Shown here piece after piece: positions 1 to 64,000 of a stretch of DNA of 64,000 nt. The position numbers were made by a program, and so were the translations under genes. The DNA comes from an uncultured Candidatus Saccharibacteria bacterium (GTDB taxonomy: Bacteria > Patescibacteriota > Saccharimonadia > Saccharimonadales > CAYUUR01): positions 69,610-133,609 of the forward strand of contig CAYUUR010000003.1 in assembly GCA_964448075.1 (NCBI GenBank), given 5' to 3'. Numbering within the stretch: position 1 is the stretch's first letter; every line of letters starts with the position of its first letter. The notes under the pieces were generated by a model. That model ran no database searches, was not told where the DNA came from, and was given only the letters and a program-made list of their open reading frames with translations.

Positions 1-1479
1 ACACTGGCTACAATATCGTTCCAGAACTACTTCCGATTATACGAAAAACTCTCTGGTATGACCGGTACTGCCCAGACGGAAGCCGAAGAATTCCATCAGA
101 TTTATAAGCTTGATGTCGTTGAGGTCCCGGCCAATCGCCCAATTGTACGTGAAGATTTGCCCGATAGAATTTACAAGACAGAAGATGCTAAATTCAAAGC
201 AATTACTGCCAAGGTACAAGAGCTTCACACCAAAGGCCAACCAGTTCTTATCGGAACATCTTCTATCGAAAAGAATGAATTACTGGGTAAAATGTTGCAC
301 AAAGCCAATATCCCGCACCAAGTGCTTAATGCCAAAAACAACGAAAAAGAAGCTGCCACAGTGGCGCAAGCTGGCCAGAAAGGTGCGGTAACCCTGGCAA
401 CCAACATTGCTGGTCGTGGTACTGACATTGTGCTCGGGAAGGGCGTCAAAGAGCTGGGCGGACTGTTTGTGCTTGGTGCAGAGCGTCACGAATCACGCCG
501 AATCGATAACCAGTTGCGTGGTCGCGCCGGTCGTCAGGGCGACCCTGGTACGACACAGTTCTTTGTCAGTACGCAGGATGACCTGATGCGTATCTTTGGT
601 GGTGAACGTATTGCTTCGATCATGGAACGTCTCAAGGTGCCAGATGACGCACCTATCGAAAACCGTGTTATTTCCAAGAGTCTTGAGGCCGCCCAGAAGA
701 AGGTCGAAGGCCACAACTTTGATCGCCGCAAGAACGTCGTGAAATATGACGACGTCATGAACCGTCATCGTCGGGCAACCTATTCAATGCGTCGTGAGAT
801 ACTGCTCCGCGCTGACATCAAAAAACGCATCACAATCTTTATTAACGAAGAGGCTGATGCATTAGCAACCTCACCACATGCTACAAGTGATATGTTTGAA
901 GAGTTGCTGGTTGAGGTGTTCCCATTTGATGACAAAACGCTTGATAAACTGTTTGACACAGAAGTAAGCAAATTCCCGGAAAAGCTCAAAGAAGCCGCGC
1001 TCAAACTCTACGATAAGCGTGAAAAAGAATTCACACCAGATATGATGCGCAAGATCGAACGCGATGTATATCTGCAGATACTCGACAACTTGTGGATGCA
1101 GCATCTTGAGAGTATGGAACACTTGCGTGAAGGCATTGGCTGGCTGAGTGTAGGACAGAAGGATCCACTGGTTGAATATCGTCGACAAGGGCAGTTACTG
1201 TTTGAGGAAATGCAGAATGTGCTACGCCACGATACAGTACGTACACTTTTCCATGCCGAGATTGTTCATCAACATGATCTTGACGAGCCAACCGAAACAG
1301 AGCTAACGCGTGCAGCACGTAAATCGGTTGCTAATGCGGATAAAATTATCGAGGCAGAAACACTCGAAGCAAGCGACTTTGCTGATGCTGATGTCAAAAA
1401 ATCCGCTCAGAAACAGCAGCAAAAAAAGAAAAAAGCTCGCAAGGCTGAACGTCAGCGCCGCAAGAAAAACCGCAAGTAA
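1..1479 (+). CDS. secA: Preprotein translocase ATPase SecA, C-terminal part (5' end lies outside the window)
   Basis: Frame 1 is open from nt 1 (TLATISFQNYFRLYEKLSGMTGTAQTEAEEF). SecA motor motifs LATNIAGRGTDIVLG and ERHESRRIDNQLRGRAGRQGDPG are present. The tail is Lys/Arg-rich with no Cys-rich zinc finger. Confidence 0.95.
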   Translation, partial: TLATISFQNYFRLYEKLSGMTGTAQTEAEEFHQIYKLDVVEVPANRPIVREDLPDRIYKTEDAKFKAITAKVQELHTKGQPVLIGTSSIEKNELLGKMLHKANIPHQVLNAKNNEKEAATVAQAGQKGAVTLATNIAGRGTDIVLGKGVKELGGLFVLGAERHESRRIDNQLRGRAGRQGDPGTTQFFVSTQDDLMRIFGGERIASIMERLKVPDDAPIENRVISKSLEAAQKKVEGHNFDRRKNVVKYDDVMNRHRRATYSMRREILLRADIKKRITIFINEEADALATSPHATSDMFEELLVEVFPFDDKTLDKLFDTEVSKFPEKLKEAALKLYDKREKEFTPDMMRKIERDVYLQILDNLWMQHLESMEHLREGIGWLSVGQKDPLVEYRRQGQLLFEEMQNVLRHDTVRTLFHAEIVHQHDLDEPTETELTRAARKSVANADKIIEAETLEASDFADADVKKSAQKQQQKKKKARKAERQRRKKNRK

Positions 1480-1509
1480 CCGCCACCTAATTGTCAAAAG
1501 GATCAACGC

Positions 1510-2793
1510 ATGAAGCACAGCGTCACTGAAATAAAACTCAAAAACGGAGCTAAAGGTCTCCTTGTGCATGTGCCAGATGCCACGGTAATGACATTTGACT
1601 TCAACTTTCGGGCAGGGGAGTATCTAGTAGAACGCGAAAAGTGGGAAACGCCACATCTGATGGAACATATTCTGCTCGGCGCTAACGAACTCGTACCAAA
1701 AGCACGTGATTTTCAGGCGGAGTTCGAGAAAAACGGTGCATACTCGAATGCGTCAACCGGCACGTATGACATTAGTTACGAGGCTGAGTGCGCTGATTTT
1801 GAGTGGGATCGTATCCTCGGTTTACTACTGACGGCAATCACTAAGCCGCTCTTCTTGAAAGAAGAATTTGATGCCGAGTTTGGTAATGTTCGTGAAGAAC
1901 TCAACGCTCGCAGCAACAATCACTTTCGCCATTTGAGCTTAGCGCTTCGTGAAGCATATGGTTTCAAGTCTTTGACTGACCAGACACGTCTGAAACTCAT
2001 GGATAACGTCACTCTTGCAGATGTTCAGGCGCACTATAAAAATACGCATACAAGTAGCAATCTGCGCTTTGTGATTGCTGGCAACATATCTCCTGACCGC
2101 AAAAAAGTCATCAAAAGCATACTCGGTTCGCTTGAACTGGCTGAAGGAAATGGGCGATTGCCGCTACCTGATGAAGTGCCACACAAGCTCGATAAGGCAT
2201 TGTATATCCAGAACGAAAGTGTCGAGAATATTTACTTTTACATGGACACCTTTGTACAGCGTCGTTTGTCTGATCCGGAATCAGATGCATTAAACCTGCT
2301 CAATTCAATGCTCACAGAAACGCTTTACTCAAGAATATGGGGAACGGCCCGTGAAAAAGGCCTGGTCTACAGTATGAGCTCAGGACTCTCTCATACCAAT
2401 AACGCCAGTAACTGGTGGTTTGGTGCGCAAGTCATGCCGCGCAATGCTGATGCACTCCTCACAATTATTAAGAAAGAACTCGAGAAAGTATTTGCCGGCA
2501 CGCTCAGCGAGGACGACGTTCAAGCGGCCAAGCAATATGCGATTGGACGCTTCCAGCGCGGCGCTCAGACTGTTGCAGGGGTAGCTAACGGCTACGCGTA
2601 TCGATACTTCTTTGACGAGCACATTGATGACTATTACCAGTTGCCCGTGCGTATCAAAGCCGTAACTCGTCCGCGGATTATCAAGTCGGCGCATACAATG
2701 TTTGAAGACAAAGTCTGGGGAATCGGCTGCCTGACCAATACCGGTGAGCCATTTGTGGAAAATTTACACAAAAAACTCAGCAACCTTTGGTAG
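1510..2793 (+). CDS. M16 (pitrilysin/insulinase) family zinc peptidase
   Basis: 427 aa. The inverted zinc motif HxxEH is present as HLMEH near the N-terminus, and the two-lobed length is typical of the family. Confidence 0.75.
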   Translation: MKHSVTEIKLKNGAKGLLVHVPDATVMTFDFNFRAGEYLVEREKWETPHLMEHILLGANELVPKARDFQAEFEKNGAYSNASTGTYDISYEAECADFEWDRILGLLLTAITKPLFLKEEFDAEFGNVREELNARSNNHFRHLSLALREAYGFKSLTDQTRLKLMDNVTLADVQAHYKNTHTSSNLRFVIAGNISPDRKKVIKSILGSLELAEGNGRLPLPDEVPHKLDKALYIQNESVENIYFYMDTFVQRRLSDPESDALNLLNSMLTETLYSRIWGTAREKGLVYSMSSGLSHTNNASNWWFGAQVMPRNADALLTIIKKELEKVFAGTLSEDDVQAAKQYAIGRFQRGAQTVAGVANGYAYRYFFDEHIDDYYQLPVRIKAVTRPRIIKSAHTMFEDKVWGIGCLTNTGEPFVENLHKKLSNLW

Positions 2794-2872
2794 CCGCACA
2801 AAACCGCCTATCATTGATTAAGCTTATGGTATAGTAAAAACATCGTAAGTTAATTGAAAAAGGATTATACGC

Positions 2873-3169
2873 ATGCCTCCACAAGAACCAGCAACAATGC
2901 CACCGCAGCCAACACCACCGGCTCCAACGCCAGAAGTTCCCGGTGTGCCGGCGCCTGATGCACCAGCGCCAGACGTTACTGCGCCAAGTGCGCCCCAGCC
3001 AATGCCAATAAACGATTCGGGAATGGCTCAGCCGCCAGTCGACAACCCAATGGCTGCGGCACTGCCATCGGAACCAGCAAAAAAAGGTAGCAAAGGCGTC
3101 ATGATCGCGGCAATTGCCGGTGCGGTTATTGTCGTCATTATGCTTGCCGTCGCACTTTTGTTTGGATAG
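2873..3169 (+). CDS. Small Pro/Ala/Thr-rich protein with a C-terminal transmembrane anchor
   Basis: 98 aa. It starts MPPQEPATMPPQPTPPAPTPEV and ends in the hydrophobic segment VMIAAIAGAVIVVIMLAVALLF. An extended -10-like box AGCTTATGGTATAGT lies at 2821-2835. Confidence 0.55.
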   Translation: MPPQEPATMPPQPTPPAPTPEVPGVPAPDAPAPDVTAPSAPQPMPINDSGMAQPPVDNPMAAALPSEPAKKGSKGVMIAAIAGAVIVVIMLAVALLFG

Positions 3170-3194
3170 CCAAGAGCTTTCTATTAAGGATTAG

Positions 3195-3215
3195 GCGCAC
3201 CACACAGTGGTGCGC
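3195..3215 (+). terminator. 9-bp GC-rich stem-loop after the small membrane-protein gene (possible terminator, abutting the prfB -10 box)
   Basis: GCGCACCAC-aca-GTGGTGCGC is followed by TATACTTTT. The TATACT could also be the prfB -10, which lies 12 nt before ATG 3233. Confidence 0.4.
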
Positions 3216-3232
3216 TATACTTTTACGCAGAT

Positions 3233-4318
3233 ATGAATGAACTTGAGAAGGCGCTTCAAACGCTTCTAGACCAAATTACGGACGCTATTACACGGCTTGA
3301 TATTGCTGCCAAGGAAGCCCAAATTGCCACTTTAGCCACAAAGGCCTCGCAGCCAGATTTCTGGGATGATTCAGAGGCGGCTCAGCAGGCCATGAAGCAA
3401 CAAGCCAAACTGACGTCGGCCGTTGAGCCATGGAGAGCCTTAGAGGCAAAGGCCAAGGAGGCGCTTGAACTAACACGCCTGAATGATACATCTCTTCTTT
3501 CAGATCTTGAGCAGCAAAAGGATGATATTACACAGTCACTTACTGCGCTCAAGAAAGAATTACAGTTCAGTGCACCCTACGATGACTCTGATGTGATTCT
3601 TAGTATATACGCCGGCGCTGGCGGAACTGATGCTCAGGACTGGGCGTCAATGTTACATCGTATGTACGTTCGGTGGGCGGAGCAACATGATTGTAAGGTT
3701 CAGATGATTGAGCAATCGGCAGGCGAAGAAGCCGGCCTCAAAAGCGTGACATTAGAATTGAGCGGCAGCTATGTGTACGGCAAGCTAAAGGGTGAGCATG
3801 GTGTGCATCGTTTGGTACGTCTCAGCCCGTTTAACTCTGACAGTTTGCGACAAACAAGTTTTGCAAAGGTAGATATACTACCAAAGGTTGACTCGCCAGC
3901 TGACCTCGCGATTGACGAGAAAGACCTGAAGGTTGATGTTTACCGCGCTGGCGGTCATGGCGGGCAGTCTGTTAATACGACCGACTCGGCAGTACGCGTG
4001 ACTCACATTCCAACCGGCATTACCGTCGCTATCCAAAACGAGCGCTCTCAGCTACAGAACAAAGAAACTGCTATGACAATCTTGCGCTCTCGTCTGGCAC
4101 AATTGCAGCTCGAACAACACAAAGAACATCTTGAACAGTTAAAAGGCCCAAACCAGTCAGCCGAATGGGGTAACCAGATCCGTAGTTATGTTCTGCATCC
4201 GTACAAGCAAGTAAAGGATCTACGCACTCGTTATGAATCAAGCGACCCTGATGCAGTTCTTGATGGTGCACTTGACCCGTTTATTGATGCATACCTCGAG
4301 CACAAGTTAGGCGAATAA
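3233..4318 (+). CDS. prfB: Peptide chain release factor 2
   Basis: 361 aa. It has the SPF tripeptide (RLSPFNSDSLRQTSF) and the GGQ motif (YRAGGHGGQSVNTTDSAVRVTHIPTGI). It is one uninterrupted ORF with no in-frame TGA or +1 frameshift site near codon 25. Confidence 0.93.
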   Translation: MNELEKALQTLLDQITDAITRLDIAAKEAQIATLATKASQPDFWDDSEAAQQAMKQQAKLTSAVEPWRALEAKAKEALELTRLNDTSLLSDLEQQKDDITQSLTALKKELQFSAPYDDSDVILSIYAGAGGTDAQDWASMLHRMYVRWAEQHDCKVQMIEQSAGEEAGLKSVTLELSGSYVYGKLKGEHGVHRLVRLSPFNSDSLRQTSFAKVDILPKVDSPADLAIDEKDLKVDVYRAGGHGGQSVNTTDSAVRVTHIPTGITVAIQNERSQLQNKETAMTILRSRLAQLQLEQHKEHLEQLKGPNQSAEWGNQIRSYVLHPYKQVKDLRTRYESSDPDAVLDGALDPFIDAYLEHKLGE

Positions 4319-4350
4319 GCGCCCCATAAAGCTGTGGCATAAGCGGTTCG

Positions 4351-4361
4351 TTTGCTATAAT
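4351..4361 (+). promoter_or_regulatory. Extended -10 promoter of ftsE (TTTGCTATAAT), with the ATG 8 nt downstream
   Basis: TGcTATAAT sits at 4353-4361 and the ftsE ATG at 4370. No Shine-Dalgarno sequence fits in the gap, which suggests a leaderless transcript. Confidence 0.55.
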
Positions 4362-4369
4362 GTTCGTAC

Positions 4370-5059
4370 ATGATTCTATTGGACAGGGTAACAAAGACAT
4401 ATACACGGGGGCTCGCACCAGCCTTAGATCGAGTCAGTTTGCATGTCGAACCAAAAGAGTTTGTCATTGTGGTTGGTTCAAGTGGCGCCGGTAAGTCGAC
4501 CTTACTTAAACTCCTTACGCGTGAAGAAAAGCCCACCAGCGGCAAAATAATTGTTGGCGGCATTGACTACGACAAGCTCAAAGACCGAGACATCCCGCTA
4601 CTGCGTCGTAAGATCGGAACCGTTTTCCAGGACTTTAAACTCTTACCGAATAAAACAGTCGCCGAAAACGTGGCGTTCGCACTTGAAATTGTCGGCATGG
4701 GTAACGGTGAGATCAAGCACACCGTTGCGCGCGTACTGGACATTGTCGGCCTGAAAGGCAAAGAAAAGCGTATGCCGATGGAACTTTCTGGCGGGGAACG
4801 TCAACGTGTGGCGATTGCACGTGCCATTGCACGACAGCCCAAGATCTTGATTGCAGATGAGCCAACGGGTAACCTCGACCCCAAACATGCCTGGGATGTC
4901 GTGACGGTACTCGAGAAGATTAATCAGTATGGCACCACAGTGCTTTTGACGACGCATAATCAGGACATCGTAAACAAACTCAAACGCCGCGTGGTTACCA
5001 TAGAAGACGGCAAAATCGCAAGCGACAGAGCAAGCGGAGGCTACAAAAATGTCATCTAA
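4370..5059 (+). CDS. ftsE: Cell-division ABC transporter ATP-binding protein FtsE
   Basis: 229 aa. Walker A is GSSGAGKST, the ABC signature is LSGGERQR, and Walker B is ILIADEPTGNLD. The gene overlaps the downstream ftsX. Confidence 0.92.
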   Translation: MILLDRVTKTYTRGLAPALDRVSLHVEPKEFVIVVGSSGAGKSTLLKLLTREEKPTSGKIIVGGIDYDKLKDRDIPLLRRKIGTVFQDFKLLPNKTVAENVAFALEIVGMGNGEIKHTVARVLDIVGLKGKEKRMPMELSGGERQRVAIARAIARQPKILIADEPTGNLDPKHAWDVVTVLEKINQYGTTVLLTTHNQDIVNKLKRRVVTIEDGKIASDRASGGYKNVI

Positions 5060-6041
5060 AAAAAACAAGAAAGCACCGCATCATACTGGTCGCTTGCGAC
5101 GTAAGCTGATTGTTTTTGAACGGATTATTAAGACTGGTTGTATTAACTTTGTGCGTAATGCATGGTTAGCAGTCGCCGCTATTGCGGTCATGGTCACGAC
5201 ACTGACTATCGTGCTGTTTTCGGTTATCGCCAATGCCACGTTTAACAATACGATTGAACAACTAACTGACAAGATAGACGTTTCGATATTCTTAAAGGAT
5301 GAAGTAACTGACCAGCAACGCGAAACACTCATTAATGACCTCAACAACCAAGATAACGTCAAATCTGTCGTGTATATCTCTAAGGATCAAGCGCTTGAAG
5401 AGTACAAAAAACAGAATCAAGACAACCTAGATCTGTTGCTGGCGATATCGCAGACCGAGAACCCGTTACCGGCAAGTCTACGTGTTAAGCCAGAGGATCC
5501 CAACCGACTTTCAGAACTACGAACATTCCTTGACAGGGAAGATATCCAGGCATTGCAGTCCGAGGAAACGTCATACTCGGGTGATCGTAAAGAAGCGATC
5601 GATAAAATTACCGCTACGACGGACTTTTTCCAACGTGCTGGGGTAATCAGTGTACTGGTGTTTACGACAATCTCGATGCTCATTATCTTCAACACTATTC
5701 GTATGGCTATATTTAATCGTCGTGACGAACTCAACATTATGCGTTTGTTGGGGGCTAGTACGTGGTATATTCGTGGACCATTCATTGTTGAAACGGTGCT
5801 GTATGGAATTGTGGCTGGCCTCATCTCTGTGCTGATATGCGGGACGCTGTTTACGCTATCCTCTAACACCTTTGAAGCGAGCAGTCTTGGTCTACTAGAT
5901 ATTGGCTTTGCCAACACATTCTTCACGGACAACTACTGGAAGATTTTAGGCATTCAGGTGAGTATTGGTGTCATTATTGGCGCCGCATCCTCATACTCAG
6001 CGACGCGACGCTACCTTAAGTTCAAAGCGCCAAAGAAGTAA
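5049..6041 (+). CDS. ftsX: Cell-division permease-like protein FtsX
   Basis: 330 aa. It has an N-terminal TM segment, an extracellular domain of about 100 aa, then three C-terminal TM segments. It overlaps ftsE by 11 nt. Confidence 0.88.
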   Translation: MSSKKNKKAPHHTGRLRRKLIVFERIIKTGCINFVRNAWLAVAAIAVMVTTLTIVLFSVIANATFNNTIEQLTDKIDVSIFLKDEVTDQQRETLINDLNNQDNVKSVVYISKDQALEEYKKQNQDNLDLLLAISQTENPLPASLRVKPEDPNRLSELRTFLDREDIQALQSEETSYSGDRKEAIDKITATTDFFQRAGVISVLVFTTISMLIIFNTIRMAIFNRRDELNIMRLLGASTWYIRGPFIVETVLYGIVAGLISVLICGTLFTLSSNTFEASSLGLLDIGFANTFFTDNYWKILGIQVSIGVIIGAASSYSATRRYLKFKAPKK

Positions 6042-6145
6042 ACTTATAACCAATACGGAGAACAACTATAGGACTATTTAAGACCTCAAAAATCAATCGC
6101 TACATCTTGAAACCTCGAGATGCGTGTGCTAGAATTAAAGAGCTA

Positions 6146-7315
6146 ATGGTAAAACCAAAAATGCAAAAAATAAAACTCAGCAAAAAATCACTCAGTATTC
6201 TAGTCGTCGCCACTGTTTTGGCAGTGAGCTTTTCTGGAGTTGCACACGTGGCAGCTGACGAGTTTGATGAGAAGATTCGGGCACTAAGCCGTCAAAACAA
6301 CCAAACTGAAGACGCTATTGATAGTCTAGAGGTGCAAGCTGAGAGTCTTGAAAAAACAATCAATAAGTTACAAACACGTATAAACGGCTTGCAGGCGCAA
6401 ATCAATGACAACCGAGCCAAAATGGAGCAGCTCGAAAGTCAGATTGCTGTAGCGCAGAAGAAACTTGATGAACAAAAAGACCTCCTGGGTCAAAACATAC
6501 GACAGATGTACCTCGAGGGTCAGATTACTACTTTAGAGATGTTAGCTTCCAGCAATGACCTGAGCGAGTTTGTTGACCGTCAGCAATACCGTAATTCCGT
6601 AAAGAACCAGATTACAGAGACATTGGATATAATTACGCAACTCAAGCAAGAACTTGCCGCTAAGAAGACCGAAGTTGAGTCACGCCTCAAAGAGCAGCAG
6701 ACACTCCAGACGCAGTTGGCTTCAGAGCGAGCAGAAAACGACCGCTTACTAGGACTGAACGAAGGCGAACAGGCGACGCTTGATAAGCAAATTCGTAAAA
6801 ACAACAAACGCATTGAACAGCTGCGTGCTCAGCAGGTTATAGAAAACCTACGTCTCTTTGGTGGCGGCGCCGGCGGCGGTGTCATCGGCGGTGGTGGTTA
6901 TCCTTGGGGTGGCGCAAAGTGTATGCACACTGGTAGTATTGACGGCTTCTGTCCTAACTATGATTGGGCGGTTGGCGGTTCTGTATGGAACTTTGCAACC
7001 GGTGGGTATGGTTACCGGAACTGTACTGACTGGGTGGCTTACCGTGTCACGGTTCGTGGGGGTCGTGCACCAGGCGGGTTAGGCAACGCTAACACCTGGG
7101 ACGACAGAGCTCCAAGTTATGGCTTCACCGTGAGCAGTACGCCGCGTGCAGGTGCCGCTGCGGTAAGTAACAGTGGCTACTATGGACACGTCATGTACGT
7201 AGAGGCTGTCAACGGTGACGGCACTATTACTATCAGCGACTACAATCGCGCAGGAACTGGCAAGTATGACACTGCCGTTATTAGCCCTGCTGGGCTTCGT
7301 TTCGTGTACTTCTAG
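6146..7315 (+). CDS. Secreted coiled-coil + CHAP-domain peptidoglycan hydrolase (PcsB-like architecture)
   Basis: A signal-like N-terminus (KKSLSILVVATVLAVSFSGVAHVAA) is followed by about 200 aa of heptad-rich Q/E/L/K sequence and a Gly-rich linker. The CHAP catalytic Cys (NCTDWVAYRV) and His (GHVMYVEAV) follow. The start is ambiguous: TTG 6107, ATG 6146 or ATG 6161. Confidence 0.8.
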   Translation: MVKPKMQKIKLSKKSLSILVVATVLAVSFSGVAHVAADEFDEKIRALSRQNNQTEDAIDSLEVQAESLEKTINKLQTRINGLQAQINDNRAKMEQLESQIAVAQKKLDEQKDLLGQNIRQMYLEGQITTLEMLASSNDLSEFVDRQQYRNSVKNQITETLDIITQLKQELAAKKTEVESRLKEQQTLQTQLASERAENDRLLGLNEGEQATLDKQIRKNNKRIEQLRAQQVIENLRLFGGGAGGGVIGGGGYPWGGAKCMHTGSIDGFCPNYDWAVGGSVWNFATGGYGYRNCTDWVAYRVTVRGGRAPGGLGNANTWDDRAPSYGFTVSSTPRAGAAAVSNSGYYGHVMYVEAVNGDGTITISDYNRAGTGKYDTAVISPAGLRFVYF

Positions 7316-7412
7316 TATATGGATAATTTGTACGGTTGTTGAGTGGATGGTATGTCATAATAGACGTGCGTATTACGTTGATATAAAGATGCAAAGATAA
7401 GAGGTTACGGGG

Positions 7413-8624
7413 ATGGATAAACGACTAAAGAGCGGCAAGCGACGACCAAATACTAAACAGGTACTATTGGCTACTTTTGCTGGCGTATTGCTGTTTGGAC
7501 TGGGCTGGGGTTTTGGCACGGGCCGGGTTGGTATAGGTGCGAATGACACGCCGCAGCCTACAAATTCGGAATTGCCAGCAGACCTGACATATCAGGATAT
7601 TGAAACGGTCTACGATACACTCAAAGCCAACTATGATGGTGAACTGACCCTAGAAAAAATCAAGGACGGCCTCAAGAAGGGGCTTGCCGAGGCCTCCGGC
7701 GACCCATACACAGAGTATTTGAGTGCAGAAGAAAGCCAAGAGTTTGATGAGGAATTGGCGGGTTCATTTACGGGTATTGGTGCGGAACTCAGTAAAGAAA
7801 ATGACGTTGTGACGGTTGTAGCGCCAATTGCTGGGTACCCAGCAGAAAAGGCAGGATTGCGCGCCAAAGACGTAATTGTGGAGATCGATGGCAAGAGCAC
7901 TAATGACCTCAGTATCACCGAGGCGGTTAAGCGTATACGCGGGCCAAAAGGTACGGTCGTTAAAATAACAGTTGTACGTGACAAAAGCCAAGAATTGAGC
8001 TTTGACATACAGCGCGACAACATCAACATCCCAAGTGTAGAGTATGAGATTAAGCCAAATAACATTGGCTACATAAAGATATCGCGGTTTGGAGATGATA
8101 CTGCACGTTTGGCTCGCCAGGCTGCAGAAGAGTTCAAACAAAAGAATGTTCGTGGTGTGATTGTTGATGTTCGGAATAACCCTGGTGGCTTGCTCGATTC
8201 GTCTGTTGACGTGGCCGGCTTGTGGCTAAATCAGAAAACCGTTCTTACTGAGCGTCGAGGAGATGTAACAGTCAAGACGTACTCAACGGAGAACGACGCG
8301 CCGCTGAGCGGCATTCCAACTTTAGTGCTTATCAACGAGGGGAGCGCGAGTGCCAGTGAGATCTTGGCCGGTGCACTGAGCGATAATAAAGCCGCAACGC
8401 TTGTCGGTGCAAAATCATTTGGAAAAGGCAGTGTGCAGCGTCTCAATAGTCTACGAGATGGCGGAACGCTTAAGGTGACTATCGCGCGTTGGTATACACC
8501 AAGCGGCAAGAACATCGATAAAGAAGGTATTAAACCCGATAGCGAGGTCAAATTTAGCGCCGAAGATTTTGCTGCAAAAAAAGATCCACAGCTTGACGCC
8601 GCTCTTAAGTCGTTACAGCAATAA
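7413..8624 (+). CDS. ctpA: S41 family C-terminal processing protease with a PDZ domain
   Basis: 403 aa. It has an N-terminal TM anchor, a PDZ-like segment (VVAPIAGYPAEKAGLRAKDVIVEIDG), the catalytic Ser context GSASASEILAGAL and the Lys context FGKGSVQ. Confidence 0.88.
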   Translation: MDKRLKSGKRRPNTKQVLLATFAGVLLFGLGWGFGTGRVGIGANDTPQPTNSELPADLTYQDIETVYDTLKANYDGELTLEKIKDGLKKGLAEASGDPYTEYLSAEESQEFDEELAGSFTGIGAELSKENDVVTVVAPIAGYPAEKAGLRAKDVIVEIDGKSTNDLSITEAVKRIRGPKGTVVKITVVRDKSQELSFDIQRDNINIPSVEYEIKPNNIGYIKISRFGDDTARLARQAAEEFKQKNVRGVIVDVRNNPGGLLDSSVDVAGLWLNQKTVLTERRGDVTVKTYSTENDAPLSGIPTLVLINEGSASASEILAGALSDNKAATLVGAKSFGKGSVQRLNSLRDGGTLKVTIARWYTPSGKNIDKEGIKPDSEVKFSAEDFAAKKDPQLDAALKSLQQ

Positions 8625-8685
8625 CAACCTGTTCTTTTCCAAAGAACCAAACCCCTTGGGCCGTTCCGTCTCCTCGATCAATCTG

Positions 8686-8786
8686 TTGTACAAACCATGC
8701 TTGCTGCGGAACTCACCAATACATTGCCATCAGGCAATGTATTGGCTCAAACAGTCCTCGCACTCAAAGGCGCCTGGTTTGTACAA
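8686..8786. other. Two-tier perfect stem-loop in the non-coding gap
   Basis: The outer 12-bp helix pairs TTGTACAAACCA (8686-8697) with TGGTTTGTACAA (8775-8786). The inner 13-bp hairpin pairs CCAATACATTGCC (8716-8728) with GGCAATGTATTGG (8733-8745) around an ATCA loop. Confidence 0.5.
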
Positions 8787-8854
8787 CATCTTGTCGGGTA
8801 GCCGCAACATGCCCACCCCACGCCCGGACGCGAATAGCAACAACGATATTCTTC

Positions 8855-9228
8855 AGCTATAGGCGTACGGGCGGGGGTCACGCTCTGAAACACCGGTGGC
8901 TGGCAGGATTAAAACGCCGAGTCCAACCAAAAGGCGGTCTGAACTTCGTAACTAAAGAATATAGTGAAGACCACCCTGAAAGGGTGTTCTTTTGGTGCGG
9001 CTTTTTAGTTCTGTCCAGCCAACCGTGTGGCTTCAGCCGCGTGTCTGTTTTTGACATACCTTTTTGTGTCAGCAAAAAGGTATGTGGCTCGCTCGGCAAG
9101 GCCGAGCAGACATATAAGAGCTAGTGGACTTTCTTTGGAAATTGATAAGGGCGGCAGCATTAGCTGGCATGAAGGAGTTGCCGCGATGACAATGCAGTAA
9201 CAAAAACAATTTCCAGTGACATATAGCT
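8855..9228. ncRNA. Candidate structured RNA domain of unknown class (strand unresolved)
   Basis: Terminal helices pair 8855-8861 with 9222-9228 (AGCTATA/TATAGCT) and 8877-8881 with 9216-9220 (GTCAC/GTGAC). Internal perfect hairpins lie at 9054-9085 (13 bp), 9091-9107 (7 bp) and 8972-8986 (6 bp). There is no credible ORF. A near-palindromic extended -10 (TGATAGTATCA, 9231-9241) abuts the domain. Confidence 0.35.
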
Positions 9229-9275
9229 TGTGATAGTATCAGTATCAGTAATACGCGTGAGGGAGTATATACACA

Positions 9276-10874
9276 GTGGCAAAAAAGCCAACTAAATACG
9301 TATTTGTAACTGGTGGGGTGCTTTCCGGACTTGGGAAGGGCATTACTGCCGCCTCAATCGGCAACGGACTCCAAGCGCGCGGACTTTCAGTAAACATTCA
9401 GAAACTAGACCCATACCTCAATGTAGATGCCGGTACGCTCAACCCGGCAGAACATGGCGAATGTTTTGTTACTCAGGATGGCGCCGAAACTGACCTTGAT
9501 CTCGGGCATTATGAAAGATTTCTTGATGTAGAACTCACTCAGAGCAGCTCGATCATGAGTGGACGCATTCTGAGACAGTTGATCGATGATGAACGTGCTG
9601 GCGCTTTCTTAGGCAAGACCGTGCAGGTGGTGCCGCACTTTACGAACGCAATTCAAGATTGGATCAAAAAAGCTGCTGATGGCTTTGACGTGCATATTGT
9701 AGAAATTGGTGGAACAGTGGGCGATTATGAAAGCCCAGCATTCTTTGAGGCAATTCGTGAATACGGCAACAAGGTCGGCACGGAGAACTGTGTCTACGTC
9801 CAGGTTGTCTACTTACCGTATCTATCTACGAGTAAGGAGATTAAGACCAAACCCGCTCAGAACGCTTCTCGAGAGCTCCGAGCTATGGGTATCGTGCCAA
9901 ACGTCTTGGTAGCCAGAAGTGATGTGCCAGCAAATGGCAACGTACGCAGTAAGTTGAGTGCTTTCTGTGGAGTTCCAGAAGAAGGTATCGCAGTACTACC
10001 AAATGCTCGTACAGTTTACGAAGTGCCACTTACATTAGAAGAACAGGGAATCGGCGATTACATCCTCAAGCGACTACATCTAAAAGCCAAACGGGCCAAT
10101 CACAAAGAGTGGAAAAACCTCGTAGAATCAATCGTAACCAAGCCTAAAAAGACCGCCAAAGTAGCCATTGTAGCCAAGTATCTAGACAATGAAGACACCT
10201 ATTTCTCAGTGGTGGAGTCGCTACGCAGTGCATCATGGGCACACAAAGTTGGTCTCGAGTTTTCGTGGATAGATGCCGAGCAAATAACTACCGTTGCTCA
10301 GGCCAAGAAACTATTAGGTCGGTTTGACGGTGTTGTGGTCCCTGGCGGTTTTGGTACACGGGGTGTGGAGGGTAAAATTCTTGCCGCTCAGCACGCAATT
10401 CGTAGTAAGCAGCCATACTTGGGGTTGTGTCTAGGTATGCAAGTTGCCAGCATTGCGCTTGCAAGAGAATCAGGGCTGACACAAGCAAACACCACTGAAG
10501 TTGATGAGCATACCCCAGACCCAGTTATTGCGACTATGGCCGATCAAACCGACAAGCTCGGCACCGGTGGAACTATGCGCCTTGGCAACTATCCGTGCGT
10601 ACTCAAAAAAGGCACCAAAAGCTACAAACTTTATGGGCAGTCAAAGGTAGAAGAACGTCACCGTCATCGCTATGAATTCAATAATGCCTATCGTGAGCAG
10701 TTGGAGGCAAAAGGGCTTATTGTGGCCGGTGCAGCGCCTGATAACTCATTGGTGGAATTGATTGAGCTAAAAGATCACCCATTCATGATAGCCAGTCAGT
10801 ATCACCCAGAGTTCAAATCGCGTCCCAATAGGCCACATCCGTTGTTCGTCGGCTTCATTGAAGCCCTCCTGTAA
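9276..10874 (+). CDS. pyrG: CTP synthase
   Basis: 532 aa with a GTG start preceded by GAGGGAG. The N-terminus KYVFVTGGVLSGLGKGI, the IGGTVGDYES motif and the glutaminase-domain GLCLGMQ are all present. Confidence 0.95.
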   Translation: MAKKPTKYVFVTGGVLSGLGKGITAASIGNGLQARGLSVNIQKLDPYLNVDAGTLNPAEHGECFVTQDGAETDLDLGHYERFLDVELTQSSSIMSGRILRQLIDDERAGAFLGKTVQVVPHFTNAIQDWIKKAADGFDVHIVEIGGTVGDYESPAFFEAIREYGNKVGTENCVYVQVVYLPYLSTSKEIKTKPAQNASRELRAMGIVPNVLVARSDVPANGNVRSKLSAFCGVPEEGIAVLPNARTVYEVPLTLEEQGIGDYILKRLHLKAKRANHKEWKNLVESIVTKPKKTAKVAIVAKYLDNEDTYFSVVESLRSASWAHKVGLEFSWIDAEQITTVAQAKKLLGRFDGVVVPGGFGTRGVEGKILAAQHAIRSKQPYLGLCLGMQVASIALARESGLTQANTTEVDEHTPDPVIATMADQTDKLGTGGTMRLGNYPCVLKKGTKSYKLYGQSKVEERHRHRYEFNNAYREQLEAKGLIVAGAAPDNSLVELIELKDHPFMIASQYHPEFKSRPNRPHPLFVGFIEALL

Positions 10875-10920
10875 CGCATGTTGCTTGCGCTAAAAACAAT
10901 AATCCACTAACATTAGTAGA

Positions 10921-11328
10921 ATGAATCCACAAACAACAGTTCCACCAAAAGGCTCCGCTCACAAAATCCTACTCGTCGAAGATGACGACGCATTGGCGAA
11001 TGTCTATCTTACTCGCTTACAAGCAGAAGGTTTTGATGTTAAGCGCGTTCCAAATGGCGAAGACGCGCTTGCGGCTGCAATGGAATATCGACCAAGCCTC
11101 ATCTTACTAGATGTTATGATGCCAAAGGTAAGTGGCTTTGATGTACTTGATATTCTTCGTAACACTCCTGAGACAGCAAACGTAAAAGTTATCATGCTGA
11201 CTGCACTCAGTCAGGACACTGACAAGCAACGTGCTGAACAGCTCGGTGCCGATGATTATTTGGTCAAATCACAAGTGGTTATCGCCGATGTGGTTGAGCG
11301 AATCAAACACCACCTTAGCGCTAACTAA
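10921..11328 (+). CDS. Single-domain response regulator (receiver only)
   Basis: 135 aa. It has the acidic pocket LLVEDDD, the phospho-acceptor context LILLDVMMP, and the MLTALS and YLVKS motifs. There is no output domain. It is a paralogue of the N-terminus of the 58677-59897 product. Confidence 0.85.
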
Positions 11329-12529
11329 ATCGACGCTTTAGTAGGGTTGCAGAACCGACAGACAGCAGAATAAAGCTTGTTAATATTGCTTGCTTAGCAG
11401 ATTGTCCGGTCTCAGCTAGTGTTTCGTTATCTGATTCAGAGGAAGATATAACCGCTTCAGTGACAGTAATGGTAACTGTTGCCGTTGCAGTCAAACCAAA
11501 CGTGTCGGTGATGGTATAGGTAAACGTATCTGTCCCGATAAATCCAGTGTTAGGGGTATAGGTAAACGAACCATCAGCTGTAACCGTTACCGTTCCGTTA
11601 CTTGGTTGGGTATAGCCAGTAACGGTGATACTATCGCCCATGTCGTTGCTTAAGAGACCTGACGTCGTGTTTGTAATTACGTCGGTATTTGCCGTGGTCG
11701 AGTAGGCATCGTCTGTAACGGTTAGCTCTTGGATAGGGCTGGTCGCATTAGGGCAAGACGCCCCATCATTGTTTGCTGGTATTGCTCCCGTTAAGACTGG
11801 TGTGAATGTCGGAGAGCCAGTATTGTAATCATCAACCCGATAGATTATTCCAGTGGCATTTCTTGCCAAATATAGCTCATCATCTACCGTTGCCCAGCCA
11901 GCGCCGAAGGCTTCAAGTCCTGTGACGTCGCCCGGCAAGCCGGTTGGTGTAGACGATGTAACCGTACCGGTGGCAATCTCGATTCTTCTAAAGCCAGTTC
12001 CTTGTTCGCCATACAGGTAACCATCGATATGCACGAGTTCAGATACAAACAAGTTTCCTGATAGGTTAAGTACGCTCGCCGTATTCGCCGAAACATCAAT
12101 AACCCATATCTCTGTCGAAGCGGCAAATTCGCGCACATACAAATTACCTGATTGGTCGAAGTCGCCCGCAATATAGTTGTCTGCAGGTAAGCCGGCTGGT
12201 AATCCTAAGTCAGTATAGGATCCGTCATCCTCAATGCGCAGCAGATGCGCCAGCGATCCGGCGTCATTACTCATAGCATACAGATAATTATCCTCTACGT
12301 TATAACCCATGCCGTTTGGGCTATAAGGGAACGGACTCCCGATATCCATGTAAGAACCGGTTTCTGGGTCGAGTATTCGCAGCTGGCTGCTAATCATTTG
12401 ATAGAAGCCAACTTCGCAGGTAAATGGAGCGGCACTCGCCGCGGTAGGACGAGCAATTACTCCCCATGAGAAAAATAACGTGCTAAGTACGCCAAATGCC
12501 AAGAATTTGGATGTTATTTTTTGCCTCAT
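11321..12529 (-). CDS. Cell-surface protein with a sortase-type sorting signal (LAETG)
   Basis: 402 aa. It has a signal peptide ([25 protein letters not shown]), a repeat-like beta-rich domain of about 260 aa and a cadherin/Ig-like segment ([18 protein letters not shown]...[11 protein letters not shown]). The C-terminus is LAETG (11405-11419), then a hydrophobic span, then KRRFS. Confidence 0.8.
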
Positions 12530-12629
12530 ATTTTTTGTCTCGTAAAAAAGTGCGATTCCTGTTTATTTTACCACAACCATAAGCGTTAATACAACCAATT
12601 GAATGCCAAGAATACATTACAACAGTAGA

Positions 12630-12658
12630 TTGACAATTAAACACGCTTATGCTACAGT
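12630..12658 (+). promoter_or_regulatory. Promoter cassette copy 1 (TTGACA-17 nt-TACAGT with conserved CACGCTTATGCTA)
   Basis: The sequence is ATTGACAATTAAACACGCTTATGCTACAGT. The -35 is at 12630-12635 and the -10 at 12653-12658. Confidence 0.6.
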
Positions 12659-12684
12659 TATAACTGTAACAAGATAAAACACAC

Positions 12685-13647
12685 ATGAATGAATTCGCGG
12701 AACTTGCCCCAGAACTACCACAAAAAAACTATGCAGAACTTCACCGTGATCCAATCACAGGTAGCCTAACTTTTATTGAAGCATCACCAGAGGATAATGT
12801 GCTGTATGCATCCAAAATGGGTAATCACTCGATGCTGGATGAACTGCGCGTGATGTATCATGGCCAACTCCCTCCTGAATATCTCTTTGCAGACGGTTTG
12901 AACACGGAAACAGTTGCTGGAAAGGGTAGTGTTGAGCAAACACCTGACGGCCCGGTGCTGCGCATTAACCATTTTAGAAATAAAGGCGACAAAACAGAAA
13001 AAGAGTTGCTAGATGAAGTGATTGCAGCAGTAAGCGACAAAGGCATAGTTCAGGTGGTGCTTGAGCCAAAAGAGTTTCTAGACATCGAACCAGAACAGAC
13101 TTCTATTGAAGAGCGGCGAGCCGATGTTCGAGCGGACATACGACAATTGCCTGATAGCGAAATTTCAGAGGATTTTTTCAACCCCAAGGTTGATAGCGGC
13201 GTGGTTACTTCACTTCGATATGATACTGACGAAAACGGACAAAAAGTCGGTACTTTACAGACGATCCAAGCACATTCCATAATTCACCAGCCAGCATTGG
13301 AAGCAGCCGGCTTCAACGCCAGAGGTATGCTGTCAGGCATGAACCCGGTCTTGTTTACTCAGGCCGGAGAACCAGTTCTTGGCGGCATTAGATACGTAGT
13401 AGACGACAGAAACGACCTGTTTGCCGTCTCGCTTATTTCTTCAAATGGAGTTAATAGAGAAAAGCAACTTGAAGTACTGCAAACTACAGCGAAAAGCTTG
13501 TATGACGAACTTGGGCTCGATGCTAACTATCGCCAAGAATACACTATTGGCAATTCTCGAGGCGTTGATTATATCGACCCAGCAGAAATCATGGAGCCGA
13601 ACAGCCTAAAAGCCGCGTTGCATGAAGCTACCAGACATATGGATTGA
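12685..13647 (+). CDS. Hypothetical acidic protein (no recognisable domain)
   Basis: A 320-aa ORF with no competing frames, driven by promoter cassette copy 1. Confidence 0.65.
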   Translation: MNEFAELAPELPQKNYAELHRDPITGSLTFIEASPEDNVLYASKMGNHSMLDELRVMYHGQLPPEYLFADGLNTETVAGKGSVEQTPDGPVLRINHFRNKGDKTEKELLDEVIAAVSDKGIVQVVLEPKEFLDIEPEQTSIEERRADVRADIRQLPDSEISEDFFNPKVDSGVVTSLRYDTDENGQKVGTLQTIQAHSIIHQPALEAAGFNARGMLSGMNPVLFTQAGEPVLGGIRYVVDDRNDLFAVSLISSNGVNREKQLEVLQTTAKSLYDELGLDANYRQEYTIGNSRGVDYIDPAEIMEPNSLKAALHEATRHMD

Positions 13648-13672
13648 CAAAAAGTCACGCTTATGCTAATAT
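13644..13672 (+). promoter_or_regulatory. Promoter cassette copy 2 (TTGACA-17 nt-TAATAT)
   Basis: The sequence is ATTGACAAAAAGTCACGCTTATGCTAATAT. The -35 overlaps the upstream stop codon, and the ATG at 13681 lies 8 nt after the -10. Confidence 0.6.
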
Positions 13673-13680
13673 AAAGACTA

Positions 13681-14535
13681 ATGAATCACGCTAGCCCAAA
13701 CCAACCGAATACAGCCGAACAGTCAGTAGCATATGAGCAGGCGATGCTTACTCATCCTCATCAGGAACTATCGTTTGCGGCTGTTCCTTTTGTGCCATCT
13801 GCACAATACGAAGGAGTAAATCTTGAATCAAATCCTATTGTTGCTGAGATAAATGTTGCTGACAATCACTTTGCAATTATGAAGTCCAGCTCAGATGAAA
13901 ACGACGTAGAGTCAGTTTTTCTGGTGACGACACGGCTTAATACATACAAGCGTGGAGAAAACGGTGAGCCTTCATATATCGTTTTGAGATCACATGCTTT
14001 GAAACCCGGAGAAGTGTTTGATTTTGGACGTACATTTCTGCATGATGCGGGAGACAATCCAACGAATCAAATGTCACGTAAGCAGGCAAGCATTACTGTA
14101 ACTAACGATGGAGCAATTTCAATCTCACAGTTGAGTGTAAATGCTGCGACAGAAGTGAATTATTCAAAACAATCTAGTCGTGATGACAACGAATGGGAGT
14201 ACGATCCTGAGGATACCTTGCCTCGTGAAAAACTAGCTTACGTCGTATCAAAAGAAGCGGAACTTGCCCAAGAAGATCAGCTTATCTCGGAGGAGATGAA
14301 AGCCATAAAATCACGTTTTGACGACGAGACTGCACTTAATCTGTGGCGATATGCGTCAGGGACAATTAATAAGCGCGAAGCACAAGCAAGGGGAGATGGC
14401 CAAGGCTCGATGAACGAGGGTCAAGTAGCTGGTGAAGCATACCGTAAACTTCCTTCTGAAGCCAAGGAAGTTGCTGATAGATACCGTTACCTTATGGAAC
14501 GACGCAGTACTATTCTTGAGCAGTTATCTCGATAA
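13681..14535 (+). CDS. Hypothetical protein with a possible FHA-like core and a C-terminal coiled-coil-like region
   Basis: 284 aa. The segment FDFGRTFLHD...MSRKQASITVTNDGAISISQLSVNAATEVN resembles the FHA GR...SR.HA...S.N pattern, but this is a weak motif reading made by eye. Confidence 0.6.
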   Translation: MNHASPNQPNTAEQSVAYEQAMLTHPHQELSFAAVPFVPSAQYEGVNLESNPIVAEINVADNHFAIMKSSSDENDVESVFLVTTRLNTYKRGENGEPSYIVLRSHALKPGEVFDFGRTFLHDAGDNPTNQMSRKQASITVTNDGAISISQLSVNAATEVNYSKQSSRDDNEWEYDPEDTLPREKLAYVVSKEAELAQEDQLISEEMKAIKSRFDDETALNLWRYASGTINKREAQARGDGQGSMNEGQVAGEAYRKLPSEAKEVADRYRYLMERRSTILEQLSR

Positions 14536-14538
14536 GAC

Positions 14539-14574
14539 TGCAAACCCCATGAACACAGACCAACATGGTTTGCA
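14539..14574. terminator. Stem-loop between convergent genes (possible bidirectional terminator)
   Basis: TGCAAACCCCATG (14539-14551) pairs with CATGGTTTGCA (14564-14574). It lies between the stop of the 13681-14535 gene and the stop of rpmA. Confidence 0.45.
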
Positions 14575-14597
14575 TAATAAAGTAGAACGCGCTGGAA

Positions 14598-14870
14598 TTA
14601 TTCGACGGTGACTTCGGTACGAGGGACTGTGCGACCAGTGAAGGTCTTGTAGCGACGTTGGTTGAATTTAACGACACCGTCTTTTGAGGCATGGATCGTA
14701 AAGTTGCGGCTCATCATGGTGCCTTTGCCAGCGCGCTTGGTCATACCAATCTGACGTACAATAACTTGGCCGTTTTTGACTTTTTGACCACCGTAAATTT
14801 TGACGCCGAGCCGTTGGCCGGGACTATCATGAACGTTTTTACTTGAACCACCTGCTTTGACGTGTGACAT
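14598..14870 (-). CDS. rpmA: 50S ribosomal protein L27
   Basis: 90 aa beginning MSHVKAGGSSKNVHDSPGQRLGVKIYGGQ...VRQIG, the canonical L27 N-terminus. Confidence 0.93.
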   Translation of the reverse strand: MSHVKAGGSSKNVHDSPGQRLGVKIYGGQKVKNGQVIVRQIGMTKRAGKGTMMSRNFTIHASKDGVVKFNQRRYKTFTGRTVPRTEVTVE

Positions 14871-14873
14871 TGA

Positions 14874-16028
14874 TTACTTCCTTGTTAGTACTAAAAGTTC
14901 ACGGGCGACGACTTGGTCTTTTCTAAAGTAGAGCAAATCTTGGTTGTCTGCGTGAACAAAACTCAGTCGATTATACCCCAGTTCCTCGAGAGAATCAAGC
15001 GTTTTTAGGTGTTTGACGCCGCCGCGCGTTATCCAAGCAGGTACAGCCAGGCAAGCGCGAAAGCCCGGTTTGGTCTGACCAGCCAAATTTTGCAGGAACT
15101 TTTTATGAATCACATGCACGTCACTCATAACTTGTTGCAGCGTTGCAGCGTCAGGTTCACTACTAAAAGGGCGCCCCAGATACGTTTCTGCAGCGATGAC
15201 ATCAAACGACTCCCAGGTAGTGTTCGTTGCGTCACCAACTGCGAGCTTTTGCTCGGTGGGGCCGACAAGCCACTTGAGGTTTTCTTGCGTATATTCAATC
15301 ATGCGCGGTTCAAGGTCGGTGCCGTACGCGTACCTCCCCATGAGTAGTGCTTCTTGTAGAATCACCCCTGTACCACAAAACGGATCAAGTACGATTTCAC
15401 CTTCGCCAGGGTTGGCGAGGTTGACGATAATCTGGGCTAGCTTCGGTGGCAACATGCCAACCCGAGCATCGCGCTTGGGGCGTTTTTGGTCGCGGGCAGC
15501 GTAGGCTGAAATGTCTTGGACGTGTGTCACTTGGGTAAGGAGCGTAGTCTCGCGGTCGCGTACGATGAGGAATTCCAATCCGGTCGGACCAGTCAGCTGA
15601 TTATGCAAAGTCTGAGCGCTGTTGAGGATGTGGTCAGTATTTGGTACGAGGCGGACGGATCGACCAGCTTGTTTGATAACTTTTTTGATTTCGAGACCTG
15701 AGCGCTGCAAGTCTTTATGACTAACTTGTAAGCCGTCGACGCTCAAGCCAAGGCGAATTTTACCTTCCGGTATATAGTCCAAGTGCTCTGGCAGTGTACG
15801 AACGATGTACTGTACTATCTTGCGCCAGTCGGCCGTCTCTAGACGGGTGAGGACTTTGGCGAGCTTGATAGTGCCTCCAAGCCGGTTAAAGGCAATATCG
15901 TTTGGAGCCATGTCAATTACGACTGCTTGTCTGCCGATTGGGTGCAGAGCTGAACTGCCATAGAGGCTTTCGAGCTCAGCAATACCGAGGGCGGGTTGAC
16001 GGCCCAGCAGGGCGAGTGATTGATTCAT
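14874..16028 (-). CDS. Putative RNA methyltransferase (UPF0020/Trm11-like class I SAM methyltransferase)
   Basis: SAM motif I is VLDPFCGTGVILQEALLMG, followed by TDLEPRM and a downstream ETYLGRPF motif. The ORF is open to 16118, but ATG 16028 lies 7 nt after a TATACT box at 16041-16036, so the shorter start is preferred. Confidence 0.6.
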   Translation of the reverse strand: MNQSLALLGRQPALGIAELESLYGSSALHPIGRQAVVIDMAPNDIAFNRLGGTIKLAKVLTRLETADWRKIVQYIVRTLPEHLDYIPEGKIRLGLSVDGLQVSHKDLQRSGLEIKKVIKQAGRSVRLVPNTDHILNSAQTLHNQLTGPTGLEFLIVRDRETTLLTQVTHVQDISAYAARDQKRPKRDARVGMLPPKLAQIIVNLANPGEGEIVLDPFCGTGVILQEALLMGRYAYGTDLEPRMIEYTQENLKWLVGPTEQKLAVGDATNTTWESFDVIAAETYLGRPFSSEPDAATLQQVMSDVHVIHKKFLQNLAGQTKPGFRACLAVPAWITRGGVKHLKTLDSLEELGYNRLSFVHADNQDLLYFRKDQVVARELLVLTRK

Positions 16029-16080
16029 ACCAAACAGTATAACGGGAACTTGCATGAATCGGGTATAATGCACAGCAAGT

Positions 16081-17133
16081 ATGGCAGACGAAAAACGCGC
16101 AAAACGCTGGAAACTCATAATTACTATCGCTACATTCGTAGCCTTAGGTGGACTTATCTATGCGGTTCGCGACCAGATCATGGACACCATTACTAACTTT
16201 GGCGAAGTTAACTCCGGTGTCCTTATCCTCATGTTCTTTACGCAGGCGCTAAGCTACGATTCGTATACACGGATGTATCGTCATCTATTTGGCATATTAG
16301 GGCATAATATTCCATTCAAACGGATGTTACGTATTAATATCGAACTGAATTTTGTGAACAGCGTGTTTCCGAGTGGTGGTGTTTCCGGGTTTTCTTACTT
16401 TGGTCTGCGCATGAAATCAGAAGGCGTCAGTACTGGCCAGTCAACACTTGTGCAGTTAATGCGCTTTATTCTGATTTTTGTTTCGTTCCAGGTGCTTTTA
16501 TTTGCCGGGCTACTAATTTTGGCCATAGGCGGCCAGGCTAGCAACCTTGTTATTCTCATTGCTGGTTCACTGGCTACGCTCCTGTTTGTCGGTACGCTCG
16601 GCATGATGTTTATCGTTGGCAGCAAAAAGCGCATCAATAGTTTCTTTACCTACATCACACGATTTGTGAACCGCTTGATACACCTGGTACGTAAGAACAA
16701 CCCAGAAACCATCAGCATTGCGCGAGTCGAGAAGCTTTTTACGGAACTACACGAAAACTACATGCTGATCAAAAAGAATCCACATTTTCTAAAGTGGCCT
16801 CTGGTGCATGCTTTGATGGCGAATATAGCTGAAATAACCACGATATACGTTGTCTATGTGGCATTTGGGCAGTGGGTGAACCCGGGGGCCGTAATTATTG
16901 CGTATGCGATTGCAAACTTTGCTGGGTTGGTTTCTGTACTGCCAGGAGGCGTTGGTATCTACGAAGGCTTGATGACAGCCGTGTTAGCAACCGCTGGCGT
17001 GCCAGCTGGCGTCAGCATCCCGGTAACCATCATGTACCGTATTCTTAACATGACAATTCAGCTGCCGGTTGGGTATTTCTTCTACCACAAGACAGTGCAT
17101 ACAGAAGGCATTAGCGCCCGTCGGTCGACATGA
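16081..17133 (+). CDS. Polytopic membrane protein, UPF0104 (lysyl-phosphatidylglycerol synthase TM-region-like) family
   Basis: 350 aa with about 8 hydrophobic segments. The motif context is NSVFPSGGVSGFSYFGLRMK. Confidence 0.5.
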   Translation: MADEKRAKRWKLIITIATFVALGGLIYAVRDQIMDTITNFGEVNSGVLILMFFTQALSYDSYTRMYRHLFGILGHNIPFKRMLRINIELNFVNSVFPSGGVSGFSYFGLRMKSEGVSTGQSTLVQLMRFILIFVSFQVLLFAGLLILAIGGQASNLVILIAGSLATLLFVGTLGMMFIVGSKKRINSFFTYITRFVNRLIHLVRKNNPETISIARVEKLFTELHENYMLIKKNPHFLKWPLVHALMANIAEITTIYVVYVAFGQWVNPGAVIIAYAIANFAGLVSVLPGGVGIYEGLMTAVLATAGVPAGVSIPVTIMYRILNMTIQLPVGYFFYHKTVHTEGISARRST

Positions 17134-18230
17134 GCGAACAGCTCGTTTTTAGTGTCAGTGACTTTGCGGCAGTACTAAACCAGACGCTTGAATTTGCCTA
17201 TCCGTCGGTTGTTATAGAAGGTGAGCTGGCGAACTTCCGCGTCAGCAAAGGTAAGTGGCTGTACTTTGACCTCAAGGATGAATACGCCACGATACGTTTC
17301 TTCGGTTCGGTGTATAACCTGCCTGGGCCTCTAGAGGACGGCATGATGTTGCAGGTTCGTGGTGCACCACGCTTACATCCGCAGTTTGGTTTTAGTGTGA
17401 CAGCACAGACAATCCAACCGGTGGGCGAAGGTAGCATCAAAAAGGCTGCAGCATTACTGCAGGCCAAGCTACAAAAAGAAGGTCTGTTTGATGATTCACG
17501 CAAGCGCATGCTACCTGCGGCACCGACTCGTGTTGGTTTGATTGCCTCAGACGAATCAGCAGCATATGCAGATTTTATAAAGATACTTAACGAACGGTGG
17601 GCAGGGGTAGAGATTTGTCTGGTAAACGTGCAAGTCCAGGGCGAAGCGGCACCAGCTCAGATAGTCACCGCTCTAGAACTGCTTAATCAACAAGCGGAGA
17701 TGCCAGAAGTTATTGTGATAACCCGTGGCGGCGGTAGCCCAGAAGATCTGGCTGCATTTAGTACTGAGCAAGTCGTGCGTGCGGTGGCAGCCAGCCGCGT
17801 GCCGACACTCGTTGCTATTGGTCATGAGGTTGATATATCGCTGGCCGAGCTGGCAGCAGACCAACGCGCCAGTACGCCCAGCAATGCAGCTCAAATGCTC
17901 GTTCCGGACAAAGCAGACGCGCTGGCACAGCTTGCAAATTACCGTCGCCAATTAGCGTATTCACTGACCACACCTCTGGTAGAATTGCGCCGCAGTATCA
18001 AAATATCGCATACAGATTTGGTTCAGCAGGTCTTGCGTATTGAGCGTAATGCAACTCATGACTTACAACAAAAAAGGCGAATACTCACGGCCTTTAGCCC
18101 GGCAAAAACGCTGTTGCGTGGCTATGCCATCGTTCGACAGCAGGGCAAAGTAGTACGGAGCACTAAGCAGCTGAAAACAGACCAGCCGCTAGAGATACAA
18201 TTTGCCGACGGAACCGTCAAAAAACCATAA
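17130..18230 (+). CDS. xseA: Exodeoxyribonuclease VII large subunit
   Basis: 366 aa. It has an OB-fold N-terminus (VVIEGELANFRVSKGKWLYFDLKD) and the catalytic region RGGGSPEDLAAFSTEQVVRAVAASRVPTLVAIGHEVD. Confidence 0.9.
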   Translation: MSEQLVFSVSDFAAVLNQTLEFAYPSVVIEGELANFRVSKGKWLYFDLKDEYATIRFFGSVYNLPGPLEDGMMLQVRGAPRLHPQFGFSVTAQTIQPVGEGSIKKAAALLQAKLQKEGLFDDSRKRMLPAAPTRVGLIASDESAAYADFIKILNERWAGVEICLVNVQVQGEAAPAQIVTALELLNQQAEMPEVIVITRGGGSPEDLAAFSTEQVVRAVAASRVPTLVAIGHEVDISLAELAADQRASTPSNAAQMLVPDKADALAQLANYRRQLAYSLTTPLVELRRSIKISHTDLVQQVLRIERNATHDLQQKRRILTAFSPAKTLLRGYAIVRQQGKVVRSTKQLKTDQPLEIQFADGTVKKP

Positions 18231-18319
18231 CTAGCATCAATCAAGCAATCTGTTTACAATGACCATAATTGCCAAATATCAGCTTGCATTGCATATGTGA
18301 GGACAGAAGGGAAGGTTAC

Positions 18320-18895
18320 ATGGACTTAAGTAAACTAGAAAGTGGCCAACGAGTGCTGAGGCAGCGCGAAGAAACACTAACAAAAAACAATCGATTCGTG
18401 AGACCTTGGATTGTGAAGTATTTTATAAATCAACAGCAGTCGCGATCTACGTTTGAACCAGAAGATGGCGACTATTCCGAAAGTGCCCTCGTGCCATTAT
18501 TGCCAGTAGAGACTCCTCGTGGACAGCGCGAAGCGCGGTTGTTTCTGTGGGCAAGTGATCTGTTGTGTCGAGAAGGGGTTAAAGTGTACTTGGAAATTGG
18601 GCGTTTTGAACCGTCAGCAACGGAATCAACCCGTCAGTATCTTGGTACTGTCGACTATCCAGTCGGAAACAATGACTCGGGCTTGAGATATCAGGAGAGT
18701 GATCATGACTCGTCCGCACCCTTGCCACTTGATGAAAGAATCCTGATTGATGCGCTGCTGTTTGAAGCAGCAGAGGTAGCCGGTTTTGATCCATATATCG
18801 AGGGAAGTCGTCAACGAGCTATGCAGAGAAATATTCTGCCGCCAAATGAAATACCAGTATCACACTTCCGGAAAGGGGAGACTCATGGAAATTGA
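18320..18895 (+). CDS. Hypothetical protein (first of two ORFs inserted between xseA and xseB)
   Basis: ATG 18320 is preceded by GAAGGGAAGG, giving 191 aa. The 3' end overlaps the next ORF by 11 nt. Confidence 0.6.
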   Translation: MDLSKLESGQRVLRQREETLTKNNRFVRPWIVKYFINQQQSRSTFEPEDGDYSESALVPLLPVETPRGQREARLFLWASDLLCREGVKVYLEIGRFEPSATESTRQYLGTVDYPVGNNDSGLRYQESDHDSSAPLPLDERILIDALLFEAAEVAGFDPYIEGSRQRAMQRNILPPNEIPVSHFRKGETHGN

Positions 18896-19523
18896 CCGCA
18901 ACAATATGTTTCTGAGCACTAAATTGTTAGAAGCGCACAAGGAAGAGAAGCGACTAGTCGAGGCTAGGCAGTTTGAACGCAAAGCAGCGAGAGGCAAGCT
19001 CGTGTTGGGGCTATTGATGAATCCGGAAATCGGTGGGTATGCAGAGGATGTCTTCGGTGGTTGCCGAGTTACCGTTGAAGCAATGCCCGCTAAGGGTCGC
19101 TCAAAAATTGACTCACAACACCCACATGCTTATGCCCTCACTGGCTTCTTTCCGCTCAAGCAAACAATTTCATTCTCTGGCCAGGCAGAAATAGCTACTG
19201 TTATTTCAGGCAACTTCTCTGCGGTCGAACCCGTCGAGCTTGGGGAAATGCCAGAAGCATTCAATCCAACAATCGCAATGATCGAACTGGCAGTGAAGGA
19301 TAAGGGAAACGGTGCGCTTACAAACCAGGTGATGGCAATATTCAATCATGAGGATTATGCTCCTGAAACCGGCGCGACGGGTTTTAAGCTTAGTGAGTTC
19401 TACGAAGACGGCAGTCCATCATTATCTTTGCGTGAATTCGGCAAGGTAATGTACTATGACGCGCTCCTAGAGGTACTCGAAGTGTCAGCAAGTGCTGCCG
19501 GTATTGATGTTCCAAGGGTATAA
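18885..19523 (+). CDS. Hypothetical protein (second inserted ORF)
   Basis: ATG 18885 is preceded by AGGGGAG, giving 212 aa. The stop codon abuts the xseB ATG (TAATG). Confidence 0.6.
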   Translation: MEIDRNNMFLSTKLLEAHKEEKRLVEARQFERKAARGKLVLGLLMNPEIGGYAEDVFGGCRVTVEAMPAKGRSKIDSQHPHAYALTGFFPLKQTISFSGQAEIATVISGNFSAVEPVELGEMPEAFNPTIAMIELAVKDKGNGALTNQVMAIFNHEDYAPETGATGFKLSEFYEDGSPSLSLREFGKVMYYDALLEVLEVSASAAGIDVPRV

Positions 19524-19720
19524 TGAATACGATGGCAAAAACATACAAACAATTGCAGGCTGAACTTGACGAGGTTATGGACAAGATACAGGCAGAAGAA
19601 CTTGATGTAGAAGAAGCAATCAAGTTGTTCGAACGTGGCGAAAAGTTGATTGCCGAGCTGGAACAGTACCTCAAGACCGCCGAAAACAAAATAAAACGAC
19701 TAAAACTGCCTAAGACATGA
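19523..19720 (+). CDS. xseB: Exodeoxyribonuclease VII small subunit
   Basis: 65 aa. The sequence YKQLQAELDEVMDKIQAEELDVEEAIKLFERGEKLIAELEQYL is typical of XseB. Confidence 0.85.
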   Translation: MNTMAKTYKQLQAELDEVMDKIQAEELDVEEAIKLFERGEKLIAELEQYLKTAENKIKRLKLPKT

Positions 19721-20208
19721 TCATATTTACAATCGTAACGGCTGTCTTTTTGCTGTTTGCCTTCGCGGTATTTTTTGGCGCACCATATCTACCAACCCTC
19801 AAACCACAGATAAAAGAAGCGCTTGACCTTATGGATCTACAAAAAGGCCAGACTATGCTAGAACTCGGCAGTGGTGATGGTCGGGTTATGCTGGCAGCAG
19901 CCAAACGAGGCTGGAAGGTCGTCGGTTATGAACTTAACCCGTTACTGGTTATCATTTCATGGATAATTACATTGCGTTATCGTCGCCAGGTCAAAGTCAT
20001 CTGGGGCAGTTACTGGCGCAAAAGCTGGCCAGAGGCTGACGGGATATTCGTGTTTTTACTCGACAAATACATGCTAAGGCTTGATGAACACATCTGGCTG
20101 AACTGTAAAAAGCCACTCCGCGTCGTGAGCTTTGCGTTCAAAATACCCGGCAAGCGTATCGCGGCCAAAAATCACGGTATGTTTCTGTATAAGTACAATC
20201 AACACTAA
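19717..20208 (+). CDS. Small class I SAM-dependent methyltransferase with an N-terminal TM segment
   Basis: 163 aa. Motif I is MLELGSGDGRVMLAAAKRGWKVVGYELNP. An ATGA overlap links it to xseB. Confidence 0.6.
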   Translation: MIIFTIVTAVFLLFAFAVFFGAPYLPTLKPQIKEALDLMDLQKGQTMLELGSGDGRVMLAAAKRGWKVVGYELNPLLVIISWIITLRYRRQVKVIWGSYWRKSWPEADGIFVFLLDKYMLRLDEHIWLNCKKPLRVVSFAFKIPGKRIAAKNHGMFLYKYNQH

Positions 20209-20252
20209 GAATCTTCTTGCCAGAGGTCAACAAGTCGGCTACCATAAGCAGT

Positions 20253-20918
20253 ATGAGAAAATTAAACAATTCTGGCGAGATGGATGTCTTGCTTGTCCCG
20301 CTGATCATGTTTGCTGTCCTCTTTTTGGTGGCGAGCGGTATGGCCGTGTGGGCATTTATGGGTCGCCAAGACTACAAAAACAACACAGAAGCAAAAGTAA
20401 CTGCAGCTGTTGAAGTTGCCAAAGAAGAGACATCAACCGCCAAAGACAACGAATTCATAGAAAAAGAAAAGATCCCATTTGACGATTATCAGGGGCCAGC
20501 CTCATTCGGTGGCGTACTTATCCGTTATCCTAAGACCTGGAGCGCCTACGTCAACGAAAAGGGAACCGGCAAGAGTCCTATTGACGGCTACTTTCACCCC
20601 AACTTTGTTCCTGCACCAGAGACAAAGCCAAGTTACGCACTGCGCGTACAGGTCATTAGTGGCAACTACGCCAATGAGCTCAAGAAGTATGACACTTACG
20701 TTAAGCAAGGTACGCTCAAAGCTAAGCCGTACAAATCCGAGAAGGTACCAACTGTCACCGGCATTCGTCTAGATGGGCAGCTGGCTTCAAAGGTAAAGGG
20801 CAGCCTCATTATGTTGCCACTGCGAGACAAGACCCTCAAGATCTGGACAGAAGCTGACAATCAGTATCTCAAAGACTTCAACGAAAACATCCTGCCAAAC
20901 TTCACGTTCGAACCATAG
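20253..20918 (+). CDS. Membrane-anchored hypothetical protein
   Basis: The ORF is open from TTG 20217, but ATG 20253 (MRKLNNSGEMDVLLVPLIMFAVLFLVASGMAVWAF) is preferred. It has a single N-terminal TM segment and an extracytoplasmic domain of about 170 aa. Confidence 0.6.
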   Translation: MRKLNNSGEMDVLLVPLIMFAVLFLVASGMAVWAFMGRQDYKNNTEAKVTAAVEVAKEETSTAKDNEFIEKEKIPFDDYQGPASFGGVLIRYPKTWSAYVNEKGTGKSPIDGYFHPNFVPAPETKPSYALRVQVISGNYANELKKYDTYVKQGTLKAKPYKSEKVPTVTGIRLDGQLASKVKGSLIMLPLRDKTLKIWTEADNQYLKDFNENILPNFTFEP

Positions 20919-20955
20919 CTTAGGCTACTAAGAACTATTATGCTATAATTGGCAA

Positions 20956-21309
20956 ATGTTTGCAGAACGATCATCATTTGCTCGACCCTATGTTTTTGCG
21001 ATAGTAAAAGATTATGAGGCAGAAGAACGCAGCGTTATCCGCCGCAATCGCTTGCAGTTTGCTGGTATTACGCTCGGGACGGCAGCACTATTTGTCGCGG
21101 CAGGCGCGCTGCTTGGTAATGAGACAGATACTTCAGTAGATGCCGAAGCGGCGCAGCCTGACTCAGTACAATCTGAAATTGAACTGGTGTATGACAACGA
21201 TGAGTCAGCGACTCGGCAAGAAAGTAACCCTTTGTTGCTTGCCGTACCAGGAGCTATGGCTGGTGTAGGCATTGCCTTTACCCGCAGCTTGACCTCAGAA
21301 GACTACTAA
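20956..21309 (+). CDS. Small two-TM hairpin membrane protein with an acidic loop
   Basis: 117 aa. The layout is RRNR, TM1 (FAGITLGTAALFVAAGALLG), an acidic loop, then TM2 (LLLAVPGAMAGVGIAF). TGCTATAAT lies 6 nt upstream of the ATG. Confidence 0.6.
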   Translation: MFAERSSFARPYVFAIVKDYEAEERSVIRRNRLQFAGITLGTAALFVAAGALLGNETDTSVDAEAAQPDSVQSEIELVYDNDESATRQESNPLLLAVPGAMAGVGIAFTRSLTSEDY

Positions 21310-21349
21310 TGACACAACATACAGGGGTGTTATACTAGGAGCAATAACC

Positions 21350-22069
21350 GTGGAGGGTTACGAAAGCTACATGTCGACATCGGATCAGTTTGTTGATACC
21401 AAAATCTCATCGCAACAACGTTTGCTAGTTTCGCTCGCCGAAGATCTGAAGCTGCCGTTGCTGCAGATTGCACGTGAGGCGGAGTTGGCGCAGACGGGGT
21501 CACTTGAGCAAGTTCGGGCTATTGCTGAACACGCTCTATGGCTGGTTGATAGTCTGCTTTTGGTACAAACCGTTAGGCAAGAACAACTTGCACTTGAACC
21601 AGTAACCGTGTCATCTATGTTGTATGACGTCGCGCATGTGCTGGACACAATCGCCAAGCAATATGATTGCAAACTTGACCTCGACATCGCTGGTAAGTTT
21701 GTACCCGTTATGGCAAACAGGCAACTGTTAGAATCTGCGTTTGTAGGAATCGGCGGTGCAGTTATTGCGGCACAGGTCGAGCAGAAAAAGACCATCACGT
21801 TTTCTGCGCATCGCACCTCCGCTGGTATCGTAGCAGGCTGTTACAGCGACATGGCTGGTCTGAACGAAACGCTGCTCAAGCGCGGTCGCGTGCTCTACGG
21901 TAAGGCCCGCCAGCCTCTCAAAGATTTCACCGCACAGTCTGGGGCGGGGGTATTTATTGCTGACGCTTTGTTGGAAGCCATGCAAGTGCGCTTACGTACG
22001 GCACGCCACCATGGCCGGCAAGGTCTTGCAGTAACTTTATTGCCGAGCAGCCAGCTCGCCCTTGTTTAA
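21350..22069 (+). CDS. Cytoplasmic histidine-kinase-like protein with a degenerate H-box (His replaced by Glu)
   Basis: 239 aa. LVSLAEDLKLPLLQI aligns with the HisKA consensus SHELRTPL, placing E31 (nt 21440-21442) at the His position. The HATPase-like region has weak N, G1 and G2 boxes (ANRQLLESAFVGIGGAV, GCYSDMAGLNE, SGAGVFIADALL). The GTG start is preceded by AGGAG. Confidence 0.55.
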   Translation: MEGYESYMSTSDQFVDTKISSQQRLLVSLAEDLKLPLLQIAREAELAQTGSLEQVRAIAEHALWLVDSLLLVQTVRQEQLALEPVTVSSMLYDVAHVLDTIAKQYDCKLDLDIAGKFVPVMANRQLLESAFVGIGGAVIAAQVEQKKTITFSAHRTSAGIVAGCYSDMAGLNETLLKRGRVLYGKARQPLKDFTAQSGAGVFIADALLEAMQVRLRTARHHGRQGLAVTLLPSSQLALV

Positions 22070-22073
22070 TATC

Positions 22074-22457
22074 ATGAGCAAACTACTTCTTATCGAACCC
22101 GACCAGCGTTTAAGTAAAACGTACCAACAAGCTTTGTCGCGTCAGCATCAAGTAACCGTAGCGCACTCGGCGCAACAGGCTATCCATAGTACTGAGCAGT
22201 CTATTCCAGATGTGATTGTGCTTGATCCGCAGATTGCTCGTCATAACGGTGTAGAGTTTCTCTATGAACTGCGCTCTTATGAAGACCTTCAGAATATACC
22301 AGTCATACTGCTGGTATCTATGCATCCCGAAATGTTCACTGTGCCTATTGCATCGCAGCGCCAACTGGGCATTGTGCAGGTGCTGTACAAGCCACAGACC
22401 TCGCTAAAACAATTACATGACGCTGTCACAAAAGTTACGCGTATGGACGGCTCATGA
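22074..22457 (+). CDS. Stand-alone receiver-domain protein
   Basis: 127 aa from ATG 22074; the ORF is open from TTG 22062. It has LLLIEPD, the phospho-acceptor context DVIVLDPQI, ILLVS and LYKPQ. Confidence 0.65.
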   Translation: MSKLLLIEPDQRLSKTYQQALSRQHQVTVAHSAQQAIHSTEQSIPDVIVLDPQIARHNGVEFLYELRSYEDLQNIPVILLVSMHPEMFTVPIASQRQLGIVQVLYKPQTSLKQLHDAVTKVTRMDGS

Positions 22458-23143
22458 ACCAGATTGTCACCAAAGGCATCGTGCTCACTCGGACCGACTA
22501 CGGCGAAGCAGATAGGATTATCACGATGCTTACGCCTGATCATGGCAAGGTCAGAGTGATTGCAAAAGGCGTGCGGCGAGTCAAAAGTAAGCTTGCCGGC
22601 GGCATAGAACTCTTCAGTGTAAGCAATATTACGTACATTCCGGGGCGCAAAGAAATTGGCACTTTGGTATCGACGCGTTTGCTCGAACACTTTGGCAACA
22701 TAGTCAAAGACATCGACCGTACAATGCTGGGTTACGAATTACTAAAACGACTCAACAAAGCTACGGAAGACGATGTCGATGACGATTACTTCAGGTTGCT
22801 AGCTCAAGTATTGCTGGCGCTCAATGGAGGCTTGCCGCCGCGCATTATTGAGATGTGGTTTGACGCGCAGTTATTGCACCTTTCTGGCCATCAGCCGAAT
22901 CTGTTAACTGATGCCCAGCAACAAAAACTGCAGGCAAGTGCTCAGTACGGCTTTGATTATGAAACCATGACTTTTTTTGCACGCGATGGCGGCGAGTTTA
23001 CGACCGACCATATAAAACTGCTCAGGCTGGTATTTGACCTACAGAGCCCACGCCGGCTACAGACAATTACAGATATAGAAATGCTAACAAATAAAGTTGC
23101 GCCCCTGGTAACCAACGTACGTAAACTCTACATTCCGTTCTAA
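22454..23143 (+). CDS. recO: DNA repair protein RecO
   Basis: 229 aa beginning GIVLTRTDYGEADRIITMLTPDHGKVRVIAKGVRRVKSKLAGGIELFS, the typical RecO OB-fold N-terminus. Confidence 0.88.
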   Translation: MNQIVTKGIVLTRTDYGEADRIITMLTPDHGKVRVIAKGVRRVKSKLAGGIELFSVSNITYIPGRKEIGTLVSTRLLEHFGNIVKDIDRTMLGYELLKRLNKATEDDVDDDYFRLLAQVLLALNGGLPPRIIEMWFDAQLLHLSGHQPNLLTDAQQQKLQASAQYGFDYETMTFFARDGGEFTTDHIKLLRLVFDLQSPRRLQTITDIEMLTNKVAPLVTNVRKLYIPF

Positions 23144-23170
23144 AACAATTTAAGTGATACAATAATTTGT

Positions 23171-23713
23171 ATGAATAGTGAAGTGGCTACTAGTTTAGTG
23201 GGATCCGCTTACGATTTGGCAGAGGATTATCAGAAGCTTCAAAAGTGGTACGACAGGCTTAGCAGTCCGTCAACCGATTTGAGCGAAGGTATAACAGAGC
23301 GCGTTGAGATTCCTCTAGTTGGAGATGCGGTTAGTCTAGGTATAGACAACCTGGCGAGGCGGCGAGACGTTCGGTGGGGCTGCGCAACCTTTTCTGCTTC
23401 TGCACAAGACGAAAGCATTACAGTAGTGGTTGATCATCTGCATCGTCCTTTCCAGAGTGCCACACGGATGGGGCTTGTCGTTTCTTTTTGTCACGACGAC
23501 ACTGTTGCTGTGTTTGAGGAGACAGACGAGAAGCCTGGAGCATTTGACGGATTTGTCTTTGAGCTGAACGTGGAAGGCGACGGCTACTTACGCGGTTTAT
23601 TCGGTGACAGTTGCTACGAGCCTGACTTACCTAATGACGTTGCAACGCATTTATTTGCCGTGGATTGTTTGCGGACATTCACACGGCTTGAGCAAAAACG
23701 CTCTACAAATTAA
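23171..23713 (+). CDS. Hypothetical acidic protein
   Basis: A 180-aa ORF. GTGATACAAT lies 7 nt upstream of the ATG. Confidence 0.55.
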   Translation: MNSEVATSLVGSAYDLAEDYQKLQKWYDRLSSPSTDLSEGITERVEIPLVGDAVSLGIDNLARRRDVRWGCATFSASAQDESITVVVDHLHRPFQSATRMGLVVSFCHDDTVAVFEETDEKPGAFDGFVFELNVEGDGYLRGLFGDSCYEPDLPNDVATHLFAVDCLRTFTRLEQKRSTN

Positions 23714-23728
23714 AAGCACAGTATAATA

Positions 23729-23757
23729 TTGACAAATCAACACGCTTATGCTAATCT
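23729..23757 (+). promoter_or_regulatory. Promoter cassette copy 3 (TTGACA-17 nt-TAATCT)
   Basis: The sequence is ATTGACAAATCAACACGCTTATGCTAATCT. Confidence 0.6.
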
Positions 23758-23811
23758 ACTAGATAGAAAGGTCAAAACAAACACTTTCAAAAACCAAAAA
23801 AAAGAACGAAC

Positions 23812-24189
23812 ATGAAACTACTTACAGGAATCGCAAAATCAGTTGACGAAAAACTTGCTCGGCGTGAAGATCGCATGGAAGCGTCTGATACGTTTGGTCC
23901 AAGCATGCGGGGCGTCGTGCCAGGTTCAGATGACGAAAAGCAAAGGATGGCAGCATTTAGACAGGCTCGCGAAGAAGCGGACAAAACCAAAGAAGAACAA
24001 GATTTGGCTGTTAATCGTCGATTGCTGGCCGAAGCAAATGCAGGTAAGCTCGTGCTACGCGGTGGTGAGCATGGTCAGATTGTAAACGAAGTCACTGGTG
24101 AGCATGCTGCTGTGAACGTGCCCGTTAGCGGTCCAGACTCAGCACCTCAGGAAGTACCCGTTGTCGTAGAACAACGACCAGAAGCCTAA
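23812..24189 (+). CDS. Hypothetical charged protein
   Basis: A 125-aa ORF downstream of cassette copy 3, with an A-rich leader of about 48 nt. Confidence 0.55.
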   Translation: MKLLTGIAKSVDEKLARREDRMEASDTFGPSMRGVVPGSDDEKQRMAAFRQAREEADKTKEEQDLAVNRRLLAEANAGKLVLRGGEHGQIVNEVTGEHAAVNVPVSGPDSAPQEVPVVVEQRPEA

Positions 24190-24210
24190 CAGGGTTTTCA
24201 TAACAAAAAA

Positions 24211-24240
24211 GACGCTCGTTTTCTGGAGCGTCTTTTTTGT
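24211..24240. terminator. Bidirectional rho-independent terminator
   Basis: The sequence is AAAAAA-GACGCTC-gttttctg-GAGCGTC-TTTTTTG. It lies between the convergent genes 23812-24189 (+) and 24255-24881 (-). Confidence 0.8.
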
Positions 24241-24254
24241 TTGTATGTTAGGGC

Positions 24255-24881
24255 TTACTTAAGGGCTGATTTGCGATAGACTTCGCCGGTTGAGAGCTGA
24301 GTCTCAAGCGTGTAGCCGCTACAGTCAGTAGTACAGCCTGCTGGTGTTGGGCCATACACGTAGGTATAGCCTTCTGGTGTCGTAACTGCTTCCACGCTGA
24401 GGTAGGTGAGGGAACTCAACGATGAAGGGTATGTTTTGTTGGTAGCATAGTAGCTTTCTAGTGCGGCGTACTGGTTGTTGATATCTGCGACAGCTTCAGT
24501 GTCTGCGGCGAGGGTTTGGATACCCTTGGAAGAGGCTAATATGATAAGAATCACTGCCAAAATGCCGACTATTATCGACAGGCCATTTAGTACGATACCG
24601 GCAACAGCAATGCCGTTTTTGAAGCCAGCTTTACTGCTCTTGACCTTTGCAACGATGCTGAGAATCAGGCCAACAAGCGGGAAGACAAGTACCAAGACTA
24701 AACCAATAATCGCCAAGGTTTTGCCGGGGTCATGCGCTTCAGTTGGCTGCGAGGCCGTAGGTTGAGTCGGCTCTGGTGGATTTACTGGCGTTTGTGGAGC
24801 GGCCGATACAGCAGGTGTTACTGACTGTGACTCTGGCTCTACAGGTGGAGTTGCGGGTGTTTGCGGTTCTTGTTCAGGCAT
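24255..24881 (-). CDS. Membrane protein: Pro-rich N-terminus, two TM segments, pilin-like C-terminal domain
   Basis: 208 aa. It starts MPEQEPQTPATPPVEPE and has hydrophobic spans LAIIGLVLVLVFPLVGLILSIV and IAVAGIVLNGLSIIVGILAVILIIL. The tail ADTEAVADINNQYAALESYYATNKTYPSSL...GCTTDCSGY resembles type IV pilin globular domains. There is no G/FTLIE prepilin signal. Confidence 0.55.
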   Translation of the reverse strand: MPEQEPQTPATPPVEPESQSVTPAVSAAPQTPVNPPEPTQPTASQPTEAHDPGKTLAIIGLVLVLVFPLVGLILSIVAKVKSSKAGFKNGIAVAGIVLNGLSIIVGILAVILIILASSKGIQTLAADTEAVADINNQYAALESYYATNKTYPSSLSSLTYLSVEAVTTPEGYTYVYGPTPAGCTTDCSGYTLETQLSTGEVYRKSALK

Positions 24882-25031
24882 GTTTGTTCCTTTTTTGTGT
24901 TAAATACCGTTACCTTGTTTATACCACGAGCGCTTACGCTTTACCAAGCAGCTACTCGTGCCATAAACGCTTTTGTCTATATAACTACGGGTATATATAA
25001 TTGCGTGAATAATGAAGGTTGAGGAGTTGAT

Positions 25032-25472
25032 ATGAATGTACGATATGTAGCCTTGCCCGTAGCTGGCGCTTGTCTTGGAGTTGGTGCTGGTTTAGGAGTA
25101 GTAGAATTATTAGGTCAAGATGAAACATATGCCGCCCAGATGGCGGCTGTAGAAGATTGCCAGTACGACCTTGAGGATACGCCACAGCAAGTAGCAGAGT
25201 TGCCTGAAGACTGTGAGCGTTATGAAGATTACTTTGCCCACAACTACCGAACAGGCGCTTATTTTGTGCCCGCGGCGGGTGAGCTGCCTGACTTTTTGCC
25301 GCTAGAAACAGAGGCAGAAATTAATGATGACATGGCAGATATTCGTTTACTACTGGGAGCGATCGGCGCTATCGGGGGTTTAGGGACTGCTCTAACAGCT
25401 ATGAGTTACTTGAAGGTACGTGATGAACCAGAGCGTGCCAATTCGATCCCTGAACCGCAGCTTGAGCAGTAG
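25032..25472 (+). CDS. Small two-TM hairpin membrane protein with an acidic loop
   Basis: 146 aa. TM1 is VALPVAGACLGVGAGLGVV, the acidic loop is about 75 aa, and TM2 is LLLGAIGAIGGLGTALTAM. A GAGGAG Shine-Dalgarno sequence is present. Confidence 0.6.
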   Translation: MNVRYVALPVAGACLGVGAGLGVVELLGQDETYAAQMAAVEDCQYDLEDTPQQVAELPEDCERYEDYFAHNYRTGAYFVPAAGELPDFLPLETEAEINDDMADIRLLLGAIGAIGGLGTALTAMSYLKVRDEPERANSIPEPQLEQ

Positions 25473-25503
25473 TAATCGTTTCAATCTGTTATAATACGTT
25501 CCA

Positions 25504-26886
25504 ATGAGTGACAAAAAAGAATCCGTTTCTATGGAAGATATTGTTAGCCTGTGCAAGCGCCGTGGGTTTGTGTACCCTGGTAGTGAGATTTATGGCGGGG
25601 AAGCCGGGCTGTATGACTTTGGTCCGTATGGAGTAGAACTGCTCAATAACATCAAAAAATCTTGGTGGCGCGCAAACGTGCAGTTGAAAGAAAACTATGT
25701 TGGCCTTGATTCGGCAATGTTTAAGAACCCAAAAGTCTGGGAGGCGTCTGGTCATGTGGGTGGCTTTTCTGACCCGCTGGCTGAATGCAAAAAGTGCAAT
25801 ACACGCATTCGTGTAGACAAAGAGCTTGAGAAGATCGGCGTGACCGCTGATGAGAAAATGTCTGAGGAAGAACTCAACAAACTCTTCGACGAAAACCGAG
25901 ATAAGATCAAATGCCCAAACTGTGGTTCAAAAGAATTCTCAGACGTTCGCGCGTTTAATTTGCTGGTTAAATCTAACTTAGGTGACTTTACCGATGCAGG
26001 TGACCGTCCGGTGTACTTGCCGGGTGAGGCGTGCCAGGGAATCTATCTGAACTTCAAAAACATCGTTGATACGACGCGCATGAAAGTGCCGTTTGGTGTG
26101 GCGCAGATCGGTAAGGCATTCCGTAACGAGATTAGTCCACGTAACTTTCTTTTCCGTACTCGTGAGTTTGAGCAAGCCGATACGCAATACTTCATCCGCC
26201 CAAATGAGAACAAGGCAGCCTACGACGCGATCAAACAAGATCGCTGGGATTGGTATGTTAAGGACCTTAGTATCAACGAAAAGAACCTGCGTTGGAAACA
26301 GCACGATAACCTAGTTTTTTACGCAAAAGACGCTTGGGACATTGAATACGACTTCCCATCATATGGCTTTGATGAGGTTGAAGGTTTTCATGACCGCACC
26401 GATTATGACCTATCGCAGCACAGCAAATTCTCCGGCACCGATCTGACCTATACCGACCCACATACACAAGAAAAGTTCATCCCGTGGGTAGTCGAGACAT
26501 CAATGGGGATGGGGCGTATTTTCCTGACCGTCGTGTCTGACGCATATACGGTTGAAGAAAAGGACGGTGAATCGCGGACTGTATTAAGACTGGCAAAAGA
26601 CCTGGCGCCTGTGAAAGCCGCAGTTTTTCCTTTGCTCAAGAACAAGCCTGAGCTGGTAGAAAAAGCCCGCGAGGTTTACCAAATGCTGGCTAAAGAAATG
26701 CCGTGCGAATTTGATGACAACGGCAACATCGGTAAGCGCTATCGCCGTCAGGACGAGATAGGTACGCCGTACTGCGTAGTAATCGACTTTGACACTCTAG
26801 AAGACGACACTGTGACAATAAGAGATCGCGACACCACCGAACAGCGACGTGTCAAAATCAGCGATCTTGTAAATGAAGTGAGCTAG
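25504..26886 (+). CDS. glyQS: Glycine--tRNA ligase (single-chain dimeric type)
   Basis: 460 aa. It has RRGFVYPGSEIYGGEAGLYDFGPYGVELLNNIKKSWW and class II motifs. TGTTATAAT lies 8 nt upstream of the ATG. Confidence 0.93.
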   Translation: MSDKKESVSMEDIVSLCKRRGFVYPGSEIYGGEAGLYDFGPYGVELLNNIKKSWWRANVQLKENYVGLDSAMFKNPKVWEASGHVGGFSDPLAECKKCNTRIRVDKELEKIGVTADEKMSEEELNKLFDENRDKIKCPNCGSKEFSDVRAFNLLVKSNLGDFTDAGDRPVYLPGEACQGIYLNFKNIVDTTRMKVPFGVAQIGKAFRNEISPRNFLFRTREFEQADTQYFIRPNENKAAYDAIKQDRWDWYVKDLSINEKNLRWKQHDNLVFYAKDAWDIEYDFPSYGFDEVEGFHDRTDYDLSQHSKFSGTDLTYTDPHTQEKFIPWVVETSMGMGRIFLTVVSDAYTVEEKDGESRTVLRLAKDLAPVKAAVFPLLKNKPELVEKAREVYQMLAKEMPCEFDDNGNIGKRYRRQDEIGTPYCVVIDFDTLEDDTVTIRDRDTTEQRRVKISDLVNEVS

Positions 26887-26887
26887 C

Positions 26888-27220
26888 ATGTACCGCTACA
26901 TTTGGAAGATAGCTCTCAAAGACGGCATCACTGAACAAGACTTAGCCGAACATTGGCGGGAATCAAGCACCGTATTGCAAGAATACGAGGGGGCACTTGG
27001 TACTCATTTGCATAGAACGCGTGGTGAAGAAAATAGCTACTTTGCAGTGGCAGAATGGGAATCGCAAGCTGCGCGTGACGCGGCCATGGAAGACGTGCAT
27101 GCTGGCCAGTCAGAGCGCTCAAAGCGCTGGCTCAAGTTTGCTAAAAATGATGAGTTTGGCGTAGTTGATCCGCACTTTGCTGGTGAAGAAATAGGCGTTG
27201 TTCTGCCTGAGACTACCTAA
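26888..27220 (+). CDS. Small ABM (antibiotic biosynthesis monooxygenase)-like protein
   Basis: 110 aa. The assignment rests on the ferredoxin-like size and the pattern YFAVAEWESQAARDAAM, so it is weak. Confidence 0.4.
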   Translation: MYRYIWKIALKDGITEQDLAEHWRESSTVLQEYEGALGTHLHRTRGEENSYFAVAEWESQAARDAAMEDVHAGQSERSKRWLKFAKNDEFGVVDPHFAGEEIGVVLPETT

Positions 27221-27660
27221 AGATAAGAAAACACAGTCGTAGTGCTGTCAGGTGTAATCACAGAGTAATCTTGTTCGGTCAGGAACTTTGGCAGAACATT
27301 CTCGGTTGCAGGGTCAATGTATTCTAGACGGGCAATCTCTGCTGCGCCGTGGCTGGACTTAGTAAGGTCTACCTCTACGTAGTCATCCGGGTTAAGGATG
27401 TTAAAGAAAAATTCTAGGTGTTCGTTATCTCCCTGCGCAAACTGTTGAATGAATAAGAGGTTACCTATGACTGGTTTTATGCCTGTCTCTTCAATAATCT
27501 CTCGTTCTAGCCCAGGGATGAGCGCCTCGTTATCATCAAGTCCGCCGCCAATAGTACACCAGAAATCAAGTGGTTGACCTGTTTTATGATCTTTGAGTTT
27601 GGCACAGAGCAGTCGGCCATCTTTGATAAAAATCCCGCGCACAGCAATCCGTCTTGTCAT
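27217..27660 (-). CDS. Nudix hydrolase
   Basis: 147 aa with the Nudix box GGGLDDNEALIPGLEREIIEETGI. Confidence 0.85.
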   Translation of the reverse strand: MTRRIAVRGIFIKDGRLLCAKLKDHKTGQPLDFWCTIGGGLDDNEALIPGLEREIIEETGIKPVIGNLLFIQQFAQGDNEHLEFFFNILNPDDYVEVDLTKSSHGAAEIARLEYIDPATENVLPKFLTEQDYSVITPDSTTTVFSYL

Positions 27661-27768
27661 GATCAGTAGTATACAGGATTCATAGGATACTAAGAGAATT
27701 GTACATGTCTCGACTCGCGCCGATGTGACTTTGTGTAGTACGGGTGTGCTCTGCTACAATGACGCGAT

Positions 27769-28320
27769 ATGAGAGAAATCGAAGTAAAGGCGCGATTGAC
27801 TGATGCAGAAGCTTTTCTTAAGAAAGCTGAAGCAAAAGGGATTTTGTTTGGTGAGCCGATAGAACAGCTTGACGTTACATTTACAAATGATACACCTCAC
27901 GATGATCCTTCGTGGACGATTTTCCGAATTCGGCAACAAGGTGATAAAACAATCTTAACAATGAAGTATAGAGCGTCAGAACGTTCCCGCGACAATCACG
28001 AACGGGAGACAGAAGTAAGCGAAGCCAAGCAAATTGCCGACATGCTCGAGAGGGTTGGCTACATGTTTGATGTCCAGGTGCGAAAGACACGCCGCAAGGC
28101 AAAGTACAATGGCCTAGAAGTCTGCTTTGACCAAGTTGATCAGCTTGGTTGTTTTACGGAAGTGGAGTCACTAGCAGAAGACGACGCTGATGTTGATGCG
28201 ATCCAGGCTGAGCTTTGGAATCTTCTCAAAGAACTGGGCGTAGCAGAAGACGACAGGGTGCACAAGGGCTACGATACGTTGATGCGTAAACATAAAGGTA
28301 TGGATGAGAGGTATAAATAA
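27769..28320 (+). CDS. CYTH-domain protein (CyaB/thiamine-triphosphatase-like)
   Basis: 183 aa. The N-terminal ExExK motif is MREIEVKARL. TGCTACAAT lies 8 nt upstream of the ATG. Confidence 0.75.
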   Translation: MREIEVKARLTDAEAFLKKAEAKGILFGEPIEQLDVTFTNDTPHDDPSWTIFRIRQQGDKTILTMKYRASERSRDNHERETEVSEAKQIADMLERVGYMFDVQVRKTRRKAKYNGLEVCFDQVDQLGCFTEVESLAEDDADVDAIQAELWNLLKELGVAEDDRVHKGYDTLMRKHKGMDERYK

Positions 28321-28444
28321 GTCAGAAATGATTTTAGGTAATGACACAAAACATAACGAATGTGAGTGAGAGACTGCGCCCGGCTGCTTATTGAAACCGT
28401 ATAGCAGGCAACAAATGGTATACTGGGCGCAAATAGGAGGCGAG

Positions 28445-29398
28445 ATGATCCAGGCGTTAGAAAGAGAGACCTTACCAGTATTCACGAGCGAGCAGTTAGG
28501 TGCCTTGCAGATACAAATGCTTATTAGTGGCGGCGAGGTTGCAAGAGATCGCCGCGTCGAGATTATCGCGGAGATGGCTTTGCGCTGTTGGAGTGCCGAT
28601 GAAGCACCACGGCTTCAATCAGGCATGCCGCAAAAGTTTATACTAGATGGTTTTAGTGAGCAGGGTCTGACGAGCTTCCGCTATCAGCATGATCGTCGCA
28701 TGTCGCCTGGTGCAGGGTTTGAGCTAGAGCACCTTCCGCTAGGTACCAAAAATCCAGACACAGACTATGTGATCGCAGATACGGAATCGCCCGAAGCAGT
28801 GCTTGATATGCTCATGGTTGCAACTAGTGCCGTTAATGGCACGAAACCGTGGCCACGACCTGTGTATCAAAACGAAAGTAACGTTCACGAGCATGAAGAA
28901 AGCACGATTATGGGTAGTAGCTACGGCGGCCCAGATGTTTTATTGCGTCCGCGTAAACTCTTGCCGATGCTCGGGAGTATCATGGTCGCGGCCGGCAATA
29001 CTCTGTCTGCTGCTAGGCCTGATGCGGTAGCTGACGTGCGTTTGCGCCTGAACGCGGGCAAGCATCTATACAAGGTGTACGATGATGAACAAACGATTGA
29101 CTTCTGGGCAAAGAACGAGGTAGAGAGCGCTGACTTTTCTTTGCAGATAAAACCTTTCGGAGGTTCGTACGGCTCAGAGCAGATAGCCTTCACTCGGGCA
29201 CAACTTGTCCAAAGGGAATATGGCGTACGTGGCAAGGTGCGTCAGACAGTAACGGGTATTGAGCAGCGTGGAGAAGAAATGTTTCTGCGGCGGCGAACCA
29301 AAATCGGTGACTTGCATTCAGAAACAGCGTATCCGATTGGTCTTGATGGTATCGTCGAAATGGCACAGCGCGTAGAGCAGGTAACTAAAGAGGCATAA
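28445..29398 (+). CDS. Hypothetical protein
   Basis: The ORF is open from TTG 28391, but ATG 28445 is preferred because AGGAGG lies 4 nt upstream. It is 317 aa with no recognisable motif. Confidence 0.6.
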   Translation: MIQALERETLPVFTSEQLGALQIQMLISGGEVARDRRVEIIAEMALRCWSADEAPRLQSGMPQKFILDGFSEQGLTSFRYQHDRRMSPGAGFELEHLPLGTKNPDTDYVIADTESPEAVLDMLMVATSAVNGTKPWPRPVYQNESNVHEHEESTIMGSSYGGPDVLLRPRKLLPMLGSIMVAAGNTLSAARPDAVADVRLRLNAGKHLYKVYDDEQTIDFWAKNEVESADFSLQIKPFGGSYGSEQIAFTRAQLVQREYGVRGKVRQTVTGIEQRGEEMFLRRRTKIGDLHSETAYPIGLDGIVEMAQRVEQVTKEA

Positions 29399-29403
29399 AG
29401 TAG

Positions 29404-30132
29404 TTAGGCGGCGGCTGGGAAGTTACGGTAGCGGTCAATTGCGCCAGGTGCAATCAATCGGTCTGCCAGCGTTGGATTGGTCGCAAATAGATCAGCGGCA
29501 AAGGTATCAGCAGCATGTTCTGCAGTGGTGTTGCGGTATGCAAAATGCTGCATCTCTATGACTTCTTGGAAAGATGATACGCCTAGACGTGTCTGGTGAG
29601 CATCAAGATTGTTCATGAGGTCAGCATGTTCGGCGCTTGTTGTGTCTAGTAAGCGGCTCGTAGCAACATTGCCAAGTGGCATAGTTTCTTTGTCTTGTTT
29701 GATTTGCCGAGTGAGGGATTCTGGGTCGTCCTCGTGATCCATATTGAGAACCACATGGCCAAACTCATGGGCCAGCGAGAAGGCTATGAGTGATTCTGCT
29801 GTCACATTCTCCGGAACAGTCATCATTTTGTCTGCCATGATCTCCTTTAGGCCGGGCACACTATCAAGAAGAGACTGGTGCTTAGCGAGCACACTGTCAA
29901 TATCATCTAGCTGGAAGTGAACTTCATGCTGACCAGATTCGCTGCGATGCGCCGGCCGCGCAAAGGCGATGGGGCCAGTTCCAGGCTCAACAGGGACGAT
30001 CTTAACGTCTTCTAGCCGAGGGTCTAGATTTACTGCCGTTTGATACACCTCTTGCAGTACAACGCCCATTTCGGCTTGGCCAAGGATGGCCTCGTTGTTA
30101 TCTGCTTGGGTTGATAATTGTTCTGCTGTCAT
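29404..30132 (-). CDS. Putative zinc metallopeptidase (HEXXH)
   Basis: 242 aa with the motif FSLAHEFGHVVLNMDHEDD. The family is not recognised. Confidence 0.45.
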   Translation of the reverse strand: MTAEQLSTQADNNEAILGQAEMGVVLQEVYQTAVNLDPRLEDVKIVPVEPGTGPIAFARPAHRSESGQHEVHFQLDDIDSVLAKHQSLLDSVPGLKEIMADKMMTVPENVTAESLIAFSLAHEFGHVVLNMDHEDDPESLTRQIKQDKETMPLGNVATSRLLDTTSAEHADLMNNLDAHQTRLGVSSFQEVIEMQHFAYRNTTAEHAADTFAADLFATNPTLADRLIAPGAIDRYRNFPAAA

Positions 30133-30272
30133 TTTTGTTTTGATTTAACTAAGCTAATAGTAGCACATAATAGCCATGAGCGCAATACATAGTGACATGT
30201 TTCTGCGTAGTTACAACATTGATGCTTGCAATAATGTGCATCCAGGCGTTTACTGTACCAAAAGGAGATAAT

Positions 30273-30710
30273 ATGTCAGAACAGCTAGTCGCAGTAGTTG
30301 AGGGCTACGTTAATGAGATGCAAAAAGTAGATAGCAATACACAGGAACTGCGCCAAATGGAACAAACCGCCGGCAAAGCTGGGGTTGCATTGATGGGAAT
30401 CGCAGGTGGGTTGGTAGTTGCGAGCGAAGTGGCTGACCAGATAGCAGATGCCGTAGAGGGTAGTGTGTCGGTCAACTATAGTGCAGAGTCGGCTGTTGTG
30501 GGAGTGGCGCGTGAAGTCGCCGACGTAACAGATGATGCTGCATTGGGCTTTGGTGTAGTTGGGGTTATTGCACTGGGATACTGGGGTATGACCAGGTTCT
30601 TGCGCAAAAAATCGGAAAAAATAGCCCACGACAGCACGCGCCGATTACGAATAGCCGCAGAACAAGACGAGATTATTGCGCAAGCTTTTTCGACTGAAGC
30701 TGAACAGTAG
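30273..30710 (+). CDS. Small two-TM hairpin membrane protein with an acidic loop
   Basis: ATG 30273 is preceded by AAGGAG, giving 145 aa. TM1 is GVALMGIAGGLVVA and TM2 is LGFGVVGVIALGYWGM, followed by RFLRKK. Confidence 0.6.
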   Translation: MSEQLVAVVEGYVNEMQKVDSNTQELRQMEQTAGKAGVALMGIAGGLVVASEVADQIADAVEGSVSVNYSAESAVVGVAREVADVTDDAALGFGVVGVIALGYWGMTRFLRKKSEKIAHDSTRRLRIAAEQDEIIAQAFSTEAEQ

Positions 30711-30787
30711 CGTCTGGTTACACTACCAGCTACAGGGGTAACATTTTTATTGAAGGCTGAGATCGTAAACATGCTAGAATTTAGCTA

Positions 30788-31411
30788 ATGGGATTGCCAC
30801 AGATCAGAATAAAGGACGCTTGGTTATTGCGAGAGAATGCCTCTGTGCATCTACACAAGTTGTGGGCAAAAGAAGGCGAGGAATTAGCTGACTTTGATGC
30901 GATGCAAAAAATCGTTGCGGCTTACCAGGCTGCATGGAAGCCGGTTGAGAAGAAAATACTAACCGCCATGACTGACGCACTTGGGCTTGAGTTTCGCAAA
31001 AACATTATTGATGTGTCTATAGCGCCGTGGTTTCGTGCCTTTAGTGATCCACTAGTGATCGGCGTGACATACGGGCCTGATCAGTTTGTAGATATACTTA
31101 CGCACGAATTAATCCATGTATTACTGACAGATAGTACTAAAACGCCAGAAGATTTATTTGTGCTTGGTGCAGATTGGGAACGTATGTATGGTGACAAGCA
31201 TACGTTTGGAGCGCTTGTGCATATACCTGTACACGCAGTGCATAAGCACATATATTTGGATATTCTTAAAGCCCCCGCCAAATACGATCGCGACAAACAT
31301 ATGAGTGACGGCAAAGCCAAGGATTACGTAGATGCTTGGGCCTATGTAGATGCCCATGACTACAAAAAGTTGATTACAGAGCTCAAAGAGAGTTACACGC
31401 GCTATAACTAG
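30788..31411 (+). CDS. Putative metal-dependent hydrolase/peptidase (HEXXH as HELIH)
   Basis: 207 aa with the motif DILTHELIHVLLTD. CATGCTAGAAT lies 7 nt upstream of the ATG. Confidence 0.4.
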   Translation: MGLPQIRIKDAWLLRENASVHLHKLWAKEGEELADFDAMQKIVAAYQAAWKPVEKKILTAMTDALGLEFRKNIIDVSIAPWFRAFSDPLVIGVTYGPDQFVDILTHELIHVLLTDSTKTPEDLFVLGADWERMYGDKHTFGALVHIPVHAVHKHIYLDILKAPAKYDRDKHMSDGKAKDYVDAWAYVDAHDYKKLITELKESYTRYN

Positions 31412-31460
31412 TTGTTCGTTTGACGCATATATACTATGGTATATGTAGATAAGGAGTCCT

Positions 31461-31589
31461 ATGCCAGAACAAGCAACGCACGTCCACGTACCTATTGAGC
31501 GGCAGAGAAATGACATTCCGACGGTGCCTATCCTCCTAGGTAGTGTAGCAAGTGCCAGTTTTGTGGGCATGCGCTGGTATCTAGCCTAG
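31461..31589 (+). CDS. Unlisted small ORF (42 aa) with a strong ribosome-binding site
   Basis: TAAGGAGTCCT precedes the ATG. The product is MPEQATHVHVPIERQRNDIPTVPILLGSVASASFVGMRWYLA. It falls below the 60-aa cut-off of the ORF track. Confidence 0.4.
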   Translation: MPEQATHVHVPIERQRNDIPTVPILLGSVASASFVGMRWYLA

Positions 31590-31618
31590 AACCTGTCGTT
31601 GAGCACCAAGAAGCTGAA

Positions 31619-31756
31619 ATGGAACAGCTACATACGCAGATGCTGGCTGCAGGCGCTGGGTTTGTCTTTTTTGGGGCTGCTGCTGCGGTCACTACATACT
31701 TGGCAATACGCAAAAGAGATAGGCAGAGGACACAAGCGCAAGGGAGTACAAGATGA
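31619..31756 (+). CDS. Unlisted small single-TM ORF (45 aa), translationally coupled to the next gene
   Basis: The product is MEQLHTQMLAAGAGFVFFGAAAAVTTYLAIRKRDRQRTQAQGSTR. Its TGA overlaps the ATG of the 31753 gene (ATGA). Confidence 0.45.
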   Translation: MEQLHTQMLAAGAGFVFFGAAAAVTTYLAIRKRDRQRTQAQGSTR

Positions 31757-32130
31757 AAAAGCAACCGCAAGTCTTGGATACTGTTGAGCTTGAGAGCGAG
31801 CAGGCAAAACCAGAACGAAACAATCGTGAACGCCGGATTACGCGCATACAGCAATTTATTCGAGGGATTGGCGCAGTCGGCCTCGTGTGGGGAGGCATGC
31901 AATTAGTGCAGGCCATGGGTGAATATACAGCGAGTAATGAGATTGAGCGTCAGCTTGAAGCGGACGATGTTGGCAATGAGGAAGTCATGATGATTGTCGA
32001 CACAGCGCATGACAATGCAGACGAGACAAGAAATAACGGCATCACTGCTCTGGCAGTTGGGACAGGCGCCTTGTTCGTTTACGAAAGATTGCGCAAACAA
32101 CACAGCGCGAACGAACAGCTGCTACAATAA
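31753..32130 (+). CDS. Small two-TM hairpin membrane protein with an acidic loop
   Basis: 125 aa. The layout is RERRITR, TM1 (GIGAVGLVWGGMQLVQAMG), an acidic loop, then TM2 (ITALAVGTGALFVY). Confidence 0.6.
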   Translation: MKKQPQVLDTVELESEQAKPERNNRERRITRIQQFIRGIGAVGLVWGGMQLVQAMGEYTASNEIERQLEADDVGNEEVMMIVDTAHDNADETRNNGITALAVGTGALFVYERLRKQHSANEQLLQ

Positions 32131-32164
32131 GACAACAAAATAAGTCTCATCGGGAGGGTGCATC

Positions 32165-33706
32165 GTGAGCTATACTAAGGGTCTTATGGATCAAGCTTTG
32201 GCCTTAGAAATACTAATGAGCGGCGAGAGCGCTTTACTGACTGGCCCTGCCGGTTCAGGCAAGACATACGTGCTCAACCAGTTTATAAAACACGCCCGCG
32301 CTGAAGGCAAAAAGGTTGCCGTCACGGCAACGACAGGACTAGCCGCAACGCACCTAAACGGTACGACCATTCATTCCTGGAGTGGCATTGGTATTCATGA
32401 CGAGCTGCCCAAAAAGCACCACGAAGGTCTTAGTAAGGCCCGCGTCGAGAGCATTAGCAAAACAGACATATTGGTAATAGACGAAATATCTATGCTGCAT
32501 GATTATCGGCTCGATATGGTTGATCGCATTGCACGAGCTGTGCGTAAATCTGATGAACCATTTGGCGGGCTACAGGTGGTGCTGTGTGGTGATTTTTTCC
32601 AGTTGCCACCAGTGACACGCGGCGCTCGTGCGCAAGGTAAGTTTGTGGTTAATTCAGCTGTTTGGGAAGAGTTTGACCCAGTGATTTGCTATCTGAGCGA
32701 ACAACATCGTCAAGATGATGACGTATTCCTAGAGATACTAAACGCGCTGCGAGCCAATGATCTGCGGCGTCGTCACGCCGAGGCGCTGTTGGCACGGAAA
32801 GGCCCACATGATCCGTTTGTAGAAGCTACAGAACTACACACAACTAATGTTGACGTCGACACTATTAATGCTGACCGGCTGCGGTCGCTGACCGGCGATG
32901 AGCATATATATTACATGACAACAACAGGATCCAAGAACTACGTAGAGAGCCTCAAAAAAGCCTGCCTTGCCCAGGAAGAATTAGTACTCAAAAAGGGCGC
33001 GCTGGTGATGTGCATCAAAAACAATCCTGAGAAAAAATACGTCAATGGCTCGCTCGGTATTGTGGTTGGGTTCGAGAAGGGGACAGACTACCCGATGGTT
33101 GAGCTCAAAAATGGTCGCAAGATTACCATGACACCAGAATCATGGGAATTGCGTGATGGTGACAAAAAACGGGCAAGCTTGGCACAAATACCACTACGGC
33201 TGGCATGGGCAATCACTGTGCACAAAAGCCAAGGGATGACGCTTGACGCGGCACGGATTGACCTCAGTAAAGCGTTTGTGGAGGGCATGGGGTATGTGGC
33301 GCTTTCTCGGGTGCGTAGTCTAGACACGCTGAGTCTCGCCGGACTTAACCAAATGGCCCTACGGGTCAGTAGTGACGCGCTTGAAATTGACGAGACGCTA
33401 CGGGCCAAATCAGCCAAGCACAGCCGCAAATACGAACACTTGCGGGGTGAGGCAGAAAAGCGTGCCAAGCAAAAGCAACCCAAAGAAACAAAAGGTCCGT
33501 GGCAAGATAAGCTTGAAAAGATGCGTGAAGAATTCCCAAACGCCTATCGTCCGTGGTTACCTGAGCAAGACGAGAAATTAAAAGACATGTTCACGAATGG
33601 CAAAACAGTCAAGGTAATCAGCAAACAGCTTGGCCGACATCCTGGGTCTATACGTAAGCGACTAGAAAAGCACTACGGTGAAGATTGGGAAACCAAAAGC
33701 AAGTAG
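32165..33706 (+). CDS. PIF1/RecD-like ATP-dependent DNA helicase with a C-terminal helical/HTH-like extension
   Basis: 513 aa with a GTG start preceded by GGGAGGG. Walker A is LTGPAGSGKTY; other motifs are ILVIDEISML, VLCGDFFQLPPV and ITVHKSQGMTLD. Confidence 0.85.
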   Translation: MSYTKGLMDQALALEILMSGESALLTGPAGSGKTYVLNQFIKHARAEGKKVAVTATTGLAATHLNGTTIHSWSGIGIHDELPKKHHEGLSKARVESISKTDILVIDEISMLHDYRLDMVDRIARAVRKSDEPFGGLQVVLCGDFFQLPPVTRGARAQGKFVVNSAVWEEFDPVICYLSEQHRQDDDVFLEILNALRANDLRRRHAEALLARKGPHDPFVEATELHTTNVDVDTINADRLRSLTGDEHIYYMTTTGSKNYVESLKKACLAQEELVLKKGALVMCIKNNPEKKYVNGSLGIVVGFEKGTDYPMVELKNGRKITMTPESWELRDGDKKRASLAQIPLRLAWAITVHKSQGMTLDAARIDLSKAFVEGMGYVALSRVRSLDTLSLAGLNQMALRVSSDALEIDETLRAKSAKHSRKYEHLRGEAEKRAKQKQPKETKGPWQDKLEKMREEFPNAYRPWLPEQDEKLKDMFTNGKTVKVISKQLGRHPGSIRKRLEKHYGEDWETKSK

Positions 33707-33728
33707 CCAATTCTGTTAGAATAGAGCG

Positions 33729-34406
33729 ATGAGCAGAAAGCATGAAAAAGAACAGAAACGTCGGTTTCGGAAGCGCCGAGTTGGCTTCTTTCTTGTCTTG
33801 CTGATACTTGTTGCTGTGCTGCTGGGACCAATTTCATATGTCTGGTTTGTATCACAAGATGCCAGAAAGCCGTTTGCTGCTATTGAATCGCTCGAGCCAC
33901 GACCAGTCGTGATTGTTTTTGGCGCTGGTGTCTGGCCGGATGGCACGCCAACGCCGTATCTACAGAAGCGCTTAGACACCGCAATGCGCATGCAGCAAAC
34001 TGGCAAAGTCCAAAAGATTTTAGTTAGTGGCGATAATAGTACAGAGCACTACAATGAGCCTGTCGCGATGCAGAACTACTTGGTCGGTCAGGGCGTTCCC
34101 AAAGACGTCGTTGTGCTGGATTATGCTGGCTTAAGTACATACGACACGTGCTATCGTGCACAAGAGATATTTAAAGTTACCAAAGCATACGTGACTACTC
34201 AGTCGTATCATTTACCTCGCGCAGTTATGACCTGCCGTATGCTTGGGATTGACGCAGTTGGTGTCGAATCGATGCGGGATGGCCGGGACTTCACGGCTGC
34301 ATACTTACTGCGTGAAATGGCTTCTATATACAAAGCTGGTTTTGAACTCGCTCTCCGCGCAGAGCCCGCAGTCAAAGGTGATCCTGAGCCGATAGTGGTA
34401 GAATAG
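33729..34406 (+). CDS. SanA/ElyC (DUF218) family membrane-anchored protein
   Basis: 225 aa with an N-terminal TM segment and the sequence VIVFGAGVWPDGTPTPYLQKRLDTAMRMQQTGKVQKILVSGDN...YNEP. TGTTAGAAT lies 6 nt upstream of the ATG. Confidence 0.75.
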   Translation: MSRKHEKEQKRRFRKRRVGFFLVLLILVAVLLGPISYVWFVSQDARKPFAAIESLEPRPVVIVFGAGVWPDGTPTPYLQKRLDTAMRMQQTGKVQKILVSGDNSTEHYNEPVAMQNYLVGQGVPKDVVVLDYAGLSTYDTCYRAQEIFKVTKAYVTTQSYHLPRAVMTCRMLGIDAVGVESMRDGRDFTAAYLLREMASIYKAGFELALRAEPAVKGDPEPIVVE

Positions 34407-34411
34407 TCACT

Positions 34412-35119
34412 ATGACTATAGGAATAATTGGTGCAGGTAGTTTTGGATTGTTTTTGGCAGAGAAACTCAACGAGGTCGCAGACGTAAAAGTGTATAGCCG
34501 AAGCGGCAAGGGCGGGAAGTGGAATGCTCCGCTCGATGCCGTTGCAGCGTGTGATTGGCTAATTCCATGCATCCCGCTTGATGCTTACACATCAGCATTA
34601 ACTGAGCTAAAGCCTATACTGAGCCCTCAGACAATATTGGTAGATGTATGTTCAGTAAAAGAAAAGCCAATCCAGATTATCAAAGAAGTATTACCTGACC
34701 AGCCGCTTGTCGCAACTCATCCGCTTTTTGGTCCAGAGTCAGCTAGTGAATCACTGGTCGGGCACACGGTGGTGTTATGCCCAGAATCATCCGACAAAAC
34801 AGCATATGATGCAGTCAAGACGTTATGCCAGCAATTACAACTCGCTATTGTAGAAATGAGTGCACTTGAGCATGACAAAGAAATGGCCGTTGTACAGGGG
34901 CTAACCTTCTTTATTGCCCATGCTCTGAAAGACATGAATCTGCATAAAATGGTGCTGGAAACACCTTCATTTAAGCGCTTACGCCACTTAGGGGAACTTG
35001 AAGAACACCACAGCCAAGAATTATTTGAGACGATACAGAACGGCAACCAGCAAACACGAGACGTCCGAGAGGCGTTTTTGCGTCATGCGGCATCGATCAA
35101 TGCTTCGCTTGAATCATGA
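34412..35119 (+). CDS. Prephenate/arogenate dehydrogenase-like NAD(P)-binding protein
   Basis: 235 aa. It has a Rossmann N-terminus (IGIIGAGSFGLFLAEKL) and VATHPLFGPES, typical of the TyrA family. Confidence 0.55.
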   Translation: MTIGIIGAGSFGLFLAEKLNEVADVKVYSRSGKGGKWNAPLDAVAACDWLIPCIPLDAYTSALTELKPILSPQTILVDVCSVKEKPIQIIKEVLPDQPLVATHPLFGPESASESLVGHTVVLCPESSDKTAYDAVKTLCQQLQLAIVEMSALEHDKEMAVVQGLTFFIAHALKDMNLHKMVLETPSFKRLRHLGELEEHHSQELFETIQNGNQQTRDVREAFLRHAASINASLES

Positions 35120-35153
35120 GTCCGCGGGCTGCATGGTATGATGTAGGCAAGCT

Positions 35154-35747
35154 ATGATACGACGAAGAAAAAGACGAGAACAGGTATACGCCTTTATTGA
35201 TAGCCAGAATTTGAATGTTGGCGTTCAGAAGCACGGCTGGAAGATGGATTGGAAGAAGCTGCGAGAGTTTTTGAAGACCAAGTATGGCGTGACAGAAGCC
35301 TTCATGTTTATTGGTTATGTGCCTGAGAATGAAGACATGTACAAACAGTTGCACGAAAGTGGTTTTAGGATTGTACTCAAGCCAACCTACGACATGACGC
35401 GTCCTCGCCCCGAACAAGAAGAAGGCGAGGAGAAAAAGCCTATCAAAGGGAATGTTGACGCTGAATTAGTCTTGTGGGCAATGAAAGAATTCCCAAACTA
35501 CCAAAAGGCCATTATTGTCTCTGGTGACGGCGATTTCTTTTGCCTGGTTGAATACCTTGCCGAGCAAAAGCGATTACTTAAGATCCTGACCCCAAGCCAG
35601 CAGTACTCTGGCCTGTACAATGCTTTTGACGAGTATGTGGAACAACTCGATACATACCGTAGTCAGCTGCAGTATCGTTCATTTGCCAAATTTAACAAGA
35701 ACCGTCGTGGAACAAAAGGAGAAAACAATGGTCAAAAAACTACCTAA
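35154..35747 (+). CDS. NYN-domain (LabA-like) predicted ribonuclease
   Basis: 197 aa with the motifs YAFIDSQNLNVG, KGNVDAELVLWAM and IIVSGDGDFFCLVEYL. Confidence 0.75.
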   Translation: MIRRRKRREQVYAFIDSQNLNVGVQKHGWKMDWKKLREFLKTKYGVTEAFMFIGYVPENEDMYKQLHESGFRIVLKPTYDMTRPRPEQEEGEEKKPIKGNVDAELVLWAMKEFPNYQKAIIVSGDGDFFCLVEYLAEQKRLLKILTPSQQYSGLYNAFDEYVEQLDTYRSQLQYRSFAKFNKNRRGTKGENNGQKTT

Positions 35748-36069
35748 TCCTGCAGACCCTGTCATTGGTTTTATTCGTCCGCGTCGGATTTTATTTGTAC
35801 TTGTGGCGGTATTGGGTATAGGTGCTGTTTTTTACCATCATGTCGAGAATCTTAGCTGGCTCAACAGTGTGTATTTCTGCGTTGTCACGCTCACGACTGT
35901 TGGCTATGGAGACATAACGCCACAAACTGAACTAGGTAGGCTATTCACGATCTTTTATATTCTCATTGGTGTTGGAATTATTGCCAGCTCGCTTAGCTAT
36001 CTTCTAAAATCGTCAGTTGCCAAACGGGTAACTGGTCATATGCATGACGAAGAAACCAAAGACGAGTAA
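35728..36069 (+). CDS. Minimal two-TM potassium channel
   Basis: ATG 35728 is preceded by AAAGGAG, giving 113 aa. The selectivity filter is TLTTVGYGDITP. It overlaps the NYN gene by 20 nt. Confidence 0.8.
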   Translation: MVKKLPNPADPVIGFIRPRRILFVLVAVLGIGAVFYHHVENLSWLNSVYFCVVTLTTVGYGDITPQTELGRLFTIFYILIGVGIIASSLSYLLKSSVAKRVTGHMHDEETKDE

Positions 36070-36071
36070 CG

Positions 36072-36806
36072 TTACTGCACGCGCATAAAGCCTTCAAAAC
36101 AGGCGAGGTCATGTAGATCGGCCTCATCGGCCTGTTCAAACAAAAGACTGGACTGGCTGGCATGGGCTTGTAAGGCAGCGAGTTTTACATCGCACCATTT
36201 ATTACTGAGGCGTAGGCCTATGTCAGTTTTGCGTTCATCAATCAGCGGCGGATGGTCAGTTCTAAAGAAAATATTGAATTGCGCATCGAGTTTCTGGCCG
36301 CTGCCGTCATACCATTGCTTGCTGTGCACGGAATGATAGACGGTTGGCCGCCGGTCGTGTGGCAGCTGGCTGACGGCTTGCGTTGTCCAGTCAGAGACGG
36401 CAATGTGGTCAGGATGCCCAGTTGAGCCTGATGGGCCAAAAGTCACGATGGTATCTGGCGTTTCCTTGAATATATGGTCACGAATTTTTGCAATCATCTT
36501 TGCCGATTTGTCTTCAGTACAGTGACAATCTATGCATCCTAAATAGCACTGGCAACCAATCCCGAGTATCTTGCAGGCTGCAGCAAGCTCGCGTTTCCTG
36601 ATATTGGCTAGCTCTTTTGCTGGCCAGCGTGCTTCATCTTGAACGCCAGCTTCTCCATAGGTTGCCGTGACGCAGCAGGTACGCTGACCGTTAGCGTTGG
36701 CCATGGCCATCAGGCCGGCCGAAGCCCACGTTTCATCGTCTGGGTGTGCCCAGATACCCATAATTGTGCCAAGTTGTTTAATGTCATCTTGTGTTGTGAT
36801 CTGCAT
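36072..36806 (-). CDS. PIG-L/LmbE family N-acetylglucosaminyl deacetylase
   Basis: 244 aa with the motifs GIWAHPDDETWASAG and GHPDHIAVS. Confidence 0.8.
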   Translation of the reverse strand: MQITTQDDIKQLGTIMGIWAHPDDETWASAGLMAMANANGQRTCCVTATYGEAGVQDEARWPAKELANIRKRELAAACKILGIGCQCYLGCIDCHCTEDKSAKMIAKIRDHIFKETPDTIVTFGPSGSTGHPDHIAVSDWTTQAVSQLPHDRRPTVYHSVHSKQWYDGSGQKLDAQFNIFFRTDHPPLIDERKTDIGLRLSNKWCDVKLAALQAHASQSSLLFEQADEADLHDLACFEGFMRVQ

Positions 36807-36845
36807 ACGTTGCTCTTCGTAGTATTATGGGTAGTATAGCAATAT

Positions 36846-37553
36846 ATGAACGCGAATGATCTAAAAACTGAGCTCACTGCTCACGAAGACCCGGCACACG
36901 CTCAGCTTGAACAGCGCTTCTTTAAGACGTATGAAGGCGGCTATGCCGAGGGAGATATCTTTATTGGTTTGCGCGTGCCACTTATCCGTAAGATCACCAA
37001 GTCCTACGTATTCTTGCCACTGAGTGAGATTGAGGAACTACTAGACAGCCCTATTCATGAACATCGATTTGCCGGACTTGTCATCATGACATTGCAAGCG
37101 CGCAAGGCTGATGAAACGTCACTACACGACCTATATCAGCTGTATCTACGACGTACTGATCGGATTAATAACTGGGATCTTGTGGACGTCAGCTGCCGCG
37201 ATGTCGTCGGTCGTTATCTGTATGACAAATCACGTCAGCCACTCTATAAGCTTGCTCGCTCGGCAAACCTCTGGGAACGACGTATAGCTATGGTTAGCAC
37301 ATCGTATTTTATCGGTAAACACGACCTCGCTGATACCTTTAAAATTGCTCAGATGTTGTTGCACGATGAGCATGATTTGATTCACAAGGCTGTTGGCTGG
37401 ATGCTCCGAGAAGCAGGCAAGAAATATGAAGCACAGTTGCTGGCTTTTCTGGATAATAATGCGGCCATTATGCCGCGTACGGCATTACGATACAGCCTGG
37501 AACGACTTAATCAGGTAGACAAACAACACTACATGACGCTAAAGTTAACGTAA
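36846..37553 (+). CDS. DNA alkylation repair protein (AlkD/AlkC-like HEAT-repeat glycosylase family)
   Basis: 235 aa with the motifs FFKTYEGGYAEGDIFIGLRVPLIRK, NNWDLVD, LWERRIAMVST and HKAVGWMLRE. Confidence 0.8.
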   Translation: MNANDLKTELTAHEDPAHAQLEQRFFKTYEGGYAEGDIFIGLRVPLIRKITKSYVFLPLSEIEELLDSPIHEHRFAGLVIMTLQARKADETSLHDLYQLYLRRTDRINNWDLVDVSCRDVVGRYLYDKSRQPLYKLARSANLWERRIAMVSTSYFIGKHDLADTFKIAQMLLHDEHDLIHKAVGWMLREAGKKYEAQLLAFLDNNAAIMPRTALRYSLERLNQVDKQHYMTLKLT

Positions 37554-37555
37554 GC

Positions 37556-38815
37556 ATGAAACAATCAAACTTTCCCAAAGATTTCTACTGGGGCGCAAGT
37601 ACTGCCAGTCATCAGGTTGAAGGCGGCAATCACAACCAGTGGACAGTATGGGAACTAGCCCAGGCTGGCGAATCTGCAAAGACTGCCAAGCAGAAGCTCG
37701 CCAATACGCCATTATGGCAAGAGATAGCCCCTTTGGCAGAAGACCCAAATAACTACGTGTCAGGCGAGGGCGTTGACCACTTTCGTCGTTATGAAGCTGA
37801 TTTTGACCTAGTTAAGTCACTTAATCTTAACTCATTTCGGTTTGGAATAGAGTGGTCACGGCTGGAACCAAGCGAAGGCGTCTGGGATGAAGTTGCCGTA
37901 GCGCACTACCGCCATTACATTGCTGCGCTCAAGAAGCGTGGTATAGAGCCATTCTTGAATATCTGGCATTGGACGGTGCCAACCTGGTTTGAAGAGCTTG
38001 GTGGGTTTCGTAAGCGCCAGAATTTGCGTCATTTTGAACGGTTTGTTAAAAAGGTGTCCGATGAGTTTGGTCACGAAGTACGGTACGTGATTACGTTGAA
38101 TGAACCAAATGTCTACACCAGTTTTGGCTTTATAACAGGGGACTGGCCTCCCGGTGAGCGTAAATATGTGAGCGCCCTGCGCGTCTATGTCAACCTAGTC
38201 AGCGCACACAAACGTGCTTACAAAATACTCAAAGCAGACCACCCCAAGATGCAAGTTGGTATCGCAGCACAACTCGGCAATATTCAAGCCAAGCGACCGC
38301 ACAACTGGATTGATCAAGGGGTTACTCAGATTATGCGTTATGTATGGAATTGGTGGTTCCTGCTTCGCATTAAGCGTCAGCAGGACTTCGTGGGCTTCAA
38401 TTACTACTTTACTGATTACTACAAAGGGTTACGCAAAGATAATCCGCATATACCGCTGAATGATCTGGGTTGGTATATGGAGCCTGAAGGGCTTTATCCA
38501 TTGCTGCTTCGTACGTGGAATCGTTTCAAAAAGCCCATCATCGTTACAGAAAACGGCGTGGCTGACACACATGATGAGTATCGGCAATGGTGGCTCGAAG
38601 AAACGATCATTGCTATGGAGCGGGCTATCAGCGAAGGTGTTGAGCTGAAAGGCTACATGCACTGGAGTTTGCTGGATAATTTTGAATGGGCGTACGGCTG
38701 GTGGCCAAAGTTTGGGTTAGTTGCAGTTGATCGTAAAACCATGAAACGTACCGTACGACCAAGTGCCACGTGGTTAGCAGCCTTCTTGGCGAGTGCTTCA
38801 GACAACAAAAAGTAG
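37556..38815 (+). CDS. Glycoside hydrolase family 1 (beta-glucosidase-like)
   Basis: 419 aa. It has FPKDFYWGASTASHQVEGG, the acid/base motif TLNEPN and the nucleophile motif VTENG. Confidence 0.88.
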   Translation: MKQSNFPKDFYWGASTASHQVEGGNHNQWTVWELAQAGESAKTAKQKLANTPLWQEIAPLAEDPNNYVSGEGVDHFRRYEADFDLVKSLNLNSFRFGIEWSRLEPSEGVWDEVAVAHYRHYIAALKKRGIEPFLNIWHWTVPTWFEELGGFRKRQNLRHFERFVKKVSDEFGHEVRYVITLNEPNVYTSFGFITGDWPPGERKYVSALRVYVNLVSAHKRAYKILKADHPKMQVGIAAQLGNIQAKRPHNWIDQGVTQIMRYVWNWWFLLRIKRQQDFVGFNYYFTDYYKGLRKDNPHIPLNDLGWYMEPEGLYPLLLRTWNRFKKPIIVTENGVADTHDEYRQWWLEETIIAMERAISEGVELKGYMHWSLLDNFEWAYGWWPKFGLVAVDRKTMKRTVRPSATWLAAFLASASDNKK

Positions 38816-38827
38816 TCTGGAAACTAA

Positions 38828-38856
38828 TTGACAAAGAGTGCCGCTTATGGTATATT
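38828..38856 (+). promoter_or_regulatory. Promoter cassette copy 4 (TTGACA-17 nt-TATATT)
   Basis: The sequence is ATTGACAAAGAGTGCCGCTTATGGTATATT. The ATG at 38866 lies 9 nt after the -10. Confidence 0.6.
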
Positions 38857-38865
38857 GTTTGCATT

Positions 38866-39204
38866 ATGACAGGTTATAACCCACCAAAAACAGTTGCAGA
38901 CCGCGGTTTGCATATCCCAATCATTCCACTTGAAGAGTCGATGAAGCGCGAACGGCGCCAGTCTCGTCGAGAGAAGATTGGAAATGCGGCTCTAGCACTT
39001 GGTGCTTCAGCTGTGTTTGCGTTTGCTGCATATCAAATCGATGCGCGATTTGATAATGATCCGGTTGTTAACACTTCACCTTCACCTGCGTTGGCAGAAA
39101 ATATGCGGCAGAACGCTGAAGATGTCAGGGCAGGACAATCCTTGGCGGAGGCAGATATGCAACAAGTTCAGCAAATAAACGAATCCATGCAAAAAGACAA
39201 CTAA
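38866..39204 (+). CDS. Small single-pass membrane protein
   Basis: The ORF track starts this frame at 38770, inside GH1, but ATG 38866 directly follows cassette copy 4. It is 112 aa with RERRQSRREK followed by the TM segment IGNAALALGASAVFAFAAY. Confidence 0.6.
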   Translation: MTGYNPPKTVADRGLHIPIIPLEESMKRERRQSRREKIGNAALALGASAVFAFAAYQIDARFDNDPVVNTSPSPALAENMRQNAEDVRAGQSLAEADMQQVQQINESMQKDN

Positions 39205-39233
39205 GAATAACAATAGCGTTCGATAATTTTCCG

Positions 39234-39266
39234 AACACGCTGCATGTAGTGGCGTGTTTTTTATTT
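39234..39266 (+). terminator. Rho-independent terminator
   Basis: AACACGC, an 11-nt loop, GCGTGTT and then TTTTATTT. Confidence 0.6.
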
Positions 39267-39327
39267 CGGTCAATCTGTGGATAACTAGAGACATTATGTA
39301 GCAATAACATGCATAAAAGGCTTGCAT

Positions 39328-39375
39328 GTGGGTGAGGGTGGGTAGTATATTCATGTCAGTGGGTAAATGTGGGTA
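39328..39375 (+). promoter_or_regulatory. Four phased GTGGGT(A/G) direct repeats bracketing a -10-like TAGTAT (putative MraZ operator/Pmra)
   Basis: The repeats start at 39328, 39338, 39359 and 39369, with spacings of 10, 21 and 10 nt. TAGTATATT lies at 39343-39351. The mraZ ATG is at 39441. Confidence 0.55.
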
Positions 39376-39440
39376 AGGCAAAAGAGCCGTACCGCACCAC
39401 AAAACAAAAATAAGTTAACAGTAATAAATAACTGTAGACC

Positions 39441-39800
39441 ATGATGGTGGATTATTTCGAAAGGAAACTCGACAACAAGCGACGGCTAACTATACCAGCC
39501 GAACTTCGTGGCGAGTTTATCAGCGGAGTAGTCATAACCCGTGGATTTAAAAATTACCTGCACCTGTATCCGAAATCGGTATGGGATCAGTTGGTAGAAC
39601 CAGAGCTCCAAGGAAGTATCCTTGATGAGCGCGTGGCAGACATCAACGTGCAGTTCAGGATGGGAAAGAGTGATAGTGAACTTGACGCAAAGCAAGGTCG
39701 GATCACTCTTGAACAGCATCTTCTGGATTACGCTGGCATCACTCGTGATGTTGAGGCGGTCCGGGCAGGTAAGTATTGGCGTTTGCAAGCGAAAGCTTGA
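39441..39800 (+). CDS. mraZ: Transcriptional regulator MraZ (short form)
   Basis: 119 aa. It has two SpoVT/AbrB-like half motifs, KLDNKRRLTIPAELR and LDAKQGRITLEQHL, and sits at the head of the dcw cluster. Confidence 0.85.
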   Translation: MMVDYFERKLDNKRRLTIPAELRGEFISGVVITRGFKNYLHLYPKSVWDQLVEPELQGSILDERVADINVQFRMGKSDSELDAKQGRITLEQHLLDYAGITRDVEAVRAGKYWRLQAKA

Positions 39801-40116
39801 TCAGACCGCACATTAACAAATAGCTAGACAGTACGAAGTTAGCTAATCGGCAGTCAACAAGTGATCGAGCTTGCACTATAAAACAAGTTTGCACCTTACA
39901 TAAAACACCTCCCAAAACTCCACCTCACACAATTAAGTCTCTCAAAACTTACGCGTTAAGATAGTTAGAAGTTCCGAGTGATGTAAATCATTCCAAAAGA
40001 ACGTCTTACATACTGTTCTAACGCACACAAAAACAAAAACATCGATAGAGCAGGGATGCTCTTCAAAAAACAAAAAGTTGGCTGCTGGTTAGGTGAGTTC
40101 GTAATAAAACAAAAAC

Positions 40117-41037
40117 ATGGATCACCACATCAAAAAACAAAAAAGCGATAACCCACAAGGGTTGCATCAACCAGTATTGCTTGCAGAAGTGCTCGCGTGT
40201 CTCAGTCCGAACAAAGGGGAATCATACCTCGATGTGACGGCAGGATATGCAGGTCATGCGCGCGCAATACTTGACCAAACAAAGGCACCGGCAAAGGTGA
40301 CTTTGGTTGATCGGGATGAAGCAGCAATTGCAGAGTTGCACAAAGCATTGCCACGAGTGCAGGTCATCAGAAATGATTTCTTAACGGCAAGCAAGCAACT
40401 TGGCCAGGCAGGCAGAAAGTATCATATGATATTGGCCGACCTCGGGGTATCATCGCCGCACCTTGACAATGCAGGCCGTGGATTCAGCTTCATGACAGAA
40501 GCACCGCTCGACATGCGTATGGACAACAACCAGACACTCACCGCAGATGTAATCGTAAATACTTACGATGAATCTGACATTAGTGATCTGCTGTGGAAAT
40601 ACGGTGAAGAGCCTAAGGCGCGACAGATTGCACGACGAATCGTGCAGGCTCGTCCGCTCAGAACCACAACTCAGTTGGCAGCAGTCGTTGCTAAAGCATG
40701 GCCAGGTAGGAGCAAGACACATCCTGCAACCCGAACGTTTCAAGCGTTACGGATTGCCGTGAATGATGAACTGCAATTACTTGAATCAGCCATACCGCTT
40801 TGGATAGATATGCTTGAACCGCAGGGTAGGCTAGCAATCATAAGTTTCCATAGTTTAGAGGATCGTATTGTGAAGAAGGCATTTCATGAGCGATCAATCG
40901 GCTATGAATCAGAAGTAGCACTCATTACCAAAGGACCTATTACCGCGAGTGCAACCGAAATCGTTTCAAATCCGCGTGCTCGTAGTGCAAAACTACGTGC
41001 CGTATTAAAACAAAAATATGGTGAGCGCCAAAAATAG
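40117..41037 (+). CDS. rsmH: 16S rRNA (cytosine1402-N4)-methyltransferase
   Basis: 306 aa with the motifs HQPVLLAEVL, YLDVTAGYAGHA, ADLGVSSPHLD and SFHSLEDRIVK. Confidence 0.93.
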   Translation: MDHHIKKQKSDNPQGLHQPVLLAEVLACLSPNKGESYLDVTAGYAGHARAILDQTKAPAKVTLVDRDEAAIAELHKALPRVQVIRNDFLTASKQLGQAGRKYHMILADLGVSSPHLDNAGRGFSFMTEAPLDMRMDNNQTLTADVIVNTYDESDISDLLWKYGEEPKARQIARRIVQARPLRTTTQLAAVVAKAWPGRSKTHPATRTFQALRIAVNDELQLLESAIPLWIDMLEPQGRLAIISFHSLEDRIVKKAFHERSIGYESEVALITKGPITASATEIVSNPRARSAKLRAVLKQKYGERQK

Positions 41038-41150
41038 CGTGACCCAGGAAAGGGGAATACAAACACATGCCTATACATGTTAAAAGTAACTCCCGAACAT
41101 ACAAAGTACGCGTAAAGGTCTTATAGACCTTGTGCTGACCTTGTGAACCT

Positions 41151-41179
41151 GGCGGGTGGTTTTAGAACCTCCACCCGCC
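41151..41179 (+). other. 9-bp GC-rich hairpin in the rsmH-ftsL spacer
   Basis: GGCGGGTGG, an 11-nt loop, then CCACCCGCC. It is followed by an A-rich tract rather than a U-tract. Confidence 0.4.
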
Positions 41180-41218
41180 ACCAAACCAAAAAAACAAAAA
41201 AAGAAATCAAAAATACAT

Positions 41219-41569
41219 ATGACATACTCATCCTCACTTGCCGCCGGACGCCAACAGCGTTTCGGGCAACGCAATCAGAATAATGCCAGCTTCCGTGATG
41301 TCAGCAAGACACTCGGACCAGTCAGTAACACCATTGTGTTGATTGTACTCGCCTGTATTCTCGGCCTTTTGTATCTCACGCAGGTTACCAAGACCAATGC
41401 TTTTGGCTACCGTATTGAGAACCTTAAAGAGCAGAAGACAACCTTACAGCAAGAGCACGACGCCCTGGAAGTGGCAGCAGCTCGACTACAGTCGATAGAA
41501 CGTGTTAAAAATAGTGCAGTTGCCAAAGACTTGGTCTCTGTAGCGCCAAGCGGCAACGTTCAAAACTAG
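41219..41569 (+). CDS. ftsL: FtsL/DivIC-like cell-division protein
   Basis: 116 aa from ATG 41219. It has a single TM segment (IVLIVLACILGLLYL) followed by a coiled coil (ENLKEQKTTLQQEHDALEVAAARLQ), and sits between rsmH and ftsI. Confidence 0.65.
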   Translation: MTYSSSLAAGRQQRFGQRNQNNASFRDVSKTLGPVSNTIVLIVLACILGLLYLTQVTKTNAFGYRIENLKEQKTTLQQEHDALEVAAARLQSIERVKNSAVAKDLVSVAPSGNVQN

Positions 41570-41577
41570 TAGACGTT

Positions 41578-43341
41578 ATGCAACCAGACTCAAAACAATC
41601 TCGCCCTGCCGTCTCGGCATTGCATCGTGTCCGTTTGTGGTACGCGGTGCTTGTTTTGATTGGGGGTATATTTATCATTCGAGCATTTTATTTGCAGGTT
41701 ATAAGGCACAATCACTACAAACAGGCGGCCATAAGTAGCCAGTTAAAACAATACATGATTCCTGCGGAGCGCGGGGTTATTGAGGCGTTTGACGGTGAGC
41801 AAACGGTACCGATTGTCCTAAATGAAACGCGTTATACCTTGTTTGCCGACCCTCAATACATTGATAAATCTGAAGAAGTTGCAGGCTTGATTGCAGGCGC
41901 AATCGGAGGCGATAGTAAGCAGTACAAAGATCTTATGGATCAAGATACGCGCTACGCAGTGCTAGCCAAGAAACTGACCAAGGAACAAAAAGAGAAGATT
42001 GATAAGCTTGATCTACTGGGCATCGTAACGAGTGAAACTCCAATTAGAGTGTATCCGCAAAAGGACTTGGCAGCGCAGTTGCTCGGCTTTGTAAACGATG
42101 AAGGTGAAGGCAAATACGGGGTAGAGCAATACTATGATAGCGAACTGAAGGGTACTCCAGGCCAAATGAAGGCCATTACAGATGCAAAAGGCGTCCCACT
42201 TGTATCAAACAAAGATAACGTCATAGAAGAGCCAGAAATGGGTAAGCGAGTGGTGCTCACCATTGACATATCTATGCAAAAGCAGCTAGAAGACATACTC
42301 AAGAAAGGCCTCAAGAATGCTCGGTCTGATTCCGGGAGTGCCGTGATAGTTGACCCAAATACCGGGGCAGTAAAGGCAATGGCAAACTACCCAACCTATA
42401 ATCCGTCAGAGTTCTTCAAGCAGAAAGACAGCGCTGTGTTTACTAACAATGCAGTAAGCTCGCCGCTTGAGGTTGGTTCAATCATGAAACCATTGACTAC
42501 TGCAGCTGCGCTTGATACTGGTTCTGTTGCTGCCAACGCCAGCTACTTTGACCCAGGATACTTTAAGATTGACGATGCCACAATCGAAAACGTCGAAGAA
42601 GTGCGTGGCGCGGCGCGACGAAGCGTGTCTGATATCTTGAAGTTCTCGCTCAACACAGGCGCTACGTGGTTGCTCATGCAAATGGGTGGCGGTACAGTGA
42701 ACGAAAAGGCTCGACTGACCTGGCATGAATACATGACAAATCATTATCAGCTTGGCAAGAATACAGGCATTGAACAGGGGTATGAAGCCGCAGGATCTAT
42801 CCCTGATCCTAAAGATGGCTACGGGTTAAATATTCAGTACGCTAACACATCATTTGGCCAGGGTATGACCGCAACACCATTACAGATGGCTGCAGCAATA
42901 TCTAGCGTAGTCAACGGGGGTACGTATTATAAACCGCATCTTGTAGCTCAGGTAAAAGCACCCGGCGCAGAAGCTGTCAGTAAAAGGCCAGAGATTGTTC
43001 GTCAGAATGTGGTGTCAGCTGCAGTGGGCAAGACGATTCGTGGCTTTATGGAAACGGTGGTGGAGACAAACAACTATGCTGCCGTGCGTCGTGGCTATAG
43101 TGTTGGTGGAAAAACGGGTACTGCCCAGATTGCCAAAGCTACCGGTGGCTACTATGACGATAAGTTCAACGGTATGTACATGGGCTTTGTTGGGGGTGAC
43201 AAGGCCGACTATGTAGTAGTTGTACGCGTCAATGAGCCACGTATTCCTGGGTATGCGGGATCAAAGGCCGCAGCACCGATTTTTGCGGAAGCTTCTAACA
43301 TGCTGATCGACAAATTTGGGGTGACGCCAAAAACAAAATAG
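41578..43341 (+). CDS. ftsI: Class B penicillin-binding protein (FtsI-type transpeptidase)
   Basis: 587 aa with an N-terminal TM segment and the motifs SxxK (SIMK), SxN (SLN) and KTG (GGKTGTAQ). Confidence 0.9.
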   Translation: MQPDSKQSRPAVSALHRVRLWYAVLVLIGGIFIIRAFYLQVIRHNHYKQAAISSQLKQYMIPAERGVIEAFDGEQTVPIVLNETRYTLFADPQYIDKSEEVAGLIAGAIGGDSKQYKDLMDQDTRYAVLAKKLTKEQKEKIDKLDLLGIVTSETPIRVYPQKDLAAQLLGFVNDEGEGKYGVEQYYDSELKGTPGQMKAITDAKGVPLVSNKDNVIEEPEMGKRVVLTIDISMQKQLEDILKKGLKNARSDSGSAVIVDPNTGAVKAMANYPTYNPSEFFKQKDSAVFTNNAVSSPLEVGSIMKPLTTAAALDTGSVAANASYFDPGYFKIDDATIENVEEVRGAARRSVSDILKFSLNTGATWLLMQMGGGTVNEKARLTWHEYMTNHYQLGKNTGIEQGYEAAGSIPDPKDGYGLNIQYANTSFGQGMTATPLQMAAAISSVVNGGTYYKPHLVAQVKAPGAEAVSKRPEIVRQNVVSAAVGKTIRGFMETVVETNNYAAVRRGYSVGGKTGTAQIAKATGGYYDDKFNGMYMGFVGGDKADYVVVVRVNEPRIPGYAGSKAAAPIFAEASNMLIDKFGVTPKTK

Positions 43342-43364
43342 AGCTATAATAAGGGAATATCACT

Positions 43365-44405
43365 ATGACAGAAATAAATGTAACAGTAGAAAGTGCGACG
43401 CTCGTCAGGATATTAGGCCTTGGGTTCTTTGGCTTTGCGCTCAGTATGTTACTAACCCCGATATATACGACACTGGCTTATCGCGGCCAGTGGTGGAAGA
43501 AGCCCCGACAAAGCACTGTTACTGGCGAGGCCGCAACGGTGTTTACCAAACTCCACGCCGGTAAACACAAACGACTTATTCCGACTATGTCCGGCATTAT
43601 CTTTGTAGTTGCCGTTGCTATTACAACTGTCTTGTTCAATTTAGAACGAACAGAGACATGGCTACCGCTTGCTGCCTTTCTGGGGGCAGGGATGATCGGT
43701 CTTGTCGATGACATTATCAACATACGAGGGAGTGGGCTTGGTGTGGCTGGATTGCCTTCCAAACTGAAGTTTCTTCTCATGGCGATGGTGGCAACGGTTG
43801 GCGGGTGGTTCTTTTATGCAAAGCTTGATGTCAACAGTATCCATGTGCCGTTTTACGGTGACTTAGCGCTCGGCTGGTTGATTGTGCCGCTGTTTATCCT
43901 TGTTGTGGTTGCCACAGCCAACGCCGTTAACATTACTGACGGGCTTGATGGACTAGCGGGTGGTTTGTGTGCGATTGCATTTGCAACATATGCTTTCATT
44001 GCTTTCTTAGAAGGTAGGTTTGGGGTATCAGGTTTCTGCATGACACTCGTCGGTGCACTCCTGAGCTACACCTGGTTTAACATCTTCCCGGCGCGCTTTT
44101 TTATGGGTGACGTTGGCTCGTTCGCTCTGGGCACTGCACTCGGGGTAGTGGCGATGTTAACTGACACACTTGTACTCCTGCCTATTATCGGTATCGTGTT
44201 CGTTGCAGAGACTGGGTCCGTTATTTTGCAGGTAGCCTCCAAAAAACTGCGTCATGGCAAAAAGATCTTCAAGATATCACCGATACACCATCATTTTGAG
44301 GCAAGTGGTTGGCCAGAAGCAAAGGTTACGATGCGCTTTTGGGTACTTGGGCAAGTGGCTAGTGTAGTTGGTCTGATGCTCTTTCTCATGGGTGGCTGGG
44401 TATGA
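43365..44405 (+). CDS. mraY: Phospho-N-acetylmuramoyl-pentapeptide transferase
   Basis: 346 aa, polytopic, with the motifs NAVNITDGLDGLAGG and HHHFE. Confidence 0.93.
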   Translation: MTEINVTVESATLVRILGLGFFGFALSMLLTPIYTTLAYRGQWWKKPRQSTVTGEAATVFTKLHAGKHKRLIPTMSGIIFVVAVAITTVLFNLERTETWLPLAAFLGAGMIGLVDDIINIRGSGLGVAGLPSKLKFLLMAMVATVGGWFFYAKLDVNSIHVPFYGDLALGWLIVPLFILVVVATANAVNITDGLDGLAGGLCAIAFATYAFIAFLEGRFGVSGFCMTLVGALLSYTWFNIFPARFFMGDVGSFALGTALGVVAMLTDTLVLLPIIGIVFVAETGSVILQVASKKLRHGKKIFKISPIHHHFEASGWPEAKVTMRFWVLGQVASVVGLMLFLMGGWV

Positions 44406-45655
44406 GCCTTGGGGCAACTAATCGGCGCCCCGTAACTACATCAGAACAGGGGGGCAGGCGACATCGCCCGGACTATTGGCTGCCATTGTTGAGCACAGCC
44501 TTGCTTGGTATTGGCATGGTAGTTATTTACGCTATCAGTCCTGGGCTTGCTGGACAGAATAATGTCAGTGAAAGCTATTACGTCAGTAAACAGCTGATTT
44601 CGATCGTGTTGGGTGTCATTGCTTTTTTGGTGATGGCCAACGTGCCTTTACAGTTCTGGCGTCGTGCTCAGAAACCCCTGATAATCGCTGCCGGTATTGC
44701 CGCGCTCGCGGTACGGCTGGTTGGCGAAGAGGTAAACGGGGCTTATCGTTGGATTCAGCTCGGTGGCATGTCTTTCCAAGCAGTAGAGCTAATCAAATTT
44801 GCACTCTTGATATGGATGGCATCATTTCTGACAGATCGTTTGCAACGCGGTGAGCTGAATAGTACCGATAAAACCTTGAAACCACTATTCTTCGCACTTG
44901 GTAGCATAGGTGTTGTAGTGGCAATTCTTCAAGGTGACTTCGGTTCAACTGCTGTAATGGTAGCTATGATGGCTGCAATGGTGTTTGTGGTCGGTATGCC
45001 ACTAAAGCGTGTTATGACCGTCGGCGCGATTGTAGCAATTGGCGCAACTATGCTTATCGCTAGTACGCCGTATCGTCGCGAGCGGCTCGCGACATTTGTA
45101 AACCCAGAGCGTGATTGCCAGAATGCTGGATATCAATCATGTCAGGCACTTATTGCGGTTGGTTCAGGTGGTATGTTTGGACTCGGTTTGGCACAGAGCG
45201 TCCAAGCGTATGGCTATTTGCCTGAGGCTGCAAATGATTCAATCTTCGCTATTTATGCAGAGAAATTTGGGTTTATTGGCGTAACCGTACTGGTGGGTCT
45301 GTTTATGGCATTGTTTAGCCGATTGTTTAAGATTATTGAACACACCCCAGATATGTTTAGTCGTTTAATTGTAGTGGGTATATTAGCGTGGCTAAGTACG
45401 CAGGCCTTGATAAATATGGGTGCGATGCTAGGCCTACTGCCATTAAAGGGTATAACGCTGCCATTTATCAGTTATGGAGGTACGAGCTTGCTATTCATTA
45501 CTGGTATGGTGGGTTTGGCTTTTCAAGTTTCACGGTATACTAGTTATGGAAGGATAAATACAAATAACTATGAGCAAGGCATCAGTAACAAAAGTCCTGC
45601 TGACCGGTGGGGGGACAGGCGGTCATATCACCCCCCTGTTAGCCGTCGCCCATAA
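44402..45655 (+). CDS. ftsW: SEDS-family peptidoglycan polymerase FtsW
   Basis: 417 aa, polytopic, with the motifs PEAANDSIFA and GITLPFISYGGTSLL. The non-conserved tail overlaps murG by 86 nt. Confidence 0.88.
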   Translation: MSLGATNRRPVTTSEQGGRRHRPDYWLPLLSTALLGIGMVVIYAISPGLAGQNNVSESYYVSKQLISIVLGVIAFLVMANVPLQFWRRAQKPLIIAAGIAALAVRLVGEEVNGAYRWIQLGGMSFQAVELIKFALLIWMASFLTDRLQRGELNSTDKTLKPLFFALGSIGVVVAILQGDFGSTAVMVAMMAAMVFVVGMPLKRVMTVGAIVAIGATMLIASTPYRRERLATFVNPERDCQNAGYQSCQALIAVGSGGMFGLGLAQSVQAYGYLPEAANDSIFAIYAEKFGFIGVTVLVGLFMALFSRLFKIIEHTPDMFSRLIVVGILAWLSTQALINMGAMLGLLPLKGITLPFISYGGTSLLFITGMVGLAFQVSRYTSYGRINTNNYEQGISNKSPADRWGDRRSYHPPVSRRP

Positions 45656-46760
45656 GCTCAAAGAGCTTGACCAGTCTATACATACAGTCTATGTCGGTGA
45701 ACGTGGTAGTAAGTTCGGTTCCATGACCAAAGACCAGCGTGTTTTTGATGCCCAACGAAAAATCTTTGCCGGCAAATTTAGGCGCTATCACGGTGAATCA
45801 TGGGTTAAACGTGTACTAGACGTCAAGACTAACCTGCTAAATATCCGCGATTTCGTATATGTAGTCTTGGGGATGTTTGAGAGTATGGTGTTACTCATTC
45901 GAGAGAAGCCAGATGTCATACTCCTGAAAGGCGGCTTCGTAGGCATGCCTGTCGGCTTAGCGGCAGCGTTGCTCCGCATCCCGTATATTACGCATGATTC
46001 TGATGCGCTACCTGGCTTGGCAAACCGAGTGGTAGCACGCTGGGCTCGCTGGCACGCAACTGGCATGCCGGCTTCTTTCTATACGTACAAGCAAGGAACG
46101 GTCAAATATGTCGGTGTCTTGGTTGGCGATGCCTATACATTTGTCACAGACGAACTTCGTCATGACTATCGTCGTCAACTCAACATTCCCTTCGACGCCA
46201 CTGTATTAATGGTCACGGGCGGTAGTAATGGTTCGCAGAAACTCAATCAAGCAATGGCAAAACACATCGTTTCAATAAAGGCCAAGCATCCGCGATTGTA
46301 TGTGTTACACCAGACAGGAATTGGCAATGAAGGCGTATATGCTGACATATATCCTAATGGAGTTGACTGGATCGTGGTGCAGGACCTGTTTAAGCAGATG
46401 TATCGTTATAGTGGCGCTGCCGATGTTGTTGTTACGCGGGCTGGGGCAAATACTCTTGCGGAGTTTGGCGTACAAGGCAAGGCCTGTGTGGTTGTCCCTA
46501 ATCCGCTACTCACCGGAGGCCATCAGCTCATAAATGCCGCTGAGCTGGAGAAGCACCAGGCGGTTGTTGTTATCAAAGAGGCAGAATTAGGAGACCGACT
46601 CGAGCCAGTGTTAACAGAGTTGCTTGAAGACGAAAAACTCCGCCATGCCTATGGCAAAAAGCTTCGTGGACTGTCAAAGGTTGATGCTGCAGAAAAGCTC
46701 GCTAAACTCTTGTATGACACCGTTGAGCACAGAAAACCCACCGATTACGAGGCAGCCTAG
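45570..46760 (+). CDS. murG: UDP-N-acetylglucosamine--N-acetylmuramyl-(pentapeptide) pyrophosphoryl-undecaprenol GlcNAc transferase
   Basis: 396 aa with an N-terminal G-loop (LLTGGGTGGHITPLLAVA) and the C-terminal motif RAGANTLAE. Confidence 0.9.
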   Translation: MSKASVTKVLLTGGGTGGHITPLLAVAHKLKELDQSIHTVYVGERGSKFGSMTKDQRVFDAQRKIFAGKFRRYHGESWVKRVLDVKTNLLNIRDFVYVVLGMFESMVLLIREKPDVILLKGGFVGMPVGLAAALLRIPYITHDSDALPGLANRVVARWARWHATGMPASFYTYKQGTVKYVGVLVGDAYTFVTDELRHDYRRQLNIPFDATVLMVTGGSNGSQKLNQAMAKHIVSIKAKHPRLYVLHQTGIGNEGVYADIYPNGVDWIVVQDLFKQMYRYSGAADVVVTRAGANTLAEFGVQGKACVVVPNPLLTGGHQLINAAELEKHQAVVVIKEAELGDRLEPVLTELLEDEKLRHAYGKKLRGLSKVDAAEKLAKLLYDTVEHRKPTDYEAA

Positions 46761-46762
46761 AC

Positions 46763-47695
46763 ATGTTTCGTCGAAAAAAGTCCCAGCAGGAGGGAAGGCG
46801 ACAGGCGCAACCGCAATCAGGCCGCAGCACGGTTTTTTCCTACTATGCTCAGCAGAATGCGAAGACCAAACCGCCGCGTCGTAATACTGAGGATACAGAA
46901 AGACGACTACAGCCATCAGAATCAATTTCACTTGGGCAGGGTAGGGTAGGCGCACTTCGTCATCTGCCGCTTATAGTAACGACCGTCGTGCTTATAATAG
47001 GCATTATTTACAACACTACGTTATCTACAAACGCGCAAGTCATAACCGATTCTGTTGCAGAAACACAGACGAATTTTCTGAGGGAAAAATCAGTGTACCA
47101 ATCGGCACTAGACGAGTTGTTTTCCGAGTCCCCACTTTCTCGATCAAAACTAACGATTGATACACAAGAACTAGCTGACAAGCTGATTGCTAGGTTTCCT
47201 GAACTCGCTGACGTTACCATTACGCTACCCTTGGTTGGAACGCGCCCTGTCGTTCATTTGCAGGCCACACAACCTGCCTTACTACTTGTCAGTAGTGATC
47301 AAGCCTATGTGCTTGATGATCGAGGTATCGTCTTAATGGACGCAAAAGACCTTAAGACAAATCAAGAGCTTCTGACCGTAACTGATGAGAGCGGACTGGA
47401 GATACAGCAAGGTTCTGCCGCGCTTTCTGGTGAGCAAGTTGCATATATCTTGTCACTACGTCATCAGCTAGAAGCAAGTAAGCTGAATGTGTCCAAAGTC
47501 GTGTTGCCAGCGCAACCACAACAACTCGATGTCTATATTGACGGACTATCGTTTTACGGCAAGTTCTTATTCAGTACAGACAGCAGGGTAGCTGCGGGCA
47601 GTTTTGTCGCAACTAAGAAACAGCTTGATAAGACTGCGCAGAAGCCGCGCCAATATATAGACGTACGAATTCCGGGCAGAGTATTTTACAAGTAA
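46763..47695 (+). CDS. ftsQ: FtsQ/DivIB-type cell-division protein
   Basis: 310 aa. It has a basic N-terminus, a single TM segment (LPLIVTTVVLIIGIIY) and POTRA-like/FtsQ-like domains, and lies directly after murG. Confidence 0.7.
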   Translation: MFRRKKSQQEGRRQAQPQSGRSTVFSYYAQQNAKTKPPRRNTEDTERRLQPSESISLGQGRVGALRHLPLIVTTVVLIIGIIYNTTLSTNAQVITDSVAETQTNFLREKSVYQSALDELFSESPLSRSKLTIDTQELADKLIARFPELADVTITLPLVGTRPVVHLQATQPALLLVSSDQAYVLDDRGIVLMDAKDLKTNQELLTVTDESGLEIQQGSAALSGEQVAYILSLRHQLEASKLNVSKVVLPAQPQQLDVYIDGLSFYGKFLFSTDSRVAAGSFVATKKQLDKTAQKPRQYIDVRIPGRVFYK

Positions 47696-47718
47696 TACCC
47701 CCTGTCACTTCTCTTTCC

Positions 47719-47735
47719 ATGTTCGCAAAATGTTC
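47719..47735 (+). repeat. Direct repeat, left copy (ATGTTCGCAAAATGTTC)
   Basis: It matches 48297-48313 at 16 of 17 positions. It is internally a tandem of ATGTTCGnA with 11-nt phasing. Confidence 0.6.
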
Positions 47736-48296
47736 GCATATAGTGAAACAGTCAATGTATTGAAAAACTATACTAAAGATTCAAAATAGAAAAAAGTCAA
47801 ATAGGGTAGTAATTGATGGAAAGGCGGGGTAGAAGAAAAAAACTATACAAGACAGGAAAAGTAGCAAAATGCAAGTATGCACATGTGGATAAGTCATGAG
47901 TTTTTTGCCACACGTTGTAAATAGCGTCACAAAATACAACGAGACGCTAGGCAGTATTTCAGAGGCTATTTAGTACTGTGAACATGGTTAATGCTTAGGC
48001 AGAGAGCTGCTTAGTAAGCCGAGACAGCAAGCGTGCTAATTATTAGATAAACTCCCCTGTAGAAGAGGTATATGTAATCAACTCCTAACCATAGATTAGA
48101 GTCGCAAAATATACATTGTACGACGTGGAATGTATTGTTCTCTATGTCTTCTCGTATTGCTCTTGTTTTGTTTGTTTTGAGTTACGTTTCATTATTTGTC
48201 ATGATTTTTTAAACCCACCCTGCTTTGCGTGCGGCCTACTACGTGGCGCGACTATTACGTGCTTCTTTCTATGGTATGAAAATATCCGCCTGCCTA

Positions 48297-48313
48297 ATGT
48301 TCGTAAAATGTTC
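48297..48313 (+). repeat. Direct repeat, right copy (ATGTTCGTAAAATGTTC)
   Basis: It matches 47719-47735 at 16 of 17 positions. Confidence 0.6.
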
Positions 48314-48338
48314 TTGTTATGTAAATTCGCACAAACTT

Positions 48339-48875
48339 TTAGATAATGCGGAAACGAGGTTCTATATCAACAAGATGATACGTTGGTAATGGCGTGGTGT
48401 GTGATGTAGATTCTGCGTTCGCGTTTAACCCGTAGACGAATTGCCTATCGTGAACGTCGGCAAGATCATAACGATGCATGCATCGTTGCAGACCAAAGCT
48501 GAAGTATGCATTTGAACCTTGAACTACCTGCGCTTTAGCCGCTTCTGGAACGGGTTCTACGGGAATAATGCGCTCGACTTTGGCGACGAGCAGGGTTGAG
48601 CCGAGTTGCCATGGTAGGCGTTTTCGTCTTTCGTTTCTGACGATACCCCACTCATGTGGGACGACTTCTGCCCCGCATAGTTCCGCAGCTCTTTCAAGCT
48701 CTTCGTCTGTTCGTTCAAGCAGCCATTCTAGCGACTTAGTGCAGATACGCGGCGGTGCGAGTGTTACGCTGCGTATGAATGATTCAGTGTTTACCTTATC
48801 GTCATCTAGAAAGTAGCCCTTTACATCCCTTACTACCTGTGTTTCTGGTGGATATTCGACGATGTGAACGGACAT
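48339..48875 (-). CDS. Hypothetical protein
   Basis: A 178-aa ORF immediately downstream of the sigma-r4/HARE-HTH gene on the same strand, with a 19-nt gap. Confidence 0.55.
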   Translation of the reverse strand: MSVHIVEYPPETQVVRDVKGYFLDDDKVNTESFIRSVTLAPPRICTKSLEWLLERTDEELERAAELCGAEVVPHEWGIVRNERRKRLPWQLGSTLLVAKVERIIPVEPVPEAAKAQVVQGSNAYFSFGLQRCMHRYDLADVHDRQFVYGLNANAESTSHTTPLPTYHLVDIEPRFRII

Positions 48876-48894
48876 AGAGTGGAAAAGTCGATAT

Positions 48895-49926
48895 TTAGTC
48901 GGCGAGGGTGTAGGTGGCTTTAGCGACGCGTTTGAACTGTGCCTTGCCCTGAAGGTTTAGAAGGATGGTTGTTTCCTTCACCTGACGGCTTTTGAGGACG
49001 CGCTTGACGATTTCGTCGCGGTGGAGCGGCTCACCTGCCTTCTTAAGGACATCGGTGATGATATCAGCTACTGTTCCCTTGCTGTAACCCCACTCTTTGA
49101 GGGCGTAGATACCGCGACCGATGAGTACAAAGCGAGAATCTTTAATAAGTTCGTTATGAATAGCTTGCGTGGTAACGTCTTTGCGCTTGAAGTCAGAATC
49201 TTTGATAGCCTTGGCGATTTCATTAAAGTGCAGTGGTTTGCCGTTTTCATGGAGGATGACATAGATTTTGTCACGGATGTTCTTTGGGTTGACCATTGGC
49301 CATTTGACAAGACCCCAGCGGCCGTTGAGCGTTGCCAGGTGCTTACTGGTGCTGGCGAGTGCTGCAACATGCGCTTTATCAGCATCTTTCACTGCCGCGG
49401 CGATCGCATCAACAGTGGTTGGCTCGCCAATTTTCTTTATTGCTTCGATAACCTTAGCGACCTGATCTTTCATCTTCTTTTCGTCGTGCAGCTTGGCAAT
49501 GCCTACTGACAAGAAGAAATGGTCGTTTTCGTCCAATACAACAAGGCTGGTGCAGAGTTGGCTGAGGAATGATACTCGCGCCTGGTCGATTCGAGTATTT
49601 TCTGTAGTGACCTTAGAAGATAATTCACTGACACGGGCTGCGCCGCCCATAGATTCGAGCTCGGTAGTAAATAAGGTTTGTACAGCAGAGATATGTGGCA
49701 GATCTTTATTAGTCGACTTGAGCTTGGTGACAACAGCTTTCTCGAGTTGACGGACGCGTTCACGGGTAATGCCGAGTAATTCGCCAATCTGTTCAAGTGT
49801 CTCTTTGCGGTCAAACAAACCAAAACGACGAGATACAATTTCGCGCTCGCGTTCCCTGTCAATAGTTGAAAGGATGTCATTCACAACTTGTTCTATGTCG
49901 AGTGTCTTGGTGGTTTGTTCTGCCAT
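48895..49926 (-). CDS. Sigma-70 region-4 HTH protein with C-terminal HARE-HTH-like winged-helix repeats
   Basis: 343 aa. The N-terminus REIVSRRFGLFDRKETLEQIGELLGITRERVRQLEKAVVTKL matches region 4. Segments such as IYVILHENGKPLHFNEIAKAI...DSRFVLIGRGIYALKEWGY, followed by DVLKKAGEPLHRDEIVKRVL, resemble the HARE-HTH of the RNA polymerase delta subunit. Confidence 0.6.
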   Translation of the reverse strand: MAEQTTKTLDIEQVVNDILSTIDREREREIVSRRFGLFDRKETLEQIGELLGITRERVRQLEKAVVTKLKSTNKDLPHISAVQTLFTTELESMGGAARVSELSSKVTTENTRIDQARVSFLSQLCTSLVVLDENDHFFLSVGIAKLHDEKKMKDQVAKVIEAIKKIGEPTTVDAIAAAVKDADKAHVAALASTSKHLATLNGRWGLVKWPMVNPKNIRDKIYVILHENGKPLHFNEIAKAIKDSDFKRKDVTTQAIHNELIKDSRFVLIGRGIYALKEWGYSKGTVADIITDVLKKAGEPLHRDEIVKRVLKSRQVKETTILLNLQGKAQFKRVAKATYTLAD

Positions 49927-50131
49927 GATGTTCCTATCTGTTATATCTGCTGTCTTGGAGTGAATAGTCCCCTACTCTCTCCTGATATAACGCTAATTAT
50001 AAAACTTAGTCTTTTAAAAGTCAACCCTCATTTGGTATAGGCGTATTGTAGCACAAACTGGACTAGATTTCAGTCAAATGTTGTAGGAATATCACTAGAC
50101 ACTACATACGAACAGATAACAAGTTGCGTTA

Positions 50132-50470
50132 TTACTGTAGTTCAGCGGCTTCTTGGGCTTTTTGCATTGAGCGGCGCTCTATAGCTTCACCAATAATGAA
50201 AGAAGTAGAACCATAAGCGACGATGGTGAGCGCTTGATACGGAAGATTTTCTTCAGCATGTTTTTCACGTATATATGCTCTTGGATCAGCAAGACATTGC
50301 TCAGTAGGTGTTAGTTCACAAGGCTCTGTTTTGCGAGCTTCAGCAATTCGATCTTCTACGTTATGTATGCTGTATGCACCCGCTGCAAGCATAAATATGC
50401 CAAGCCCACGCGCAATTGCGCCTGGTCTACGAGTGGCTTCTGTGATTGATTCAAATGTTTTCATAAGCAT
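50132..50470 (-). CDS. Small two-TM hairpin membrane protein
   Basis: 112 aa. TM1 is LGIFMLAAGAYSI and TM2 is ALTIVAYGSTSFIIGEAI. Confidence 0.55.
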   Translation of the reverse strand: MLMKTFESITEATRRPGAIARGLGIFMLAAGAYSIHNVEDRIAEARKTEPCELTPTEQCLADPRAYIREKHAEENLPYQALTIVAYGSTSFIIGEAIERRSMQKAQEAAELQ

Positions 50471-50540
50471 ACTTTAGCATAATTCCACATATTAATCAAG
50501 CACAAACTTTATCAGCAGTTAGTTAATCAAAAGTAACGAG

Positions 50541-52850
50541 CTATTTCTTGCGGGTGAAGCGGCGGGCTTTGCTCTTTGCAGGTGCGTCGGCCAGGAGTTT
50601 CTTGCATTCTGCCTCTGTTAGTTTGGCAGGATCTTGGTCCTTAGGTATCTTGGCATTCTTTTTGCCGTCGGTAATATATGGGCCGTAGCGGCCTTTGAGT
50701 ACCTTGATTGGGCCAAAGTCAGCGATGTTTTTCTCTGCCTCGGTCTTAAGCTTCTCGGCGTACAAGATTCTGGCTTTCTCTTCGGTCACATCGAGTGGAT
50801 CGTCTTCTTTGAGCGACACATACAGTTTGCCAACTTGAATATAAGGACCAAACCGTCCGACATTAGCCTTGATCTCCTCGCCTTGTTCTGTAGTACCGAC
50901 AACTCGCGGTAGCTTGAACATCTCGAGTGCTTGATCTAGCGTAACTGTTTCAATCTTTGCGCCCTTAGGAAGTGGTGCAAAGCGTGGTTTGTCTTCTTTA
51001 TCCTCGCTGTCGGTAGCGCCAAGCTGGAGCATGGGGCCGTAGCGGCCGAAGCGTGCCAACACGGGTTTTTCTGTTTTTGGGTCGATACCTACCTCACGAG
51101 CTTGGGCAACAGTGCTGCGGTCAATGCCGCCGGATTTTTCAATTAGTTCTTGGAATGGTGTATAGAAGCCCATGAGCATTTTATTGCGCTCTAGCTTGCC
51201 TTCAGCAATCTGGTCAAAGTCTTCTTCTACGTGTGCCGTGAAGCCATAGTCTACAATTGGGTTAAAGTGGTTGGTTAGGAAGTCGCTCATGACCATACCG
51301 CTGGCGGTGGGCACAAGTTTACCTCTGTCAGAACCAGTCTTTTCTTCGACTATTGCTCTGTTGATTGTGCCGTTTTTTAGTGACAAAACGATTACTTCGC
51401 GTGGCGTGCCCTCGGACTCGCCTTTTTCGGCGTAACCGCGAGCCTGTACGGTATTAATGATAGTCGCATAAGTTGATGGTCGGCCGATGCCAAGTTCCTC
51501 AAGTTTTTTTACGAGGCTACCTTCGGTATAACGAGCTGGCGGTCGTGCAAACACCTGTTTTGCTTCAGCTGCGGTGAGCGTGAGGCTGTCTTGCGCTGCA
51601 ACCGCTGGTAAGATTTCAGCGTCTTTTTTGCTGCCACCGTAGACCTTGAGAAAACCATCAAAGATAATTACTTCACCTTTTGCCTCAAACACTTCTTTTG
51701 CTCCAGATATGGTGATAGTTATGGTGGTCTTTTCGAGCTTGGCTGGTGCCATCTGGCTTGCCAAGGTGCGTCGACGGATAAGATCGTAGAGTTTCTGGTT
51801 ATATGCGTCTGAGCTGGCGACCTCTGTGCTAACATCGGTCGGTCGAATAGCCTCATGAGCTTCTTGAGCGCTCGATGATTTGGTTTTGAAGGTACGTACC
51901 TGGTGATACTCCTTCCCGTAGTGCGACTCGATGTACTGTGTCATTTGAGACAGCGCCGTACCGCTCAGATTAACGGAATCAGTACGCATGTAGGTGATTT
52001 TACCTTCTTGATACAACTTCTGTGCCGCAGACATTGTGGCTTTGGCACTGAAACCAAGCCGACTGTTGGCGTCCTGTTGTAAGGTGCTGGTAGTAAATGG
52101 CGCGCCTGGGTTGCGCGTGCTTGGGCTTGTTGTGATGTCGCTGACGGTAAATGATGCGTCGGTGAGGCTCTCGAGGAACTTTTGCGCCGCCGCTTCTGTA
52201 TCAAAACGTTTTGGGAGTTCGGCTTTTAAGGTGCCTTTATCAGTAGTAAATACGGCAACTACCTTGAATGTGAATGAACCTTCAAAGGCTTCGATTTCGC
52301 GCTCACGTTCCACGAGTAAACGCACACCTGGCGACTGTACGCGGCCGGCGCTCTTGCCGCCCGGGACTTTTTTGCGGACGACGTCGGACAGGTCAAAACC
52401 CACGATTCGGTCAAGTATTTGACGAGCTTGCTGAGCTTGCACGAGCTGCATATCAACGGTGCGTGGGTTTTTGACGGCTTCCTCAATGGCTGATTTGGTG
52501 ATTTCATGGAAGACGATTCGTTTGGTTTTCTTGGGGTCAAGTTTGAGAACTTCGCACAAATGCCAAGCAATCGCTTCCCCTTCGCGGTCTTCATCAGTTG
52601 CTAGCCAGACTTCGTTAGCTGCTTTGACAGCCTTGCGGAGTTCGGCAACGGTCTTTTTCTTCTCGGGGTCAACTTCATACACGGTTTCAAAACCATTTTT
52701 TATGTCGATAGCTTCCTTGCCGTCCTTGGTCTTTGTGGCAATAGAGCGGATGTGGCCAATGCTAGAGAGCACCTTAAAGTCACTACCGAGATACTTCTCG
52801 ATAGTCTTTGCCTTTGCTGGCGACTCGACGATAACAAGGTTTTTAGCCAT
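50541..52850 (-). CDS. topA: DNA topoisomerase I
   Basis: 769 aa. It has a TOPRIM N-terminus (NLVIVESPAKAKTIEKYLG) and the active-site context ITYMRTDS. The C-terminal repeats are Cys-free (GRFGPYIQVG, GRYGPYITDG) and the tail is Lys-rich. Confidence 0.95.
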   Translation of the reverse strand: MAKNLVIVESPAKAKTIEKYLGSDFKVLSSIGHIRSIATKTKDGKEAIDIKNGFETVYEVDPEKKKTVAELRKAVKAANEVWLATDEDREGEAIAWHLCEVLKLDPKKTKRIVFHEITKSAIEEAVKNPRTVDMQLVQAQQARQILDRIVGFDLSDVVRKKVPGGKSAGRVQSPGVRLLVEREREIEAFEGSFTFKVVAVFTTDKGTLKAELPKRFDTEAAAQKFLESLTDASFTVSDITTSPSTRNPGAPFTTSTLQQDANSRLGFSAKATMSAAQKLYQEGKITYMRTDSVNLSGTALSQMTQYIESHYGKEYHQVRTFKTKSSSAQEAHEAIRPTDVSTEVASSDAYNQKLYDLIRRRTLASQMAPAKLEKTTITITISGAKEVFEAKGEVIIFDGFLKVYGGSKKDAEILPAVAAQDSLTLTAAEAKQVFARPPARYTEGSLVKKLEELGIGRPSTYATIINTVQARGYAEKGESEGTPREVIVLSLKNGTINRAIVEEKTGSDRGKLVPTASGMVMSDFLTNHFNPIVDYGFTAHVEEDFDQIAEGKLERNKMLMGFYTPFQELIEKSGGIDRSTVAQAREVGIDPKTEKPVLARFGRYGPMLQLGATDSEDKEDKPRFAPLPKGAKIETVTLDQALEMFKLPRVVGTTEQGEEIKANVGRFGPYIQVGKLYVSLKEDDPLDVTEEKARILYAEKLKTEAEKNIADFGPIKVLKGRYGPYITDGKKNAKIPKDQDPAKLTEAECKKLLADAPAKSKARRFTRKK

Positions 52851-52984
52851 AAACGTAATCTTTAGTGTAGGTACTTCCTAAATAATTGCAACAGTCACTA
52901 ACCCTACGGCAAGACGCGGATTTTTGCAAATACCTTATTTTGAACATGCTTGCAAAACTATACGGCAGAGTCTAGCATTGAGTC

Positions 52985-53896
52985 ATGGAACGGCAACCCC
53001 CAATTACAGAACCAACTTTCGAAGATTTAACAGCTATCTATGATTTGGCATCTCGTGGCGTACCAATCACCTATGAAGAAGCCAGTGGCACAGACCTCGC
53101 ACGAGTCGCTGCTGCGGCCATAATGAGACATCATGATGCTGACCTCGGTACAGAAATGTTCGTTCAAGAGACGTTACGTAGCTACGAACGCAGCGAGGCT
53201 GCGCATGATTCGCTTATCGCCGCTTCGGCAGCGTTTGATGCCCTTGTATTGTGGGATCTTGGTGAGTTTGAGCTAGAAGATGTTGTTATTGCGCATGATC
53301 GTGCCATTGAGCTTGGTGCCTATGCAAGAAATTTACAGGACCCTACGCAGGACAATCAATACTTGGCGACTGTAGAAAAACTCGATTCAGTTGTAAATAT
53401 GCTGGGCGTAACAGTTGTGCTGTGTCAATATAATGCGCCAGTTGCATTAGAGCATGTAAACGCTGGCTACCAACGCTATACAGATCTTGTCCTTGACCTA
53501 TATACTCGCTTCACGGTGCCTGCAAGGCAAGTCTATGATGATATTAAGCTACTCTATGGTCTTGCGCTTGATGCTGGGGTGGACTTGACTGACAGATTGG
53601 TACCACTGTTAGAAAAAATGGCAGAACAGTCGATATCCGGTGGTACCGAAGATGATTTAGTCACTGGTTTGAGTGCATTAGCTGACCTTGCAGAGTTTCA
53701 GCCAGATAATAAGCAGTATAAAAAGATGGTAAAGTTATTGCGACGTACTCGCTTCTTTGAAGATCTAGTAAAGAATAAGCAAGTATCACCCGCTGTCTCT
53801 GAAGCGTACGAACGGATTGGTGCATTTACGATATCCGATTTATATGACATTAAATATATGTTCAAAGACACCACATACGAGGACGCTATCGCATAG
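52985..53896 (+). CDS. Hypothetical acidic helical protein
   Basis: A 303-aa ORF divergent from topA, with no recognisable motif. Confidence 0.55.
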   Translation: MERQPPITEPTFEDLTAIYDLASRGVPITYEEASGTDLARVAAAAIMRHHDADLGTEMFVQETLRSYERSEAAHDSLIAASAAFDALVLWDLGEFELEDVVIAHDRAIELGAYARNLQDPTQDNQYLATVEKLDSVVNMLGVTVVLCQYNAPVALEHVNAGYQRYTDLVLDLYTRFTVPARQVYDDIKLLYGLALDAGVDLTDRLVPLLEKMAEQSISGGTEDDLVTGLSALADLAEFQPDNKQYKKMVKLLRRTRFFEDLVKNKQVSPAVSEAYERIGAFTISDLYDIKYMFKDTTYEDAIA

Positions 53897-54743
53897 TCCA
53901 CTGGTCGTTGCCGAGTGGCTTCACAATACCTCGAATTTCTAGCATGGTCAGTGTTTGGTTGAATACTGAGGGCGCAAGCTGACTGTCTGCCAGCAAGTCA
54001 GTCCCTCCAATGACTCCCTTATTAAGGAGGTCGATTATAAGCTGCTCCTCAGGGGTTTGGGCAAATATCTCTTGATGCACTGTTTTTGTATCGATGCCGA
54101 GCGCTCGGAGGATATCCTGACTGTTTGTTACTGGCGTTGCACCTGCCTTAATGAGGTTATTGGTACCAGCGCTATGCGGACTGGTGATATTGCCTGGCAC
54201 CACAAGCACATCCCTGCCTTGCTCAAGGGCAAAGTTAGCAGTGTGCAGGGTGCCGCTTTTCTCGGCCGCCTCAATGATAAGCAGCGCTTTACTGAGGCCA
54301 GAAACCAAGCGGTTCCGTGCAATGAAATTCTCGCGGCGTGCATCGGTACCGTCAGGGTATTCGCTGAGTAAGGCACCTTCGTGGTGAATAATAGCTTGGG
54401 CCAGTTGACGATTTGTTGCCGGGTATATCTCGTTCACGCTGCTTGGCAGAATCGCGATGGTCCGCCCGCCGTATTCGATAGCAGTCTGGTGTGCCAATGC
54501 ATCAGCGCCTAGTGCCAACCCGCTGACAACGGTGACTCCGGCACGGATGACGTCTGGCAATAACGCAGACATTGCGCTACGGCCATACGGTGTTATCGTT
54601 CGGCTGCCTATTACGCTCAAACAGATTGAACTATAGAGCCCATCCAGTGGAGCGCCTTTGTGCCACAGTTGTTGTGGTGGCGATGGAATATTTTGGAGGT
54701 TTTCTGGTAAATCCCTTAATTTGATACAATTTTGTGTTTTCAT
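53886..54743 (-). CDS. dprA: DNA processing protein DprA
   Basis: 285 aa with the sequence SGLALGADALAHQTAIEYGGRTIAILPSSVNEIYPATNRQLA...ARNRLVSGLSKALLIIEAAEKSGTLHTA. Confidence 0.9.
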   Translation of the reverse strand: MKTQNCIKLRDLPENLQNIPSPPQQLWHKGAPLDGLYSSICLSVIGSRTITPYGRSAMSALLPDVIRAGVTVVSGLALGADALAHQTAIEYGGRTIAILPSSVNEIYPATNRQLAQAIIHHEGALLSEYPDGTDARRENFIARNRLVSGLSKALLIIEAAEKSGTLHTANFALEQGRDVLVVPGNITSPHSAGTNNLIKAGATPVTNSQDILRALGIDTKTVHQEIFAQTPEEQLIIDLLNKGVIGGTDLLADSQLAPSVFNQTLTMLEIRGIVKPLGNDQWTMR

Positions 54744-54806
54744 GGTTGCACCCCTGTAAAACGCTTATGTTTCTTATAATATCCTTGCCAGACTTACAAA
54801 AAAGTA

Positions 54807-54834
54807 TTGACAATTGTCATAAAGTTGCTAAAAT
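54807..54834 (+). promoter_or_regulatory. Strong sigma-70-type promoter pointing away from dprA into an ORF-free region
   Basis: TTGACA (54807-54812), a 16-nt spacer ending in TGC, then TAAAAT (54829-54834). Confidence 0.6.
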
Positions 54835-54840
54835 TGCAAT

Positions 54841-55196
54841 CCGTAAGCGTGATATTCACGTTTTACGTACCTTATACCCCCAATTCTAACAAATGTTAGA
54901 AATAGTTTTGTTAGATTGTTTTAGAGCGTGCTGTCAAAGTTGTTACCCTCCACTTCGTCTAGCCTCACTGACTTCGGTTAGTGAAGCGCTCTAAAACAGA
55001 CTAACCCCTTTAACTCTGTTCCCGTTTCAAAGCGAGTATTCAAGTATTCCATCTTATGATGGAGGCACAGGTCCTTATATTAATAGACGCTGATGCTTCG
55101 CTGGGTGGGTTGAAGGGTGTATCTGCGGGACGACTCGTTCGTCCCTTGAATAGGCTTCCGGCGGTGCCCACCCCCTCCGGAAGCCTATTTTAGTTT
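54841..55196 (+). ncRNA. Candidate structured non-coding RNA of unknown class
   Basis: It lies downstream of the promoter above. Helices:
- an 11-bp helix pairing 54918-54928 with 54987-54997
- a UUCG-capped hairpin at 54966-54983
- hairpins at 54885-54902, 55051-55064 and 55127-55145
- a 10-bp terminator-like stem at 55152-55186 followed by ATTTTAGTTT
GGGTGGG (55103-55109) is complementary to the terminator loop CCCACCC (55167-55173). Confidence 0.4.
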
Positions 55197-55330
55197 GCGG
55201 TGCCTCACTCGCTTTCAGCGAGCCCGAAACTTACTTGATCGAAAAACAAGTTTTCGTCAGAAGCTTTCCTTGCAAACTGCCACAGGCAGTTCTCACCCTC
55301 CGGAGGCTCTTTTTTATGTTCCTAAGCTAG

Positions 55331-55969
55331 TTAGTCGCGGTAATCAAGCGTAGTAGGCTCTAAACTACCGCCAAAAACGAACTGCGTAATCATCGTCTCA
55401 ACTTCAGAGGTGAGACTCTTGATATGTCCCTGCTCTTCACTGGTGAACTTACCTAAGACAAAATCAGCGCTGTCAGCGCGTGCTGAGAACTCGTTGGCAA
55501 TTCCTACCCTTATGCGCGTAAACTCGCCGTCTAGGTGCTGCTGAAGGGATTTGACGCCATTATTACCGGCACTACCGCCACCCGCGCGTACTCTAATCTG
55601 CCCAAATGGGATATCCAGCTCGTCGTGAACAACCAAAATGTCGTGCGTGTGGATCTTATAAAACTGCTGGGTACTAAAGGCGGCTTCTCCGCTGGCATTC
55701 ATAAATGTGGTCGGTTTGATGATGATAACGCGCGTGCCACCCAGTGTTTTGCTGGTCTGCTGACACTTCAGGTCTTTTTTGTTAACCCAGTCTGGGAATT
55801 CGTTTTTCTGCGCAAAGTGATCAACGCAGGCAAAGCCGATGTTGTGCCGCGTGCCCTCGTACTCCTGACCAATGTTGCCCAGCCCAACCACGAGCACGGT
55901 GCGCTCATGACTTAAGTTATAGATCGGAATGTCGGTATTGGTAGTAGGTTTGCGGACAAATAAAGCCAT
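55331..55969 (-). CDS. pth: Peptidyl-tRNA hydrolase
   Basis: 212 aa with the motifs VVGLGNIGQEYEGTRHNIGF, KPTTFMNASG and VVHDELD. It has an N-terminal extension of about 25 aa. Confidence 0.92.
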   Translation of the reverse strand: MALFVRKPTTNTDIPIYNLSHERTVLVVGLGNIGQEYEGTRHNIGFACVDHFAQKNEFPDWVNKKDLKCQQTSKTLGGTRVIIIKPTTFMNASGEAAFSTQQFYKIHTHDILVVHDELDIPFGQIRVRAGGGSAGNNGVKSLQQHLDGEFTRIRVGIANEFSARADSADFVLGKFTSEEQGHIKSLTSEVETMITQFVFGGSLEPTTLDYRD

Positions 55970-55987
55970 GGCTTTAGTGTATAGCTT

Positions 55988-56503
55988 TTAGAGGCTCGTT
56001 GCCAAGCGTTCATCCACGAGTGAGAACTCTAACGTGTCAAACCGTGTGGCGATTTGCTGGCGAGCGCTGAAGGTTTCTTCGGTCATAAATGATTCATCAG
56101 TAACCCCTGTCGTGCCATCTACTACGAGATGTACTACCTCTATGCCGTTGTCATGTTCACTGTTTCGGTAAGGGACCTTAAGGGCTACGGCTCCAAGCAC
56201 TGTTGTTATGCCCGATAGCTGCAGCATGCGACTCTCGTGCCCGATATTACGTGGGTGTCGTGGATTACGATACCAAGAGTGCCAGACAGAATATAAGGAT
56301 TCATCTGCTGACCAGCCAGCTGTGCCGTAGTCCACACTGCCATGTTCAATCTCAATCTGGTGACCAGTTAATTCTGCCCCTATAGCCGCAATCAGCTGCT
56401 CATTACTCTTCTGGTACTCCACCATAGACTCTTGTAGGTCAAAACGGCGGGACATGTTCGCATTACGTGCTCCCAATAGTTCACCGGACATACTATTAAA
56501 CAT
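55988..56503 (-). CDS. Hypothetical protein
   Basis: The ORF is open to 56776, but that part overlaps der. ATG 56503 is preceded by CAGGAG, giving 171 aa. Confidence 0.55.
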   Translation of the reverse strand: MFNSMSGELLGARNANMSRRFDLQESMVEYQKSNEQLIAAIGAELTGHQIEIEHGSVDYGTAGWSADESLYSVWHSWYRNPRHPRNIGHESRMLQLSGITTVLGAVALKVPYRNSEHDNGIEVVHLVVDGTTGVTDESFMTEETFSARQQIATRFDTLEFSLVDERLATSL

Positions 56504-56591
56504 ACTTGACTCCTGTTTGATGATCGTATTATTACTCCCCACAGAGCAATATGCAAGCTTGGACGGTTTAGCTAGAAGTAGCGTTGGGAAT

Positions 56592-57950
56592 CTAGTCTCG
56601 TTCGGGGCGAGTGCCGTGTTTGTGGGTGACGTGTTTTTCGATAAACCAGAATTTGATTGGCGTACCGTTGAAGCTGTATTGTTCGCGGAGTTGTCGTTCC
56701 ATAAATCGCTTGTATGACCAGTGTAGGAACTTGGTGTGAGCACCAAAGACTTTGAAGCTTGGGTTAGGGTTATCATCTTCTTGGACGATATAGTTCAGCT
56801 TTGGTGTGCGGTTCTTTAGCCCGGCAGGTGGGTGCATTTCTACGACGTTGCGGAGCCATCGGTTAAGCTCTGTCGTTTTGATGCGGCGTTGTCTTTCGTT
56901 GTCAATATCGAGTGCTAGGTCAAAGATCTTCGTGACGTTCTGGCCAGTAACACTACTGGTAAAGATGAGTGGCGCCCATGGCACAAAGACAAATTCGTGC
57001 TTGAGGCGAGCAGCTAGTTGATCACGACTGAATGGGTCCTTGTCTTCCAGGCTGTCCCATTTGCTTACGACGAGTATCATTCCCTTGCCTGATTCTTTGA
57101 TCATGCCGGCAATTTTTTGATCAAGAGCGGTGCCGAGTTCGTTGACGTCCATAAGCATGAGGCAGATGTCAGCCTGCTCAATTGCGCTGAGTGAACGTAT
57201 AACGCTGAAGCGCTCCACGCCCTTGCCTATCTTGCCGCTGCGGCGTATACCGGCGGTGTCGAGTATTTCAATTTCTCTTCCCTGATATTTGACGGTGGCA
57301 CGATTAATATCGCGCGTGGTGCCAGCAACGTCAGCAACAATGGCTTGCTGCTTCTTTGCTAAGGTGTTGAACAGATGTGATTTGCCGACGTTTGGTCGTC
57401 CGAGTAAGGCAATCCGCAGCCGGTTGTCGTCCTCTGGTTCACTGAGGTTCGGGATTTGCTCAACCAGTTCATCAAGCAGTTCACTGACGCCGCGGTTCTG
57501 TGAGGCACTGGTCATAAATATTGGCTTGATGCCAAGGCGCTGGAAGTCGAGGGCCTTGGCACGGTGTGCCTTGTCGGCTTTGTTAACGATCAAGAACACC
57601 GGCTTGCCGGTTTTGAGGGCAAGTTTGGCAACGCGGCGGTCTTCTTCGTTGATAGCTACATGGGCTTCTATAACAACCCAGATGATATCGGCGCTGTCAG
57701 CTGCCTGCAGAATCTGTTCCTGAATCGTAAATTCAAAGTCATCCTGTGGGTCTTTGATACCAGCGGTGTCGACCATCCAGAACTCACTACCCTCCCAGCG
57801 TGCTTTGGCGGTAATACTGTCACGTGTAGTACCTGGCTCATCAGCGACAATCACCTCACGGCGCCGCAAAACAGAGTTAAATAAACTCGATTTACCGACG
57901 TTAGCCCGGCCAACAATAGCCACAATAGGTAGTTTTCTACTCATTACCAA
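56592..57950 (-). CDS. der: Ribosome-associated GTPase Der (EngA)
   Basis: 452 aa. It has two G domains (GRANVGKSSLFN and GRPNVGKSHLFN) plus a KH-like C-terminus. Confidence 0.93.
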   Translation of the reverse strand: MVMSRKLPIVAIVGRANVGKSSLFNSVLRRREVIVADEPGTTRDSITAKARWEGSEFWMVDTAGIKDPQDDFEFTIQEQILQAADSADIIWVVIEAHVAINEEDRRVAKLALKTGKPVFLIVNKADKAHRAKALDFQRLGIKPIFMTSASQNRGVSELLDELVEQIPNLSEPEDDNRLRIALLGRPNVGKSHLFNTLAKKQQAIVADVAGTTRDINRATVKYQGREIEILDTAGIRRSGKIGKGVERFSVIRSLSAIEQADICLMLMDVNELGTALDQKIAGMIKESGKGMILVVSKWDSLEDKDPFSRDQLAARLKHEFVFVPWAPLIFTSSVTGQNVTKIFDLALDIDNERQRRIKTTELNRWLRNVVEMHPPAGLKNRTPKLNYIVQEDDNPNPSFKVFGAHTKFLHWSYKRFMERQLREQYSFNGTPIKFWFIEKHVTHKHGTRPERD

Positions 57951-58001
57951 TCATTATAACAGAGGTAACCGCTATTGACAAATAAACGATAACGTTACAA
58001 A

Positions 58002-58661
58002 TTAGACACTCGTTACTGCGCCTGGTTCTAGTTTTCCCAATTCATAAGGGCCAAAGTTGGTACGATGCAAGCTGACAATTCGGTAGCCGAGTGCTTCGAA
58101 GGTACGGCGAATTTGGCGGTTGCGACCTTCATGCATGATTACTTTCCACCTTGTTTTATGGGCATCCAGTGACTCTAAGCCAAGCGTACTTACGCCATCG
58201 TCAATAGTTACGCCATTTGTCGTAATGGTTACAAAATCAGCTTCGGTCAGAGGTTTGTGGAGTTTGACTTCATAGCGCTTTTCTTTTTGGTACTTGGGGT
58301 GTGTTAATTCTTGAGCGCGTTTGCCATCGTTAGTTAATAACAAGAGTCCGGAGGTGTCTTTGTCGAGCCTGCCGATGGGTTTAAGCGTGTGCAGGTCTTT
58401 AGGTAGTAGGTCATAGATCGTTCTGCCGCCCTGCCCATCGCGCGAGCATATGTATCCGGCCGGTTTATTGAGCATGATCGTAGTAAAGCTGGCCGGAAGT
58501 TGTAGCTCTCGGCCATTAAGCATGACTGTATCTGTTGTGCCAACATCAACACCGGTCGCTGCGGGGATGCCGTTGACTGTAACTTTGCCCTGCAGCAGCA
58601 CGCGGTCAGCCGCCCGACGTGAGATACCGGTAGCTTGAGCAAGGTATTTATTAATGCGCAT
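58002..58661 (-). CDS. RsuA/RluB-family pseudouridine synthase with an S4 domain
   Basis: 219 aa. It has an S4 N-terminus (MRINKYLAQATGISRRAADRVLLQGKVTVNG) and the catalytic motif GRLDKDTSGLLLLTNDG. Confidence 0.85.
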   Translation of the reverse strand: MRINKYLAQATGISRRAADRVLLQGKVTVNGIPAATGVDVGTTDTVMLNGRELQLPASFTTIMLNKPAGYICSRDGQGGRTIYDLLPKDLHTLKPIGRLDKDTSGLLLLTNDGKRAQELTHPKYQKEKRYEVKLHKPLTEADFVTITTNGVTIDDGVSTLGLESLDAHKTRWKVIMHEGRNRQIRRTFEALGYRIVSLHRTNFGPYELGKLEPGAVTSV

Positions 58662-58676
58662 ACTAGCTATAGCGTA

Positions 58677-59897
58677 CTACAGCGCAATGTTATCTGGGTC
58701 AATTTTCTGACCTGGTTGGTGCGGCGGCTGTGCAATATCGGTGGCTTTTTCCTCTGGTACGCTGCCGGTTGGTGCGGCGTCAGTCGGTGGTGGGGTCGCA
58801 TAACTTAACGTTCCGTCAGGACTAATTACTGTATTAACGGACGGAACTGGTGTCGTTGTGTCAGCCGGCTTACTCTCTTCTTTGGCTAGTAAGGCATCGA
58901 GGTCTGGCCCGGGGCTAGAAAGATCGTTAATAGGGCTGATGACTTTTTTCTGTCCAGATGGTGTAGCGAGTTGCGGTTGTTCTGGTGCAGCCGGTTCATC
59001 TGCGCTGGTGACAGGAATTTGCGTTGGTGCAGTTGATGGAGTTGGTGCAGGTGTATTGGCGTTGTTTTTGACTTGCTCAGCAGTGCTGATAAAGTCACGT
59101 ATTTGGTCCTCTACGTTGGCAGCTGGCACTGCTGGGTCGACAGGTGCTGCGGCGGGTGTTGGAGTGACAGGTTGGTCAGGGTCGTCAGTGGAGCCAGTGT
59201 CAGGTGCATCAGCAGGTTCAGTTGTAGGTTCTGGCGTAGTCGGCACGGGCGACTCTGCTACGTCTGGCGTCTCCGTGACTGGCAAAACAGGTTCAGCTGC
59301 TTGCGTTTCAGTTTCGACTGCTTCGGGTGTTGGTTCGGCGACAACACTCGTTTCGTCAGTGGCTACAGGAGCCTCACTTACAGGTTCTTCAACGGCTGGT
59401 TGTGGGGTTGTGGTATCATCGGCGTCATCACTTGGCGGAGTTGCCATTGTCATGGTGCTGTCAGTGGCTGTTGCGGGATTAGGCGTAGTGCCTGCGGCTG
59501 CAGAGGCAATAGAATCAGCCTGACTTTCAGCCTGACCGAGCAGCTCCTTAGTCACTCGGACAACGTCTTCAAGCGTTACTTGTGACTTAACGAGGTAGCG
59601 GTCGGCACCCAGTTTATCAGCGCGCTCTTTGTCCTCGATCTGGCTAAGAGCCGTCATCATGATAACCTTCGTGTCCTTTGTCTCAGGGGTACTGCGCAAG
59701 ATGTCCAACATGTCAAAGCCACTAATTTTGGGCATCATAATGTCAGATATAATCAGATCCGGTTGCTCTTTGACGGCCAGCGCCAGTGCTTCTTCCCCGT
59801 CATGGGCAGAAACAATCTCGTAGCCTTCAGCAGCGAGTCGGGCTTCGTAAATCTCCCGTAGGTTATTGTCGTCTTCGACGAGCATTACTTTTGCCAT
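58677..59897 (-). CDS. Response regulator receiver domain fused to a ~285-aa Pro/Thr/Ala/Glu-rich low-complexity tail
   Basis: 406 aa. The receiver has VMLVEDDNN, LIISDIMMP, MMTALS and YLVKS. From about residue 121 the sequence is PT-rich and apparently disordered, with no recognisable DNA-binding or enzymatic output domain. Confidence 0.8.
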   Translation of the reverse strand: MAKVMLVEDDNNLREIYEARLAAEGYEIVSAHDGEEALALAVKEQPDLIISDIMMPKISGFDMLDILRSTPETKDTKVIMMTALSQIEDKERADKLGADRYLVKSQVTLEDVVRVTKELLGQAESQADSIASAAAGTTPNPATATDSTMTMATPPSDDADDTTTPQPAVEEPVSEAPVATDETSVVAEPTPEAVETETQAAEPVLPVTETPDVAESPVPTTPEPTTEPADAPDTGSTDDPDQPVTPTPAAAPVDPAVPAANVEDQIRDFISTAEQVKNNANTPAPTPSTAPTQIPVTSADEPAAPEQPQLATPSGQKKVISPINDLSSPGPDLDALLAKEESKPADTTTPVPSVNTVISPDGTLSYATPPPTDAAPTGSVPEEKATDIAQPPHQPGQKIDPDNIAL

Positions 59898-59940
59898 AGT
59901 TTATTCCTTTTTAGTCCTTATGCTTTCATCTTAAATTGTA

Positions 59941-61275
59941 TCATGAACTACTCCCCAGCGTGTCGACTGATCGCAGAGGTGACGGATTAGGTTGCGCTTG
60001 CTGCAACTCTGCAGCCTTTTGGGCGGTAATGCGGGGTAAGTTTATATAGAAGGTGCTGCCCTTTTCTACGACACTTTCAACCCAGATGCGACCTTCGTAC
60101 GATTCAACAATTTTCCGGGAAATAAACAACCCAAGGCCAGTGCCGCCAATTGTACGAGTGGCCGTGTTGTCGACGCGGTAGAATTTCTGGAACAAGTGCG
60201 AAATGTCTTCGGCCGGAATGCCCGGGCCCGTGTCGCGGACGTACATTTGCACGACGTTATTGTCGCCTGTCAGACCAATCGACACTTTACCTGCCTCGGT
60301 GTACTTGACGGCGTTATCAAAGAGATTGGTGACGACTTCACGAAGGCGGTCTGGATCTGCGTAGACGTAGTAGAACGGTCTGACAACTTTGTTGCCGCCT
60401 TCTGTTTGTGTCGCATCAATTACCGCCTCTTTGGCGCCCACAACAAACTCCATAGCAAGACCTTTTTTTTCTGCAGTGAAGCGTAAGTCCTCGGTGAGTT
60501 TCTCTAGGAATTCACCCATCTCAATAACCTTTGGATGGCTAATGAGCCGCCCATCCTCAGCTTTTGCACTCGTGAGGAGATCTTGGAAGAGTTGACCAAG
60601 GTGCTGGGTTGAGGCGTGTGCTTTCTCAAGGTAGCCGCGTGCCTTGCTGTCGATTGTGCTCACTTTTTCGTTGAGTGCTAGCGCTAGATAGCCTTCTATA
60701 GCAGCCACGGGGGTGCGCATCTCATGGCTGGCCGTACTTATAAACTCTGCTCGGCGCTGTTCTTCTTGTCGTTCTTGACTAACATTTCGTAGGATTGCTA
60801 CAAGCCCCGTGACGTTGTCAGTGTCGTCGAACAGTGGCGACACGCTGACATTGACAGCGATGTGTTTTTCGGTTTGTGTAATTAAATTTGCTGTATTGTC
60901 CTTAACAAGATTTTTCTGCTCAAACGCAAGAGCAAAGGGATGGAGCGAATCTTCGTACTCTTCGTTCTTGGCGTTGGCTACACGCACGACCGAACGGTAA
61001 TCAAGCCCGAGGGCTTCGTTTGCCTTCCACCCCGTGAGTGCCGCCGCCGCTGGGTTAAACAGTTGGATGAGGTGATCGGCGTCAACCAATATGACCGCGT
61101 CTTCGATGGCGTTGATAATAATATCTGATTTGAGCTTTTCGTCGCGCAAATTCGTGGCAAGTACAGTGACGTGACTAGTTTTGCGATGTCGTCGTGCTGT
61201 TACAAATGCAAATACTGCGGCGCCCACCCCCGTTATTACAATGCCCATAATCGCGATAAGAAAAACTGTATTCAT
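59941..61275 (-). CDS. Sensor histidine kinase (TM + PAS-like + HisKA + HATPase_c)
   Basis: 444 aa with an N-terminal TM segment, the H-box STASHEMRTPVAAIEGY, N-box NLFDNAVKY, G1 DTGPGI and G2 GGTGLGLFIS. Confidence 0.9.
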   Translation of the reverse strand: MNTVFLIAIMGIVITGVGAAVFAFVTARRHRKTSHVTVLATNLRDEKLKSDIIINAIEDAVILVDADHLIQLFNPAAAALTGWKANEALGLDYRSVVRVANAKNEEYEDSLHPFALAFEQKNLVKDNTANLITQTEKHIAVNVSVSPLFDDTDNVTGLVAILRNVSQERQEEQRRAEFISTASHEMRTPVAAIEGYLALALNEKVSTIDSKARGYLEKAHASTQHLGQLFQDLLTSAKAEDGRLISHPKVIEMGEFLEKLTEDLRFTAEKKGLAMEFVVGAKEAVIDATQTEGGNKVVRPFYYVYADPDRLREVVTNLFDNAVKYTEAGKVSIGLTGDNNVVQMYVRDTGPGIPAEDISHLFQKFYRVDNTATRTIGGTGLGLFISRKIVESYEGRIWVESVVEKGSTFYINLPRITAQKAAELQQAQPNPSPLRSVDTLGSSS

Positions 61276-61385
61276 GCTGCTAATGGTTTCTCTACAGTAT
61301 TATACCCGTTCTTGTGCTGACATGATACCTCTGGACTGCCCTCTGTTAATATGCTATTGTTATTTCGTTTTATTGCCGTAGCTAC

Positions 61386-61460
61386 GGCCTCTTCGTCTAA
61401 CGGTTAGGACACCAGGTTCTCATCCTGGCAATAGGGGTTCGATTCCCCTAGAGGTCACCA
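61386..61460 (+). tRNA. tRNA-Glu (anticodon CTC), with CCA encoded
   Basis: It folds as a cloverleaf. The acceptor stem pairs GGCCTCT with AGAGGTC and the D arm is GTCT-AACGGTT-AGGA. The anticodon arm is CCAGG-TTCTCAT-CCTGG and the T arm is AGGGG-TTCGATT-CCCCT, followed by A-CCA. Confidence 0.9.
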
Positions 61461-61469
61461 AATAAAGTG

Positions 61470-61497
61470 CCCCAGCTTGTCTGGGGTATTTTATTTG
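61470..61497 (+). terminator. Rho-independent terminator after the tRNA
   Basis: CCCCAG-cttgt-CTGGGG followed by TATTTTATTT. Confidence 0.7.
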
Positions 61498-61599
61498 GTG
61501 GTTTCGAGTAGCGAAACGAATCGAACCTAGGTTCGCTCATGACGAGCACGCGCAGAAGCTTGCTTCGAGCATGTGAGGAAATGGTTGCTTTAGCAACAG

Positions 61600-61617
61600 T
61601 CCCCTAGAGCTCACCAA
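61600..61617 (+). repeat. Duplicate of the tRNA-Glu 3' end (T-stem 3' half plus acceptor)
   Basis: TCCCCTAGAGCTCACCAA matches TCCCCTAGAGGTCACCAA (61444-61461) at 17 of 18 positions. Confidence 0.6.
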
Positions 61618-61797
61618 TGAACTCCTGCGATCTAGTTTGCCTGAGCAAGCCTAGGTCGTTTTTGTTTATGTGGATGAAGCTGAATTTGGTTTGTAGATTG
61701 TGTTGGTTGATGTAGTTTTGAGTGTGATACATGGTCCAGTTGCAAAAGCTATGGGTTGGTTTTTTGGCGAGCGGAAAGATGCCAGGAGTGTGGAGTT

Positions 61798-62034
61798 CTA
61801 GTCGTTCTGCCCGCCCCGAATTACCATACCGTGATTGAATCTATTGATGGTGATTGGTTCTTCTCGCGAGGGGCCATCAGTTGAGGCCACTCCTAAGACA
61901 CTATCCGTCTGATGGTCGAGTAGCTTCTCGAATGCTGTCCAGTCTTGCTTAAACTTTGAAAATACAAACACTTCACTAAAATATTCTTCAAGTTCGGTAA
62001 TATATGGAAAAGTCCTGAAAGTGTATACCAACAT
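61798..62034 (-). CDS. Small hypothetical ORF (possibly a gene fragment)
   Basis: 78 aa with no motif. It is isolated between the tRNA-associated repeat and a divergent orphan gene. Confidence 0.35.
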   Translation of the reverse strand: MLVYTFRTFPYITELEEYFSEVFVFSKFKQDWTAFEKLLDHQTDSVLGVASTDGPSREEPITINRFNHGMVIRGGQND

Positions 62035-62139
62035 ATTTGTAGTGTATCGTACGCCGACATATTCGTTGTAATCCTGTCAAAAATAGCCAAAAGTTAAGAC
62101 ATATGATGTAGGATGAATATATATAGTTTAGGAGGCTCT

Positions 62140-62889
62140 ATGTCAGTAGAAATTACCAATATCACGCAGGCAGATGAGCTTGCACAGCGAGTAGGCGTGG
62201 CACGGTTTGAAACAGTTGATACCAGAGATCCTGTTTTGTGCGCTCGTCTTGGAGGTGGGTTGCTGCGATTCGCACAGGCGGCATTTCCTGAGAACGACTT
62301 TGAAGAAATCTTTGCGCAGAAGTATGCACGCCAGGATGGTTTCGATGCGCATTTTGATGTGTATGCGGATTACATAAGCACTCCCTACCTTGCTGTATAT
62401 GCGTTGAGCGGAACGGCATATTTTAAAGCAACGCGAATTCCAAAGACCTTGACGGATCAGTACTACGCCGACCATAAAATTGTATCGGTCGAAGCACACG
62501 CCGCGCGTCGTAGCTATGCAGATATTGCGTTTGCACGTCCTGAGGCACACGTAGTCACCAGCCATTTTAATCCTGGGGATGGCATTATTATTCCTCAGGT
62601 AACCGGAGAAGATGTAGCCCATCAAGTTACCCCTATCTCGACAAACGGAGAGTTTATAAAATTGCTTGTTCCGAATTCGGACGAAGAGAGTAAATCTGTG
62701 GTGGCTGATGCAGGTTTTGTAGCCCTCGATGAGTTGGTAACAAGGTCACTTGCAGGCGCAAGAGCGACCGCTACACCACTCGTGTTAAACCCTGAAAAAG
62801 GGTCTGACACATCTGGAGAAACAGTACATGATACAGTGGTAAGTAGGTCACGTGAATTGCGAAGACGCGGCCGCGGCCTTATTGATTAG
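62140..62889 (+). CDS. Hypothetical protein
   Basis: ATG 62140 is preceded by TAGGAGG, giving 249 aa. The ORF track starts this frame at 62113. Confidence 0.55.
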   Translation: MSVEITNITQADELAQRVGVARFETVDTRDPVLCARLGGGLLRFAQAAFPENDFEEIFAQKYARQDGFDAHFDVYADYISTPYLAVYALSGTAYFKATRIPKTLTDQYYADHKIVSVEAHAARRSYADIAFARPEAHVVTSHFNPGDGIIIPQVTGEDVAHQVTPISTNGEFIKLLVPNSDEESKSVVADAGFVALDELVTRSLAGARATATPLVLNPEKGSDTSGETVHDTVVSRSRELRRRGRGLID

Positions 62890-62937
62890 GCATGTATTAG
62901 CATGCAAGTAGTGTAGTGCAAATTGCCCGGCACTGGA

Positions 62938-63369
62938 CTAATGGTGATATGGGTGGCCGGCGTTGATGGTGCTGGAGCGGTAGAGTGTCTCTAGTAAGAC
63001 AACCATTGCGAGGTCATGTGGAAATGTGAGCGCAGACATACTCCACTGTGCATCACACGCAGTTATGACTTCATTTGGTAATCCATCTGGCCCGCCGATG
63101 ATAAAACTTACTTCTCTACCCTCTTGGGCTCGTTTGTTGAGAAAATCTGCCAGTGCCATGCTGCTCATCTGCGGCGCATTTATAACCAGCGCGACTCTGT
63201 AGGTTTGCGCAGTGACGCCCAGAATATGGTTCGCGTCGTAAGCTCGTTTGTCTGGGATTTGGCTCACTCGTACGTCGTGTAGTCTCTTGAGTCGCTTTAG
63301 ATACTCAGTCCAACCCTGTTTTGCATAAGCAAGCTTGGGCTTCCCGACGGTGACAATATGCAACTTCAT
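62938..63369 (-). CDS. rlmH: 23S rRNA (pseudouridine1915-N3)-methyltransferase
   Basis: 143 aa of SPOUT type, with MKLHIVTVGKPK...FIIGGPDGL...LSMSALTFPHDLAMVVLLETLYRS. Confidence 0.9.
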   Translation of the reverse strand: MKLHIVTVGKPKLAYAKQGWTEYLKRLKRLHDVRVSQIPDKRAYDANHILGVTAQTYRVALVINAPQMSSMALADFLNKRAQEGREVSFIIGGPDGLPNEVITACDAQWSMSALTFPHDLAMVVLLETLYRSSTINAGHPYHH

Positions 63370-64000
63370 GCTTTTAGTATACGTGCTTCTGGTAATTCGT
63401 CCCAGCGGGTCGTCCAGCGCGGTAGTTGAATCTTACGGATGGGTTGCCAACTATTACCGAGGTCTTCGGCCGCTAAGTACACGGTACGCTTGCCGTAGCG
63501 TTGGTTCAGTTGGTCGAGGGCTTGCATTCGCTGCGTGCTGGCGTCGTGGTCGCCGGGTTTGACGGTGCCGAGCAGGTCTATCTGTAGAGATTTTTCGGGG
63601 ATGAAGTCGTGCAACAACACCCCTGCCCGATGGTATGAGTAGTTAGGGTTAAACTGACGGGTTAATTCCTCAACCAAGATACTGGTAATCAAGCCGGTGT
63701 CGGCGGTTGGAAACGGCAGGTTAATGTCACGGCTGACTGCTCGATAGCCCGGTTTAAAGCGACTAGTAGTCATAAAAAAACTAGCTTTGCGGGCGAGCTG
63801 GTGGCTGGCACGCAGGCGCTGGGTGGTTTTGGCGGCAAAGGTAGCGATGGCACCTTCTAGGACGTGCAGCTGATTAGTGTCTTCGCCAAACGTACGGGTG
63901 TTGGCAATGCTCTGCGCAGGCTTGCCTTCGCGGACCAGCGGCAAACAGGCCGTGCCATTGAGCTCCATGACCATTTGTCGACCATGAATGCCCATCCAGC
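63366..64000 (-). CDS. umuC: Y-family DNA polymerase, UmuC-like, C-terminal part (5' end lies outside the window)
   Basis: It has little-finger-region motifs and the C-terminal PRWTTRWDELP typical of UmuC. An ATGA overlap links it to rlmH. The frame is open to the window edge. Confidence 0.65.
   Translation of the reverse strand, partial: WMGIHGRQMVMELNGTACLPLVREGKPAQSIANTRTFGEDTNQLHVLEGAIATFAAKTTQRLRASHQLARKASFFMTTSRFKPGYRAVSRDINLPFPTADTGLITSILVEELTRQFNPNYSYHRAGVLLHDFIPEKSLQIDLLGTVKPGDHDASTQRMQALDQLNQRYGKRTVYLAAEDLGNSWQPIRKIQLPRWTTRWDELPEARILKA

Follow-up and report, generated by a model that had tools for sequence, protein, structure and literature searches.

A structured gap between the S41 protease gene and pyrG

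The window (the whole 64,000-nucleotide stretch of DNA analyzed here) contains, at 8625–9275, a gap between a gene for an S41 protease and pyrG (Table 1). The S41 gene is the final member of an ftsE-ftsX-CHAP hydrolase-S41 cluster whose order is kept in relatives, and the element that we describe, from 8625 to about 9110, would be read on the same strand (+) as both neighboring genes. An earlier note, made from this one sequence, had proposed that the gap is non-coding and holds no credible coding sequence, and comparison with other strains agrees. The ORFs 8569–8862, 8878–9099, and 8231–8650 have no Pfam match, and the first two, which that note had already discounted, are shortened in other strains, where indels of 1–2 nt disrupt the gap ORFs. 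The only ORF that persists, an antisense frame at 9160–9291, was judged an artefact of its overlap with the conserved promoter. With no ORF conserved in length and frame and no domain match, the gap is, by these comparisons, non-protein-coding.

Table 1. Features of the gap and of the genes that flank it.
Feature	Position	Strand	Basis
S41 (C-terminal processing) protease gene with PDZ domain	7413–8624	+	Pfam Peptidase_S41 9e-53 plus PDZ; flanking context
A/U-rich small hairpin GTTCTTT-TCC-AAAGAAC, no U tract	8631–8647	+	Inverted repeat I21; right after S41 stop codon
Domain 1, long irregular hairpin of ~157 nt	8658–8814	+	One architecture in four strains
Domain 2, G+C-rich hairpin, stem 8816–8831/8863–8877	8816–8877	+	Inverted repeat I2, folds
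Central module, 176 nt (8877–9052)	8877–9053	+	Between-strain identity, folding, terminator-like sites
Hairpin HA, perfect 13 bp, ACATACCTTTTTG-TGTCAG-CAAAAAGGTATGT	9054–9085	+	Inverted repeat I6
Hairpin HB, 7 bp, GCTCGGC-AAG-GCCGAGC	9091–9107	+	Compensatory pairs in L095
Variable right region, no conserved structure	9108–9190	+	Identity, fold z
pyrG promoter and short leader	9191–9275	+	94–99% identity between strains
pyrG (CTP synthase), GTG start	9276–10874	+	Pfam CTP_synth_N 3.5e-108 plus GATase; flanking context

The gap had also been described as highly structured, and the folding calculations bear this out. The + strand folds at −260 kcal/mol (z −12.2, with none of 20 shuffles as good) and the − strand at z −9.0; a separate shuffle control for the whole gap gave z −13.8 (+) and −7.6 (−). 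Eight distinct perfect hairpins of at least 9 bp occur in the 64 kb, and the gap holds two of the three longest; the scan behind this count listed 18 entries, with nested versions counted apart, versus 1.9 per shuffle. Both of the perfect 13-bp hairpins noted earlier stand exactly at 8716–8745 and 9054–9085, and the 7-bp and 6-bp hairpins at 9091–9107 and 8972–8986 are likewise as described.

The small hairpin that opens the element is found in the window and in L093, L094, L095, and L098. In domain 1, a lower stem (8658–8681/8791–8814) with 1-nt mismatches at fixed positions is followed by an upper stem (8684–8700/8772–8788), a short internal helix, and the perfect apical hairpin at 8716–8745. 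The earlier note had recognized this part as a two-tier stem-loop, and its outer helix is indeed perfect around 8684–8697/8775–8788. Conservation extends to two unpaired stretches, UUGCUGCGGAACUCA and CUCAAACAGUCCUCGCAC, and the window and L095 have the same domain 1 loops. The loop of domain 2 is A/U-rich and spans ~30 nt; in L082, an unrelated 15-nt loop takes its place.

The central module is predicted to fold into a rod of ~165 nt (8879–9043). Its closing stem of ~30 pairs (8890–8919 with 8999–9028) is extended by CACGC/GCGUG and CUGAA/UUCAG, and a three-way junction is predicted inside (CCAAAAG/CUUUUGG, GGUCU/AGACC with a 25-nt loop, and CACCC/GGGUG). The U tract TCTGTTTTTG (9044–9053) closes the 3′ end. 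The fold of this module rests on thermodynamics and on the positions of substitutions.

To the right of HB, whose 5′ arm in L082 comes from GCTCTGC, the region 9111–9190 shows 56–69% identity between strains and a fold that differs in each strain (z −0.5 to −2.1), and the sequence from 9108 to 9190 diverges near-neutrally and probably has no sequence-specific role. The promoter segment comprises an A-rich upstream region, a −35-like TTTCCA (9210–9215), an 18-nt spacer, the extended −10 TG-A-TAGTAT (9231–9239), and the Shine-Dalgarno sequence GAGGGAG (9259–9265). The extended −10 pointed out previously (TGATAGTATCA, 9231–9241) is present and is that of pyrG. Its sequence, TGTGrTAGTATC, is conserved in every relative, including the element-free L002, L083, L084, and L085 (spacers of 67–125 nt), and from ATGCAGTAA onward the sequence is alignable to that of L084. 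The palindromic form of the −10 occurs only in element-bearing genomes.

Longer-range pairings proposed from the window find less agreement among strains. A 374-nt domain was said to be closed by AGCUAUA/UAUAGCU, and the corresponding strands in L095 read AGCCACA and UAUACCA, which do not pair. A second closing helix, GUCAC/GUGAC, is invariant and hence uninformative either way, and we leave it unconfirmed; GUGAC sits inside the pyrG promoter. The P3-like helix (9 bp, 9136–9144/9207–9215) is perfect in the window only, and its 5′ strand falls within the segment 9111–9190, which is not significantly structured. An 11-bp helix that we considered ourselves, 8636–8646/9131–9141, is perfect in the window and lost in L095.

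Compensatory changes and conservation among strains

The comparative covariation check on S41–pyrG spacers that the earlier note had suggested was run on two alignments. In the first (A4; 8653–8877, four strains, 75 pairs), 22 of the 75 pairs have changed on both sides with pairing kept, and pairing holds in 94.9% of cells. Out of 500 shuffles, not one equals the alignment on any of the five measures, and slid alignments give 1–5 such pairs with 29–46% of cells paired. Helices 1–3, which belong to domain 1, hold 21 of the pairs changed on both sides (90.6–100% of cells paired), and helix 5, in domain 2, is 96.6% paired, with one compensatory pair and a G·U in three of four strains. The second alignment (A5) has 7 compensatory pairs out of 84, all within HA and HB (9054–9107); here too, not one shuffle in 500 equals the number of compensatory pairs, and slid controls for A4 and A5 give 0–5. 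In L095, four pairs of HA have both sides changed, and HB reads GCCAAGC-TTC-GCTTGGC, with three adjacent compensatory pairs. The total comes to 29 compensatory pairs (22 in 8653–8877 and 7 in HA and HB; 20 when the window is compared with L095 alone), drawn from 3–5 strains of one recombining clade, so that the counts are not independent events. Recombination is illustrated by L097, whose pyrG has 100% nucleotide identity to that of L095, yet whose spacer is of the L001 type. The helices of 8653–8877 and of HA and HB show compensatory changes beyond the controls, which marks the element as a likely structured RNA.

Sequence conservation points the same way. Among element-bearing genomes, the difference at four-fold sites in pyrG and S41 is 41–61%, and pyrG nucleotide identity is 83–86%. 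The central module is 92–94% identical among the window, L095, and L001, as against 51–58% identity at four-fold sites; its helices are invariant, and the substitutions, by our own count, fall mostly in predicted loops. Of the options that the earlier note had entertained, an undescribed RNA is the one supported by this strong covariation and by conservation far above the synonymous-site level.

Complementary arms could also be maintained in DNA. On this alternative, MITE-like or palindromic insertions have piled up and are decaying at a permissive site, template switching or hairpin-directed repair rather than RNA function keeps the arms complementary, and the central module is a recent insertion spread by recombination. 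Such an origin would suit the perfect Watson-Crick pairing of several stems over 13 bp in every strain, the recombining alleles, and the loop of HA, which in L001 and L097 is CTGACA, the reverse complement of the window loop. The stems drift, however, while unpaired loops stay conserved, and G·U wobble and mismatch positions are kept across divergent alleles, which palindrome repair does not predict; a U·G wobble at A4 columns 22/151 in domain 1, for instance, is kept in all four strains. The 6–8% divergence of the module between strains is moreover star-like and, as counted above, lies mostly in loops. We return to this alternative with the distribution of the element.

Strand and terminator-like sites

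All nine non-Watson-Crick pairs in well-aligned cells of A4 are G·U when read on the + strand, and none is A·C; conserved G·U pairs on + are also found in the central stems and in HA, and across the supported helices as a whole nearly every non-Watson-Crick pair is a G·U on this strand. Between S41 and pyrG, the + strand has only two terminator-like sites, 8972–8996 (the hairpin 8972–8986, then TTCTTTTGGT) and 9024–9053 (the hairpin 9024–9043, then TCTGTTTTTG), both of which occur in L001 too and the first of which occurs in L095. As consensus matches, both qualify as candidate intrinsic terminators, and the hairpin at 9024–9043 requires three G·U pairs on +. Canonical terminators are used in this genome, for example, at 24202–24241. 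HA and HB covary though they lie downstream of the proposed terminator, a counterpoint to the reading that we favor below.

Folding energy was set aside as a strand criterion because it gives conflicting answers. The central module folds better by 5–10 kcal/mol on +, the only strand on which it has terminator-like sites, and domain 1, in each of the four strains, is more stable by 9–14 kcal/mol on minus. The latter gain would fit a minus-strand RNA of ~600 nt that runs from a leftward promoter, either the palindromic −10 (TGATACTAT, 9241–9233) or TTGGCT-16-TATACT (from 9291 to 9264), to domain 1, which would serve as a large G+C-based hairpin with a U-rich tract after it (about 8657–8640). Beyond domain 1, the minus strand reads GGUUUUG / GGUUUGGUUCUUUGG, and one internal A·C mismatch of domain 1 becomes G·U on this strand. 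The window has a terminator-like site on minus at 8662–8650, as does L082 at the corresponding position, and the TATACT box and the palindrome-forming G-to-A change in the −10 are found only in element-bearing genomes. Reading the minus strand, however, turns the G·U pairs of + into A·C mismatches (nine cells versus none in A4, plus those in A5), worsens the fold of the central module, and prevents the 9024–9043 hairpin from forming, and the leftward sites coincide in part with the promoter, ribosome-binding site, and start codon of pyrG, whose conservation has causes of its own. Because of the G·U evidence and the terminator-like sites, we favor the plus strand over a leftward promoter and consider the minus-strand RNA quite unlikely.

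A possible leader of pyrG, and known RNA families

The position of the element directly upstream of pyrG invites comparison with leaders, and pyrG attenuators occur in Firmicutes. An upstream promoter would then read the element into pyrG, the module would sense a ligand or nucleotide, and the closing stem of the module would compete with the 9024–9043 terminator. The 5′ arm of that hairpin does overlap the 3′ strand of the closing stem, so that the two folds are mutually exclusive. A long pyrG leader, one of the options raised earlier, is nevertheless very unlikely as an attenuator or riboswitch, since pyrG has its conserved promoter downstream of the element, the same one as in relatives that have no element; the element is outside the interval between this promoter and the start codon. 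The ~220 nt between the terminator and the start codon, part of which drifts neutrally, the ~30-pair closing stem, which is far too stable to switch, and a strain that has no module (L082) all argue against it as well. Rfam, searched with gathering thresholds and again at E ≤ 10, gave no match of the gap to any described family, riboswitch, or leader class.

The earlier note had further recommended cmscan with the RNaseP_bact_a/b, 6S, tmRNA, and SRP models. Run with permissive filters, it returned no RNase P, 6S, tmRNA, or SRP at E ≤ 10 in 8500–9400 of the window or in 1100–1850 of L095. ARAGORN found no tmRNA, its sole match being a tRNA-Glu at 61386–61460. Bacterial RNase P RNA is recognized by the universally conserved CR-I (GGAAAGUCC) and CR-V (ACAGAA), which form P4, with the catalytic and specificity domains between them. 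The resemblance that had suggested a minus-strand RNase P RNA, divergent or reduced, consists of GAAAGUCC and GACAGAAC, two short words in one strain, and of a comparable overall size. Among strains with 96% identical proteins, both motifs vary: GAAAGUCC becomes GAAACUCC (L001), UCAACUCC (L082), or AAAAGUUGC (L095), and GACAGAAC becomes GACAGGAC and GACAGCAC in close strains. The motifs lie just ~118 nt apart, a P4 helix could not be built from them, the segment with GACAGAAC is missing in L082, and the pairing evidence favors the opposite strand. In the Candidate Phyla Radiation (CPR), Saccharibacteria included, RNase P RNAs may diverge below Rfam thresholds, and relaxed thresholds are acceptable for them (PMC8172020), but two variants, the window and L095, have no model match even at a cutoff of E ≤ 10. 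An essential single-copy gene would also be expected everywhere, and relatives at 62–85% pyrG identity have no element at this locus. The element thus differs from bacterial RNase P RNA in model match, P4 helix, motif conservation, and universal presence, and on these comparisons the RNase P reading is for practical purposes refuted, the resemblance being a chance match of two 8-mers. A literature search on structured RNAs in Saccharibacteria or the CPR gave nothing relevant but the paper on diverged CPR RNase P.

Distribution and a possible origin as DNA repeats

In all other Saccharibacteria examined (nine loci), the S41–pyrG spacer is 67–125 nt long, and an insertion of ~530 nt occurs only in genomes whose pyrG protein is about 96% identical. 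The ~490-base element was accordingly found in one species-level clade. Within this clade, modules come and go, as expected of mobile DNA: a hairpin module of ~37 nt after 8649 is present elsewhere and missing from the window, and L082 lacks window positions 8888–9097, so that CGCTCTG abuts CAAGGCCGAGC and the central module is absent. The L082 strain, a natural one, lives without this module, a further counterpoint to the reading set out below. The missing segment is flanked by a 7-bp direct repeat, CGCTCTG (8881–8887) and CGCTCGG (9090–9096), and the module aligns with its own reverse complement as an imperfect palindrome of 140 nt. Terminal inverted repeats were not seen beside the direct repeat, and the inverted arms of the module (8890–8919/8999–9028) stand apart from the right-hand 7-bp repeat.

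Mobile or repetitive DNA should also be present in further copies. Neither the 64-kb window nor 789 kb of loci yielded a second copy to blastn or nhmmer, and blastn found none in phage and plasmid collections. Exact-word scans of viral contigs gave 0 and 5 matches; the five 16-mers were taken as chance and led to no related locus, and one of the matched contigs, L091, gave only a weak nhmmer hit (E 4.5). In JGI metagenomes, scanned with 20-mers, the one match was a chance 21-mer in L100, with nothing shared beyond the word. Every short-read assembly breaks at this gap, which would fit a repeat. An invertible promoter was considered as the cause of the breaks and rejected, since no inverted repeats were found at the break points 8897 and 9086. 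Overall, we regard the DNA-level alternative as unlikely.

Two other derivations were set aside. By eye, the R-box consensus of an attC-like site (RYYYAAC / GTTRRRY) was not found. A fragment derived from pyrG, or an RNA antisense to it, was suggested by nhmmer, which aligned module positions 74–157 to the part of Chloroflexi pyrG genes that encodes ELKDHPF, in reverse complement (best E 0.006), and we put this similarity down to chance. The window's own pyrG gave no nhmmer hit to the module, the protein-level match is KEHPF.VV only, with the frame broken by a 2-nt insertion in L001, and ~2 complementarities of 18 in 21 would be expected by chance, by a hand estimate rather than a computed statistic.

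A proposed role for the element

We tentatively interpret 8625 to about 9110 as a lineage-specific structured non-coding RNA element on the + strand, either a long 3′ UTR or a 3′-derived sRNA, a reading that we favor while rating it somewhat below probable. No canonical terminator follows the S41 stop codon, and we infer readthrough from this. Transcripts would come from the ftsEX-CHAP-S41 cluster or from a putative start near the end of S41. The RNA would then contain, in order, domain 1 with its fixed mismatches, conserved loops, and an apical hairpin that is free to vary; domain 2; and the 176-nt central rod, which may end near 9053 in a stem and U tract. HA and HB would follow, upstream of the separate conserved promoter of pyrG. 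Such an element could terminate and protect the upstream transcript, with loops that are sequence-specific for a protein or RNA partner, and the central module is the part likeliest to act as a discrete RNA.

Saccharibacteria genomes are small and densely coding. Some function is to be expected because ~530 nt of extra non-coding DNA survives in such a genome with frozen loops and ~29 compensatory pairs while synonymous sites are near saturation. A stronger proposal, which we consider doubtful, is an undescribed large RNA (about 430–490 nt) that one lineage has acquired and that strong purifying selection maintains in a streamlined genome of ~1 Mb, with a dispensable 176-nt module that is possibly exchanged horizontally and that acts in trans by way of its conserved loops. 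If transcribed, the element would join a very small number of large structured RNAs described from the CPR, and wild strains with and without the central module would offer a natural experiment. More generally, population variants in public assemblies can supply a covariation test where distant homologues are absent.

Comparison with known systems

The element resembles the REP/BIME, BOX, ERIC, and MITE families in being a mosaic of hairpin modules just 3′ of a gene, in the presence or absence of modules between strains, and in a hairpin loop that is inverted between strains; a role in termination or mRNA protection is plausible for it as well. Those families are defined by many copies of the same sequence per genome, whereas no second copy of this element turned up in the 64-kb window or the collections searched, which would place it outside them, and its loops and wobble pair are under sequence constraint.

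With the large RNAs OLE, GOLLD, ROOL, and raiA, all of which are in Rfam, it shares a length of several hundred nucleotides, many helices supported by compensatory changes, conserved unpaired stretches, and a non-coding nature. It has no sequence or structure match to them, however, and differs in being known from one locus in one narrow clade and in its modular build, with one module dispensable in a natural strain.

Bacteria also have long, structured 3′ UTRs and small RNAs derived from 3′ UTRs, such as CpxQ, SroC, and DapZ, which end at the intrinsic terminator of the parent gene. Compared with typical cases, the element is far longer and more structured, is limited to one species-level clade and known here from sequence alone, and has two more covarying hairpins past the terminator-like site. 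Like them, it starts immediately 3′ of a stop codon, on the same strand as the coding sequence, reaches its first stem plus U tract 350–430 nt downstream, and contains a discrete, highly conserved module that bears the terminator-like site, and the next gene has a separate promoter.

A structured gap between the S41 protease gene and pyrG

The S41 gene closes an ftsE-ftsX-CHAP hydrolase-S41 cluster whose order is the same in relatives, and the best matches of the window's pyrG in a species-level genome collection are Saccharibacteria (Patescibacteria/CPR) MAGs. The gap that follows S41 has a predicted + strand fold of -260 kcal/mol (z -12.2; minus strand, z -9.0), by far the strongest fold score among the ten long gaps of the window. 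The 64 kb contain eight perfect hairpins with stems of 9 bp or more, and two of the three longest sit in this gap; with nested versions counted separately, the scan gave 18 entries versus 1.9 per shuffle. The hairpins described in an earlier note are present: the perfect 13-bp stems 8716-8745 and 9054-9085, the perfect outer helix enclosing the first, and the 7 bp at 9091-9107 and 6 bp at 8972-8986.

Features of the S41-pyrG region, with nucleotide identity among strains that carry the element
Feature	Coordinates	Strand	Identity	Remark
S41/PDZ protease gene	7413-8624	+		upstream flank of gap
Gap between S41 and pyrG	8625-9275
Domains 0-2	8625-8876		60-94% between strains
Domain 1	8658-8814
Domain 2	8816-8877
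Central module	8877-9052		92-94% between strains
Hairpins HA/HB	9053-9110		59-62% between alleles
Right region	9111-9190		56-69% between strains	roughly neutral
Promoter and leader	9191-9275		94-99% between strains
pyrG	9276-10874	+		GTG start; downstream flank of gap

Of the nine other long gaps, only 54744-55330 (587 nt, between two minus-strand genes) has z-scores of similar strength on both strands (-5.7 on +, -7.6 on -). This second highly structured non-coding gap contains several perfect hairpins, among them AATAGGCTTCCGG...CCGGAAGCCTATT near 55148-55190 and GTTTTAGAGCG...CGCTCTAAAAC at 54918-54997; Rfam gives nothing for it at E<=10, and its sequence does not resemble 8625-9275. The A+T-rich gap 39801-40116 (316 nt, 38% G+C) has a fold z of -5.7 on + only, and 47696-48338 (643 nt, also A+T-rich with 38% G+C) is unstructured (z about +1). 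Gene orientation is mostly + up to 47695 and mostly - from 48339, and the latter gap is a possible replication terminus or origin. Between convergent genes, a perfect 16-bp hairpin at 24202-24241 with A-tract and T-tract flanks (AACAAAAAAGACGCTC...GAGCGTCTTTTTTGTT) has the sequence of a textbook bidirectional intrinsic terminator, a sign that canonical terminators are in use in this genome.

Distribution of the element

In nine other Saccharibacteria loci, whose pyrG proteins are 62-85% identical, the S41-like gene and pyrG lie 67-125 nt apart. All nine keep the extended -10 of pyrG, TGTGrTAGTATC, found at 9229-9240 in the window, and homology to the locus of an 85% relative (L084) restarts at ATGCAGTAA, about 9190; the pyrG promoter is therefore ancestral and downstream of the element. 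This makes the element an insertion of ~530 nt, placed after the stop codon of S41 and ahead of the promoter. A long pyrG leader, one reading in the earlier note, is unlikely given the position of the conserved promoter downstream of the element, and a pyrG attenuator or riboswitch comes third among the rivals that we ranked by confidence.

Carriers are confined to genomes whose pyrG protein is about 96% identical. Besides the window, contig L095 alone has a complete copy (694 nt); L001, L082, L094/L097, L096 and L101 hold partial copies where the contigs end, and Logan contigs identical to the window also carry the element. Carrier strains share 83-86% pyrG nucleotide identity and differ at 42-49% of four-fold degenerate sites in pyrG and 41-61% in S41. 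The right region has no significant structure, and its fold differs from strain to strain.

Covariation and modularity

Four strains share one domain 1 architecture, in which the lower stem carries single-nucleotide mismatches at fixed positions and is joined by an upper stem, a short internal helix and an apical hairpin that is perfect. In the 8653-8877 alignment, scored against a pair structure that we specified, 22 of 75 pairs changed on both sides with pairing kept and 94.9% of cells are paired, counts that are only lowered by MAFFT's partial misalignment of the apical part of L082. None of 500 shuffles equalled the observed value on any measure, and sliding the partners by 1-3 columns left 1-5 double-changed pairs and 29-46% pairing. 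The window and L095 alone yield 20 compensatory pairs (13 in domain 1, four in HA, three in HB), and the alignment of 8877-9113 confirms the same seven of HA and HB. Covariation among relatives had been named as a check in the earlier note; run on carrier strains, it finds compensatory changes in domain 1, HA and HB. The unpaired domain 1 stretches UUGCUGCGGAACUCA and CUCAAACAGUCCUCGCAC are identical in the window and L095. Compensating stems with frozen loops are the pattern expected of a functional folded single strand.

The central module is predicted to form a rod with a three-way junction. Its main stem is invariant at 31 of 34 pairs, and substitutions fall mostly in predicted loops by our own count of variable columns. 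Because its helices never vary, covariation speaks neither for nor against the rod.

The element is also modular. L082 lacks window 8888-9097, a segment flanked in the window by CGCTCTG and CGCTCGG, and joins CGCTCTG straight to CAAGGCCGAGC; in the same strain another loop takes the place of the domain 2 loop. After 8649, L082, L094 and L095 have an additional hairpin module of ~37 nt, which is absent from the window. The 6-nt loop of the perfect 13-bp hairpin HA (window 9054-9085), TGTCAG, is present as its reverse complement CTGACA in L001 (345-376) and L097 on identical stems, a palindrome flip at the DNA level. L097 (1-1831) combines a pyrG that is 100% nucleotide-identical to that of L095 with a spacer of L001 type, and therefore alleles recombine; the likely breakpoint lies between ATAGCTTG/ATACCATG and the -10, inside the promoter region. 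DNA-level palindromic or mobile debris, first among the rivals, agrees with the indels, loop inversion and perfect stems but fits poorly with the conserved loops, with the conserved wobble pair and with the lack of other copies in searches of the window, 789 kb of loci, and phage, plasmid and JGI metagenome sequences.

Short-read assemblies all break within the gap, and a perfect hairpin is often the breaking point. At least 11 contigs from different samples and assemblers end in the spacer (L081, L082, L086, L087, L093, L094, L096-L099, L101, L001), several of them right at a perfect hairpin or inside one (window positions 8897, 9086; the domain 1 apical hairpin). Co-existing structural variants and hairpin-caused assembly failure are the obvious candidates.

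Strand and origin of a proposed transcript

Non-Watson-Crick pairs in the supported helices are G.U on the + strand. Domains 1-2 have nine well-aligned G.U cells at four positions and zero A.C, including a U.G kept in 4/4 strains beside a pair changed from C-G to U-A; the module stems and HA base add more conserved G.U pairs. Hairpin 9024-9043, followed by TCTGTTTTTG, depends on three G.U pairs (one is G-C in L095) and cannot form on the minus strand. The central module folds 5-10 kcal/mol better on + than on minus, and the only terminator-like sites on + between S41 and pyrG are 8972-8996 and 9024-9053. Against these observations, domain 1 gains 9-14 kcal/mol when folded as the minus strand, partly via an internal A.C that becomes G.U there, and is then followed by a U-rich tract; two leftward promoter-like sites also occur only in element-carrying genomes. 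Minus-strand RNA stands second among the rivals. Weighing the G.U pairs, module fold and terminator-like sites against domain 1 energy and the leftward sites, we tentatively favour the + strand.

A leftward promoter-like TTGGCT-16-TATACT at 9291-9264 (minus) is antisense to the pyrG start, and its GTATATAC box is missing from short-spacer relatives. A 43-aa antisense ORF at 9160-9291 (minus) is conserved in all element-carrying strains. Conservation of both may be incidental, since the stretch that they share with the pyrG promoter, ribosome-binding site and start codon is itself highly conserved.

On the + strand reading, S41-cluster transcription would meet no terminator at the stop codon, cross domain 1, domain 2 and the central rod, and end at the stem and U tract near 9053; pyrG would be transcribed separately from its own promoter. 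The product would be a long, structured 3' UTR, and the conserved module might then be released as an sRNA. The conserved loops could be contact sites for protein or RNA, and the perfect duplexes may plausibly be cleaved by RNase III or protect the 3' end.

Coding potential and comparison with known RNAs

The track ORFs of the gap have no Pfam match, and no gap ORF of at least 25 aa is length-conserved across other strains because 1-2 nt indels break them, in keeping with the earlier view that the gap holds no credible CDS. Part of the central module (8950-9033) aligns with the reverse complement of an ELKDHPF-coding pyrG segment in L027 (5450-5529) and in some 15 further pyrG loci of Chloroflexi (nhmmer best E 0.006). 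The window's own pyrG has no match to the central module, the implied frame is broken in L001, and we estimate the implied antisense pairing to be at chance level; a pyrG-derived or antisense reading of the module was judged chance.

Rfam gave no match in 8625-9275 at gathering thresholds. Scans of the window gap and of the L095 variant under permissive filters at E<=10 matched no RNase P, 6S, tmRNA or SRP model, the four that the earlier note had proposed to scan, and no riboswitch or leader; ARAGORN found no tmRNA. RNase P RNAs of CPR bacteria can diverge so far that relaxed thresholds are needed (PMC8172020); no RNase P model matched even at these. The words GAAAGUCC and GACAGAAC, once likened to RNase P, are altered in strains with 96% identical proteins, lie merely ~118 nt apart and are both read on the strand disfavoured by the pairing evidence; one is deleted in L082. 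Neither the P3-like helix nor the proposed AGCUAUA/UAUAGCU closure is conserved in other strains.

The element is not RNase P, and an undescribed RNA, the third option raised earlier, is the one backed by evidence. It is most likely a + strand RNA tied to the 3' terminus of the S41 operon. The structured non-coding element itself is real, under strong constraint, restricted to one lineage and new to Rfam; its structure is well supported, and its distribution is narrow.

Follow-up and report, generated by a model that had tools for sequence, protein, structure and literature searches.

A noncoding RNA gene with a transcript of about 355 nt, belonging to a family that has not been described, almost certainly lies between dprA and pth in this Saccharibacteria contig, and we firmly believe that it stands on its own, present once per genome at the same syntenic position across Saccharimonadia and equipped with a dedicated promoter and terminator. 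In the window (the whole stretch of DNA that was analysed, 64,000 nt), the gene spans 54807-55198 on the + strand and comprises a near-consensus sigma-70 promoter, a predicted transcript of approximately 355 nt and an intrinsic terminator. The length of the RNA in relatives was 270-420 nt. The original prediction of a structured RNA of no known class, bounded by a promoter and a terminator, was supported by the Rfam, synteny, covariation and ORF checks. Several general marks of a stand-alone ncRNA gene were found: a promoter and a terminator, stronger conservation than in the proteins encoded on either side, covariation and the lack of a conserved ORF. Taken as a whole, the explanation that joins the RNA gene, its fold and a trans-acting housekeeping role is the best one in our opinion, and we hold it with moderate confidence.

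Table 1. Features of the RNA gene in the coordinates of the window.
Feature	Position	Strand	Basis
Promoter: -35 TTGACA, 16-nt spacer, extended -10 TGcTAAAAT	54807..54834	+	11/12 matches
H1, 5' hairpin CGUAAG...UUUACG around CGUGA-UAU-UCACG	54842..54867	+	covariation
Unpaired linker UACCUUAUACCCCCAAU, C-rich element 1	54868..54884	+	invariant or near-invariant columns
H2, hairpin UUCUAAC-AAAU-GUUAGAA, length variable	54885..54902	+	variants in relatives
H3, 5' strand GUUAG-AUU-GUUUUAGAGCG	54910..54928	+	covariation
H3a, AAGU/ACUU stem with 11-nt loop on top	54937..54955	+	conservation, pairing counts
H3a loop UGUUACCCUCC, 11 nt, C-rich element 2	54941-54951	+	invariant
H3b, variable hairpin CACUGAC-UUCG-GUUAGUG, third arm of three-way junction	54966..54983	+	comparison
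H3, 3' strand CGCUCUAAAAC-AGA-CUAAC	54987..55005	+	covariation
H4, 5' strand CCCUUUAAC, continuous with H3 3' strand	55006..55014	+	98.5% paired
3'-domain variable insert: H6, H7a and one more hairpin	55015..55102	+	comparison
H6, AGCGAG/UUCGCU	55031-55036/55097-55102	+	5 pairs with compensatory change
H7a, CCAUC-UUAU-GAUGG	55049-55062	+	5 pairs with compensatory change
G-rich strand, GGGUGGG followed by UUGAAGGG	55103..55117	+	conservation; H4 pairing of 3' half
H8, optional hairpin GGGACGA-CUCGU-UCGUCCC	55127..55145	+	4/6 pairs compensatory
Intrinsic terminator: 12-bp stem, 2 inner G-C pairs, loop, U tail	55150..55198	+	covariation
Terminator loop UGCCCACCC, 9 nt, invariant	55165-55173	+	identical in 119/122
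Terminator U tail	55189-55198	+	U-rich tails in homologues

The gene occupies a gap (54744-55330) between dprA (53886-54743, - strand) and pth (55331-55969, - strand), and as first described, no ORF of at least 60 aa lies wholly within this gap. The accompanying statement that the genome is otherwise tightly packed does not hold throughout, since several other gaps in the window were as large or larger in a crude ORF call. Here and in the loci of relatives, the promoter faces away from dprA, and pth is antisense to the RNA. The gene order topA-dprA, RNA, pth-der was found in 24 Saccharimonadales species genomes and approximately 100 metagenome contigs, with dprA and pth oriented opposite to the RNA in essentially every locus, the former diverging from it and the latter converging on it. 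The synteny of the RNA with dprA and pth is therefore one of gene order, not of co-orientation. Two loci (L013 and L016) lacked dprA and still carried the RNA, and in some others the RNA was kept with up to 3.5 kb of intervening genes between it and pth. The 3' hairpin was often 0-50 nt from the pth stop. A covariance-model search found one copy of the RNA in the 64-kb window. A second CCCUCCGGAGG element with a U-run had been noted at 55296-55316, and it was kept only in a few close relatives. The tail that contains it (55189-55330) folded weakly (z = -2.0), its conservation was limited to the same narrow range of close relatives, and the idea that it forms a second RNA was dropped on these grounds.

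Transcription and the ends of the RNA are predicted from sequence signals, with a putative start at approximately 54838-54843. The promoter stands back to back with the start of dprA. Taken alone, a promoter of this quality was no better than chance (2 sites against 2.1 expected in 2 kb). The predicted promoter was present, and 122 of 129 homologues kept it with a constant spacing to H1, with TTGACA in 113 of the 122 and a -10 element of the form TGnTAnnAT; the spacer in homologues was 17 nt, and 16 nt in 8 of them. The terminator stem proved to be real and covarying, and only its bounds, first placed at 55152-55186, were corrected to 55150-55161/55177-55188 with two inner G-C pairs. In the alignment-free count, 91% of the stem was paired compared with 64% after partner shuffling, with 4-5 pair types per position, and 10 of 14 pairs were compensatory in the unbiased genome set.

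The dprA-pth regions of related genomes were checked for the same element, which was present with many covarying pairs. The 25 genome loci were found through Pth alone. Blocks of 10-19 nt in the RNA were invariant in these genomes, whose Pth proteins were only 42-57% identical. The invariance of ACCCUCCAC and ACCCCUUUAA in the metagenome set arises because the search pattern forces both motifs, and only the 25 genome loci are free of bias for them. The covariance model found 88 and 18 further matches in metagenome loci and no match in 50 pth loci from outside Saccharibacteria. A search for cultured oral strains through DprA homologues gave, among the matches listed, close relatives only. The strand of the RNA was also clear: the + strand scored 143.5 bits, whereas reverse-strand matches on other loci scored approximately 24 bits, and G-U pairs were frequent in the helices. 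The folding energy of the region was -132.7 kcal/mol (z = -7.7 against shuffles). Of the 59 pairs predicted by RNAalifold, 29 were compensatory. In the unbiased genome set, 36 of 75 pairs were compensatory and 90.8% of cells could pair, compared with at most 56% when the partners were slid. In the metagenome set, 21 of 31 pairs were compensatory, and the number of cells was 235, compared with 63 after shuffling; such shuffle controls of pair counts take no account of phylogeny and should not be read as probabilities. The helices backed by covariation were H1, H3, H4, H6, H7a, H8 and the terminator stem, the alignment-free counts for H3 and the terminator agreed with the alignment-based covariation, and a divergent member folded alone gave the same architecture.

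In the proposed fold, the 5' domain consists of the hairpin H1, a C-rich linker, the hairpin H2 and the long helix H3, which opens into a three-way junction with one arm displaying the invariant 11-nt loop that contains UACCCUCC. H1 exists as predicted and is maintained in relatives by compensatory changes, with both-sided changes at 5 of 6 pairs in the metagenome set and 89% pairing in the genome set. The same is true of the predicted 11-bp helix (54918-54928/54987-54997), which is part of H3. The pairing of H3 was 90-97% with 3-5 pair types per position in the alignment-free count, and in the metagenome set 12 of its 18 pairs were compensatory and 95.7% were paired. Compensatory changes also maintain the UUCG-capped hairpin H3b, and at its position relatives carry a hairpin that differs in sequence and length. 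On H3a, TACCCTCCACT was invariant in 25 of the 25 genomes found via Pth. H2 varied in length: the region had short-loop forms in 43 relatives and an inserted hairpin in 35, and it was missing from L087 and L193. A GUUAG belonging to H2 itself was assigned by script to 7 sequences and was clear only in the window, L124 and L196. In most relatives, the GUUAG of H3 is the sole partner available to the 5' CUAAC of H2. Part of the fold is ambiguous because CUAAC occurs twice and both copies are possible partners of GUUAG. A further helix that had been proposed, AACAGA/UCUGUU, was abandoned, since it was not conserved and clashes with the covarying H3 and H4.

In the 3' domain, H4 showed a joint change from UUUAAC/GUUGAA to UUUAAG/CUU(G/A)AA. 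The variable insert that follows was shrunk to a few tens of nucleotides in several divergent members. Its hairpin H7a is real and covarying, but had been misplaced at 55051-55064. H8 exists as proposed, with compensatory changes in relatives, and was missing from L031, L013, L016 and L011. In the G-rich strand, the 3' half forms H4, and the terminator loop is the complement of the 5' half. The proposed complementarity between GGGUGGG (55103-55109) and CCCACCC (55167-55173) was confirmed, and both are essentially invariant; not one covarying pair was found between them, and the G-run was disrupted in two sequences.

The helices of our model rest on covariation, whereas we infer the stacking and the pseudoknot. 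The 3' strand of H3 continues unbroken into CCCUUUAAC, which pairs with the 3' half of the G-rich strand as H4; in the proposed fold, the partner of the strand GGGUGGG followed by UUGAAGGG is CCCUUUAA. From the conserved complementarity, a second pairing could join GGGUGGG to CCCACCC in the invariant terminator loop. H3, H4 and this pseudoknot would then stack end to end as a single rod, fastening the 3' hairpin to the core, while the invariant C-rich loop UACCCUCC and the linker ACCUUAUACCCCC would remain unpaired. A rigid pseudoknotted core of this kind may offer the unpaired C-rich elements to a cellular partner, and the role of the RNA would most likely be that of an RNP subunit or scaffold, or the sequestration of a protein, rather than that of a regulator pairing with mRNA. 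We propose only tentatively that the molecule is an abundant trans-acting housekeeping RNA whose C-rich elements serve as the binding surface for a cellular partner. That it represents a housekeeping RNA class new to science, as the RNA subunit of an unknown RNP, a ribozyme or a ligand-binding RNA that is possibly essential, is a bolder idea that we regard as rather doubtful.

The failure of the original prediction to place the RNA in a known class was borne out by Infernal. Searches of Rfam 15 with cmscan gave no match for the locus in the whole window at gathering scores, in 751 nt around the gap at E<=10 or in 8 homologous loci at E<=1. ARAGORN reported only tRNA-Glu and no tmRNA in the window. 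There was no match to the RNaseP_bact_a/b models with their P4 helix, CR-I/CR-V and P1 ends, and the 5' and 3' ends of the RNA were unpaired in the minimum-free-energy and consensus folds. Neither a tRNA-like domain nor a T-arm was present, and nothing matched the Rfam tmRNA clan. A permuted tmRNA was considered, given that CCCUCCA in the loop could be read as the 3' strand of an acceptor stem, with U70 and A73; this idea was dropped for the lack of a T-arm and of a conserved tag frame, and GGGUGGG fits CCCUCCA poorly and the terminator loop perfectly. 6S RNA was judged negative, with no RF00013 match and a multi-domain fold with a three-way junction instead of an end-to-end hairpin with a bubble. 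No SRP-clan model matched at E<=10. For a riboswitch or cis leader, pth was on the opposite strand in all loci examined and no aptamer family was matched. The cmscan results were negative for raiA, OLE, ROOL, GOLLD and HEARO/omega RNA, and the neighbours here are dprA, pth, topA and der. The literature searched on Saccharibacteria and Patescibacteria, including the Southlakia Tn-seq study and ncRNA surveys of 26 and 50 genomes, mentions neither the locus nor the RNA nor any lineage-specific ncRNA.

These results weigh against the reading of the locus as a very divergent universal RNA (RNase P RNA, tmRNA, 6S or SRP RNA) missed by covariance models, which we consider very improbable. Its size and strong promoter would fit a housekeeping RNA, as would the presence of one copy, the pseudoknots and the conservation across the lineage, and divergent RNase P RNAs that fall below Rfam cut-offs have a precedent in candidate-phyla bacteria (PMC8172020). 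However, once thresholds were lowered, the Rfam model did detect those divergent RNAs, which came from a set including two Saccharimonadia genomes (PMC8172020), while our searches returned no family, and the RNA has unpaired ends and no P4-type core, tRNA-like domain, tag frame or bubbled rod. It is even less probable that the locus has no gene of its own and is a long UTR, a cis leader, an insulator or bidirectional terminator set between diverging and converging genes, or a small protein gene. The 3' hairpin near the pth stop could also end pth transcription, but the promoter faces away from dprA and toward the 3' end of pth and therefore has no same-strand gene downstream, the RNA is retained without dprA or far from pth, and approximately 30 covarying pairs with invariant loops are more than a terminator requires. 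The window copy does have small ORFs. The 45-aa ORF (55056-55193), for which a conservation check had been suggested, was not conserved as a reading frame: its tblastn matches were fragmentary and tracked the invariant RNA blocks, the spacing from the G-rich strand to the terminator loop spanned all three classes modulo 3 (44/35/30), and in-frame stops occurred between these two elements in 44 of 109 sequences. Hardly credible, in our view, is a mobile-element RNA, either a guide or omega-type RNA or an attachment target of a phage or integrative element. One IMG/VR contig carries a full copy beside RecT, a PD-(D/E)XK-FtsK protein and two DNA methylases, replacing dprA, but the other 6 of 7 viral-contig pattern matches were due to chance, and well over 100 loci have the RNA at one fixed, syntenic site, where genes for a transposase, TnpB, IscB, an integrase or Cas proteins do not adjoin it. 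The resemblance of GUUUUAGAGC to a Cas9 repeat also raised the possibility of a tracrRNA, which was rejected: the sequence was not conserved, and the 64-kb window held no tandem repeats or CRISPR array. GUUUUAGAGCG occurs in the window only as the two strands of H3 and gives way to unrelated covarying sequences in other clades.

Two further explanations concern the C-rich loops themselves. RsaE/RoxS and the streptococcal csRNAs act through C-rich loops, and the present RNA could likewise be a base-pairing regulator or decoy, with the loop UACCCUCC pairing with Shine-Dalgarno-like mRNA sites or titrating a reader of the 16S 3' end. The loop resembles the anti-Shine-Dalgarno tail of 16S rRNA (CACCUCC), its CCUCC, part of an 11-nt hairpin loop, does not vary in 25 of 25 unbiased genomes, and further C-runs are unpaired. 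We nevertheless consider this unlikely. In approximately 0.9 Mb of related loci, the top 7-mers upstream of starts were -10 boxes and not GGAGG, and the candidates of a Shine-Dalgarno decoy or a nearby target were rejected, with complementary G-rich sites enriched neither ahead of starts nor anywhere else in these loci. The enrichment of GGAGGGU upstream of starts was 0.6, and most copies were the RNA genes themselves. The genes der, pth and topA have TATAAT or TATACT only 7-12 nt ahead of ATG and are therefore leaderless or nearly so, as the surveyed neighbour genes in this lineage largely are. Known pairing sRNAs are also far smaller than this RNA and much simpler in fold. A self-assembling RNA-only particle, a homo-oligomer built on loop-loop contacts in which the C-rich loops and the G-rich strand pair between molecules, is quite improbable. 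In favour of it are the size and ornate structure of the RNA, its restriction to one lineage, the complementarity conserved between its C-rich and G-rich elements, and a 3'-domain loop (G)UGGAG complementary to the invariant loop. As a precedent, ROOL, GOLLD and OLE are described as forming homo-oligomers (PMC12286853). However, the GGAG loop occurs in part of the family only, so a kissing loop between it and the invariant loop was set aside as a feature of a subset, and one molecule can satisfy all of the conserved complementarity.

We return to the preferred explanation, a stand-alone RNA with a trans-acting role. Saccharibacteria are ultrasmall and host-dependent, with genomes of approximately 1 Mb and scant room for dispensable DNA. 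In this class, the RNA gene is kept at one locus while the proteins have diverged to approximately 50% identity. Its conservation at one locus, consensus promoter and invariant unpaired sequences therefore mark it as a component that is important to the cell and probably abundant, one that standard annotation overlooks. The short list of large orphan bacterial RNAs gains a new family that is well supported and already has a covariance model. If the RNA is indeed a housekeeping class, its conservation in the lineage would be comparable to that of tmRNA or RNase P RNA, and it might be essential to episymbionts with reduced genomes. Some Saccharibacteria are now culturable, naturally transformable and open to Tn-seq (PMC10187176).

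The Saccharibacteria RNA is of about the size of tmRNA and RNase P RNA, and like them it is single-copy and conserved across its lineage, with invariant long-range helices and predicted pseudoknots. In contrast to the former, it has no tRNA-like domain or tag frame, and in contrast to the latter, no P4 core; unlike both, its ends are unpaired, and its 3' end is a terminator hairpin within the conserved fold. It shares exposed C-rich or CCUCC-type loops and a terminator hairpin end with RsaE/RoxS and the csRNAs. Those RNAs are simple hairpins of 90-150 nt with Shine-Dalgarno targets, whereas the Saccharibacteria RNA is 3-4 times larger, with a proposed pseudoknotted core and no enriched target motif. 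OLE, ROOL, GOLLD and HEARO are, like it, large structured RNAs from comparative genomics with many covarying helices, whose roles have begun to emerge only lately, if at all. The Saccharibacteria RNA is smaller (270-420 nt) and without a cmscan match to them, and it is chromosomal and syntenic rather than associated with phages or plasmids, with no partner protein genes adjoining.

The raiA motif RNA of Firmicutes and Actinobacteria is a stand-alone, pseudoknotted RNA of a few hundred nucleotides with its own promoter and terminator, strongly conserved junction nucleotides, a fixed genomic neighbourhood and a lineage-restricted distribution; we know of no function for it. The Saccharibacteria RNA is similarly a stand-alone, lineage-restricted ncRNA with a predicted pseudoknot and its own promoter and terminator in a fixed neighbourhood, but cmscan gave no match, and the helix layout, phylum and neighbour genes all differ. 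6S RNA and the mycobacterial Ms1, which is approximately 300 nt long and phylum-restricted, are abundant stand-alone RNAs that bind RNA polymerase rather than act by base pairing. The Saccharibacteria RNA has no rod with a central bubble and no cmscan match to them, but by analogy it may resemble both in being a stand-alone structured RNA that is proposed to act on a protein partner.

The sequence between dprA and pth is a new structured non-coding RNA family specific to Saccharimonadia, and we have little doubt that it is a genuine new structured RNA gene. Both the observation and the interpretation of the original prediction, a structured RNA gene, are supported; its details required small coordinate corrections, and one proposed helix (AACAGA/UCUGUU) was unsupported. 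As predicted, the gap is free of ORFs of 60 aa or more. We rejected the idea that the 45-aa ORF, whose conservation as a protein had been raised, encodes a small protein: its tblastn matches only track invariant RNA blocks, and its frame is not kept, the distance from the G-rich strand to the terminator anchor falling in all three mod 3 classes in relatives (44/35/30) and in-frame stops occurring in 44 of 109 distinct sequences.

Features of the RNA gene and its flanks, with the invariant blocks of A1, the MAFFT alignment of genome loci
Feature	Window position	Strand	Remark
dprA	53886-54743	-	ORF flanking gap
dprA-pth gap	54744-55330		587 nt
pth	55331-55969	-	ORF flanking gap
H1	54842-54867	+	
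H2	54885-54902	+	
H3	54910-54928 with 54987-55005	+	encloses three-way junction
H3a	54937-54955	+	junction arm, loop UGUUACCCUCC
Variable hairpin	54966-54983	+	arm of H3 three-way junction
H4	55006-55014 with 55109-55117	+	CCCUUUAAC with GUUGAAGGG; clean AAC/GUU to AAG/CUU switch
Variable insert	between H4 strands		H6, H7a and a further hairpin
H8	55127-55145	+	optional
Terminator	55150-55188	+	covarying 3' hairpin, U-rich tail
45-aa ORF	55056-55193		overlaps G-rich strand and terminator
Invariant block			CGUACCUUAUACCCCC..UUCUAAC
Invariant block			GUUAGAUUGUUUUAGAGCG
Invariant block			AAGUUGUUACCCUCCACUU
Invariant block			CGCUCUAAAACAGACUAACCCCUUUAAC
Invariant block			GGGGUGGGUUGAAGGGUG
Invariant block			GCGGUGCCCACCCCCUC

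Because the genome loci were collected through Pth alone, the set is unbiased for the RNA. The gap sequence (window 54798-55198) was found by blastn and nhmmer in 24 Saccharimonadales genomes, every time after pth on the opposite strand. The same element, with compensatory changes in its base pairs, recurs in related dprA-pth regions, whose comparison the original prediction had proposed. In A1, the -35 and -10 boxes are invariant, and invariant blocks alternate with segments of variable length and sequence. A metagenome scan with the pattern ACCCTCCAC-N(38-68)-ACCCCTTTAA gave at least 120 loci; among the matches listed, about 100 were full-length homologues and about 16 were chance matches. 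R1, a covariance model of the 5' domain, had a single match in the window (54838-55014, + strand, 143.5 bits) and matched all Saccharibacteria loci with room for the RNA except L018 and L030, possibly just because their flank past pth, at 1.7-1.9 kb, is not long enough. In other phyla, R1 had no match among 50 pth loci.

The predicted promoter (TTGACA, 16-nt spacer, TGcTAAAAT, 54807-54834) is present and fits at 11 of 12 positions, but one such site is no more than chance would yield over the 2 kb scanned. In the family, a promoter stands at a fixed distance from H1 in 122 of 129 members, with TTGACA in 113, a 17-nt spacer and TGnTAnnAT. At the other end, the loop of the 3' hairpin is UGCCCACCC in 119 of 122 members, its stem is 91% paired (64% with shuffled partners), most positions show 4-5 pair types, and a U-rich tail follows. 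The stretch from the terminator to the pth stop (55189-55330) holds CACCCUCCGGAGG, in which the ACCCUCC motif recurs, and a U-run, and may serve as a back-up terminator; its folding is weak (z = -2.0), and it is kept in just a few close relatives (L028, L009, L027, L015 and L021).

Positions 54838-55200 have a folding energy of -132.7 kcal/mol, which comparison with dinucleotide shuffles places at z = -7.7, and the opposite strand folds nearly as well, as expected because the helices are Watson-Crick. RNAalifold on A1 gave 59 pairs, 29 of them with compensatory changes. In a hand-built structure on the same alignment, both sides change in 36 of 75 pairs, and pairing holds in 90.8% of cells, whereas shuffling columns gave 82.1% and sliding partners no more than 56%; the helices supported in this count are H1, H3, H6, H7a, H8 and the terminator, while H4 is supported by the RNAalifold pair counts and its AAC/GUU switch. 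When 88 metagenome sequences were aligned to the model, 21 of 31 pairs had compensatory changes (235 cells, 63 in shuffles). These figures are descriptive rather than probabilities, because the controls do not model phylogeny. An alignment-free count of H3, using invariant anchors only, found its positions to be 90-97% paired and to have 3-5 pair types each. Divergent clades have a wholly different yet still complementary H3 (e.g., GCAGGUAAGCG/CGCUUAGCUGC), and one such member, folded alone, gives the same architecture; in several divergent members, the variable insert is cut to a few tens of nucleotides.

The original prediction also raised a possible pseudoknot between GGGUGGG and the terminator loop CCCACCC. 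The complementarity holds and is invariant, which suggests a pseudoknot, but no pair covaries. On one strand, CUAAC runs straight into CCCUUUAAC, and on the other, GGGUGGG runs straight into UUGAAGGG; given this contiguity and the complementarity to the terminator loop, H3, H4 and the pseudoknot could stack as one long rod, which would link the core to the 3' hairpin. The invariant GUUAG has two possible partners, the upstream CUAAC (H2) or the downstream CUAAC (an H3 extension), and in most members the two invariant CUAAC copies compete for it (window 54885-54914 and 55001-55005). A second GUUAG, satisfying both, occurs in the window, L124 and L196, whereas CUAAC-loop-GUUAG is all that 43 of 104 distinct sequences have. 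This competition may reflect a switch between conformations, or an intermediate of co-transcriptional folding. In a subset of loci (L004-L007, L014, L026, L028 and others), 3'-domain hairpin loops carry (G)UGGAG(U). This sequence complements CUCCA(C), which is invariant in the H3a loop, and the two loops could make contact, either in one molecule or between molecules; the window copy is without this 3'-domain loop.

The gene order topA-dprA <-|-> RNA ->|<- pth-der holds in nearly all loci, with the dprA start and the RNA promoter back to back. The window belongs to a Saccharibacteria (Saccharimonadales) genome. The closest relatives of the window Pth are from Saccharibacteria MAGs (42-57% identity, one-genome-per-species GTDB contigs), and its DprA, a sequence present as such in NCBI and Logan, clusters at 90% identity with an NCBI protein named from a Candidatus Saccharibacteria bacterium. 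L007 (DATIJU010000014.1) is titled 'Bacillota bacterium'; it has the Saccharibacteria order der-pth-RNA-dprA-topA and a full RNA copy, and the label is probably wrong. Between pth and der, a 262-aa ORF (55988-56776) overlaps the 3' end of der (56592-57950) by 185 nt; for the identical contig, a public annotation has a 171-aa product instead, and the longer form is probably over-extended, because its weak tblastn matches sit on the der overlap. The other gaps of 600-1100 nt in the window (45656-46762, 39205-40116, 8625-9275, 47696-48338 and 49927-50540), left by a crude call of ORFs of at least 120 aa, had no Rfam match at gathering scores; short genes or more non-coding elements may lie in them.

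We tentatively propose an abundant trans-acting housekeeping RNA, because its promoter fits the consensus, it is syntenic and single-copy, genomes of only ~1 Mb retain it across the class, its core would be rigid and pseudoknotted, and its unpaired C-rich segments are invariant. The core would present these segments to a cellular partner, most likely a protein or RNP; one rival reading is an RNA-only assembly. Two further alternatives are that it is a UTR or terminator, or that it belongs to a mobile element. The RNA is kept where dprA is missing and also where other genes come between it and pth. On the viral-classed contig L209 (IMGVR_UViG_3300049064_000004, 1-8444), a complete copy lies at 7975-8370, and RecT, a PD-(D/E)XK-FtsK fusion, and Dcm and Dam methylases replace dprA upstream; this arrangement may reflect the insertion of a prophage or integrative element beside the RNA gene of a Saccharibacteria chromosome.

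A pairing regulator was suggested by the invariant CCUCC-containing loop, a possible anti-Shine-Dalgarno mimic, but the start-codon survey of related loci (L003-L202) did not support it: the most enriched upstream 7-mers are -10-like boxes, and GGAGGGU is not enriched. In der, pth and topA, TATAAT or TATACT lies 7-12 nt before ATG, so these genes are leaderless or nearly so. Many genes in these loci have such a box (TATAAT, TATACT, often TGnTATAAT) at this distance without a Shine-Dalgarno, and the same pattern precedes starts at window 55970-55990 and 57951-57975; judged from these motifs, leaderless or near-leaderless mRNAs seem common in the lineage.

The last alternative is a very divergent universal RNA. 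The Infernal comparison with Rfam envisaged in the original prediction matched no known family to the RNA: across all 4227 Rfam 15 families, the sole match in the whole window was tRNA-Glu at 61386, the gap at E<=10 had just four matches, all by chance, in families that are eukaryotic, viral or unrelated, and eight homologous loci had none at E<=1. ARAGORN found no tmRNA, the window has no tandem repeats, and the Cas9-repeat-like GUUUUAGAGCG occurs there solely as the two strands of one helix. Full-text searches of the literature on ncRNAs in Saccharibacteria and Patescibacteria found no mention of this RNA; they took in a Patescibacteria perspective, the Tn-seq work on Southlakia, and 26- and 50-genome ncRNA surveys. 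An RNase P reading is disfavoured because divergent RNase P RNAs of candidate-phyla bacteria, from a genome set including two Saccharimonadia, are reported to be still caught by the Rfam model at lowered thresholds (Lui et al., PMC8172020).
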